NCBI GenBank assembly: GCA_964016885.1
Contig: OZ024742.1
Span: 210,924,001 to 210,988,000 of the forward strand
Reading direction: 5' to 3'
Origin: Eledone cirrhosa
Taxonomy: Eukaryota
DNA: 64,000 bases
Part shown: positions 1 through 64,000 of the stretch, in pieces
How the letters are laid out: each line of letters opens with the position of its first letter
Position numbering within the stretch: position 1 is the stretch's first letter
Notes under the pieces: model-generated
What the model was told of the DNA's origin: nothing
Databases searched by the model: none
What the model saw: the letters and a program-made list of their open reading frames with translations, nothing else
Position numbers and translations under genes: made by a program

Positions 1-2334
1 ATCAGTTTTAACAAACAAAAAATTGCTTCAGGTTTAGAAAACTAGGCTATTTCATTTGTTTAAAACCTTTTGCTGCAAATATAAACAATAACGATTCCTA
101 TTTTATAATTATATTATCCTAACATTGTTTGAGGGAAGGGGGTTGAATATGATGGGAATTTTCCCCTTATTCTTTTCGTTTGTTTAGGTTTTCTTCAAAT
201 CTTAGTCTTTTGACATCCAGATCCGTTTGGGCGATCTTCTGGGTTTTTTTTAAAGCATGTAAATGATTGTAGCGAACATTTTTTTAAACACCACAGATAG
301 TTAAAAACACGTTTCATCTATAAGTTGCTTTGAAACAAAAACTTTAATGGTAGGGTAAATCTGAGATAAACTATAGTTTATTTGAAAGTTTTGTAACAGA
401 TGACACTACTCTTTGGTCCCACATACAGCGGTGTGCCTTTCTTCCTAGAAAATAATTTAAAAGCTTGTGTCAAACGAATTTGAAAGTTTTGATAGAAACC
501 TCATCTATAAATTTTAGAAATATATGTGAAAGCCGAACAGCTATTTAAAATGAAAAAATATGTACATATATCAATCGTAAATTAAAAGATGTTTCCAAAT
601 TCTCCAAAAAGTAACAACAAAAATAAATAAAAAGAAACTTTCAAAATCGAGGAAATGTTTAAAATATTTGAGAACTGTTAATTATATATTTGTGATTGAT
701 GAATAAAATATTTAAAAGGAAGTTATTATTTGCAATAGTTATATTTTTTTTAATATTACGCCTATCCGGAGAGGAATTGCGAAGAAATAATAAAGTATGA
801 AACCGGCTTCTCATAAACAAAAATGTTGATAGTAATTTAAATAAGAAAATGCTATATTCTTAGCATTGAACTTGTTTTATTAATTTATTTATACTATTTT
901 TATTTTAGTTCTCTCTGAGATCAACTTGTCGCTTAGTAAATATTTCATCTTAGCGTCTTTCAAGAAAAAAAATAACTTTAAATATTAAAACTAAATGTAT
1001 AGATCTCTGTCAAATTTAAATGATATTATTCATCTTTTCTCCACTTTCGATTTAATTTGTTTCGATATCTGTTATAAAAAGTAAACACGATTAAATTAGC
1101 CAATATACACGTACACATGTAGTGATATATTTTAAAGGTAATTTTCGGATTTAGAAAGAGTAATATCCCTTCCTTGCCTCCATCTATATGTTGTGTTCCA
1201 GCTGAACCATTAAAATATTATTTTATAAGGCAAGAAACCTTTATAGTATATATAATGCTATGAAATCTATGTGTTTTTGTGGGTGTGGAGAAGCATTTTA
1301 AACCTGATTTGATGTTTTACACGTAATATGTATGTAATATTTTGTGAGTGTTCAATAACAGAAGTTGGTTGATTGGAAAGAATATATTTTACAAGTTTTG
1401 ATTGAATATTAATAGGGGTTTTTTTTCTGAAACTAAAATTTTAGTGTGTGTATATAAAAATCACATAATCTTCAAATGTTTGATTTTCTTAATTGTTATA
1501 TTGTTAAACAACTATGATAAATTTATATGTGTATACATGTGAAATGAAATTTTCAGTGACTGAAGTAACACTAGTTACTGCAGTACATTTTGAATTGAAT
1601 TATATGGGAAAGACAAAATTGCTGAATTAGTAGAATTGGCTTTGAATCTTCTGCTTTAAGTAGTCTCCTTAATTATATTGTAAACAATAGAATATTTGAT
1701 TACATACCAAAATCTGTATTTAATCATCTATATTCTTTGGTACTGAATTATTGTTGGAAAGTGTGAATTGAATAAATTATTCAAGGTTGCCATATTTACA
1801 CATGTCTAGCCACAAGATTGAAAATGATCAGAAAAAATCTGGAGAAAGTAAAGATTTAACTGGATATTCGTCAAAAGCCCGTAGACATTAAAAGAAATCG
1901 TCCATGAGCGATGGGTAGCTAGGGAGGGTGGTGGATCTAGGGGAACACCTTAAGATCACTCCCTGCATAAAGGTTTCATTTTGCTTAGCAGATTAATTGA
2001 GCTTAGGAGACTTTTTTTTATTGTTATTATGAACACTGATCTCATTAGTATGACAATGCAATCTTGGTAAAAACAAAATACCAGTTGCTGGAAAATTGAG
2101 ATAAGACAAGGATGTTAATGCATGAAGTAGTTTAATCAGGGCTTCAAAATGAATTTCAGAGATAAAATAATTGTTTCTCAGAGATAAAATAATGAAGAAT
2201 AACATACATTAAGGAGAGTTATTCCTTACTAAACCATGTTTAAACATTTAAATCAGTCTATTGCATTTAAGAGTTCTTAGAGTTCCTTTCTTTATTTAAA
2301 ACAATTTTAAGAAATTTCCTTTTCCTTTCACCTA

Positions 2335-4090
2335 AGGTCAATATATACTTACTTGTTAGACAACAAGACAAACGGACTGTAATAAATACTATGGCCTTCC
2401 CTGGGGAAGAATGCACTGCCCAGTACAAGTGAGTTATTAGTGACATCAAAATAAACAAAATACAGAACAATATATGCAGGAAAATATGGAGACGGAAGGT
2501 GGGAAAGCTAAAGAACCTCTCGGTCAAATATAGGAATGACAAGCTAGATATAAGTAGAGGACAACTGGAAATTCTTACATGACAACCTTTTGCAATCTAC
2601 TGGTGAGACTTATTGCTGGAGTAAAGCGCCAACCAGACAGAGGGTGACCTGGTGGTGAAACAGCACACTAGATGCAGCCATTAAAACTAAGAGACAGAAA
2701 TGGAAAGACCAGAAAAATGAAGGTAGCAGAGACCGGTACCAAGTAGCTAAGAAAGAAGCTAAGCAACAGATATATACTGTTCAGAGAAAGGTTGAAGAAA
2801 GTAAATTTGCCAATGTCTTGAGACATGAGAATCAGAGCCATGAAGTGTTCCGTAAGGCAGTGTGTTAGTGTCAGTCGAGATGTTGAGGAAAAATGTGTTA
2901 GAAATGACAGTGATGCACTTAGCACCACTGATGCCCAAAAGAGGCTTGGAAATGTTACTATGAGAGATTGATGAATGGGAGAGATTGATGAAAGGAAGGA
3001 CCAGTTATTGAAGCTGATAGTTTTAGGGTCAAAGATGCAATCAAGGAGATTAAAAATGGTTGCTGAGATGCTAAAAGTATCAGAAGAGGTAAGAGTCAAA
3101 ATAGTAACCCATATAGTCAATCATGTACTACATGACGGAGTCATACCCAATGACTGGCGCAGCAGTACAATCATGAATTACTATAAGGGCAAAGCTGATG
3201 TTCTAGAAAGGAGCAACTACAGAGGAATAAAACTAATGGACTGAGTTATGAAGTGACAGAAAGAGTAATTAAGAGTCAAAATAGATGAGATGCAGTTTGG
3301 TGTCGGGCCTGGGAAAAGTACTACAGATGCCCGCTTCTTAGTGAGGCAACTACAACAGAAGTTCCTTACCAAAAATAAACCACTTTTGTTGATCTAGAGA
3401 AGGTCTTTGACAGAGTACGTCAATCTATTATCTAGTGGTCCTTAAGGAAATTAGTCATAGAAGAATGGCTTGGAAATTAGTCATAGAAGAATGGCTTGTG
3501 CGAGCAGTGCAAGCTATGTACATAGGAGCTGTCAGTAAAGTGAAAGTAGGAAACGAGTTTAGCGAGGAATTCAAGGTGCAGGTAGGAGTTCATCAAGATT
3601 CAGTTTTAAACCCACAGTTATTCATAATAGTTCTTCAGGCCATAACAGAGGAGTTTAAAACGGGCTGCCCATGGAAACTTCTCTATGCAGATGATTTAGT
3701 CCTTATAGCTGAAACCAAAAGAAGAGCTAGAAAATAAATTCCAATAATGAAAACTGAATTTGGAATGAAAAGGCCTGAGAGTAAACTTAGCCAAAACTTA
3801 AGTGTTAGTGATTTGGAGAGAAGTCAGGACCCAGATTCCCTCAGGGAAGTGGCCATGCTCAATATACAGAAAAGGAACAGGCATAAACTCCATACAATGA
3901 ACACAATGATATAAATCTTGGGTACACAAAAGATGTAGTGGGATATTGAGTAGATTAACAGGAAGGGAGAACTTTGCTTGTAGAAGATGCACAGGAGAAA
4001 TTGAGAGGAAAACTACTAATGATATAAACCTTTATCAGTCACATGAAGGATCCATAGATTTGGTTGATAGTTTCTGCTGTCTAGAGGACC
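2335..4090 (+). pseudogene. Decayed RTE-clade LINE fragment (end of APE endonuclease plus RT)
   Basis: Fragmented frames match the window's near-intact RTE: 'IPNDWRSSTIMNYYKGKADVLERSNYRGIKLMD', 'VGVHQDSVLNPQLFIIVLQAITEEFKTGCPWKLLYADDL'. Many stops and frameshifts. Confidence 0.9.
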
Positions 4091-4342
4091 TAAGCCGAGA
4101 ATCATTCGGTTTCCTAAATAGAATTTTAGTCTACGACTTCAGTTATACCATAAACGTGGTTTTGTCTTTGCGTGTAATTGTTCCCATCGCTCCACATAAT
4201 GACGTATTATCTTCGTTTTTTCTGTTCATTGCCAGAGAACGTTTCCACGAACCACCTAATAGAATATTAGTCTACGACTTCATTTATACCATAAACGTGG
4301 TTTTGTCTTTGCGTGTAATTGTTTTCACCGCTCCAAATAATG

Positions 4343-4440
4343 GTTTCTTATATAGGCACAAGGCCAGCAATTTTGGGGGAGGAGAAAGTCGATTAAATCG
4401 ACCCCCAGTGCGTGACTGGTACTTTATTTTATCGACCCCG
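4343..4440 (-). mobile_element. Truncated SINE family B (3' part)
   Basis: 'ggcacaaggccagcaatt...ctggtactttattttatcgaccccg' matches the 3' half of the SINEs at 30105-30290 and 33071-33260. Confidence 0.75.
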
Positions 4441-4582
4441 TCAAATAATGATGTATTATCTTCATTTTTTTCCCTTCTTTGTCAGGGAACATTTCCACAA
4501 ACCAAAGTAACGTCTTCCTGTCTTCCTTTGGTTGCAACGTTTTTCGAAATATTTACTTCTGCGTTCACAGATTGATTTTTTT

Positions 4583-4633
4583 AGTTTCAGAAGATCCCGT
4601 TAAGGGTGAAAGCAGCGATTCTTTGCTTAAACT
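4583..4633 (+). ncRNA. Type I hammerhead-like motif, variant core CAGAAGA
   Basis: agttt-CAGAAGA-tCCCgttaaGGGt-GAAA-GCA...TGC-TT-aaact: stems I, II and III present; U4 replaced by A. Confidence 0.55.
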
Positions 4634-5159
4634 TTAATCTGTTATTTTAATAAATATTATATATATATATATTTCGTTTCTGAATTTGTTTAGCAAGATT
4701 CTTTATCTGAAAACGTGTGTTGAAACCGATATTGTTATACTTTGGGAGGGTCATGTTGCCAATAAGAAACACACGCACCAGTTGCTTTCACTTCAATTTA
4801 TTATAATAAATTTATAAATTTAGGAATTTACAAATTTCTGGTTGGTTGGTTGGTTCCACAACCAGATGGTTGTTTATATATTGTCAAAGTTCTTTCGTCA
4901 CACATTCTGTGACCTCTTCAGTGACTGGGGATTCTTTTCTTTGTTTTTGTGCCTCTCCTTTGTTCTGTCCTATGCCATCTTGTTTCTGTGTGTGTGTTGT
5001 GCGCTCAGTCTGCGCATGCGCCACATCCGGGTGTCTGTGTGTGTTTATATTCGTTTATTTATTTGTTTATTTACATGTTACAGGTTGGTTGTTTGTTCTA
5101 TGTGCGTGTGTGTTTTCATTTTGTCCTTAATTGTAAGTTGTGATGTTGCTGTTCCACTC

Positions 5160-6630
5160 ATATTTTGGTTGTAATTCTTTTATGTTGATTGCCTCTGTGA
5201 TTTGTCTAAACATTGCGTCTTTTCTGTGTGTAGATTCTATTTTTATTTCTATGTTCTCTAATTTACCCTTATGTTCTATTTTAGCATGTTGGTAGAGTAC
5301 AGATGATTCTTTACTATCTTGAAGGTCTCACCAGTGTTCATTTATCCGTTCCCCTACACTACGAGCTGTCTCGCCTATGTACACTATATTTTTGTCTCTA
5401 CATTGTCCTTCAGTACATCTTATGCTATATACTACATTTCTAGTTTTACAGTTAATATGGGGGCTTAATTTACAGGTTATACATTTCTTATCTATACAGG
5501 GAGGTCTTTGAAAAGGGTATGTCTTGCTAATAAGTGTTTTTATGGAGGTACCTGGTCTTTCTACTATCTTAATATTGAGTTTATGTTTATCTAGGGCCCT
5601 TCTAAATTTATAAGCTAATTCACCTCTAGGGGTTGTATCGATGAACATTACACTCTGGTATTTATTGTTATCATACCATGAGTTTATTCTATTAGCCTTA
5701 TTCCTAGTTCTTTCTATTCTATTCCAAAATTTGCTCCTATACAAGGGGCAGGTTCCATTTGTGTCATTATTTACCATTTTTTCCCATTTGGTTCTGGCTC
5801 CACTATACACTCTGATTTTATCTCTCTGATTGTAACCAGAGAACTGCATACGGTGGATGAAGTGTTGTATGTGTCTCTCTAGTTCTTCGGGGTTGCACAT
5901 GCGGGACACGTTTCTCATCACCCGTACCAAATCCGCAATCAGTATGTTGATTTTGGTATGGTCTGAAACAGCTGAGTTTCGGTGGATCAGATATTTGGAA
6001 GTCATGGGTTTGGCATAATGGGAATGGAGGATTTGTTTTTTGTTATTAATGGTATCTAACCAGAGCTCTGTGTCTAGTACAGGTAATCGATGGTTGGGGT
6101 GTTTGCTTGGGTAGTCTATAGTAACTCTAATACTCTGGTGGATGGAGTTAGCTATTTGCTGGATGCTTTCCATTGTGTTTTTCTCTAATTCCTGACTGTT
6201 CTCTAGTGGGGGTGTTTTAACTACGATGTTTATATCATCAATGTAGCGGAAGTACATTATCAGGGTTAAGGGGGTCTTCTAATTGTTCTTTAAGTCTAAG
6301 TTTAAGTCTACTGTCCCACCATACCATGAATAAGTTAGCTATGTCGCCTGCAATGCTAACACCAATGGCTGCACCCTCCTCTTGGGCATATGTTTTTCCA
6401 TTAAATTTGAACATATGTTCCTTAAGGGTTAATTTTATGCTGGCCCCCACTGCATATGCAATCATTTTCTTTAGTTCGTAGTTTTCGGGGGTCCGTATGA
6501 CTCTGGTCCACCCGTTCCATCTATCTGTGTGGGTTTTCTTGGCCATTGAAGTAATGGTAGTTGGTCTGCCTCTTGCTGGTCTTGTAGGGCACAGGTTGCT
6601 AATGTCATATGTGTCTAGATAATTATTACT
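5160..6630 (-). pseudogene. PLE reverse transcriptase plus GIY-YIG endonuclease (frameshifted, premature stop)
   Basis: 'QEEGAAIGVSIAGDIANLFM', 'YFRYIDD', 'PVLD', Cys linker 'CIDKKCITC', 'NVVYSIRC...YIGETARSVGERINEH'. Frameshift near 6245; TGA at 5328. Confidence 0.9.
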
Positions 6631-6913
6631 CGAGGCAATAAACATAAAAGAATTACAACCAAAATTAAATAGAAAACATGAGTGGAACAGCAACATCACA
6701 ACTTACAATTAAGGAGAAAATGAAAACACACACGCACATAGAACAAACAACCAACCTGTAACATGTAAATAAACAAATAAATAAACGAATATAAACACAC
6801 ACAGACACCCGGTTGTGGCGCATGCGCAGACTGAGCACACAACACACAAACAGAAACAAGATGGCGTAGGACAGAACATAGGAGAGGCACAAAAACAAAG
6901 AAAAGAATCCCCA

Positions 6914-6956
6914 GTCACTGAAGAAGTCACAGAATGTGTGACGAAAGAACTTTGAC
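6914..6956 (+). ncRNA. Minimal type I hammerhead ribozyme in pLTR (second copy 4883-4925, minus strand)
   Basis: gtca-CTGAAGA-aGTCACagaatgtGTGAC-GAAA-GaaC-TT-tgac. Confidence 0.7.
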
Positions 6957-7121
6957 AATATATAAACAACCATCTGGTTGTGGAACCAACCAACCAACCG
7001 AAAATTTGTAAATTCCTAAATTTATAAATTTATTATAATAAATTGAAGTGAAAGCAACTGGTGCATGTGTTTCTTATTGGCAATATGGCCCTCCCAAAGT
7101 ATAACAATATATATATATATA

Positions 7122-8135
7122 TATATCATAAATCATGTCTTTAGAATCATCAGATATTAAAATATATACTATTTCTTCTTCTAATTCGCATAATTAACCA
7201 TATACAAATCAATCTTAGCAAGCTATAAGAATAAATTCTCTTATGGGAAAATCTCCGACAAATAATCGATCGTAGCCTCTTCGCGGCAGCCCCGTTCCAT
7301 TATTTATCCAACATTTCGACAGCATGTAGAAACTGACTAAATATACCATCAGCCATACAGAATTAGTTGTAAAATTAAACTTAGAAGAAATGCGCACATA
7401 CCGTAATTATATCTCTACCATGGTTTCTTCCTTATTTAGGACATCTAAATAATAGGAATGTCCAGAGCTAGGTTTCATCAGGAGACAAACTCAAAATCAG
7501 ACATCTAGTTTTTCAAACCAATCCCGCCAAAATTAGATTAAAAAATGGCTAAAAATCGCTATGTAGCTGTGTTCCAGCCAGAGAGAAAGAGTGATTGGTT
7601 GCTTACGGCGGGTAGGCTTGCTGCTAGAAAGCGCAGCCAAATATCGCCAAATTTAATCTCAACCTATTGGGAGATTATTAAATATAAAGGTTATCATATA
7701 CATAAAGTTAAAGATATATATATGTTGCAACTGTTCACTTTTAAGCTCTATGAAGAATTAATATATTAAAATAAAAAAATCAGAGCATTATATCATAAAT
7801 CACGTCTAGAATCATCAGATATTAAAATATATACTATTTCTTCTTCTGATTCGCATAATTAACCATATACAAATCAATCTTAGCAAGCTATAAGAATAAA
7901 TTCTCTTATGGGGAAATCTCCGACAAATAATCGATCGTAGCCTCTTCGCGGCAAACCCGTTCCATTATTTATCCAACATTTCGACAGCATGTAGAAACTG
8001 ACTAAATATACCATCAACCATACAGAATTAGTTGTAAAATTAAACTTAGAAGAAATGCGCACATACCGTAATTATATCTCTACCATGGTTTCTTCCTTAT
8101 TTAGGACATCCAAATAATAGGAATGTCCAGAGCTA
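7122..8135 (-). repeat. Non-coding ~667-bp unit with partial tandem copy (PLE-like partial tandem)
   Basis: 7122-7469 is repeated at 7789-8135 with few differences; bounded by TA-rich sequence. Confidence 0.75.
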
Positions 8136-8141
8136 TATAAT

Positions 8142-8296
8142 GGCGGCACATGGCTTAGTGGTTAGAGCATTGGGCTTGCAATCGAAAGGTTGTGAGTTCA
8201 ATTCACAGACCGGGTGATGTGTTGTTTCCTTGAGCAAGACACTTTATTTTACATTGCTCCAGTTTTACTCAGCTGTAGAAATGAGATGATAGGACT
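8142..8296 (+). mobile_element. tRNA-derived SINE family A, 5' half
   Basis: A box TGGCTTAGTGG, B box GAGTTCAATTC, then 'ccttgagcaagacactt'; matches 11762-12112. Confidence 0.85.
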
Positions 8297-8312
8297 ATAT
8301 ATATATATATAT

Positions 8313-8392
8313 TATCATCATTTCATTTCATTTCATTTTTACGTCCGCTTTTTCCCTGCTTGCAAGGGTGGGACGGTAACTGATTTTGGCTT
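8313..8392 (-). mobile_element. SINE family A 3' tail fragment
   Basis: Reverse complement of 'aagccagaatcagttcccgtcc..cccttgcaagcagggaaaagcggacgtaaaatga'. Confidence 0.75.
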
Positions 8393-8476
8393 ATATATAT
8401 ATATAATATATTATATATATTATATATATATAATAAATTATATATATTATATATATATATATTATATATATATATA

Positions 8477-9795
8477 TCATCATCATCATCATCAGGTTTA
8501 GCGTCCGTGTACCACGCTTGCATGGGTTTGGACGGGGGTTTTCCCACTTGAGGCAAGAGTGGTTGTCTTGCTCGCATAGGACTGTCTGGCGGGTTTTCTA
8601 CAGTTGGATGCCCTTCCTAACACCAACCACATTTACAGTGTGGGGCTGGGAGGTTTTTACCGTGTTGCCTACACGGCCACATTACGGCGTGGACTGTCTG
8701 GCGGGTTTTCTACAGCTGGATGCCCTTCCTAACACCAACCACATTTACAGTGTGGGGCTGGGAGGTTTTTACCGTGTTGCCTACACGGCCACATTTACAG
8801 CGTGGACTGTGTGTTTTTTGTCGTGACACCTACACGATCTCATTTGTTTCGGCCTGGATGTTGTGGGACCAACATAACTTTACATTGAAAGGAGCGGTGT
8901 TGGTGGGGTGGAGGTGGTGGGACGGGGGTGTGTTTTGATAGAGATGCCTACTGACTGTAGTAGGTTTTTACTTTGTATTTAGGTAAGGCGGGTCTTCTCT
9001 ATTACTGAGTACCGCCAAAGGTCTCGGTCCAGTGACATTGTCTTGGAGAGGTGTAAGCGTGTGAGGTCGGAATTTATCAGCTCGTCCCATGTTTTTCTGG
9101 GTCTGCCTACTCCGTGGCTACCGTCTATCTTTATTGCCCTGCACATTTTTATACAGCTGTCGTCTTTCATGCGCATCACGTGACCATACCAACGTAGCCT
9201 TCTCTCGAGTAAACAACATCTGATCCCTCTTATTTCTAATTTTTCCCTTAGTTCGTTTATGCTTTGCCGTTCGCGTATATTACTATTACACATCCAGCGG
9301 AGCATGCAAGCTTCGTTCCTCTCTAGTCTGCATATATCCTCTGCACACAATGCCCAGGTCTCACTGCCATGCAACATTGCTGTTCGTATGCAGGCATCAT
9401 ACAGCCTGCCTTTCATTTTTAGGGAGAACCCTTTAGCGGCTAATAGTGGTATAAGCTCTCTGAACTTTTTCCATCCAGTTCTGACTCTAGCTACTGTACT
9501 TTCAGAGCACCCTCCCCCACTGCTGATTTTGTCACCCAGGTAACGGAAGCTGTCCACTATTTCTATAGAACCATCTGTGCAATGGAATGAGCTAGTATTC
9601 TGTGGGCACTTGCTGCTACTTATTGCACCAGAGCACCGGCCACATGTAAAATCTATGATCCCACTACATCTTTTATGCACCCATACTTTGCATTTAGGAC
9701 ATAAAATGGAGTTTCTACCTACGCCTTTCCTACACACTGAGCATGGCCATTTCCCGGAAGGGACCGGCGCCTCCTACAAACTAGAACTTTAGTCT
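8477..9795 (-). mobile_element. 5'-truncated RTE LINE, family 1
   Basis: ORF 8979-9737 is nearly identical to the C-terminus of the 955-aa ORF (21-bp in-frame deletion); full 3'UTR and (TGA)n tail. Confidence 0.95.
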
Positions 9796-9804
9796 ATATA
9801 TATA

Positions 9805-9860
<56 letters not shown>

Positions 9861-9861
<1 letters not shown>

Positions 9862-11105
9862 CTTTGATAGGTTTCGGCCAGTATTGGCCCAGGCCATGTC
9901 TAACTTAATAGCACCACCTGGCTAGATTATGGGTGTTTGTGGTGGTCTATAGAGCCCAACTAATGTCAGGACATTGGCTTTATTGTGCACAGTGACTGAT
10001 TCACAGTATCCATTAGAGAATGTTGTGTTGCCATCTGCCGTAAAGGAATCATGCAGGAAAATGGCAGTTCCACCCTTCCTTCTGCCAACATGATCCGCAC
10101 GGATGATTGTGAAATTTCTCACTCTTACTTCGGCCTCCAAGTGGGAGTTGTCAAGGTGGGTCTCAGTAAGAATGACTAAGGGAATGTGAAATGGATGGTT
10201 ACCAATCCAATCCTCAATGAATTGGATCTTCCATTTCTGTGCATTGATGGATGGGCTGATACCTTGTGTATTGAGTAAGAATGTGGAGGCTAGTGTGGTG
10301 GCTGGTTTTGACTGTTGCAGAGGGCATGTTTTGTGATTGTGAGTTAGTGACAGCAAGGATGGTATTGGGTGATGGCTAAAATGTTTTTCTCTATCTCTTT
10401 TGCCAGGTTCATGGCTAGAAAAGAAAGATATTCTTTTGTTCAGGAAGCAGTTTTTGATTGGATTTGTGGTTACAACATTGGATAGGGTTGCAGTTCCCTC
10501 TTTTGTTGTTGTTGTTGTATTTGTTGTATTTGTTGTAATTGTGTCTTTGTGAGAAGACTGGAGCAGCGTTATTTTTGTTGTTGTTGTGATCGTGTCTTTG
10601 TGAAAAGACTGGAGCAGCATTACTTTTGTTGTTTTTGTTGTTGTAATCATGTCTTTGTGAGGAGACTGGGGCAGCATTACCGCAGCAGGGGTGGCTTTAT
10701 TGTGGTTTGTGGGTTGGGATGAAGCCCCTTTACTGTTCGTACGTTGTGTCCCAGGAAGATGAGTGAAGGGACAGTCAGTCAGCAGACATAGCCTCTCACG
10801 TTGGGAATGTTGGCAGATTTTGGGACTGCGACCTATACGTGCAGGCAGCGTGCTTTGGTGTTGGCTGGCAGTGTTAGTGCGTCTAGTACCCGGTAAATGG
10901 GTAAATATACAGTCGCTACATGTGCATAGCCTCTGACGTAGTGAGTAGCGGCATATTTTGAGGTTTCTAGTTTTTTAAAAGTTCTTTTGACTATGGCATG
11001 GTTGTGGTGGTGATGTGGGGGAAGAAAGCATTAGTGGTCCATTACTATCAGGTGGTGTGGCAGAAGATGGTGATGGTGGTGATGGTGATGGCGATAATGA
11101 TTGCT
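9861..11105 (-). mobile_element. Internally deleted CR1/L2-like LINE (zinc-finger region plus APE start, joined to 3' tail)
   Basis: APE motifs 'LNTQGI..ILTETHL..RADHVGRRKGGTAIF..GLYRPP'; two upstream Cys/His motifs ('CQHSQRERLCLLTDCPFTH' type); terminus 'catggcc..ggccgaaac' resembles the tail at 35215-35270. Confidence 0.7.
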
Positions 11106-11145
11106 GAGTGAGTGTATATATATATATATATACACATACATACAC

Positions 11146-11278
11146 ATCCAGCTGTAGAAAACCCGCCAGACAGTCCTATGCGAGCAAGACAATCACTCTT
11201 GCCTCAAGTGGGAAAACCCCCGTCCAAACCCATGCAAGCGTGGAACACGGACGTTAAACGTTGATGATGATGATGATA
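11146..11278 (+). mobile_element. RTE family 1 3'-end fragment
   Basis: Matches the last ~130 nt of the family 1 3'UTR plus (TGA)n. Confidence 0.9.
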
Positions 11279-11761
11279 CACACACATATATATATCTATT
11301 TGAAAAACACCCTGCCATTATATACTCATCAAAGGTCAGCTAATGAAATAAAACCAGCAGGAGGGGATGTTTACAACAACCTTCTCAAACACCCTTATCT
11401 TGATGTCAACCTCACCATTTTCTGAGTGTATATATGTATGTGTGTGTGTGTGTATGAGTGTGTGCATGTATGTGTGTGTATGCTTTAATTCCTCCAAATC
11501 ATCAACACTAATTAACACCACACCCCCACACAGACACATCCAAATCTCCCTTATATATAATCACATATTATATATATATATATATATATAAATACATTAT
11601 ATATATTATATATATATATACATATATTATATATATTATATATATATATGTATATATATATATATACATATATATTATATATATAATATCGGCCTGCCCG
11701 CCCAGCCAGTGGGATGGCATTATCTTATGGCTAAAACAGCACGACGTGCTGTGACCAGCGT

Positions 11762-12112
11762 GAAGGCGCCTGGCTTAGCGGTTAGAGCATTGGCCTTGCA
11801 ATCGAAAGGTTGTGAGTTCAATTCTCAGACCAGGGTGATGCGTTGTTTCCTTGAGCAAGACACTTTATTTCACATTGCTCCAGTTTACTCAGCTGTAGAA
11901 ATGAGATGATAGGGACTGGGGTCCCTATCATTCCACTGTAAAGTGGTCGTGGAGGTGCCACAAAAAAAAAAAAAAAGCACCCTGCACTCACTGTATATGA
12001 GGTTGGTGTTAGGAAGGGCATCCAGCCGTAGAAATCAAGCCAGAATCAGTTCCCGTCCTACCCTTGCAACCAGGGAAAAGCGGACGTAAAATGATGATGA
12101 TGATGATGATGA
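11762..12112 (+). mobile_element. Full-length tRNA-derived SINE family A with RTE-related body and tail
   Basis: A and B boxes, 'ccttgagcaagacactt' core, 'ggttggtgttaggaagggcatccag' segment and 'cggacgtaaaatgatgatg' tail. Confidence 0.9.
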
Positions 12113-12115
12113 TAC

Positions 12116-12229
<114 letters not shown>

Positions 12230-12315
12230 TTATATATATATATACATACATATATTATATATTATATATATATATATATACATATATATATTATATATAT
12301 ATATATATATATACA

Positions 12316-12395
<80 letters not shown>

Positions 12396-12412
12396 TATAT
12401 ATTTATATATAT

Positions 12413-13730
12413 TATCATCATCTTCGTTTAACATCCATATTCCACGCTCGCATGGGTTTGGACGGGAGTTTTCCCACTTGAGGCAAGAGTGGTTGTCTTG
12501 CTCGCATAGGACTGTCTGGCGGGTTTTCTATGGCTGGATGCCCTTCCTAACACCTGTGGAACTGGGAGGTTTTTACCGTGTTACCTACACGGCCACATTA
12601 CAGCGTGGACTGTGTGTTTTTTTTGTCGTGACACCTACACGACCTCATTTGTTTCGGGCTGGATGTTGTGGTACCAACATAACTTTACATTGAAAGGGGT
12701 GGTGTGGATGGGGTGGGGATAGTGGGACGGGGGTGTATTTTGTTAGAGGTGCCTACTGACTGTAGTAGGTTTCACTTTGCACTTAGGTAAGGCGGGTCTT
12801 CTCTATTACTGTGTAGCGCCAAAGATCTCGGTCCAGTGACATTATCTTGGAGAGGTGTAAGTGTGTGAGGTCGGAATTTATCATGTCGTCCCAGGTTTTT
12901 CTGGGTCTGCCTACTCCGTGGCTACCGTCTATTTTTATTGCCTTGCACTTTTTTATACAGCTGTCATCTTTCATGCGCATCACGTGACCATACCAACGTA
13001 GTCTTCTCTCGAGTAAAAAACATCTGATCCCTCTTATTTCTAATTTCTCCCTTAGTTCGTTTATGCTTTGCCGTTCACGTATATTACTATTACACATCCA
13101 GCAGAGCATGCAAGCTTCGTTTCTCTCCAATCTGCGTATATCCTCTGCACACAATGCCCAGGTCTCACTGCCATGTAACATTGCTTTTCGTATGCAGGCA
13201 TCATACAGCCTGCCTTTCATTTTTAGAGAGAACCCTTTAGCAGCCAATAGTGGTATAAGCTCTCTGAACTTATCCCGTTCTGACTCTAGCTACTGTACTT
13301 TCAGAGCACCCTCCCCCACTGCTGATTTCGTCACCCAGGTAACGTAAGGTGTCCACTATTTCTATAGAACCATCTGTGCAATGGAATGAGCTAGTATTTT
13401 GTGGGCACTTGCTGCTACTTATTGCACCAGAGCACCGGCCACATATAAAATCTATATTCTTAGTTAGCTTACCTGTGATCCCACTACATTTTTATGTACC
13501 CATACTTTGCATTTGGGACATAAAATGGAGTTTCTACCTACTCCTTTCCTACACAGTGAGCATGGCCATTTCCCAGATGGGACCGGTGCCCTATTTTCCT
13601 TCCTACAAACTAGAACTTTAGTCTTAGATAAGTTAACTGTAAGGCCTTTTGATTCTAGGCCATGCTTCCATGTGTGGAATTTCTTCTCTAGTTCAGCCAT
13701 TGATTGAGCTATGAGCGTTATATCATCTGC
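12413..13730 (-). mobile_element. 5'-truncated RTE LINE, family 1
   Basis: ORFs 12783-13247 and 13464-13700 match the 955-aa ORF C-terminus with frameshifts; 3'UTR present. Confidence 0.95.
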
Positions 13731-13824
13731 ATATATATATATATATTATATAGAATATGTATATATATGTATATATATATATATATAGAATATGTATATA
13801 TAGAATATGTATATATAGAATTTG

Positions 13825-13856
<32 letters not shown>

Positions 13857-13863
13857 GAATTTG

Positions 13864-13930
<67 letters not shown>

Positions 13931-13939
13931 GAATTTGTA

Positions 13940-16900
13940 TCATCATCATCATCAGGTTTAGCGTCCGTGTTCCACGCTTGCATGGGTTTGGACGGGGGTT
14001 TTCCCACTTGAGGCAAGAGTGGTTGTCTTGCTCGCATAGGACTGTCTGGCGGGTTTTCTACAGTTGGATGCCCTTCCTAACACCAACCACATTTACAGTG
14101 TGGGGCTGGGAGGTTTTTACCGTGTTGCCTACACGGCCACATTACAGCGTGGACTGTCTGGCGGGTTTTCTACAGCTGGATGCCCTTCCTAACACCAACC
14201 ACATTTACAGTGTGGGGCTGGGAGGTTTTTACCGTGTTGCCTACACGGCCACATTTACAGCGTGGACTGTGTGTTTTTTTGTCGTGACACCTACACGATC
14301 TCATTTGTTTCGGCCTGGATGTTGTGGGACCAACATAACTGTACATTGAAAGGGGCGGTGTGGATGGGGTGGAGGTGGTGGGACGGGGGTGTTTTGATAG
14401 AGATGCCTACTGACTGTAGTAGGTTTTTACTTTGTATTTAGGTAAGGCGGGTCTTCTCTATTACTGAGTACCGCCAAAGGTCTCGGTCCAGTGACATTGT
14501 CTTGGAGAGGTGTAAGCGTGTGAGGTCGGAATTTATCAGCTCGTCCCATGTTTTTCTGGGTCTGCCTACTCCGTGGCTACCGTCTATCTTTATTGCCCTG
14601 CACTTTTTTATACAGCTGTCGTCTTTCATGCGCATCACGTGACCGTACCAACGTAGCCTTCTCTCGAGTAAACAACATCTGATCCCTCTTATTTCTAATT
14701 TTTTCCTTAGTTCGTTTATGCTTTGCCGTTCACGTATATTACTATTGCACATCCAGCGGAGCATGCAAGCTTCGTTCCTCTCTAGTCTGCGTATATCCTC
14801 TGCACACAATGCCCAGGTCTCACTGCCATGCAGCATTGCTGTTCGTATGCAGGCATCGTATAACCTGCCTTTCATTTTTAGGGAGAACCCTCTAGCGGCT
14901 AATAGTGGTATAAGCTCTCTGAACTTTTTCCATCCAGTTCTGACTCTAGCTACTGTACTTTCAGAGCACCCTCCCCCACTGCTGATTTTGTCACCCAGGT
15001 AACGGAAGCTGTCCACTATTTCTATAGAACCCTCTGCGCAGTTGAAGGAGCTAGTATTTTGTGGGCACTTGCTGCTACTTATTGCACCAGAGCACCGGCC
15101 ACATGTAAAATCTATGTTCTTAGTTAGCTTACCTGTGATCCCACTACATCTTTTATGCACCCATACTTTGCATTTGGGACATAAAATGGAGTTTCTACCT
15201 ACGCCTTTCCTACACACTGAGCATGGCCATTTCCCAGATGGGACTGCCGCCATATTTTCTTTCCTACAAACTAGAACTTTTGTCTTAGCCAGGTTAATTT
15301 TAAGGCCTTTTGATTCTAGGCCGTGCTTCCATGTTTGGAATTTCTTCTCTAGTTCGGTCATTGATTCAGCTATGAGCGTTAGATCATCTGCGTATAGGAG
15401 TTCCCATGGGCAGCCGGTCTTGAACTCCTCTGTTATAGCCTGAAGGGCAATAATAAATAGTAGGGGGCTAAGAACAGAGCCCTGATGGACACCAACTTTT
15501 ACGCTAAACTCTTCACTATATTCGTTGTTAATTCTAACCTTACTGACTGTTTCTTTATACATGGCTTGTATAGCTCTCACAAGCCATTCGTCAACACCTA
15601 GTTTTCTAAGAGACCACCAGATAATGGAACGGGGGACTCTGTCGAAGGGTTTCTCCAAGTCGACGAAAGCTAAGTATAGGGGTTTACTTTTAGCTAGATA
15701 CTTCTCCTGTAGTTGTCGTACAATGAAAAGAGCGTCTGTGGTACTTTTGCCTGACACAAACCCGAACTGCATTTCATCTAGATCAATTCTCTCTCTGATT
15801 AGTTGCGCTATTACTTTTTCCGTGACCTTCATGACCTGGTCGATTAATTTAATGCCTCTATAGTTACTCCTATCTAGGGCATCTCCTTTTCCCTTATAGC
15901 AGTTAACGATGATGCTGCTACGCCAGTCCTTCGGAACAACCCCATTCTGTACGACTTGGTTAACTATCCGGGTGACCATGGTGTGTCCCACCGAACCAGA
16001 TGCCTTCAGCATCTCAGCAACTATTTCCGAAGGACCAGCCGCCTTACCCGTCTTCATATCTTTGATTGCCTTGCTTATTGTACTACCCTGGACTAACACT
16101 GCTGGTCCCTCTATTGGGTCGATGTGGGGGAGACTGTCTTTCTCCCATTTGTTCTCCTCATTTAGAAGCCTTTCGTAGTGACACTTCCAAGCTACCTTCT
16201 TATCAGCGTCGGTGATGGCAAGTATGCCATCATTGTTAAGCACACACTTCTCCCCGACAATATCACGGTGTTCCTTGACACATTGCCTGGCAATGCTGAA
16301 CACCTCACGTTTTTGGTCCTCACGTTGTAGAACATGCTTGAACTTTCTTTCCTCTGCTTCCCTTCTTGCGAAGTACACTTGTCTCCTAGCTTCCCTCCTG
16401 GCTACCTGATAGTCTTCTCTACTTCCCCCATCCCGCCATGCTTTCCAAGCCTGCTTTTTGGCCTTAATTGACTCCTCCACCTTACTGTTCCACCACCATG
16501 TTACTCTCCTCCTACCTACAGGCCTGCTCCAGCCACAGACTTCGTCTGCCGCCGTCAGCAGGTTTGCTCTCAGGAATTCCCACTGTTCCTCTATATTATA
16601 CGACTCTAATTGCTCTTCCTTACTGTCGAAAGCGTCAAGTAATATGCTTTGAAATTTATTTCTGGCTATGGGGTCCTTTAGCTTCCATATTTTTCTCCTG
16701 AGGATAGTCCTCTTCCGCTGTCTAGTACGTCTCGTCCTGACTATGAGGTCGCTAATTATCAGTCTATGTTGGGAGGTGAATTCTTCATGGGGGAGGGATT
16801 TAGTGTTAACAACAGACACTCTGTCACGTCTTCTGGTAAGGATATAATCTACCTGGCTTGTGTGTTCCCCCGATCTATAGGTGATCAAGTGATTGTCTCG

Positions 16901-17636
16901 TTTTTTGAAGTTAGTGTTACAGATAGTTAAGTTATTTGCGTCGCAGAATTCCAGGATTCTGGAGCCTTCCTCATTTCTAGTACCGAACCCATAGCCTCCA
17001 TGGATTCCGTCATAGCCGTCACAATGCTGTCCAACGTGACCATTTAGGTCGCCTGCAATAACTATATAGTCAGTGTCGGTTATTTGGGAGGTAGCGAGCA
17101 TCAGTGTCTCGTAGAATCTGTTTTTTATAGCACCGGGCAGTCCGGATTGTGGTGCGTACGCAGATATTACTGTCACCGTAGTTTTATTGAGGACAAGTCT
17201 TATTTTAATTATTCTGTCGTTCACTCTATTTACGTCTATTATCTTATCTGCCCACTTTTCTGCTACCATGATTCCTACCCCACCCAACCCATTGTCATTT
17301 CCCACCTAGAAAAGCTTATAGCATCGTTCTTTACCCACGATGAATCTAGCCGACCCTCCCCTCCACCTGGTCTCTTGAATACAACAAACATCGACCTCCT
17401 TAAGTTCAAGCATTTCTACAACCTCGTTAGAGCGACCCTTTAAGGTGCCTACATTCATGGTACCAACTCTGAAGTTTTGGATTGCGTTTGGAGGGTGGGA
17501 GGGGTGGGGCGCGGGGGGGGGGGGGGTTATGTTAGCCATCCTGGGCCGAAACAAGGCGGAGTGCTTGCATTCTCGTCCACGAGGTGAATTTGTCTTTACC
17601 TTTGGCATTGTCGCTGAGCGTCCACATTTTTCTCTC

Positions 17637-17641
<5 letters not shown>
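13940..17641 (-). mobile_element. Near full-length RTE LINE, family 1
   Basis: Single APE+RT reading frame, 3'UTR and (TGA)n tail, flanked by (TA)n. Confidence 0.95.
14438..17641 (-). pseudogene. RTE ORF (APE endonuclease plus reverse transcriptase) broken by one TAG at 17306-17308
   Basis: 'VGTMNVGTL..CCIQETRW', 'AYAPQ', 'GDLNGHVG', 'NYRGIKL', 'QFGF', 'FVDLEKPFD', 'GVHQGSVLSPLLF', 'LYADD'. Family 2 has TGG (W) where this copy has TAG. Confidence 0.93.
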
Positions 17642-19467
<1,826 letters not shown>

Positions 19468-19940
19468 TACAATATTAAATAAATGGAAAACTATATTTAT
19501 AAAACCATATTTATTTCATTATATATATTTCGGGGATATCATATTAACAATATGCTATGCCTTCATCAGACAAAATACAATATAAACAGTTTTATAGATA
19601 AATATATTCGACATACCGTAATAAACATCAACTTCATTTGAAGAGGTTCACTCTAGCAGTGAAAATACAGAGAGAAAGAAAGAGAGAGAGAAAAGAGGGA
19701 AATAAGAAGGAAAGAAAGACGAAACGAAGAAAAGGAAGAAAAAGAAGAAAAAGAAGAAATGCATGGGACAAAATAGAGAGATGGAAAAATAGATAAAGCG
19801 AAGAGCTTCATGTAAAGAGACCGAAAGAGATATATATATATATATAGAGAGAGGAAATAGAGATAGATACATATATAAATATAGATATAGAAAAATTAGG
19901 TAGTGGGAGGTCATTTTGAGTAAGTGTATCAATGATGCAT

Positions 19941-19975
<35 letters not shown>

Positions 19976-20728
19976 GCTCAAGTATTAATGTAAGGGAGAT
20001 ATAGAGAGATATAGAGAGATATAGAGAGAGAAAAATTTAAAAATAGCCAGACATATTCGAGGCGTAGAAAACCCTATGTTTTAATGTATTAGTATTTATA
20101 AAACTTACACTATATTGTAAATATCAGTATTCCTGAATGAAACAAGTATTCACAATGCGTGAAAATTCATTATCTTATGTTTAGTTTTTAAAAAATTCAT
20201 ATGTCTATGTGAATCCAACTGATTCACTCCGCAAATTCAAAGTTACCGGAAAACATTCTCAATGTGGTATAAACATTTGAGCGTATTATTATTCTTGCGA
20301 TTACTCTACAAGATTATCTATCAAGCAGAAATAGAGAGCAGATTTCAATATACTAATCGAAAATATATATTATATTATAAGCAGAGATAACAATAATAAT
20401 GATAATAAGTAAAAATATATAAAAATATAAAAATATAGAATAGAAAACTAAAAAAGAATATTACGAAAGAATATTACATAATAAAAATATTGCATATTAA
20501 AAATACTATGTTTTAAAATTATTACGTATTAAAACTTTACATATAAAAATATTTAAAAATAAAAATAAAATAAAATAAAAAATAAAAAATAAAAATATAC
20601 TCCAAGTATTTGTCGAGTGCTTTTATATCAGTTATAAATATTTACTAGTTGTAACCCAACAATTTTAAATATAACTTTACATGTATCTTGCTCCAATACT
20701 GTTGAGCGCTTTATATTATAACTGAAAA

Positions 20729-22942
20729 ATGGAATTCTTTAAGATTACTTCCTCTCTAAAAGACATACCTCTACCTAGAAACAAAGACTTTGTAAAACAA
20801 CTAATAGATAAATCTGACTCTTTTATAAGGAGAATCAGGTGGCGTGCATTCCACTTTGATAAATTTAATGCAGACGAAAATATCTCGGACTTAAACAAAG
20901 TTTTCAAATCTAAAAGAAATCCACCCCCTAACAAACTTTTATCTGACTTTGAAAACGATATAATTTCTATCATACAAGGGGTCAAATTCAAGAGAAACTT
21001 TAAAGGCCAGGAATATCTGAAAGGCATTAAGGATAACATTGAGAGCTTAGAGAAAACTGAGAAGATCTTGGTGAAATCTGACAAGACCAACAACCTCTAT
21101 GGAGTGCAGAAAGACATGTATAATGGCCTCATACTGAAAGAGCTGAGGAAAAAATACAAGGTAGCAGATAAGACCGAACTTGTGAAAATGAATGTTGAAG
21201 CATCTTGTATAATGCATGAGTTGGAAATTGAGAACAGAACACAACCTTTTGTGCCCAGGAAACCGAAGATCAATATGAAGGACCACAAGAGGAATTTTGA
21301 GATTGACCTGCCAGTTAGATTAATCGCACCTTCAAAATCGGACCTGGGCAAATTAAGCAAAAACATTCTTGACAGGGTGATACTGCAAATTAAGAACTTG
21401 GATTATGTATCTAACCTGAGCTTGTGGAAGGGAACCGGAGAGGTTGTTGAGTGGTTTAGGCAAATTAAATATGACAATAATAATAGGTTTATTCAACTTG
21501 ATATAGCTAACTATTATTCTTCTATTACCCCTAGTCTACTAAATAAGGCACTAAATTACGCATTCAAACATACGGACCTAACTAGCAAAGAAATGCATAT
21601 TATATTATCGGCTAGGAAAACTTTGATAGAATTTGATGACAAATTATGGACCAGAGCAGATAGAGATAGCAATTTTGACATAACTATGGGATCTTCCGAC
21701 TCAGCTCAAGTAACTGACCTTGTGGGCTTATTTTTAATCAATTCGCTACATAGGAAAATACCTGGTACTACCGGAGGTTTATATAGGGATGACATGCTTT
21801 TACTCATTAATAATAATAACCCTGAACTAAATAGAAAATGTAAACAAATTACAAAATTTTTTAATTACTTTAACCTTAAAATAGAAATTGAGAACAACCA
21901 TAGAATAGTCAATTTCCTAGATATAACATTAAATCTCAACACATGTCTCCACTATCCTTTTCACAAGTTGAATGAAAACTTAAACTATGTCAACTTTAAC
22001 TCTAACCACCCCAGATCTGTCAAAAACACTATAGTAAACTCAGTCCAAAAGCGTATCTCTAGGATCTCGTCGAATAGAAAGATTTTTGACGAAAAGGCCC
22101 AATACTATAATGATGCACTAGCTAGGGCAGGGTATGCTGATAAGATTGTGTACATAGATAATGATAAACAAACTAAACAAAGTAACAACTTTTTTAATTA
22201 TGGCAACAACATTAACAACTATAATAGAAAGCATTACAATAATTCCAAAGGACAAAAAAGAAATAGAACTAGGAACATAATTTGGTTTGCCCCCCCTTTC
22301 TCACTAAACATTAAAACCCACATCGCTAAATTATTTTTCAAAGCTCTTGATAATCGCTTCCCTAGAACACATAGGTACCACTCAATCTTCAATAGGCATA
22401 CAATTAAATTAACCTATTCATCCACCAAAAATTTAGCACAAAATATTAATAGAATAAATAATAGGAACTTAAAAACTACTGATAATAGCATAAATAATAT
22501 ACAAGTTAACAAATGCAACTGTAGAGATAGATCTAAATGTCCGTTAAATAACAACTGCTTAGTTAAAAATATAGTATACAATTGTAATGTTAATACTGAC
22601 TCTAATTCTTTTAACTACGTCGGTTCCACATCGACGGAATTTAAACTTCGCTATAATAACCACAAGAATTCTTTCACAGATCCAAATAAAAAATCTTCAA
22701 CGGCACTATCAGGTGTACTCTGGCAACTTAAGCTAGATAACGTTAGATATTCGACGGCTTGGAATATAGTCTCAAGAGGGATTCCTTTTAATTCATCCTC
22801 TGAGACATGTGACCTCTGCGCAGAGGAGATATTCTTTATACTAAAATCTAAAAATTCCCTTAACCTACGGACAAATTTATTCAGTTGTTGCAAACATAGA
22901 TTAAACTCAACGTTTAAATATAAATTTAAATTTAAAATGTAG
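20729..22942 (+). CDS. PLE (Naiad-type) reverse transcriptase/GIY-YIG endonuclease, 737 aa, intact
   Basis: 'SLKDIP', 'SDKT', 'KDHK.NF..PVRLIAP', 'QLDIANYYSSI', 'TMGS.D', 'GLYRDD', 'NFLD', 'CNCRDRSKCPLNNNC', 'NIVYNC..YVGST..FK.R..NH', 'CDLC..E', 'CKH'. Confidence 0.92.
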   Translation: MEFFKITSSLKDIPLPRNKDFVKQLIDKSDSFIRRIRWRAFHFDKFNADENISDLNKVFKSKRNPPPNKLLSDFENDIISIIQGVKFKRNFKGQEYLKGIKDNIESLEKTEKILVKSDKTNNLYGVQKDMYNGLILKELRKKYKVADKTELVKMNVEASCIMHELEIENRTQPFVPRKPKINMKDHKRNFEIDLPVRLIAPSKSDLGKLSKNILDRVILQIKNLDYVSNLSLWKGTGEVVEWFRQIKYDNNNRFIQLDIANYYSSITPSLLNKALNYAFKHTDLTSKEMHIILSARKTLIEFDDKLWTRADRDSNFDITMGSSDSAQVTDLVGLFLINSLHRKIPGTTGGLYRDDMLLLINNNNPELNRKCKQITKFFNYFNLKIEIENNHRIVNFLDITLNLNTCLHYPFHKLNENLNYVNFNSNHPRSVKNTIVNSVQKRISRISSNRKIFDEKAQYYNDALARAGYADKIVYIDNDKQTKQSNNFFNYGNNINNYNRKHYNNSKGQKRNRTRNIIWFAPPFSLNIKTHIAKLFFKALDNRFPRTHRYHSIFNRHTIKLTYSSTKNLAQNINRINNRNLKTTDNSINNIQVNKCNCRDRSKCPLNNNCLVKNIVYNCNVNTDSNSFNYVGSTSTEFKLRYNNHKNSFTDPNKKSSTALSGVLWQLKLDNVRYSTAWNIVSRGIPFNSSSETCDLCAEEIFFILKSKNSLNLRTNLFSCCKHRLNSTFKYKFKFKM

Positions 22943-24039
22943 TATATTTAGTTTGATTTATATTTATATGAGAACTAGCCGATAAATCTTTTGATTCCTA
23001 AATCTTTGATTCCCTCTTTTTACTGTTTATTTTATTGTATTTATTTTTATTTTTATTTTTTATTTTTATTTTTATCTAAACATTCCTCATGAAAAATTAA
23101 GCTACCCTAAAAGCCGATGCTCCAAATTTTATGAATTAACCTTACACTTGATAAACTTATATATTAAATATAGGAACATATGTAGACATTATTGGACATC
23201 ATAACCTTTTTTTTTTTTTTTTTTGCGATATTCCTTGCTAGATGTGATTTGATAGATAATTTTTGGCTTTGTCTTGTAGTGAACTTGGCAATATATTGTC
23301 AATTAACCTTGAAGGGTTGTTCTTTGTGGTTTATTTTTTATTTTTATTTTTATTTTTATTTTTATTTTTATTTTTATTTTTATTCTTTTAGTATTGTAGT
23401 ATTCTATAATATTTTTATATTTTTATTTTTTATTTTTTATTTTATTTTATTTTTATTTTTAATATTTTTATATGTAAAGTTTTAATACGTAATAATTTTA
23501 AAACATAGTATTTTTAATATGCAATATTTTTATTATGTAATATTCTTTCGTAATATTCTTTTTTAGTTTTCTATTCTATATTTTTATATTTTTATATATT
23601 TTTACTTATTATCATTATTATTGTTATCTCTGCTTATAATATAATATATATTTTCGATTAGTATATTGAAATCTGCTCTCTATTTCTGCTTGATAGATAA
23701 TCTTGTAGAGTAATCGCAAGAATAATAATACGCTCAAATGTTTATACCACATTGAGAATGTTTTCCGGTAACTTTGAATTTGCGGAGTGAATCAGTTGGA
23801 TTCACATAGACATATGAATTTTTTAAAAAACTAAACATAAGATAATGAATTTTCACGCATTGTGAATACTTGTTTCATTCAGGAATACTGATATTTACAA
23901 TATAGTGTAAGTTTTATAAATACTAATACATTAAAACATAGGGTTTTCTACGCCTCGAATATGTCTGGCTATTTTTAAATTTTTCTCTCTCTATATCTCT
24001 CTATATCTCTCTATATCTCCCTTACATTAATACTTGAGC

Positions 24040-24074
<35 letters not shown>

Positions 24075-24439
24075 ATGCATCATTGATACACTTACTCAAA
24101 ATGACCTCCCACTACCTAATTTTTCTATATCTATATTTATATATGTATCTATCTCTATTTCCTCTCTCTATATATATATATATATCTCTTTCGGTCTCTT
24201 TACATGAAGCTCTTCGCTTTATCTATTTTTCCATCTCTCTATTTTGTCCCATGCATTTCTTCTTTTTCTTCTTTTTCTTCCTTTTCTTCGTTTCGTCTTT
24301 CTTTCTTTCTTATTTCCCTCTTTTCTCTCTCTCTTTCTTTCTCTCTGTATTTTCACTGCTAGAGTGAACCTCTTCAAATGAAGTTGATGTTTATTACGGT
24401 ATGTCGAATATATTTATCTATAAAACTGTTTATATTGTA

Positions 24440-24500
24440 TTTTGTCTGATGAAGGCATAGCATATTGTTAATATGATATCCCCGAAATATATATAATGAA
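24440..24500 (+). ncRNA. Hammerhead-like motif in Naiad pLTR (inverted copy ~19515-19575; paralog 29509-29570)
   Basis: CTGATGA-agg...catattgttaatatg...ccc-GAAA-TATATA. The stem II hairpin is kept with different sequence in the paralog; stem I is weak. Confidence 0.6.
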
Positions 24501-24830
24501 ATAAATATGGTTTTATAAATATAGTTTTCCATTTATTTAATATTGTAAATATACTCCAAGTATTTGTCGAGTGCTTTTATATCAGTTATAAATATTTACT
24601 AGTTGTAACCCAACAATTTTAAATATAACTTTACATGTATATATATAATATATATATATAATATATATAATATATATTCATTAGTTAAGCAAAACAAGAC
24701 CACAAATTTCACATGGAAGACATTAAAAGATTGTCAACATATTTAGTTTGATGTAAGGAATGTAGAGATAATATATATATATATATATATAATATATATA
24801 TATATACATATATAATATATATATATATAT

Positions 24831-25182
24831 AGTCAGTAGGCATCTCTAACAAAATACACCCTCGTCCCCGTCCCCCGTCCCCACCCCATCCACACCGCCC
24901 CTTTCAATGTAAAGTTATGTTGGTGCCACAAAATCCAGGCCGAAACAAATGAGATCGTGTAGGTGTCACGACAAAAAAACACACAGTCCACGCTGTAATG
25001 TGACCGTGTAGGCAACACGGTAAAAACCTCCCAGTCCCACACTGTAAATGTGGTTGGTGTTAGGAAGGGCATCCAGCTGTAGAAAACCCGCCAGACAGAC
25101 CACGCTGTAATGTGGCCGTGTAGGCAACACGGTAAAAACCTCCCAGCCTCACACTGTAAATGTGGTTGGTGTTAGGAAGGGC
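24831..25182 (+). mobile_element. RTE family 1 3'UTR fragment
   Basis: Matches the reverse complement of ~14070-14415. Confidence 0.9.
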
Positions 25183-25858
25183 AAAAACATAGACGTGCTG
25201 TCTATCTTACTACTAAAAATAGCAGATAAATAGAACAACAGATTTGTTCTCTACATAACGGAGAATATTAAAAGAAGTTAATATGCCCATGGGTACTAAC
25301 TACCCCTGGAAATACATAGGTTGTCTATGATTCAGGCATGTTCAATGGTATTAATTTGACATACCAGAACTATAATATTAAGATAAGCAGAACAAGTAAA
25401 ATTCAACCAATTTAGCTGCTATTTTTAGTAGTAAGATAGACAGCAGGTCTATGTTTTTCCCGCTCTTATTTCGGACTGGTTCACGTACGGGTCACTTTTC
25501 GACCTCATTTAGATCTGTGCTAGCTGGCGGATGGCGATATATTTTATCGTTCCTGGAACTTTAGTCCTAGGAAAGGAAAATGCTTCTCTGATGAACTTTG
25601 ATTTTCCATTGGAAATCCAATGATTTCTAATGTTTTACAAAGTCAAACAGATCAGTAAGGGCAAACTTGATAGGTAAATATTTAAATTATATTTTTAATT
25701 TATTATGAAATATTGGTTGAATTTTACTTGTTCTGCTTATCTTAATATTATAGTTCTGGTATGTCAAATTAATACCACTGAACAACCCTGAATCATAGAC
25801 AACCTATGTATTTCCAGGGGTACTTAGTACCCATGGGCATATTAACTTCTTTTAATAT
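25183..25858 (+). mobile_element. Non-coding HHR-bearing foldback element, ~490-bp monomer
   Basis: 25183-25411 is an inverted copy of 25711-25858 that continues into the start of the main arm. HHR 25584-25661: ttct-CTGATGA-ACTTTG..CAAAGT-cAAA-CagatcaG-TA-aggg. Confidence 0.8.
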
Positions 25859-25884
25859 ATATAATATATATATATATTATATAT

Positions 25885-25939
<55 letters not shown>

Positions 25940-25993
25940 TATAATATATAATATAGATATAATATATAATATATAAAGATATATAATATATAC

Positions 25994-26044
<51 letters not shown>

Positions 26045-26277
26045 TATATATAATATATATATATGTATATATATTATATATACATATATATAATATATAT
26101 ATATATAATATATACATATATATAATATATATATATGTATATATATTATATATACATATATATAATATATATATATATAATATATATATATATATACATA
26201 TATATAATATATATATATATAATATATATATAATATATATATATATAATATATATATATATATAATATATATAATAT

Positions 26278-26309
<32 letters not shown>

Positions 26310-26315
26310 ATATAT

Positions 26316-26364
<49 letters not shown>

Positions 26365-26383
26365 TATATAATATATATAATAT

Positions 26384-26415
<32 letters not shown>

Positions 26416-26494
26416 ATATATATATATATATATAATATATATATATATATAATATATATATAATATATATATTTAATATATATATATAACATAT

Positions 26495-29400
26495 ATGCAA
26501 AAGTTCTATTTAAAGTTGTTGGGATACAACAAGTAAATATTTTTATAACTGATATAAAGCACTCGACAAGTTTTTGGAGTAGATATACGATATTAATAAA
26601 TGGAAACTATATTTATAAAACCATATTTATTTCATTATACATATTTCATCAGACCCAGCTCAGACTCAGCTCAGGTAACGGACCTTGTGGGCCTATTTAT
26701 AATTAATTCGCTACATAGAAAAATACCAGGTGTAACCGGAGGATTATATCGTGATAACATGCTTTTACTTATAGAAAATAATAGCTGTGAACTAAATAGA
26801 AAAAGAAAACAAATTATACAATTTTTTAATTACCTTAATCTAAAAATAGAAATAGAGAATAACCATAGAATAGTCAATTTTCTTGATGTAACACTAAATC
26901 TCAACACATGTCTTCACTATCCATTTCACAAACTAAATGAGAACTTGAATTATGTCAACTTTAATTCTAATCACCCCAGATCTGTTAAAAATACTATAGT
27001 GAACTCTGTTCAAAAACGAATTTCAAGAATTTCATCTAATAAAAATATATTTGATGAAAAAGCGCAGTATTACAACGAAGCGTTAGGTAGAGCTGGATAT
27101 AGAAATAAAATTAAATACATTGATAATAATAATAAGCAAACTAACCAAAATAATAACAATTTCAATTACGGTAACAACTTTAACAACTATAATAGAAAAC
27201 ATTACAATAATTCCAAAAGCCGAAAAAGAAATAGAACTAGAAATATATTATGGTTTGCTCCCCCTTTCTCACTAAATATTAAAACCCCTATTGCTAAACT
27301 ATTCTTTAAAGCTCTTGACACACGCTTCCCTAGAACACATAAATATTACTCAATTTTTAATAGACACACTATAAAATTAACTTAATCGTCCACCAAAAAT
27401 TTAGCACAAAATATTAATAGAATTAATAATAGGAATTTAAAACCTAACCAAAATACCAATAATAACCCAAACAATATTCAATTAAATAACTGTAACTGTA
27501 GAAATAAATCTAACTGTCCGTTAAATAACAATTGCTTAGCTAAAAATGTAGTGTACAATTGTAATGTTAAAACTAATTTAAATTCATTTAACTATGTTGG
27601 TTCCACCTCTACAGAATTTAAATTTCGCTTCAATAATCATAAGAATTCTTTCACAGATCCCAACAAAAAATCTTCAACTTCGCTATCTAGCCTACTATGG
27701 GACCTAAAACGAGATAATATTAAATATTCGATGAATTGGAATATTATTTCAAAAGCTACTCCTTTTAATTCCTCTTCAGAGAATTGTGATCTTTGTATTG
27801 AAGAAATATTCTTTATATTAAAGTCCAAAAATTCCCTTAATCTAAGGAATAATTTATTCAGTTGCTGCAGACATAGATTGAACTCAACGTTTAAATATAA
27901 ATTTAAAATGTATAAATAATTAACTAATTTTAGTTAATATATGGAACCTGTCGATAAATCATTAGATTCCTTCACCTTTTTCTTTTTAAACTTTCTTCCT
28001 AAATATAAACAAGGATATAATAAACTACTCTAAAATGTCTATACTTCCAATGTATTAAATAAAATATACGTAAGGTAAATTTCTATACTAAATATAAGGT
28101 TATCTGTAGAATCATTGGGGTTTTTTTTAAATCTTTTAAATTATTTTTATTTATTTGTTTTGATTATGATAGCTTCTCATAACTTTCATAAGTCTACCCT
28201 TTCAATATCTTGATTGAGATATACGTAGGATAAATTTCTATACTAAATATATAAAACATATTATTTTAACTTAAGATACTCTATAGTGTTTTAAAGATAT
28301 TTAATGCTTTGATATTTCTAGATTTCTTTTCTCTATACTGATATAGCTGCATTTCCAAAATATACTCCTTTGGTATTTTAAATTTATTTTGTTATGGCTA
28401 TGTTTACAAGTTATAATCCTTTAGTAATATATTGATATTTGATTATCTCTATGCAAATGCATATGTGTATATTAACATGCATAAAAAGTGTTATAGATTT
28501 TTTTGTGTCTATATATGTCTGTATATATACATGAGTGATGCGTGACAACACACGCAAATATTTATTTATACATATGTATGTGTATATATGTATGTGTATC
28601 TATATATGTGGTTGAGAGGTATGTTGCAGATATGCATAATATTAAACACATGAATGGTAATCGTATATATGAGGACATGAATATTAATCAGATATATTTG
28701 TATATATATATACTGTGAAATTTTTATAACACAGGGAATGTATAGCAGTGATTAAGAGAAATCATTTACGTTTTGTATGGCTATATTGTTGGCTTGAGTT
28801 AAACATAATTTCTATTTTCAGGACATGCGTATCTATATGTATATATATATATATATATATATTTGTATGTCTTTGCATAAAATACTGATCTCTATAGCAA
28901 GGGTACATTTTGAACTCAGATTTTGATATATTGATGTCAAGGTTCTAAACTAAACATATAGTCATTATTGAACAATGTTTAATTTCTCATATTATATATC
29001 TATGTCCCATTCATGAATATTGATACTTATATTTTTATTATTCATTTCATATAAATTGTTAACTCAACTTAATATGACATGACGTAAAGTGTTCATTGTC
29101 CCCCCCCCCCCCTCTCTATATAGTATTTCTCTCTCTTGAGTTTTTCTCTCTGTATGATGACTTGATATCTCTCTGTTGATTTCCTTTGTTTTTCTTATTT
29201 CTTCCTTTTCTTTGTCTTTTTTATTTTTTATTTCCTCCTATCTTTATTTATCTCTTTCTTTTCTCCATACATTTCTCTCTCTCTCCGATATTTCTCCAGG
29301 TTTTCTTTCTTTCTCTCTCTCCGTCTTTGTTCTTTTCTCTCTCTCCGTCTTTTTTCTTTTTCTTTATCTCCGTCTTTTTCTAATTGTGCTTAACACTATG

Positions 29401-29616
29401 ACTTATTAAAACAATATAAACAATTCACTATCCAAACAGCCTCCAAAAGTAATGGTTGTATTTTAAAAGGGTACGTCAAAGTTATTTGTAAAACTGTTAT
29501 ATATTGTATTTTGTCTGATGAAGGCATACCATAATTTAATATGGTATCCCTGAAATATGTATAATGAAATAAATATGGTTTTATAAATATAGTTTCCATT
29601 TATTAATATCGTATAT
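26495..29616 (+). mobile_element. 5'-truncated Naiad-type PLE, related subfamily, with short inverted arm
   Basis: ORFs 26655-27385 and 27551-27919 are homologous to the 737-aa ORF; YRDD changed to YRDN; TAA at 27383; 26583-26648 is an inverted copy of the 3' end, plus tail 26495-26582. Confidence 0.92.
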
Positions 29617-29657
29617 AACATATATATATATTTATAATCTATATATATATAATATAT

Positions 29658-29832
29658 ATAGATGAGATTCTACAGGACTAGAACTGTTTCATTCATTAGA
29701 AATCGATGATTTCTAATGAATGAAACAGTTCTAGTCCTGTAGAATCTCATCTATATTAAAACTTTTATACTCTGCTATGTATTGAGTACCTTACTTACTG
29801 TGGTTACCTCCGATTCAACCCGGTATAACGTA
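29658..29832 (+). mobile_element. Mini foldback: perfect 47-bp hairpin plus 3' tail, containing an HHR 3' half
   Basis: 29658-29704 is inverted at 29708-29754; (c)GATGA-tTTCtaatGAAt-GAAA-C...G-TC. Confidence 0.7.
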
Positions 29833-29913
29833 TATATAATATATATATATAACATATATATATATATAATATATATATATATATATAATATAATATATAT
29901 ATATATAATATAT

Positions 29914-29991
<78 letters not shown>

Positions 29992-30104
29992 TATATATAA
30001 TATATAATATATATATATATAATATACATATATAATATATACATATATATAATATATATATAATATATATATATAATATATAATATATAATATATATATA
30101 TATA

Positions 30105-30290
30105 ATTGTTTCTACTTTAGGCACAAGGCCAGCAATTACCAGTGCATTACTGGTACTTTATTTTATCGACCCCGTAAGGATGAAAGGCAAAGTCAACCTC
30201 GGCGGGATTTGAACTCAGATGGTAAAGGGACGTAACTATGCTGGAAAGCATGGCGTCCGACCCTCTACCGATACTGCCAATCCACCACCC
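30105..30290 (-). mobile_element. tRNA-derived SINE family B
   Basis: B box GAGTTCAAATCC; body 'actttgcctttcatccttacggggtcgataaaataaagtacc'; matches 33071-33260. Confidence 0.85.
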
Positions 30291-30309
30291 TTATATATAA
30301 TATATATAT

Positions 30310-30393
<84 letters not shown>

Positions 30394-30412
30394 ATATATA
30401 CATATATATAAT

Positions 30413-30444
<32 letters not shown>

Positions 30445-30491
30445 ATATATACATATATATAATATATATATATAATATATATATATATATA

Positions 30492-31336
30492 GTCCTTTTG
30501 TTGGGCTGCATTATATTTGTCCACATCACCATATGGACATTGAGGGCTTTTTCTCTATCCTCATGCTCCTGTGGTGTTACTTCTCTTGTGTTGGTGATGT
30601 GAGGTTGCATTGCCTGGATGTAGTTTGGCAGGCTGTCAACCGACATTCTGCCAGACTTATCTGTTGGAAAGCGTGCTATCTCTCCATTACGCGAGCGCTG
30701 CATGAGCTTACGCAAGCCATTTGCAGACTTTTCTCCCAGTTGCTGGGCCTCCATTCTATTATGCTTCTCGCTATACTGTTCTATAATATTTCTAAGTTCG
30801 TATCTAGCTATACTAAATTGTGCTTCTGTTTGTTCATCGACCTGCGACGGCAATTGCGTGCGTTTGTTAAATGGTAAAGTTGTTCTTCACGCTCCACATA
30901 TGACGTATTATCTTCGTTTTTTTGTTCATTGGCAGAGAACGTCTCTATGCACCACCTAAGAGAACATTAGTCTACGACCTCTTTTATACCATAAACCTGG
31001 TTCTGTCTTTGCACGTAAATGTTTTTCACAGCTCCTATTAATGACGTATTATATTCGTTTTTTCCCGTTCTTTGCCAGGGAACGTTTCCACGAACCAAAG
31101 TATCGTCTTCCTGTCTTCCTCCGGTTGCAACGTTTTTTTAAATATCCAGTTCTGCGTTTACAGATTGACTTTGTTAGTTTCAGAAGATCCCGTTAAGGGT
31201 GAAAGCAGCGATTCTTTCCTTAAACTTTAATCTGTTATTTTAATAAATATTTGCTCTACGGTTCTTATGTATTTGATATATATTTATCCTTATCGAGCCC
31301 TCTTTGGATTTTAGTCTTCAAATTTATTATTATTAC

Positions 31337-31340
<4 letters not shown>
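30492..31340 (-). mobile_element. PLE fragment: pre-RT ORF piece (minus) plus inverted pLTR with HHR (31176-31226, plus)
   Basis: 'GLRKLMQRSRNGEIARFPTDKSGRMSV' resembles the PLE DKG/DKSG motif region; 30880-31250 matches 4100-4660. Confidence 0.7.
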
Positions 31341-31379
<39 letters not shown>

Positions 31380-31631
31380 ATTATATATATATATTATATA
31401 TATATATTATATATATATATTATATATATATATTATATATATTATATATATATATTATATATATATTATATATATATATTATATATATATATTATATATA
31501 TATATTATATATATTATATATATATATTATATATATATATTATATATATTATATATATATTATTTATATATATATTATATATATATATTATATATATATT
31601 ATTTATATATATATATATTATATATAAATAT

Positions 31632-31664
<33 letters not shown>

Positions 31665-31672
31665 ATATATTA

Positions 31673-31722
<50 letters not shown>

Positions 31723-32147
31723 ATATATATTATATATTATATATATATATTATATATATTATATATATATATATTTATATATATTATATATATATATTTT
31801 ATATATATTATATATATATATATTTTATATATATTATATATATATATTTTATATATATTATATATATATATTTTATATATATTATATATATATATATTTT
31901 ATATATATTATATATATATATTTTATATATATTATATATATATATATTTTATATATATTATATATATATATATTTTATATATATTATATATATATATATA
32001 TTATATATATATATATATTATGTTTATATATATATTATGTTTATATATATTTTATATATATTATATATATATATATTATATATATATATATATTATATAT
32101 ATATATATATATATTATGTTTATATATATTATATATATATATACATT

Positions 32148-32376
32148 ATTGGCTGGACAAGCTCACCGGCATCCAGAGTTGACATTGCACTCAGTGCTCC
32201 TTTGGGAACCCCTACATGGACACACTAGAAGACGAAGACCAAGGTTAACATATGTTGATGCCCTAAGGACAGACACTGGTCTGTTGAAGATGCAGGATAT
32301 GGCCAGCGATAATGAGGGACAGAGACCGCTGGAGAGAACTCGTCCATGGATCTCGGGAATTTTACCCGCCTTAGAT
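32148..32376 (+). mobile_element. 3'-end fragment of a third LINE family (RTE/RTE-X-like)
   Basis: 'LAGQAHRHPELTLHSVLLWEPLHGHTRRRRPRLTYVD'; nearly the same as 33317-33540. Confidence 0.8.
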
Positions 32377-33070
32377 AGAGATATATATTATGTTTATATA
32401 TATTATATATATATACATTAATATATATATATATATTATATATATATATATTATGTTTATATATATTATATATATATACATTATATATATATATATATAT
32501 TATATATATATATTATATATATTTTATATATATATATTTTATATATATATATATATATTTTATATATATATATTTTATATATATATATTATATATATAAT
32601 ATATATATATTATATATTATATATATATTTTATCTCTATATATTATATATATATATATTATATATATTATATATATATATATTATATATATATTATATAT
32701 ATATATTTTATATATATTTTATATATATATTTATATATTATATATATTATATATATTATATATTTATATATTATATATATATTTATATTATATATATATT
32801 TATATTATATATATATATATATATTATATATATATATATTATATATATATATATATATTTATTATATTTATTATATATATATATATTATATATATATATA
32901 TATTGTATATATATATTATATATATATATATATATATTGTATATATTATATATTATATATATATATATATATATTGTATATATTATATATTATATATATA
33001 TATATATTGTATATATTATATATATATTATATATATATATATATTGTATATATTATATATTATATATATT

Positions 33071-33260
33071 GGGCGGTGGATTGGCAGTATCGGTAAGGGT
33101 CGGACGCCATGCTTTGAAGCATAGAGTTACCTCCCTTTATGATCTGAGTTCAAATCCCGCCGAGGTTAACTTTGCCTTTCATCCTTACGGGGTCGATAAA
33201 ATAAAGTACCAGTAATGCACTGGAATAATTGCTGGCCTTGTGCCAAAAGTAGAAACAATT
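33071..33260 (+). mobile_element. tRNA-derived SINE family B
   Basis: TGGCAGTATCGG A-box-like, GAGTTCAAATCC B box; same body as 30105-30290. Confidence 0.85.
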
Positions 33261-33314
33261 ATATATTATATATATATATATATTGTATATATTATATATA
33301 TATTATATATATAT

Positions 33315-33872
33315 ATCTAAGGCGGGTAAAATTCCCGAGATCCATGGACGAGTTCTCTCCAGCGGTCTCTGTCCCTCATTATCGCTGCCATATCCTGCAT
33401 CTTCAACAGACCAGTGTCTGTCCTTAGGGCATCAACATATGTTAACCTTGGTCTTCCTCTTCTAGTGTGTCCATGTAGGGGCTCCCAAAGGAGCACTGAG
33501 TGCAATGTCAACTCTGGATGTCGGTGAGCATGTCCAGCCAACCTCAGTCTCCTCTGTGTCACTTTTGAGCTGACTTTTGGGATGCTCCCATACAGCTCTG
33601 AGTTTTTCATCCTCAGTGTATACTGATTAATGTTCAGTATTTGGGAGCAAAGATTGGGAATACGGAAGATGATGTTGTTGAGAGGAAGAGCAAGGCCTGG
33701 GCGGCGTGTCACAGCTTGAGATCGGTGTGGAAGTCGGACCTTCGTAGAGACCTGAAAATCCTCTCTTCATTGCTGTAGTGGAGTCTGTGCTGCTGTATGG
33801 GTCTGAGACTTAGACACTGACAAGAGACTCACTCAGATGGTGGATGGGTGCTACACGAGAATGCTGAGGATA
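33315..33872 (-). mobile_element. RTE/RTE-X-like LINE 3' fragment with 5' inversion
   Basis: Minus strand: 'ILNINQY..RRLRLAGH..GRPRLTY'. Plus strand 33638-33872: 'YLGAKIG..VESVLLYGSET..CYTRMLR'. Confidence 0.85.
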
Positions 33873-34111
33873 TATATATATATATTATATATATATATAT
33901 TATATATATATTATATATATATATATATTATATATATATATTTTTTTATATATATATATTATATATATATTTTTATATATATATATATTATATATATTAT
34001 ATATATATATTATATATATATATATTATATATATATATATTATATATATATATTATATATATATATTATATATATATATATTATATATATATATATTATA
34101 TATATATATAT

Positions 34112-34145
<34 letters not shown>

Positions 34146-34273
34146 ATATATTATATATATATTATATATATATATATATTAAATATATATATATATATTA
34201 AATATATATATATATATTATATATATATTATATATATATTATATATATATATATATTAAATATATATATATAT

Positions 34274-34305
<32 letters not shown>

Positions 34306-34312
34306 ATTATAT

Positions 34313-34651
34313 ATCATCATCATTTCATTTTACGTCCACTTTTCCCTGCTTGCAAGGGTGGGACGGGAACTGATTCTGGCTTGATTTCTACAGCTGGATG
34401 CCCTTCCTAACACCAACCTCATTTACAGCGAGTGCTGGGTGCTTTTTTGCCATGGCACCTCCACGACCACTTTGCAGTGGAATGATAGGGACCCCAGTCC
34501 CTATCATCTCATTTCTACAGCTGAGTAAACTGGAGCAATGTGAAATAAAGTCTCTTGCTCAAGGAAACAACACATCACCCGGTCTGAGAATTGAACTCAC
34601 AACCTTTTGATTGCAAGGCCAATGCTCTAACCACTAAGCCATGTGCCTCCC
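34313..34651 (-). mobile_element. Full-length SINE family A
   Basis: Reverse complement of 11762-12112. Confidence 0.9.
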
Positions 34652-35210
34652 TATATATATATATTATATATATATATTATATATATATATTATATATTAT
34701 ATATATATATATTTTATATATATATATTATATATATATATATATGTTATATATATATATTTTATATATATATATATTATATATATATATTATATATATTA
34801 TATATATATATATTTTATATATATATATATTATATATATATATATATATTATAAATATTTTATATATATATATATTATATATATTTTATATATATATATT
34901 ATATATATTTTATATATATTATATATATTTTATATATATATATATTATATATATATATATATTTTATATATATATATTTTATATATATATATTTTATATA
35001 TATATTATATATATATATTTTATATATATTTTATATATATTTTATATATATATATTATATATATTTTATATATATATATATTATATATATATATATATAT
35101 TTTATATATAATATATTTTATATATATATTATATATATTTTATATATATATATTATATATATATATATTATATAGTATATATATATTTTATGTATATATA
35201 TTATATATAC

Positions 35211-35780
35211 TCTTTTACTCTTTTACCTGTTTCAGCCATCCGGCTGAGGCCATGCTGGGGCACCGCCCTTGTTGCTACACATTTTATCTCCAGCCTGTAT
35301 AGGTTGGCCACTGGTGTAAGAGGGAGTTTGGTGCTAGTCCCTCCAGGATTTTCCACATGTAGATCACTGCGTATCTCTCCCGTCTTCGCTCCAAGGAGTA
35401 GAGGTTCAGTTCCTTTAGCCTCTCCCAGTAGCTTGTCTCCCTCATCTTGGCAATCCTCTTGGTGTAGCTTCGCTGGATTGCCTCAAGCTCCGTGGTTAGT
35501 TTGACACTATGGGGTGAGCACAACTGGGAGAAGTAGTCCAGGCGGCTTAGGACAAAAGTCCTCCACAGTGTCAACATGGTGTCTCGATCTCTTGTCCGGA
35601 AAGTCCTCAAGATCCAGCCAGCGAGTCGTCTGCACATTGTCGCCACTTTCATGATGTGTGAAGAAAAAGATGCATCATCGCTCATGTCTATGCCCAGGTC
35701 TCGTATCGATTTTGACACGGGGATATCGGTCCCTCCTGGTCCTGTGTAGCTGTGTTCCACTATATTTGTGTTTGCAGGTT
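35211..35780 (-). mobile_element. CR1-clade LINE 3' fragment
   Basis: 'RDLGIDMS..ILRTFRTR..VLSRLDY..LEAIQRSYTK..YWERLKELNLYSLERRRER'; short-repeat tail (gagtaaaa)n. Confidence 0.88.
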
Positions 35781-35921
35781 TGTATATATATTATATATAT
35801 ATTATATATTATATATATATTTTATGTATATATATTATATATATATATATATTATATATATTATATATATATATATATTTTATATATATATTATATTTAT
35901 ATATATATTATATATATCTAT

Positions 35922-35953
<32 letters not shown>

Positions 35954-36450
35954 ATTATATATATATATATATTATGTATATTATATATATATATATATAT
36001 TATGTATATTATATATATTATATATATATATATATATAATAGATATATATATATTATATATATATATTATTATGTATATTATATATATTATATATATATA
36101 TATATTATGTATATTATATATATATATATTATGTATATTATATATATATATATTATGTATATTATATATATATTATATATATAAATATATAATATATATA
36201 TATATATATATATAATATATATATATAAATAATATATATATATAATATATATATATAATATATATATATATATTTATCTCTAATTTTTTCCTTAGTTCGT
36301 TTATGATTTTATATATAGTATACATATATATATACATATATATATATATACATATATATATACATATATATATATACATATATATATAAACATATATACA
36401 TATATACATATATATATACATAATATATATATATATACATATATATATAC

Positions 36451-36491
<41 letters not shown>

Positions 36492-36522
36492 CATATATAT
36501 ATAACATATATACATATATAAT

Positions 36523-36862
36523 ACAGGGTACCCGACCTCCCATGGGTACATGCTGAAGCATATAAACAATATGCCCCCCCCCCCCCCCACCGCAAGGTGG
36601 TCGTGGAGGTGCCACGGCAAAAAAGCACCCAGCCCACACTGTAAAGTGGACGTGTAGGCGCCACGAAAAAGCACCCAGCACTCACTGTAAATGAGGTTGG
36701 TGTTAGGAAGGGCATCCAGCTGTAGAAATCAAGCCAGATCAGTTCCTGTATGAGCAAGGCATGGTCAGCCGACCAGACACTGCCCACAACAGGACAACCC
36801 GTCTAACCCATGCTAGCGTGGAAGAACGGACGTAAAACGGTGATGATGATGATGATGATGAT
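36523..36862 (+). mobile_element. Non-autonomous RTE-related short element without a tRNA head
   Basis: Contains the 'gtggaggtgccac..gcacccagcccacactgtaaa' modules, the 'ggtgttaggaagggcatccag' motif and a 'cggacgtaaaacggtgatgatg' tail; second copy at 62957-63148. Confidence 0.75.
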
Positions 36863-36866
36863 ATAA

Positions 36867-36907
<41 letters not shown>

Positions 36908-37786
36908 TATATATAATATATATATATATATTATATATATATATTATATATATATTATATATATTATATATATATATTATATATATATTTATACATATAT
37001 ATATATTATATATATATTTATATATATATATATATTATATATATATATATATATTATATATATTATATATTTATATATATATATATATTATATATATAAT
37101 ATATATATATATTATATATATATATATTATATATTTAATATATATATATATATTATATAATATATATATATATTATATATATATATATTATATATTTAAT
37201 ATATATATATATATATTATATATTTATATATATATATAATATATATATATATTATATATATATATATTATATATTTAATATATATATATATATTATATAA
37301 TATATATATATATTATATATATATATATTATATATTTAATATATATATATATTATATATTTAATATATATATATATTATATATTTATATATAATATATAT
37401 ATATATTATATATATTATATATTTAATATATATATATATATATAATATATATATATATTATATATATATATATTATATATTTAATATATATATATATATA
37501 TTATATATTTATATATATATATTTTATATATATATATATATTATATTATATATATATAGTAATAATAATAAATTTGAAGACTAAGATAATATATATATAT
37601 TATATATATGTTATATATATATATATTATATATATATTATATATATATTTATATATATTATATATATATATTATATATATATTATATATATTATATATAT
37701 ATAATATATATATATATTATATTAATTATATATATATATTATATATATTATATATATTATATTATATATATTATATATATATAAAT

Positions 37787-37819
<33 letters not shown>

Positions 37820-38236
37820 ATATATATATATTATATATATATATATATTATATATATATATATATATCATATATATATTATATATATATATATATTATAT
37901 ATATATATATTATATATATATTATATATATATATATTATATATATATAGAGATTATATATATATTATATATATATAGATTATATATATATTATATATATA
38001 TATAATATATTATATATAGATTATATATATATTATATATATATATATATATATTATACATATATATATATATATTATATATATTATATATATATATAATA
38101 TATTATATATAGATTATATATATATTATATATATATATAATATATTATATATAGATTATATATATATATAATAATTATATATAGATTATATATATATTAT
38201 ATATATATATAATATATTATATATATATATATATTA

Positions 38237-38281
<45 letters not shown>

Positions 38282-38290
38282 ATATTATAT

Positions 38291-38323
<33 letters not shown>

Positions 38324-39164
38324 ATATATATATATATTATATATATATTATATATATATATATTATATATATATTATATATATATATATTATATATATAT
38401 ATTATATATATATTATATATATATATATATATTATATATATATATTATATATATATATATTATATATATATATATTATATATATATTATATATATATATA
38501 ATATATATATATATATTATATATATATATATTATATATATATATAATATATATATTATATATATATAATATATATATTATATATATATTATATATATATA
38601 TTATATATATATATTATATATATATATTATATATATATATATTATATATATATATTATATATATATATTATATATATATATATTATATACATATATTATA
38701 TATATATATATTATATATATATATTATATATATATATATTATATATATATATTATATTATATATATATTATATATATATATTATATATATATTATATATA
38801 TATATTATATATATATATTATATATATATATATTATATATATATATTATATATATATATATATTATATATATATATATATATTATATATTATATATATAT
38901 TATATATATATATTATATATATATATATTATATATATATATTATATATATATTATATATATATATTATATATACATATTATATATATATATTATATATAT
39001 TATATATTATATATATTATATATATATATATTATATATATATTATATATATTATATATATATTATATATATATATTATATATATATTTATTATATATAGA
39101 TATTATATATATATATTATTGATATTATATATATATATTATAGATATTATATATATATATATAG

Positions 39165-39207
<43 letters not shown>

Positions 39208-39713
39208 GAATAAGGAAAAGCGAAGTAGTTTCAGATGTTGAAGTCCTTTAATAATAATGCTGTGATATATATTTCAATGACGACACTGGCCACACTGTTC
39301 TGTGTGCGAGTGTCGTGTCATCATCAGACAGCTTGTTACATAATAAGGTTATGTGTCCGACGCAATCCAAATTGAATCGACATGGGAACGGATGAAGTTC
39401 GTGCTTTTGGGTTTTTCATCCGTTCCCTTGAAAAACCCAAAAGCACGAACTTCATCCGTTCCCATGTCGATTCAATTTGGATTGCCTCGGAAACAACCTT
39501 ATTATGTAACAAGCTGTCTGATGATGACACGACACTCGCACACAGAACAGTGTGGCCAGTGTCGTCATTGAAATAATATCACAGCATTATTATTAAAGGA
39601 CTTCAACATCTGAAACTACTTCGCTTTTCCTTATTCGATATTTACTCCGTCACTCCTATGTGGAAAAAGTACGTTGAGTGCTTGAATTGAATTGCATCAA
39701 TGTTTACCCTAAT
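39208..39713 (+). mobile_element. Non-coding palindromic element with a canonical HHR in each arm
   Basis: 39208-39418 is inverted at 39431-39636; one-sided tail 39637-39713. Confidence 0.88.
39513..39585 (+). ncRNA. Type I hammerhead ribozyme (inverted copy 39259-39332)
   Basis: gctgt-CTGATGA-TGAC..GACAC..GTGTC-GTCAtt-GAAA-T(ATAT)A-TC-acagc; perfect 5-bp stem I, AUC cleavage triplet. Confidence 0.8.
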
Positions 39714-39717
39714 ATAT

Positions 39718-39748
<31 letters not shown>

Positions 39749-39837
39749 ATATATCATCATCATCATCATCATCAACGTTTAACGTCCGTGTTCCACGCTT
39801 GCATGTATATATATATATGTATATATTATATATATAT

Positions 39838-39868
<31 letters not shown>

Positions 39869-39880
39869 ATATTTATATAT

Positions 39881-39911
<31 letters not shown>

Positions 39912-39999
39912 ATATTATATATATATTATATTATATATATATTATATTATATATATATATATTATATATATATTATATTATATATATATATATTATATA

Positions 40000-40079
<80 letters not shown>

Positions 40080-40932
40080 ATATATTATATATATATTATA
40101 TATTATATATATATATAATATAATATATATATATATATAATATATAATATATATAATATATTATATATATAATATATATATATATAATATATTATATATA
40201 TATATAATATATAATATATATATAATATATTATATATTATATATATATTATATATTATATATATATATAATATATAATATATATATAATATATAATATAT
40301 TATATATATATTATATATTATATATATATATAATATATAATATATATATATAATATATAATATATTATATATTATATATATATATAATATATAATATATT
40401 ATATATTATATATATATATAATATATAATATATATATAATATATTATATATTATATATATATTATATATTATATATATATATAATATATAATATATATAT
40501 AATATATAATATATTATATATATATTATATATTATATATATATATAATATATTATATATATATATATTATATATATAATATATTATATATATATTATATA
40601 TTATATATATATATAATATATTATATTATATATATATTATATATTATATATATATATAATATATTATATATATATATATTATATATATATATAATATATT
40701 ATATATATATATATTATATATTATATATATATATAATATATTATATATATATATATTATATATATATATATTATATATATATATAATATATTATATATAT
40801 ATTATATATATATATAATATATTATATATATATTATATATATATATAATATATTATATATATATTATATATATATATAATATATTATATATATATAATAT
40901 ATTATATATATATAATATATTATATATATATT

Positions 40933-40977
<45 letters not shown>

Positions 40978-41102
40978 ATAATATATTATATATATATTAT
41001 ATATATATATAATATATTATATATATATTATATATATATATAATATATTATATATATATAATATATTATATATATATAATATATTATATATATATTATAT
41101 AT

Positions 41103-41134
<32 letters not shown>

Positions 41135-41419
41135 ATAATATATTATATATATATATATTATATATATTATATATTATATATATATATTATATATATATAT
41201 ATATATTATATATATATATAATATATTATATATATATTATATATATATATATAATATATATATATTATATATATATAAATAATATATATATATTATATAT
41301 ATATATATATTATACTTCTCGAAAAACCTGGCATTTCGAGCCACTTTTTCCATATAAAACAAGTAACATTCAGAGACAACCAGTTGTGTGAAAAACCACA
41401 GACCCTCCATCTCAACTCA

Positions 41420-41457
41420 CCTTTTGAAAAGCAGAAGAACTGCGAAACCGGTAAAGG
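41420..41457 (+). ncRNA. Minimal hammerhead, U3-A8 variant (3' copy 46367-46425 with a 21-nt duplication)
   Basis: cctt-TTGAAAA-GCAGaagaaCTGC-GAAA-CCGG-TA-aagg; palindromic stem III. Confidence 0.75.
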
Positions 41458-41622
41458 AACCAAATAAATATATATATATTTTTTTTAAATAAGACTCCAG
41501 TTGCATTTTCGATTTCATCTCTTTTTCTCTATACTTTCACTCGTGTAGGACACCTCGGTTATTTTTCATTTTGTAAAAAAAACCTCACTTTCTAATATAT
41601 ACCCACCACACGAAGACCGAAA

Positions 41623-44600
41623 ATGCACCAAAGTCTCAACAAAACAACAACTCACTGAACCAGGACATCTTAAATGAACTCAAAGAGATTTCCTCTAAAC
41701 TCTCAATTTTGACCAACAAAGTGGACCAAATACACATCTATAAAAAAGGACCCACGAAGAAACAGAAAATACCCAAGAGACGAATATTGCTCCAGTATTA
41801 ACTAAGCTAATCGAAACCATTGAAACAGCAATGCTCCAAAAGCTGGAACAACTGTTAGAACACAATCTACGAGATGTCCACTCAGTGAAAAACACCCTAA
41901 TCAACATATGGACTCAAAAGCTCACAGCCCGCAAATTCGCCCTTTGGAATCTCCTAAAAAATAATGGCAAGGCAGACATATATGAAAAGTGGCTAAACTG
42001 TACCCCAATTATCCTCCCCAAAAAACTCCAAATAAAACCCATCCCGAATGAACCAGAAAACCAACAAAGACTTAGGGAAAAGATGGCATTGGAAAAATTT
42101 AAAACAGAAATAGAACTGTTGCGGTTAAGAGCCAACTCCAACGAAGAAAAATTCAAGTCACTCGACCAACAGATGGACACAGAAATCTCAAAGCACTCTG
42201 AAGGCCTACTCTACAAAAAAAACCTAAAACTTTGGGAAAGAAAACTGTGAGGATGAAGAACTAACATCCCTCCAGTGATGGGAAAAAACACCACCTGGTT
42301 CAACAACTACGAAATGGACTTCAAAAATGAACAACATACAGGTAACCCATTTTTAAAACAAACTAAAACTCACACACCACATGCACAACAAATAACAAAA
42401 AAAGTAACAAAACGTCCAACATACCCCCAGCAAAACTATAACGATAATCCCAGAAACCATAGACAAAACTATAACCCTACTAACAAAAACCAAAGATCCC
42501 GAACACAAGGCAGGACCTGATCCGCAGATCACAACCCACACAAAACCTATTCCAAAACCGTAGACCCCTGCCCACACAGAGCCTGTTCCAAAACCGTAGA
42601 TCCCAACCCACACAAAGGAACAAAATCTACAACCCGGACTATCAACAAACTGAACCTCAATACATCCGAAACTTCTATACAAGACCACACAACAACAGGG
42701 GAAATACCATTAGATATAATAATACCATTGAAAAAACATTCCAGAAAAATCATTTTTTAGACCAAGGCTACAGGACTCACGACACCCGGTGGCACAAACC
42801 GATTTTGAAAACCGAAAATAATTAACATTTCAAATACAAACCTCTCAGCCTAACAAGTAAAATTCTCTCCAAAGGACTGAAATTCACACCAACCACAATA
42901 CCCTAACCCCAACGAGATAAATGACGATATCTCACACTTCTGTAGAAAATTACGTCTCACAGAGGAATTCTTTGACAAGGAGAATAACGACGAATCAATT
43001 GTACGGAATAAAAGCAGCTACAACCCAACAAAAGGTAGAAACAGAGTTCTGGACAAATTTTGTGACCACATAGCTACCTTCCCATACCATGAACTACCGC
43101 AACCTAAACCCAAACCCAACACGAGTCGAAAGGAATGGGAGATTATCCATGAACTAAAAAACAATACGGACATTATAATTAAGGAAGCGGACAAGGGAAG
43201 TACTGTTGTCATTATGGAGGCTGAAAAATATAAAAATTCTATGTTCTCTCTCTTACAAAATACTAATTACTATGAAAGAGTAAAAAACTACCAGCAATCA
43301 AAATTAATGACCAAATTAAACACACTGATTTATCGATACCAGGAAGACCTAACTAAAAAGGAATACAAAACCAGCAACCTTTACGGACTTCCGAAGATCC
43401 ACAAGTGTAAAATAATCAACGATGCCTGTAAACAATCCACCTCAGCCTGCGTGAACACACAATACCCCACAGACCTTAAATTAAGACCAATTGTAGCGGG
43501 CCCACAATGTGAAACACACAGATTGAGCAACTTTATAGACATACTACTGAAACCAATACTGAAACACATACCAAGCCTTGTAAGAGACGATCTGGACCTC
43601 TTAAACCATATCCCAAACATGTCAACAAAGACACTATTATTGTGTCTTTCGATGTAGTGAATCTCTACACAACGATCCCACACCAATACGGACTAGAAGC
43701 AATAGGATTCTGGCTAGAGAAATATCCCAATGAGATACCTGACAGAATAGAAAAAAGCTTCATCACCGAGGGATTAAAATTCATCTTACAGAACAACTTT
43801 TTTGATTTCGATGGCAATACTTACAAGCAAATATCGGGGACTGCGATGGGTACAAAAGCCGCTCCAACTTATGCCAACTTAGTCATGGCATACTTAGAAG
43901 TCCAGATATATGAACAGTCCAAATCAAAATACGGATTGAACTTCCACAAATATTTATCAGAGAATTGGAAACGCTACTTGGATGATTGCCTCATTCTTTG
44001 GTCCCACACACTCGACCAACTGAAGGATTTCAAAAACTTAATAAACGGCATCAATAACCACATCCAATTCACAATGGAATACAGTCAAGATCAACTCCCA
44101 TTTCTGGACATCTTAATCTTAAAAAAAGACACAAATATCGAAACTGACATACACTACAAACCAACAGATTCCAAACAATATCTGTTATTCACCTCCAACC
44201 ATCCAAAGCACATGAAGACGAACATTCCTTTTAACCTAGCAAGAAGAATTTGCACAATTGTCTCCAATTATGAAACGCGAAATAAAAGACTTCAAGAATT
44301 AAAGGAAATTCTACTCGAGAGAGAGTACCCACTATTACTAATAAATAATGGAATAGAAAGGGCTAAAGCAATAGGCATTGATGAATTACGGAAACAGAAA
44401 CAAATTCAAGGTACGTCCAATATTCTATCATATATCTCAACACACAACCCAAGAAATGCGGAAGCTTACAACACTATTCACAATAACATCCCACTACTAA
44501 AACAAAACCCAAGAATGAAAAAAGCCCTTGAAACACACAAAATAATCAAAAGCAAAAGACAACCAAAATCACTGAAAACATTACTCACCAATGCCAAATT

Positions 44601-45030
44601 ACCTACCACAAACCCACAACCAAGTATCAAAAATTGTGGTCGCTCTAATTGTGGAACCTGCACTCACCTCATTGAAGGCAACACGTATACATTTAAATCA
44701 GGACAAAATTTTACTGTAAAAAATCACTTCACTTGCTCATCAAAAAATATACTTTATGCCATTAAATGTAAAGGATGCAATGAAGATTATATAGGACAAA
44801 CTAAACTCACACTCAGAAACAGAATGACAGTTCATCACCAACAATTACGAGATCCAACCACGAGACAGATACCACTAAGTGCACATCTAGACATTTGCGC
44901 AAGTAATAAGACACCCAAATTCCAAGTCTTCCCATTTTACCTTTGCGCTAACAATACAACAGAACAAATGCGAATAAATAAGGAAAATATGTTTATTCAA
45001 AAATATAGACCAACATCAAATATGGTTTAA
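41623..45030 (+). pseudogene. PLE RT/GIY-YIG ORF with frameshifts
   Basis: 'LSKGLKFTP', 'KEADKG', 'YGLPKIHK', 'RPIVAG', 'SFDVVNLYT', 'GTAMG', 'RYLDD', 'PFLD', 'CGRSNCGTC', 'ILYAIKC..YIGQT..R..H'. Confidence 0.9.
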
Positions 45031-46566
45031 TATACACTATGTCAACACCATAATATGACATACACACACACACATAACACCTACTTTAGAAAATAAAACC
45101 CGAACTAAATAAACCTTAACATACGTTTGCACTGAGAATACAACAGAGCAAATACGAATAAGGAAAATATGTTCATTCAAAAATATTCCTACTAAAGGAA
45201 TCATTTTCCTACACACACACACACACAATATATATATATATATTCTCTTCATCTTAACATGCTAACCATACTCCCACACACATAACACCCATACACACAC
45301 ATAACAACCCCCACACCCACAACTCCCTCCCCCATTTCTACTAATAGAACCACTTTCCTACACACATATATATACAAAATATATATTCTCTCCATCTTAA
45401 CATACTCGCACACACACACATAACACCCATATACACACACACACACAACTCCCTCCCCCATTTCTACTAATAGAATCATCTTCCAATACACACATACACA
45501 CACATACACACACACAAGCACACAAATAAACATACATATCTTCACTTCAATAGAAAATCTGAACTCTGACACCCCAGCGAACTAACCATATTCACTGAAC
45601 CAGAACAATTCTCCCAATCCCATTTCTCTTGACCACTATCTTTCCATTGTCATAAATTCTCTATAAAGGCTACAGAATAGTTTTCCAAATAAGGGCGCAA
45701 AAATGTAATGAAAACTTGTTCACGTGACAGCCAAATTTCATTTATAACCAATCAAATCACGTTTATTAAAAAAAAGCCTTCGTGAGCCACCTTTTTAAAG
45801 TAAAGAAATTCAAACACACACACACACAACACACACACACACACACACACAAGCACACAAATAAACATACATATCTTTACTTTCTTTATTCAATAGAAAA
45901 TCTGAATTCTGACACCCCAGCGAACTAACCATATTCACTGAACCAGAACAATTCTCCCATCCCTTTCTCTTGACCATTATCTTTCACTTATCATAAAATT
46001 CTCTAAAAAGGCTACAGAATGGATTTCCAAATAAGGGCACAAAATTTAATGAAAACTTGTTCACGTGATAGCCATAATTTCATTTATAACCAACCAATAA
46101 AAAGCCTACGTGAGCCCCTTTTTTCAAGTAAAAAAGAAATTCAAACACTCATATATGAAAAAACAACCTGTGACAACCCCCCCCCCCTCTTATTTGAAGA
46201 ACTATTGTAACGCGAACTGGCGTGAAATTTATTATAATTATTGACAAACCAATCAAATTACTTCTCGAAAAACCTGGCATTTTGAGCCACTTTTTCCATA
46301 TAAAACAAGTAACATTCAGAGACCAACCAGATGTGAGAAAAACCACAGACCCTCCATCTCAACTCACCTTTTGAAAAGCAGAAGAACTGCGATGAAAAGC
46401 AGAAGAACTGCGAAACCGGTAAAGGAACCAATAAATATATATATTTTTTTAAAAATAAGACTCCAGTTGCATTTTCGATTTCATCTCTTTTTCTTTATAC
46501 TTTCACTCGTGTAGGACACCTCGGTTATTTTTCATTTTGTAAAAAAAACCTCACTTTCTAATATAT

Positions 46567-46680
46567 ATTATATATATATATATTATATATATATATATTA
46601 TATATATATAATTATATATATATATATATATAATATAATATATATTATATATATATATATATATATTATATATAATATAT

Positions 46681-46714
<34 letters not shown>

Positions 46715-47443
46715 ATATATTATATATATATATTATATTATATATATATTATATATATATATTATATATATTATATATATATATTATATATCATATATAT
46801 ATATTATATATATATTTTTTATATATATATATTTTATATATATTATATATATATATTTTATATATATTATATATATATATATTATATATATATATTTTAT
46901 ATATATTATATATATATATATTATATATATATATTTTATATATATAATATATTATATATATATATATTATATATATATATTTTATATATATAATATATTA
47001 TATATATATATATTATATATATATATTTTATATATATAATATATTATATATATATATATTATATATATATATATTATATATATATATATTATATATATAA
47101 TATATATATAATATATATATATTATATATATATTATATATATATTATATATATATATTATATATATATATATATATTATATATATATATATATTATATAT
47201 ATATATTATATATATATATAATATATATATTATATATATATATATATATTTTATATATATATATGGAGGCACATGGCATCCAACTGTAGAAATCAAGCCA
47301 GAATCAGTTCCCGTCCTACCCTTGCAAGCAGGGAAAAGCGGACGTAAAATGAAATGATGATGATGATATATATATATTATATATATATTATATATATATT
47401 CTATTTATATATTATATATATATATATATTATATATATATTAT

Positions 47444-47494
<51 letters not shown>

Positions 47495-47505
47495 TATTTA
47501 TATAT

Positions 47506-47602
<97 letters not shown>

Positions 47603-48258
47603 CATATATTCTATATATATTATATTTATATATATATATTATATATATATTATATTTATATATATATATTATATATATTATATATATATTATATATATAT
47701 TATATTTATATATGTATATTATATATATTATATATATATTATATTTATATATGTATATTATATATATTATATATATATTATATATATATATTATATATAT
47801 ATATTATATTTATATATATATATTATATATATATTATATATATATTATATATATTATATATATATATATATATTATTTATATATATATATATATATATTA
47901 TTTATATATATTATATATATATATTATATATATTATTTATATATATATATTATATATATATATATATTATTTATATATATTATATATATATATTATATAT
48001 ATATATTATATATATATATTATATATATATATTATATATATATATATTATATATATTATATATATATATTATTTATATATATTATTTATATATATATATA
48101 TTATATATATATATATTATATATATATATATTATATATATTATATATATTATATATATATATATTATATATATATATATATTATATATATATATATTATA
48201 TATATATATATTATATATATATATATTATATATATATATATATTATATATATATATTA

Positions 48259-48313
<55 letters not shown>

Positions 48314-48369
48314 TATATATATATATATTATATATATTATATATATTATATATATATATATTATATATA
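46567..48369. repeat. (TA)n tract
   Basis: Seen directly. Confidence 0.95.
47265..47368 (+). mobile_element. Internally deleted SINE family A
   Basis: First 13 nt 'ggaggcacatggc' joined through GGC to the 3' tail. Confidence 0.75.
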
Positions 48370-51072
48370 GATAATTAATATATCAACTAACATAAGCGCA
48401 CAGATGCACGCCCATGCCAGCAAATACACAGGTTATGTCATAGTACCTAGGTGGTTCAATGCAGGAGAATGCAGAACAATAATATAAAGGACGTAAAATA
48501 AGAAAATATTTTTTTAAAAAAAATTAAAAAAAAATTTTTTTCTTACTTAAATTTTCACTCCAACTAATTAGTTTCTGCAATGGGATAAAGACAGTTACGT
48601 AATCCAACTGTCGAGAATTCATTGCGTCATCAGGAAGTCTATTCTCAGTTAAGTCTCCAGGCAATGCGCGGACACTGGCGGCTCATATAAAAATAATAAT
48701 AATTCGGTAGATCGAACAGCTTGCGAGGACTGGATTCTATGTACCGAAATTCTCACTGCTTCAAGTCAAATGGCCGATTCTAAAGAATCAATCACGTGAC
48801 ACAGAGGCTAGTTAGAAGGAATGGGATGGTAAGATGACTGACGCCTACTAACACCCCAAAAAAAATTTTTTTAGAAGTGGTTTTGACAAGTTTGCTCGAC
48901 AAATCAGTGATTTGGAGATAAATATAGATAATTTAATATATCAACTAACATAAGCGCACAGATGCACGCCCATGCCAGCAAATACACAGGTTATGTCATA
49001 GTACCTAGGTGGTTCAATGCAGGAGAATGCAGAACAATAATATAAAGGACGTAAAATAAGAAAATATTTTTTTAAAAAAAATTAAAAAAAATTTTTTTCT
49101 TACTTAAATTTTCACTCCAACTAATTAGTTTCTGCAATGGGATAAAGACAGTTACGTAATCCAACTGTCGAGAATTCATTGCGTCATCAGGAAGTCTATT
49201 CTCAGTTAAGTCTCCAGGCAATGCGCGGACACTGGCGGCTCATATAAAAATAATAATAATTCGGTAGATCGAACAGCTTGCGAGGACTGGATTCTATGTA
49301 CCGAAATTCTCACTTCTAAAGAATCAATCACGTGACACAGAGGCTAGTTAGAAGGAATGGGATGGTAAGATGACTGACGCCTACTAAACACCCAAAAAAA
49401 TTTTTTTAGAAGTGGTTTTGACAAGTTTGCTCGACAAATCAGTGATTTGGAGATAAATATAGATAATTTAATATATCAACTAACATAAGCGCACAGATGC
49501 ACGCCCCATGCCAGCAAATACACAGGTTATGTCATAGTACCTAGGTGGTTCAATGCAGGAGAATGCAGAACAATAATATAAAGGACGTAAAATAAGAAAA
49601 TATTTTTTTTAAAAAAATTTTAAAAAAATTTTTTTCTTACTTAAATTTTCACTCCAACTAATTAGTTTCTGCAATGGGATAAAGACAGTTACGTAATCCA
49701 ACTGTCGAGAATTCATTGCGTCATCAGGAAGTCTATTCTCAGTTAAGTCTCCAGGCAATGCGCGGGACACTGGCGGCTCATATAAAAATAATAATAATTC
49801 GGTAGATCGAACAGCTTGCGAGGACTGGATTCTATGTACCGAAATTCTCACTGCTTCAAGTCAAATGGCCGATTCTAAAGAATCAATCACGTGACACAGA
49901 GGCTAGTTAGAAGGAATGGGATGTAAGATGACTGACGCCTACTAACACCCCAAAAAAAATTTTTTTAGAAGTGGTTTTGACAAGTTTGCTCGACAAATCA
50001 GTGATTTGGAGATAAATATAGATAATTTAATATATCAACTAACATAAGCGCACAGATGCACGCCCATGCCAGCAAATACACAGGTTATGTCATAGTACCT
50101 AGGTGGTTCAATGCAGGAGAATGCAGAACAATAATATAAAGGACGTAAAATAAGAAAATATTTTTTTAAAAAAAATTTAAAAAAAATTTTTTTCTTACTT
50201 AAATTTTCACTCCAACTAATTAGTTTCTGCAATGGGATAAAGACAGTTACGTAATCCAACTGTCGAGAATTCATTGCGTCATCAGGAAGTCTATTCTCAG
50301 TTAAGTCTCCAGGCAATGCGCGGACACTGGCGGCTCATATAAAAATAATAATAATTCGGTAGATCGAACAGCTTGCGAGGACTGGATTCTATGTACCGAA
50401 ATTCTCACTGCTTCAAGTCAAATGGCCGATTCTAAAGAATCAATCACGTGACACAGAGGCTAGTTAGAAGGAATGGGATGGTAAGATGACTGACGCCTAC
50501 TTTACGTCCTTTATATTATTGTTCTGCATTCTCCTGCATTGAACCACCTAGGTACTATGACATAACCTGTGTATTTGCTGGCATGGGCGTGCATCTGTGC
50601 GCTTATGTTAGTTGATATATTAAATTATCTATATTTATCTCCAAATCACTGATTTGTCGAGCAAACTTGTCAAAACCACTTCTAAAAAAATTTTTTTTGG
50701 GGTGTTAGTAGGCGTCAGTCATCTTACCATCCCATTCCTTCTAACTAGCCTCTGTGTCACGTGATTGATTCTTTAGAATCGGCCATTTGACTTGAAGCAG
50801 TGAGAATTTCGGTACATAGAATCCAGTCCTCGCAAGCTGTTCGATCTACCGAATTATTATTATTTTTATATGAGCCGCCAGTGTCCGCGCATTGCCTGGA
50901 GACTTAACTGAGAATAGACTTCCTGATGACGCAATGAATTCTCGACAGTTGGATTACGTAACTGTCTTTATCCCATTGCAGAAACTAATTAGTTGGAGTG
51001 AAAATTTAAGTAAGAAAAAAATTTTTTTTTAATTTTTTTAAAAAAATATTTTCTTATTTTACGTCCTTTATA
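48370..51072 (-). mobile_element. Tandem array of ~557-bp HHR monomers (3.9 copies) plus one inverted monomer; retrozyme-like
   Basis: Units start at 48370, 48927, 49462 and 50021; inversion at 50500/50501; no ORF; one HHR per unit. Confidence 0.92.
50918..50999 (+). ncRNA. Type I hammerhead ribozyme (minus-strand copies start at 48557, 49114, 49651, 50209)
   Basis: acttc-CTGATGA-cGCAATG..GACAGTT..AACTGTC..CATTGCa-GAAA-CTAATTAG-TT-ggagt. Confidence 0.82.
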
Positions 51073-51520
51073 TATATTATATATATATATATTATATATA
51101 TATATATTATATATATATATATATTATATATATATATATATTATATATATATATATTATATATATATATATTATATATATATATATTATATATATATATA
51201 TATTATATATATTATATATATATATATATATTATATATATATATATTATATATATATATTATATATATATATATTATATATATATATATATTATATATAT
51301 TATATATATATATTATATATATATATTATATATATATATTATATATATATATATATTATATATATATATATATTATATATATTATATATATATATTATAT
51401 ATATATATTATATATATATATTATATATATATATATATTATATATATTATATATATATATTATATATATATATTATATATATATATATATATTATATATA
51501 TATATATATATTATATATAT

Positions 51521-51552
<32 letters not shown>

Positions 51553-51733
51553 TATATATATATATATATATTATATATATATATATATTATATATATTAT
51601 ATATATATATATTATATATATATATATATATTATATATATATATATATATTATATATATTATATATATATATATATATTATATATATATATATATATTAT
51701 ATATATTATATATATATATATTATATATATATA

Positions 51734-51776
<43 letters not shown>

Positions 51777-51803
51777 ATATATATTATATATATATATATA
51801 TAT

Positions 51804-51835
<32 letters not shown>

Positions 51836-51858
51836 ATATATTATATATATATATATAT

Positions 51859-51897
<39 letters not shown>

Positions 51898-51948
51898 TAT
51901 ATATATATATTATATATTATATATATATATATATATTATATATATATA

Positions 51949-51999
<51 letters not shown>

Positions 52000-52010
52000 A
52001 TATATTATAT

Positions 52011-52042
<32 letters not shown>

Positions 52043-52060
52043 ATATATTATATATTATAT

Positions 52061-52092
<32 letters not shown>

Positions 52093-52180
52093 ATATATTA
52101 TATATTATATATATATATTATATATATATATTATATATATATATATATATTATATATATATATATATATTATATATATAT
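51073..52180. repeat. (TA)n tract
   Basis: Seen directly. Confidence 0.95.
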
Positions 52181-52338
52181 ACAAGCAAATTATAAATGTA
52201 AACATGTAAGTATGTTTTTGAAACGGTGCGCGAGTTTGAAAATTAGAAATTATAAGCTTTCACCGTATTTTAGACTAAAGAAATTTCTCACCTGATAGTG
52301 GGGTTTATAACCCTCGGAGAAATGGAAAAAGATGAGTG

Positions 52339-52410
52339 TTGCCGTACATGGGAGTCGAACCCACATCTTTGGTTATCCAGACCAATGTGCTACCATTACA
52401 CCAATACACA
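52339..52410 (-). pseudogene. tRNA-like sequence (pseudo-tRNA or SINE head)
   Basis: TGGTGTAATGG A box, TTGGT-CTGGATA-ACCAA arm, GGTTCGACTCC T-loop; acceptor stem imperfect. Confidence 0.55.
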
Positions 52411-52868
52411 TCCCGTCTCCTTCCATTCGAATTAGAAGCTATGAACTTAGCAAGTGAATGATAAACAAGCAAATTATAAATGTAAACATGTAAGTTTACA
52501 TCTTTTTCCATTTCTCCGAGCAATCTCTATTTAAATTTTACATTTTACGTTTACTTGTCCCTCATTGCAAAATGGTCATAAATTCAAATTTTGAAAAGAG
52601 AGGAAAAGGGACAATTGAACTATGAACTTGATACATCTCACTGTCCCCCACCCCCCACCCCGCCACCATAATGTCTACACTCGCTCCCCACCACATAACT
52701 CATTACCTTATCTACACTAAGTGTCTGACCTGTTGACAAACTCCTTTCTCTGTGTGTGTGTGTATATATGTATATATATATATATATATATCTCAGTCGA
52801 TGTGACCAGATTTCAACACAGCAACAACAACAACAGCATATATATATGTATGTATGTATATATATATA

Positions 52869-53214
52869 TGGAGGAAGTTATAGTTCACTTGAAGCATTGT
52901 GTAATGAGGTATAAACGTTTGAATTTCTAAAGCCAAACAATACAGGTATGGACATAGAATAAAAAAAATGCAAATGCAAAAGATAGTCTTTTACCTTAGA
53001 TTTATTTAAATGTCCTTAATTTTCAAGATAATATCTCTTCTTCAGAGGGAAGTAAAGCGGTTAAACCAGTGTTCTAAATAGCTTGCAAGCTATTTAGAAC
53101 ACTGGTTTAAATAAATCTAAAGTAAAAGACTAATTGTCAACAATATCTTTTGCATTTGCATTTTTTTTTATTCTATGTCCATACCTGCATTGTTTGGCTT
53201 TACAAATTCAAACG

Positions 53215-53219
<5 letters not shown>
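52869..53219 (-). mobile_element. Non-coding foldback element with minimal HHR (53014-53048, minus)
   Basis: Palindrome centred at 53085/53086; cct-CTGAAGA-a-GAGATattATCTT-GAAA-AT-TA-agg; ~40-nt one-sided tail. Confidence 0.78.
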
Positions 53220-53257
<38 letters not shown>

Positions 53258-53859
53258 TGACCTGTTGCTAAACTCCTTTCTCTGTGTTGAATGTGTGTGT
53301 ACATATATATATATATATATATATAGTAAAATAACGGAGCAAAAGACCTGCGTATAATCCTGTAATTAAATGAGCTCAAAGGAAAGAGTTTTCCTGGGCA
53401 CTTTAAAATACAATATATAGAGGGGAAAGACACAGAAGAGTGTGTTTTTCTTTACAGGAATTTCAAACCACCAGCGTGAAGAGAATATAAGCTACTAGAG
53501 GCATTGGTAAAACATTAAAATTAAAATTATAAATTGAAATGAGAAACCAACCTCACCTAAATCACACATGTACACACTTACCAGGAGCATGTTTCGCCAT
53601 TTTAGTGGGTTCCAATTCGGCCCGGTGGGTCATCAGTATGTGGAAGGCCGATATTGTCCGCACTACTAGAGAGAACTTAAGTAAACTACCCTTTGCACGT
53701 ATAGACATAAGGGAAATGCGTGAGCGGGGCAGTAACCGGTGGCATTAACAGAACAAGCTGCTAGAAATGGCAGCCTATACTATTCAATTTATGGTGCTCA
53801 ACATATATATGTGTGTGTGTATATATATATATCTCAGTCGATACGACCAGATTTCAATA

Positions 53860-53943
53860 CAGCAACAACAACTACAACAACAGCAACTACAATGACAGCA
53901 ACTGCAACAGCAACAACACCATTGTCTGTGTTGAATGTGTGTG

Positions 53944-53982
<39 letters not shown>

Positions 53983-54145
53983 ATATCACACACGCGAAGC
54001 GACCAAATTTCAAAATTTCAACCCACCAACTACAACAACAGCATCTGCAACAGCAGCATCAGTGAAATGAACAACAACAACGGCAGCAACAACAACAACG
54101 ACAACTGCCATCACTGACACAATCCACCACCACCACCATCACCAG
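53860..54145. repeat. (CAA/CAG)n, (TG)n and (CAC)n simple repeats
   Basis: Seen directly. Confidence 0.85.
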
Positions 54146-54476
54146 CGATCAGGCCTTAAGAAGAAGAAAACAACTATAATACTAAATAACTATTCTGTTC
54201 TTGGCACGGGGCAGCGATTGTCCCAGCGCATTGCTGGTGCCTTGTTTTGGGGCCTGGAGCGTGGTGGGCTGTTGCTCTATGCTGTAAAGCAAACAATTAT
54301 TATTATTATATAAAAACTGAACTGTAAAAGTCAACAGTTGACATGATCTTATATCAGTACTGACGGTAATATATGTATGTGTATGTGTGAGTGGCGTGTG
54401 TGTGTGTTTCTATGCATGAGTGTTGGTGTGTGAGTGGTGTGTGTGTTTGTATGCATGAGTGTTTTTTTGTTATGAC

Positions 54477-57400
54477 CATGCTGTAAAATAGAGGGGTAGA
54501 GAGGGCTCTTGAGTCTAGTAAGGCATCCTCTCTAGTGCTGGTGGCACGAATAAAAGCACCCAGTCCATGCTGTAAAGTGGCACTGGTGTTAGGAAGGGCA
54601 TCCAACCAGTGTATCAATGCCAAAACAATTATGAACACAGCAACAAATATATAGGAACAACAAAAATATGAAGACGTCGCATCTCAGAGTTGCAACACTT
54701 AATGTTGGCACTCTCAGAGGTAGATCTGGTGAAATAGTGGAGATGCTGGAGAGAAGGCATGTGGATGTGTGTTGCGTGCAAGAGGTGAGATGGAGAGAGA
54801 CTAGTCACAGGCAAATATCTTAGCTATAAGCTTTTCTGGGTAGGTAAGGATGATGGGTTAGGGGGAGTAGGCATTGTCCTGGCTGAGAGATGGATCAATA
54901 AGACAATAGAGGTAGTTCGAGTTAGTAATCGAATAATTAAGCTTAGATTAGTTGTAGGCAGGAGACTACTGACAGCTCCAGGATGGTTACACTGGGGTAC
55001 ATGGTGGGCACGGTTACGGCTCAAGAAATGAAGAAGGAGTGAGACTTCTTGAATTTTGTGATGCAAGTACACTGACTATTTGCAACACAAACTTCCAGAA
55101 ACCTGCCAATCACCTAATAACCTACAAATCAGGTGAGCACATAAGCCAGATTGACTTCTTACTGGTTAGGCAACGGGACAGGCAGATGGTGTCAAATACC
55201 AAGGCATACTCTGGGGAAGAATGTACCCCACAGCATAGGTTAGTCGTTAGTGATATCTCAGTAAGCAAGAGATGGAATGAGACATACAGGAAGGTGTGGA
55301 GAAGAAAGGTCTGGAAGCTAAAAGATCTTTCACTAAAATACAAATTTAGGAAAGCCCTTCAAGATGTGTATGACGAAAGGAGATGATTTAGAGTTGTATG
55401 ACATAGATAATAACTGGAATTTCTTACGTGACAACTTACTGCAGGCTACTGATGAAACTTGTGGCTGGAGCAGAGCTCCAACCAGACAGAGAGTGACCTG
55501 GTGGTGGAACAGCACAGTAGATAAGGCCATTAGAGACAAAAGACTAGCATGGTAGGCTTGGAAAAAGGGTGGGAGTAGGGAAGGATATACAGCTGCTAAG
55601 AGAGAAGCTAGACGTCAGGTGTACTTAGCACGCAGGGAGGCTGAGAGTAGGAGGTTTGCCAATGTTCTGCGACGGGAAGATCAGAGGTGTGCGGTGTTCC
55701 ACATTACAAGGCAGTGTGTCAATGCAAATCAGGATGTTGTTGGAGATAAATGTGTCCGGAATGATGCCGTTGTACTTAGTGTCACGAATGATCAGAAAAA
55801 GGAGGCCTGGAAATGTCATTATGAGAGACTGATGAATGTGGAGAACGAATGGGAGAGAGAGAAATTACCCCTGGTAGATCCGACAGAGGGACCAGCTATT
55901 GAGATTGACGAATATAGGGTCCAAGAGGCGATTAGGGAAATGAAAAATGGTAAGGCTGCTGAACCGTCGTGGATAGTTGCTGAGATGCTGAAGGCATCAG
56001 GGGACGTAGGCACTAAACTGGTTGCATGCATCATCAATCAGGCTATATATGGTGGTGTCATACCCAAAGACTGGTGCAGCAGTATTCTCATAAATTGCTA
56101 CAAAGGTAAAGGGGATGCTCTGGAGAGGAGCAATTATAGGGGTATAAAACTGATAGATCAGGTTATGAAAGTGGCAGAAAGGTTATTAGCACAACTAATT
56201 AGAGAAAGGGTCAAACTAGAGGAGATGCAGTTTGGTTTCATTCCTGGGAAAAGTAAAACAGATGCCCTCTTGGTGAGACAATTACAAGAGAGGTTCTTAG
56301 AGAAGAATAAGCCACTATACTTAGCCTTTGTTGACCTAGAGAAGGCCTTTGATATGGTACCCCGATCTGTCATCTGGTGGTCCCTAAGGAAACTAGGTGT
56401 TGAGGAATGGCTTGTGAGAACAGTGCAAACTTTGTACAGTGGTACTGTCAGTAAAGTCAGGGTAGGAATGGAGTTTAGTGAGGAATTCCAGATACAAGTA
56501 GGAGTACACCTGGGTTCTGTCCTCAGCCCGCTCTTGTTCATTATAGTCCTCCAAGCCATAACAGGATTTTCAGACTGGCTGCCCATGGGATTTTCTCTAT
56601 GCTGACGATCTGGTTCTTATAGCAGAATCAGTAGAGGAGCTAGAGAATAAATTCTGGCTATGGAAACAGCAGTTGGAATGAAGAGGACTGAGAGTGAACC
56701 TATCTAAGACAAACGTGTTGATGAGTAGAAAAGAGGACAAAACTCGGATTCTGTCAGGGAAATGGCCATGTTCGATATGCAGAAAAGGAACTGGCATACA
56801 TTCTATAAAATGCACACAATGCAGATCCAGGGTACACGAGATGTAGTGGGATAGCAGGCAAACTAACAGGTAGGGAGAAATACGTATGCAGTAGATGTAC
56901 AGGGAAATTAGACAGTAGAAGTCGCATTGATAGACACATTTTTCAAATGCAGGCGGGTGCTATAGAAGTGGTGGATAACTTCCGGTACCTAGGAGATCAG
57001 ATTAGCATGGGAGGGGTGGGGGTGTTCCGAGGCCATAGTATCTAGAATAAGGACGGGTTGGAAGAAGTTTAGGGAGCTGCTTCCTCTGCTGACGAAGAAT
57101 GGTTTTTCCCTGCGTACAAAAGGCCGTTTATATGATGCCTGGGTGAGGAGAGCGATGCTGCATGGTAGTGAGACATGGGCAGCAACTGCAGAGGATATGC
57201 GACGGCTGCAGAGAAATGAGCAAGCATGCTCCGTTGGATATGCAATGTCAATGTGCGTGAACGGCCCAGCATGGATGTGTTGAGAGAGAAACTGTGTCTG
57301 AGAGGGATAGAATGTAGTGTGCGAGAGAGGAGACTGAGGTGGTATGGACACGTGATGCGCATGGAGGATGACCAATAGGTGAAGAAGTGCCAGGAAATGC

Positions 57401-57588
57401 CAGTTGAAGGAAGACGTGGTCGAGGTAGACCACAAAAAACATAGGCGGAGGTGGTGAGAACAGACCTCAGATCGCTGAAGCTCACGGTGGAGATGACGAA
57501 GGACCTTGACAAGTCGAGAGATGCTGTGCTGAATAAGACCTGTCCCACCTTTGCAAGCAAGGAAAACGGACGTAAAATGATGATGATA
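54477..57588 (+). mobile_element. Decayed, near full-length RTE LINE, family 2
   Basis: 'RVATLNVGTL', 'RLLEFCD', 'NYRGIKL', 'QFGF', 'FVDLEKAFD'; frameshifts and stops; deletion in APE; very short 3'UTR with (TGA)n tail. Confidence 0.93.
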
Positions 57589-57607
57589 TAGACATATACG
57601 TATACAC

Positions 57608-58148
57608 ATCATCATCATCATCATCGTTTAACGTCCATGTTCTACGCTTGCATGGGTTTGGACGGGAGTTTTCCCACTTGAGGCAAGAGTGGTTGTCTTG
57701 CTCGCATAGGACTGTCTGGCGGGTTTTCTACAGCTGGATGCCCTTCCTAACACCAACCACATTTACAGTGTGGGACTGGGAGGTTTTTACCGTGTTGCCT
57801 ACACGGCCACATTACAGCGTGGACTGTGTGTTTTTTTGTCGTGACACCTACACGATCTCATTTGTTTCGGCCTGGATGTTGTAGCACCAACATAACTTTA
57901 CATTGAAAGGGGCGGTGTGGATGGGGTGGGGGTGGTGGGACGGGGGTGTATTTTGTTAGAGATGCCTACTGACTGTTGTAGGTTTTACTTTGTATTTAGG
58001 TAAGGTGGGTCTTCTCTATTACTGAGTACCACCAAAGATCTCGGTCCAGTGACATTGTCTTGGAGAGGTGTAAGTGTGTGAGGTCGGAATTTATCAGGTC
58101 GTCCCAGGTTTTTCTGGGTCTGCCTACTCCGTGGCTACTGTCTATCTT

Positions 58149-58149
<1 letters not shown>
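57608..58149 (-). mobile_element. 5'-truncated RTE family 1 (3'UTR plus ORF end)
   Basis: 'KIDSSHGVGRPRKTWDDLINSDL' and family 1 3'UTR. Confidence 0.93.
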
Positions 58150-58180
<31 letters not shown>

Positions 58181-60167
58181 TACGTATACACATATATATA
58201 CATATATACATATACACACATATCTATATATATAAAGTGAAGTTGGGCGTTGTTTGTTTGTTTGGTGTCCCGAACTTGCAGGCTACACCGTTCATCCGAT
58301 TTTCATGAAACTTGACACATATATAAAACTCAACCCGATAATCGGGCCCCCAGAAGCCAAAAATCGATATTTTAAAAAAATCGTCCGATTTCGATGAAAC
58401 TCGAAGCAAGTGTGTATTTTGATCCGAGGATGAACGTGGGCTACATTAATTATCACGATAATTGGATCACCAGAGGCAAAAATCGATATATACGAAATTT
58501 GTCCGATTCCAATGAAGTTTGACGTAGGTATGAATTTTGATGTGGGGATCAACATGGGGTACTTGAAATAATCGGACTCCCAGAGCCAAAAATCGATATT
58601 TTCAGAATTCAGCCGATTTCAATGAAATTTGATATTACCACAATAATAGATCCATTAGGGTTACTCCAAGGCTGCAAAAATTCAGAAAGTTTTTATAAAC
58701 TCATAAATCATGCGTTAAATAAGACCTTTAAGAGTTAGGGCAGACAATTATTCATAGTTTAATTATCAATGGCGCAATATTTTGGAAATATGCAAATCTA
58801 CGCCTTTCTTTATGGGAAAATGGGAGGCTTTACAAACAGATATTCAGGGTTCTTTGAGTATAATTCTTAATTCTTAAATAATTGTACAATCAACAAAATA
58901 TATGACAATGTTTTTCATATTTTTTTCAAAAATCTTTCGATTTCAATGAAATTTAATGTGTATGTATTCGAACACAAGCACTTTTAGTTTACACCTGGCG
59001 CAATCAAAATCAATTTCATATGCCCATATAAGCACGCACACACTGTGACTCACGTGCGTTATTGATTGGACGGCCTGTCTATACCACGAGCAGTATGTTT
59101 TCTCAACGATAGATACACAAACAGGTATGCACGCACGTGCGAACCGCCTTTTTCTCTTTGTGTGTATCCGCTTTTTGTGAACAACAATAAATCCGGACGT
59201 CTCACTAAACGGACCTTTACAGAATTTGCCCACTTATCGGTGAGTTAGTGCTTATTTATTTAGACTACTTGCATGCCATTTCAGTTAAATTTTTCGCCTT
59301 CCTTAAATTTAAATATCCCCATTGGTACTAGGGGATTGTCGACATCTTAGCGTTAAACTTTTCATATTCCCCCTTATTCAAGTGCAAATACAGTATTATC
59401 TCTATCTGAAAGGAAACCAAATTTAATGGTGTCTTTTGTGATGCCAAAAACTAAAAGTGGTGAGTAAATTTTCAAACAGTCTTAAATAATCATACTTTTT
59501 GAAAAAAATTTACTAAATAATACTTTGACCAAGTTGTATTGGACACATACAAAGTTGTAAAAAATGTTACGTCCGTACCAATTTTTTCCTTTTTTAAACA
59601 AAAGGTTCTAAAAAATTACTTAATTCATAACACTACTGTCACAGCCTTTTGCACAGGAAGTGAGTAAGTTTTCGGGTTTTTAAACATAAGTTCACCAGGG
59701 TTTGTGTCTTTTCCATTATTAGCCCACCTCTAATGGCATTTTTTGTTCTGTTTACGACTAAATGTTATGAGTGTATTTGCAAATTGTTATTGTTCTTTAA
59801 TTTTTTAATTAGTTGTCATAGACCATCTGCATGCAGGGCAATTGATTGCCCACATGTACACACCTGCATGCAGATAAACACTGACAGCTAATAAAAAAAT
59901 CGATAATTTGCTTATTAAGACATCGGTCAAAAAGAGAGATTGAATGTACTTTAGAAAATTTTTTGAATATATTGTTCTTTTTGGCATGATATGTCAGAAA
60001 TATAGCTATTATTCACTTTGGTTATTTTTTGTAACTAAGAAACGGTTCCTTTTGGGTGGATACTTAACGAGAAAGACAAGGGGTTTGGACAAGTTTGTTT
60101 CAAGCACTGTATAGACGCCAATTTTGTCACACCTTGGTCATGAATTTGTATTCTTTTCCAATAGATA

Positions 60168-60412
60168 CTTATTTTCCGCTCTATAAGGCTCACTGGGATA
60201 TAAGTCGTATCATTTAAAATCAGGTCCGCGCAACGGCGTGTAAGGCCAACCAGGAAAATGCTATCTTCTTTACTTTTAGTCTAGATCTATTACTTCTGTT
60301 AGAGCTGTGATTGATTACCATATACATAAGGCTCACTGGAGTATAAAGCGCAGAGCTGTTTTTTGATGAAATTTAGGTATTTTAAATGCACTTTATAGGC
60401 CGGAAAATTCGG
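60168..60412. mobile_element. Tc1/mariner (pogo/Tigger-like) MITE nested in the Helitron
   Basis: Imperfect TIRs 'cttattttccgctctataagg' / 'ctttataggccggaaaattcgg', flanked by TA on both sides. Confidence 0.55.
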
Positions 60413-60525
60413 TAAGTTATTATAATCATATTTCCAAACCTTCCCAGTCACCAGTAACCATGCTAGCGAATCTTGTGTCACCTCTCTCTGTACTTAATCA
60501 CCCCTCTCTAACATAACACGTCGTT

Positions 60526-61749
60526 ATGCCCACACGGAAACGTTCAAGACTTACCTCCAAAAAAGATACAGGTACTGCTTTGAGACGACGAATTTGGCGT
60601 TCTCAGGTATGCATTCATTCACAATTGGTTAATCCTTTATGCAATATTCACCCTTAATGTTAGCAAGCACTGCGTTTATCCTAACTGTCACCACTTTTAA
60701 GCAACTACAACATTCTAATCGTAGTTATATTAAATTTATTGTCTTACCTTGATTCCCTTTTGTTCATATTACACTTTTCTCATTTACAAAGGGCAGAGTG
60801 CCTTTGGCTTAGCTAACCAGTAGCATTAATTAACTTTCTCTAGGAAACACCTGCTGAGCGCGAATCTCGACTCGCTGATAGACGTCTTTCCCGGCTGGTT
60901 GAGTCACCAACATCCCGTACGACGCGGCTTGCTGGTGTTCGCCTTCGTCGCCAACAAGCACTAGTGGAGGAGTCACCAACATCCCGTATGACAAGGCTTG
61001 CTGGTGTTCGCCTTCGTCGCCAACAAGCACTAGTGGAGGAGTCACCAACATCCCGTATGACAAGGCTTGCTGGTGTTCGCCTTCGTCGCCAACAAGCACT
61101 AGTGGAGGAGTCACCAACATCCCGTATGACAAGGCTTGCTGGTGTTCGCCTTCGTCGCCAACAAGCACTAGTGGAGGAGTCACCAACATCCCGTATGACA
61201 AGGCTTGCTGGTGTTCGCCTTCGTCGCCAACAAGCACTAGTGGAGGAGTCACCAACATCCCGTCAGACGAGGCTTGCTGGGGTTCGCATTCGTCATCAAC
61301 AAATGCTTGCAGAGGAGTCCACGGCAGACAGAGACAACAGGCTTGCTGCTAAACGTTCCCGGCATACATTAGCTACTGCTGCCAAGAGCTCAGGCTGGGT
61401 AAAAGCAGCCTTCAGATATAACCCCTCTGAGGATTACGGACTTCTGCCTACAGTTTCCATTAGCAAAATGGATAATGTCTGTACATCCTGCAAGGCAATG
61501 AAGTGGCCAGGCAAGGCGCCTTCTGTGTGCTGTGCAGGAGGTAAGGTGCAACTAGAGGCATTGGCTGACCCGCCAGACGGTCTTCTGAATCTACTTACAG
61601 GTGACGACACTACGGCTACAACGTTCCACCGTAATATGTGGAAATACAACTCCTGTTTCATGATGACCTCCTTTGGTGTAGACAATAACAACACCAACAA
61701 CAGCGTGAACCCCAACAACAATGTTGCACCTGTGATGCGCGGGAAGTAA
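60526..61749 (+). CDS. Truncated Helitron RepHel N-terminus; predicted exons 60526-60606 and 60844-61749
   Basis: 'CTSCKAMKWPGKAPSVCCAGGKVQL..F.RNMWKYNSCFMMTSFG' is the typical Helitron N-terminal Zn region; phase-0 GT-AG intron keeps the frame; no Rep or helicase motifs follow. Confidence 0.75.
60898..61320 (+). repeat. 69-bp coding tandem repeat, about 6 copies
   Basis: EESPTSRMTRLAGVRLRRQQALV repeated. Confidence 0.95.
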
Positions 61750-61895
61750 CTTTCACACATTTTAACAACAGAGCAAAGGTTGACTTACACCAAGGCAACG
61801 CCGGGTACTTCTGCTAGTATGTATATATATACACATGTATATATACACATACATATATATACACATACATATATATACACATACACATATATATA

Positions 61896-62901
61896 AGTAG
61901 CAGCAAGTGCCCACAGAATACTAGCTCATTCAATTGCACAGATGGTTCTATAGAAATAGTAGACACCTTCCGTTACCTGGGTGACAAAATCAGCAGTGGG
62001 GCAGGGTGCTCTGAAAGTACAGTAGCTAGAGTCAGAACGGGATGGAAAAAGTTCAGAGAGCTTATACCACTATTAGCCACTAAAGGGTTCTCTCTAAAAA
62101 TGAAAGGTAGGCTGTATGATGCCTGCATACGAACAGCAATGTTACATGGCAGTGAGACCTGGGCATTGTGTGCAGAGGATATACGCAGACTGGAGAGGAA
62201 CGAAGCTTGCATGCTCCACTGGATGTGTAATAGTAATATACGTGAACGGCAAAGCATAAACGAACTAAGGGAAAAATTAGGAGTAAGAGGGATCAGATGT
62301 TGTTTACTCGAGAGAAGACTACGTTGGTACAGTCACGTGATGCGCATGAAAGACGACAGCTGTATAAAAAAGTGCAGGGCGATAAAAATAGACGGTAGCC
62401 ACGGAGTAGGCAGACCCAGAAAAACCTGGGACGATTTGATAAATTCCGACCTCACACACTTACACCTCTCCAAGACAATGTCACTGGACCGAGATCTTTG
62501 GCGCTACACAGTCATACAGAAGACCCACCTTGCCTAAGTACAAAGCGAGACCTACAGTCAGCAGGCACCTCTAACAAAAATACACCCCTGTCCCACTACC
62601 CCCACCCCATCCACACCACCCCTTTCAATGTAAAGTTATGTTGGTACCACAACATCCAGCCCGAAACAAATGAGGTCGTGTAGGTGTCACGACAAAAAAA
62701 CACACAGTCCACGCTGTAATGTGACCGTGTAGGTAACACGGTAAAAACCTCCCAGTCCACACTGTAAACGTGGTTGGTGTTAGGAAGGGCACCCAGCCGT
62801 AGAAAACCCGCCAGACGTGTAGGTGTCACGACAAAAAAACACACAGTCCACGCTGTAATGTGGCCATGGAAGATGGACGTTAAACGATGATGATGATGAT
62901 G
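61896..62901 (+). mobile_element. 5'-truncated RTE family 1 with rearranged 3'UTR
   Basis: ORF 62100-62537 matches the family 1 C-terminus; (TGA)n tail. Confidence 0.93.
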
Positions 62902-62924
62902 ATATATATATAGTCGGGTCTATA

Positions 62925-62956
<32 letters not shown>

Positions 62957-63148
62957 GACCCGACTTCCCACGGGAACAAGCCGAAGCTGAAGCATATAGA
63001 CAATATGCTCCCACCCCCTCCCACTGCAAAGTGGTTGTGGAGGTGCCACAGCAAAAAAGCACCCAGCCCACACTGTAAATGAGGTTGGTGTTAGGAAGGG
63101 CATCCAGCTGTAGAAATCAAGCCAGAATCAGTTCCTGTATGAGGAAGA
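62957..63148 (+). mobile_element. Second, 3'-truncated copy of the 36523-36862 element
   Basis: Shared 'cccgac.tccca.ggg..gctgaagcatata.acaatatgc' head and downstream modules. Confidence 0.75.
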
Positions 63149-63447
63149 CCTAAAAGGACATGGCTAAAGATGACGGAGGAAGAAATGAAATCCAAAGGGT
63201 TGATGAGGTGAGGATGTAGATAATGGGGCAAAATGGAAAAGCTTGTTGTGGGGTATACAAGGCAAACCCTTGCTCTAACAGGGAAAATAGCTTTAAAATA
63301 TTGTTATATTGTAAGATGGTGACATTAGGGAAGGCATCCAGCTGTAGAAATCATGTTGAAAATGGAATGTCTAAGAAAGATATGGTCCCCTCCCAAGCCA
63401 GACAACCCATCCAATCTATGCCAGCTTATAATGGGGATGATGACATA

Positions 63448-63945
63448 TGAGGTCTGTCAAAAAAGTATCAGACTTTATTTTTTCCCATGTGAAATTGTGA
63501 TGTTAGGGAGACAAAAGTGTGCAGGGTGGAACAGCATACGCTCATGCACATTCATAGTTTTTTATGAGCTCACTTGTTATGTTAGTTGTTGCCAGGTAGC
63601 CGCCAGCATGTGAGATGCTCTACTACTTACCTGTCATATTTTCATGTTGCCCTATACTGCCAACACAGATCCTGAGTTCCTGAATATTGTGAGAACTGGA
63701 GATAAGACATGGATGTATGGGTATGACTCAGAAACCAAAGCACAGTCATTACAGTAGTAGCCTCAAATGTCACCAAGGCCCCATCAGGGGGTGGGGAGCA
63801 ACATCAAAGTGATGCTAATTGTTTTGTTTTTTTAACTACTGTGGCTTTGTGCATCATAAATAAGCTTCAGAAGGAGCCCAGAAATGATAAGCAAAGTCAA
63901 TGTTGATGCATTTTGGATTCAAATGTGTGTAGATATCATTGAGCT
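63448..63945 (+). mobile_element. Mariner DNA transposon remnant
   Basis: TA|TGAGGTCTGTCAAAAAAGTATCAGAC TIR-like end; 'VRTGDKTWMYGYDSETKAQS' and 'SNIKVML' resemble mariner ITGDETWVYGYDPETK and KVML motifs. Confidence 0.8.
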
Positions 63946-64000
63946 GCTTAATAAGAGTTTTTAAAATTAATGAAGCTGACAGCCATGTAAATAATGAATC

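What the first reader, a model, noticed from the sequence alone, without database searches (positions are those of the whole stretch)
48370..51072. 557-bp hammerhead monomer: 3.9 head-to-tail copies plus exactly one inverted lap
Seen: near-identical units (periods 557, 535, 559; unit 2 has a ~21-nt deletion), each with a complete type I HHR (palindromic stem III CTAATTAG, GUU site, long stem II, C-A mismatch at its base). The inverted arm (50501-51072) starts and ends at the same sequence 'tttacgtcctttata', i.e. one monomer plus ~14 nt in a different permutation from the array end. Because the unit closes on itself with no ORF, it is not a truncated autonomous PLE. Inference: rolling-circle reverse transcription of a ~557-nt circular RNA primed from both target strands. 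The monomer is longer than the few-hundred-nt metazoan retrozymes I recall.
Basis: partly seen in the sequence, partly recalled or inferred. Interest (0 to 1): 0.85.

Follow-up and report, generated by a model that had tools for sequence, protein, structure and literature searches.

The report
Twin-primed hammerhead retrozyme of Hydra elements
A 557-base protein-free repeat with a predicted self-cutting RNA motif sits at hundreds of TA-repeat sites, often as two back-to-back arrays that end at two fixed points, one each, a footprint suggesting that a Penelope-type jumping-gene enzyme likely copies a small, probably circular RNA from both cut DNA strands.

Summary
The array is real: 3.87 head-to-tail units plus an inverted arm of 1.03 units, five hammerhead motifs, no ORF, inside (TA)n. 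It is one copy of a young dispersed family (about 690 loci, extrapolated). 'Exactly one lap' is chance: arms run from 0.05 to 11 laps. What is fixed is the outer ends. They fall at two sites about 120 nt apart (A, B), and 73 of 80 two-armed insertions pair one A with one B (1 A/A, 0 B/B, 6 unresolved). An intact Hydra-clade Penelope-like element in the same window has the same layout (21 of 21 pairs) and shares a short motif just behind the priming site, so it is the likely helper. Units within a locus share one haplotype across both arms, which favours rolling-circle copying. Seven of 160 inner ends lie at the predicted ribozyme cut, and two of those arms need linear multimers. Cleavage, circular RNA and the helper are untested. 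This is a non-LTR retrozyme, a known kind, with a Penelope footprint. This scan has noted like elements and the Hydra hairpins on other DNA; my literature searches did not find the A+B rule.

The parts
48365..50500 (-). Long arm: 3.87 head-to-tail units, RNA sense on minus; inner (5') end at M207, outer (3') end at site B in the (TA)n tract
50501..51073 (+). Inverted arm: 1.03 units, inner end at M1 (1-nt overlap with the long arm), outer end at site A in the (TA)n tract
50918..50999 (+). Type I hammerhead motif; predicted cut after 50994 (M494); 5-bp stem I, 6+8-bp stem II, palindromic stem III
   Evidence: covariation in sister families; cleavage predicted, not shown
48557..48638 (-). Hammerhead copy 1 of the long arm
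49114..49195 (-). Hammerhead copy 2
49651..49732 (-). Hammerhead copy 3
50209..50290 (-). Hammerhead copy 4
51069..51073 (+). Site A (TATAT at M12-16), the used outer end of the inverted arm; 273 exact A/(TA)n junctions genome-wide
50630..50634 (+). Site B (TATAT at M130-134) as an internal copy; the used B end lies at about 48365-48370 on minus; 579 exact B/(TA)n junctions genome-wide
50521..50544 (+). Bulged hairpin 4 nt behind site A; stems nearly invariant, loop variable in sister families; candidate enzyme-binding signal
   Evidence: role inferred
50566..50620 (+). Long hairpin inside the tail between A and B, kept in sister families (2 pairs changed on both sides)
50639..50661 (+). CTCCAA-N-TGTCGAG motif 4 nt behind site B, shared with both priming sites of the Hydra element; candidate enzyme-binding signal
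   Evidence: role inferred; its fold is not the minimum-energy one here
50758..50763 (.). CACGTG box in a block kept in sister families; possible internal promoter element
   Evidence: function inferred only
49314..49315 (.). Place of the 21-nt deletion in unit 2, seen in no other fetched locus
46561..48369 (.). Left (TA)n target tract
51074..52181 (.). Right (TA)n target tract
19462..24640 (+). Candidate helper: Hydra-clade Penelope-like element, open 737-aa ORF 20729-22942, inverted arm 19460-20598 ending at its A site, direct arm ending at its B site, hammerhead at about 24446

Best explanation
This is one copy of a young, non-coding hammerhead repeat (a non-LTR retrozyme) that lies in TA microsatellites with one arm ending at site A and the other at site B, and it is likely pasted there by a Hydra-clade Penelope-like enzyme that would prime reverse transcription from both cut DNA strands on a predicted, probably circular, 557-nt RNA. 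Steps: (1) inferred: arrays are transcribed from an internal promoter; (2) predicted, with genomic traces: neighbouring hammerheads pair through the palindrome and cut after M494, releasing monomers and partly cut multimers; monomers are ligated into circles; (3) inferred: a Hydra RT-endonuclease dimer binds the motifs behind A and B and nicks both strands of (TA)n; each 3' end pairs with a UAUAU of the RNA; (4) shown as footprint: one cDNA starts at A, the other at B; each runs a variable number of laps; (5) shown as footprint: the two cDNA ends are joined head-to-head with 0-10 nt of overlap or a short insert, or one arm is lost. At this locus B ran 3.87 laps and A 1.03.
For: Ends: 53 of 55 outer ends in loci picked by the body of the unit are at A or B, 53 of 54 with a TA flank. 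Pairing: 73 of 80 two-armed insertions A+B, 1 A/A, 0 B/B; 24 of 24 outward pairs on contig C1. Two independent cDNAs: in 12 of 73 neither arm is contained in the other. Helper: ORF carries RWR, DKT, CxCX5C, CxxC, CxH of the Hydra clade, many copies 100% identical over the first 120 aa with 738-codon open frames, 21 of 21 outward pairs A'+B', and the shared motif occurs 373 times in 1.26 Mb against 1-6 in shuffles, nearly all in these two element types; TATAT sites at M116 and M367 lack it and are not used as fixed ends. Single-monomer template: 17 haplotypes among 41 loci with 3 or more units, each locus nearly uniform in both arms, e.g. T11A in 9 of 9 units, A406T in 8 of 8; 0 mirrored against 38 unmirrored unit-specific changes where both arms cover the same lap; no indel at the cut in 382 junctions. 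Ribozyme: 93% of cells paired, 6 pairs changed on both sides in 5 sequences; 7 of 160 inner ends compatible with M494/495 against a mean of 1.0 per position. Literature: two RT start sites, both strands extended, predicted dimer (PMC11167929); circles and PLE mobilisation proposed for retrozymes (PMC7229834).
Against: No RNA or biochemical data. Two arms (L078, 1.36 laps; L095, 2.14 laps) pass uncut ribozymes and end at a cut site, which fits linear multimers better than a circle. Uniform arrays also follow if the source arrays were very young, and unit-specific changes may partly be assembly errors. The excess at the cut ties with M541/542 (7 each) and sits beside a general excess in the A/T-run hairpin (45 of 154 ends at M498-557 against 16.6); 0 of 60 one-armed ends fall there. 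No autonomous element with this monomer as its pseudo-LTR was found; the link to Hydra rests on a roughly 20-nt motif and a shared layout, and other Penelope families in the genome also target (TA)n. The motif behind A differs in sequence from the Hydra one. The C-A pair at the base of stem II may lower activity, Rfam finds no match, and 8 of 9 tested Xenopus retrozyme dimers did not cleave. One A/A locus (L096) and one apparent B'/B' Hydra pair break the rule.
Confidence: 0.6

Rival explanations
1. Same helper and same twin priming, but the main template is a linear multimeric transcript of existing arrays (partly cut by the ribozyme); arrays are kept uniform by rare circle events or by DNA-level homogenisation.
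For: Arms ending at the predicted cut after passing uncut sites (L078, L095) and a locus with both arms ending at the cut (L081); arm numbers fall with length, median 1.04 laps, 5 of 173 above 5 laps on C1; unprocessed RNA was the main substrate of the anole element in vitro.
Against: 5' truncation alone only shortens arrays, yet 17 haplotypes each form uniform arrays, of up to about 14 units over both orientations; 0 mirrored unit-specific variants against 38 unmirrored.
Confidence: 0.25
2. The inverted arm arises by self-priming or fold-back of one nucleic acid (as proposed for rotifer Penelope elements), and the endonuclease, not a second priming event, sets the second end.
For: 12 of 80 junctions join nearly the same monomer position on both sides against 4.5 expected (P 0.0014); some lie in palindromes or carry short fold-back inserts; model proposed in PMC3846280.
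Against: 12 of 73 A+B loci have neither arm contained in the other; most junctions join unrelated positions; either arm can be the longer; same-position junctions are also expected if both enzymes run off one RNA end.
Confidence: 0.07
3. The unit is the tandemly repeated pseudo-LTR of an autonomous Penelope-like element that I did not find, so the arrays are by-products of that element, not a self-standing retrozyme.
For: Xenopus retrozymes match pLTRs; the hammerhead is of the PLE type; only small samples of the 13,135 core matches were inspected.
Against: No ORF-linked copy in 137 regions of the family, 60 GIY-YIG loci or 20 solitary hammerhead hits; sister families at 70-80% identity also close on themselves.
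Confidence: 0.05
4. A satellite spread at the DNA level, or an assembly artefact in a hard (TA)n region.
For: Long (TA)n flanks and A/T runs give small indels between units; no spanning read of this locus was seen.
Against: More than 130 fetched regions hold copies with different lengths and junctions but the same two outer ends; covarying ribozyme stems.
Confidence: 0.03

Closest known systems
Metazoan non-LTR retrozymes (Cervera and de la Pena 2020, PMC7229834; Li, Clavereau and Pollet 2026, 10.64898/2026.07.22.740005)
   Same: Non-coding tandem units of a few hundred bases, one type I hammerhead per unit, low GC (36%), dispersed; circles and PLE mobilisation proposed there.
   Different: Head-to-head double arrays with two fixed ends used one per arm ('inverted' does not occur in the main text of PMC7229834); PLE-type hammerhead with long stem II; a named candidate helper clade with a shared motif. 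Cleavage and circles shown there, not here.
Insertion footprint of EN+ Penelope-like elements (Craig et al. 2021, PMC8557442; Arkhipova et al. 2013, PMC3846280)
   Same: Partial tandems, an inverted 5'-truncated copy, a tail present at one end only, (TA)n targets.
   Different: No ORF; tail about 120 nt against 30-40 nt; many laps on both arms; the one-A-one-B rule is counted here.
Poseidon element of Anolis in vitro (Frangieh et al. 2024, PMC11167929)
   Same: Two internal RT start sites that bound the tail, both target strands extended, RNA needed 3' of the start sites, predicted dimer.
   Different: There the start site has no homology to the cut DNA and both strands use the same sites; here both sites carry TATAT matching the target and the two arms use different sites.
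Hydra clade of PLEs (Craig et al. 2021, section 11)
   Same: The candidate helper at 19462-24640 has the clade's motifs, a hammerhead and a (TA)n target; the retrozyme shares its layout and one start-site motif.
   Different: The retrozyme has no coding sequence and no detectable pLTR homology beyond the motif.

Membership tests
Metazoan non-LTR retrozyme | Tandem units each holding a complete type I hammerhead motif | tested here: met
Metazoan non-LTR retrozyme | No protein-coding capacity | tested here: met
   longest stop-free frame 52 codons
Metazoan non-LTR retrozyme | Unit of a few hundred bases, GC under about 45-50% | tested here: met
   557 nt, GC 0.36; published range 51-972 bp
Metazoan non-LTR retrozyme | Dispersed, recently amplified family | tested here: met
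Metazoan non-LTR retrozyme | Canonical hammerhead architecture (6-bp helix I, 4-bp helix II with loop contact), as in the coral and mussel examples | tested here: not met
   5-bp stem I, 6+8-bp stem II, palindromic stem III: the PLE-type variant; no Rfam hit. Li et al. 2026 admit minimal motifs too, so this does not exclude membership.
Metazoan non-LTR retrozyme | Self-cleavage of the RNA | not testable with these tools
   indirect only: covariation, 7 of 160 inner ends at the predicted cut
Metazoan non-LTR retrozyme | Monomeric circular RNA in vivo | not testable with these tools
   indirect only: uniform haplotype per locus
Metazoan non-LTR retrozyme | No primer-binding site or polypurine tract | not tested
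   not searched for
Metazoan non-LTR retrozyme | Homology to the pseudo-LTR of an autonomous PLE | tested here: inconclusive
   no alignment above shuffled scores to four 3' regions in the window; one shared motif of about 20 nt
EN+ Penelope-like element insertion | Inverted 5'-truncated copy next to a partial tandem | tested here: met
   80 two-armed insertions
EN+ Penelope-like element insertion | Tail at one end only (two RT start sites) | tested here: met
   73 of 80 A+B; tail about 120 nt
EN+ Penelope-like element insertion | Target-site duplication | tested here: inconclusive
   cannot be read inside (TA)n
EN+ Penelope-like element (autonomous) | ORF with RT and GIY-YIG endonuclease | tested here: not met
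Hydra clade (for the candidate helper at 19462-24640) | RWK-type motif, DKT, CxCX5C linker, CxxC and CxH, C-terminal endonuclease, hammerhead, (TA)n target | tested here: met
   RWR 37-39, DKT 118, CNCRDRSKC 596, YVGST 630, CDLC 694, CKH 721; Atlas neighbours with HTH_animal/GIY-YIG; no hit in the local Pfam copy
Hydra clade (for the candidate helper at 19462-24640) | Placement in the clade by RT phylogeny | not tested
   no tree built

The most novel reading that the evidence does not exclude
A Hydra-clade RT-endonuclease dimer reads two small RNA signals on one 557-nt ribozyme-made circle, gives one start site to each cut DNA strand, and copies the same circle twice by rolling-circle reverse transcription; the head-to-head structure of Penelope-like insertions would then be obligate asymmetric twin priming, and this family a minimal natural substrate for it with its enzyme intact in the same genome.
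Probability: 0.35. Interest if true: 0.8.

Novelty: new variant of a known kind. Interest (0 to 1): 0.55.

Why it matters
How Penelope-like elements build their tandem and inverted insertions is stated as unresolved, and that they move animal retrozymes through circular RNA is a hypothesis without a matched enzyme-template pair. This family supplies countable footprints (one A and one B end per insertion, uniform arrays, ends at the predicted cut), a 557-nt candidate template and an intact, young candidate enzyme, so both questions can be tested in one in vitro reaction. The element itself is of a known kind.

Tried and rejected
Exact-lap rule: rejected; a post hoc excess of 4 of 154 inner ends at M1-3 against 0.8 expected (P 0.01 uncorrected) is too weak to keep. 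Rfam at gathering score: no hammerhead, one tRNA elsewhere. Expression: no RNA holder listed, which says nothing either way. Contigs of four coded runs of unknown kind were laid on 481 nt of the unit: one run holds many variants at very high summed depth, three hold scraps; not used as evidence, and no read spanning the whole array was examined. Autonomous partner with this monomer as pLTR: not found in 60 GIY-YIG loci, 20 solitary hammerhead hits (20 of 32 such among the first 100 of 13,135 matches) or the 137 family regions; the one sister piece near an endonuclease (L186) is a separate (TA)n insertion. Neptune-like element at 41314-46561 and the fragment at 5328-6702 as helpers: no similarity above shuffles; the motif lists show no copy in them. 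Rod-like, viroid-type fold: the circle folds as branched hairpins (z -3.6 against 40 shuffles) with the ribozyme not formed in the monomer (stem I probability 0), and the antisense strand gives z -1.6 and no ribozyme motif. Bulged-hairpin fold behind B: not the minimum-energy fold in this unit or behind the Hydra A site, so only the sequence motif is claimed. PDB sequence search with the Hydra ORF: nothing. Look-up of earlier notes by sequence: nothing. The supplement of PMC7229834 could not be read and that of the bioRxiv preprint is closed; either may show inverted retrozyme copies. The supplement of PMC8557442 does not hold this hammerhead's 3' core.

Full report
Observation. The window holds, between two (TA)n tracts, a minus-strand array of 3.87 units (48365-50500) and a plus-strand arm of 1.03 units (50501-51073) of a 557-nt unit, here called M and numbered from 50501. 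Read in the hammerhead sense, both 3' ends point outward into the TA repeats and the 5' ends meet at 50500/50501. There are five type I hammerhead motifs and no frame above 52 codons. The 21-nt deletion in unit 2 is real in the assembly and was seen in no other fetched locus. Rfam finds no hammerhead at gathering score.

The ribozyme. Stem I has 5 bp, stem II 6+8 bp, and stem III lies in a 12-nt palindrome that has no stable hairpin alone but pairs with a second copy at -10.8 kcal/mol. This is the dimer-dependent, PLE-type design described in PMC4209133 (passages). In five sequences from this and sister families 93% of cells pair and six pairs change on both sides; one pair takes four forms (few, related sequences). 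In the predicted circle the ribozyme is not folded. The core's 3' part has 13,135 exact matches in the genome, so a large group of sister families exists; those seen are 70-90% identical. Cleavage is predicted, not shown.

The family. A search of the own genome gave 161 matches among the 40 of 422 candidate places scored. I fetched 38 regions around these (36 loci plus two extensions) and then 100 more: 99 loci of contig C1 that carry an exact end junction, and one C3 locus picked because it looked like an exception; the other 7 of the 106 C1 loci were already in hand. Outer ends fall at two sites, A (M12-16) and B (M130-134): 53 of 55 in the loci picked by the body of the unit, the other two being alignments broken in an A/T run. 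There are 273 exact A and 579 exact B junctions, which extrapolates from C1 to about 690 loci. Of 80 two-armed insertions 73 are A+B, one is A/A (the picked exception), none B/B, and six were not resolved by the script. On C1, 24 of 24 outward-facing pairs are A+B. C1 has 63 two-armed and 47 one-armed copies. Arms run from 0.05 to 11 laps. One lap is not special: 4 of 146 arms are 557-590 nt, and 5 of 131 long arms stop near their own priming site against 8.7 expected. Junctions show 1-10 nt overlap (38 of 73), blunt joins (12), short inserts (19) or other (4).

What sets the ends. Both sites are TATAT, matching a nicked (TA)n primer, but two more TATAT sites (M116, M367) are not used as fixed ends. 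Four bases behind A lies a bulged hairpin with nearly invariant stems in sister families; four bases behind B lies CTCCAA-N-TGTCGAG. The latter also follows both end sites of an autonomous element in this window (19462-24640). That element has an open 737-aa ORF with the Hydra-clade motifs listed in PMC8557442 (section 11 read; motifs; Atlas neighbours; no Pfam or PDB hit). Many of its copies are identical over the first 120 aa, and 21 of 21 outward pairs in the first 163 Mb of C1 join its A with its B; one apparent B/B pair lies on C2. The motif occurs 373 times in 1.26 Mb of fetched DNA against 1-6 in shuffles, nearly all in these two element types; these loci were chosen for holding the elements, so the count shows specificity, not abundance. 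No longer homology was found, and no ORF-linked copy of the unit. The helper is therefore likely, not shown.

Two cDNAs or a fold-back. PMC3846280 (passages) explains head-to-head Penelope repeats by self-priming. That needs one arm to lie within the other; 12 of 73 A+B loci fail this. In its favour, 12 of 80 junctions join nearly the same position against 4.5 expected, but two enzymes running off one RNA end give the same. The anole element extends both target strands and starts at two internal sites that bound the tail, and is predicted to be a dimer (PMC11167929, parts 1-2 of 4 read). Twin priming with one site per strand fits best.

Circle or linear multimer. In 81 multi-unit loci there are 184 locus-wide differences from M, 89 single-unit changes and 9 partly shared ones (A/T runs masked, 421 positions kept). 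The 41 loci with three or more units fall into 17 haplotypes, each nearly uniform over both arms; five loci carry a change in all covering units that no other sampled locus has (about a fifth of loci sampled). Where both arms cover the same lap, 0 changes are mirrored and 38 are not (one mirrored at offsets of one lap). The cut site shows no indel in 382 junctions, against template jumping between linear monomers. All this says that each array comes from one monomer sequence, as a rolling circle would give, though very young uniform sources would too. Against a circle as sole template: 7 of 160 inner ends are compatible with the predicted cut (mean 1.0 per position; 6 of 160 strictly at M493-496, P 0.001 on a uniform null), one locus has both arms ending there, and two arms first pass uncut ribozymes. 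These are a trace of cleavage in vivo and of linear templates, but the peak ties with M541/542 in an A/T-rich stretch where ends are generally common, and none of 60 one-armed ends is at the cut. I put the circle as main template at about two in three, given twin priming.

Comparison with what is known. It meets the sequence criteria of animal non-LTR retrozymes (PMC7229834, passages and Discussion, supplement unreadable; 10.64898/2026.07.22.740005, parts 1-3 of 5, supplements closed). Its length is ordinary. Tandem-plus-inverted copies with a one-sided tail are the known PLE footprint (PMC8557442, passages). I did not find the one-A-one-B rule, a retrozyme tied to the Hydra clade, or ends at the ribozyme cut in eight searches or in the supplement of PMC8557442 for this core sequence; unseen supplements may bear on this. 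Earlier notes of this scan describe like elements in this and other genomes and twin hairpins in Hydra elements; my A/B result (note) and the motif (note) were written before those look-ups, and the notes are not counted as support. They call the genome cephalopod-like; I did not test that.

Verdict. Observation confirmed; interpretation partly supported. A new variant of a known kind, interest 0.55: ordinary as an element, useful as a testable footprint of an unresolved mechanism.

Noticed in passing
window 26500-29660: Second Hydra-type element with a broken ORF (26600-27919), an inverted stub at its left end carrying the same start-site motif, and a related hammerhead near its right end.
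   Followed up: partly
window 41314-46561: Neptune-like Penelope element (label from recall of the clade's motifs) with direct terminal repeats and a broken ORF; its family is very large (22,882 candidates, many 775-codon frames). A hammerhead-like core beginning TTGAAGA precedes the right repeat, seen by eye only.
   Followed up: partly
window 5328-6702, minus strand: Fragment of a third Penelope-like family with a hammerhead-like core in its 3' region, seen by eye.
   Followed up: no
window 14438-17305, minus strand, and fragments at 8979, 12783, 54973-57000, 61818: LINE with endonuclease, RT and a PHD-finger insert, 955-codon open frame, also lying in (TA)n.
   Followed up: no
window 52343-52407, minus strand: tRNA-like match (Rfam 43.5 bits) just beyond the right TA tract; possibly a SINE head.
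   Followed up: no
window 60844-61749, minus strand: 301-codon frame with a 69-nt repeat x5.8 followed by a Cys-rich stretch that recalls Helitron proteins (recalled, not tested).
   Followed up: no
L036 (G000:C7:80086500-80096400) and L138: Mosaic variants: G394A in 3 of 14 non-adjacent units over both arms of L036; three such sites in L138. Gene conversion, a multimer template or a damaged template base could each give this.
   Followed up: partly
L096 (G000:C3:56250700-56255900): The one A/A head-to-head insertion, 2.85 + 4.93 laps, with a change shared by all 8 units.
   Followed up: partly
L031, L042, L044, L061, L091, L100, L128, L130, L137, L140, L160, L222: At least ten other hammerhead families in the flanks, several with long stem II and different palindromic stem III loops; two are in tandem (310 and 657 nt spacing).
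   Followed up: no
L033:7675-7935, L038:1881-2602, L238, L244, L246: Sister families at 70-94% identity show the same A+B head-to-head layout, down to stubs of about 30+140 nt.
   Followed up: partly
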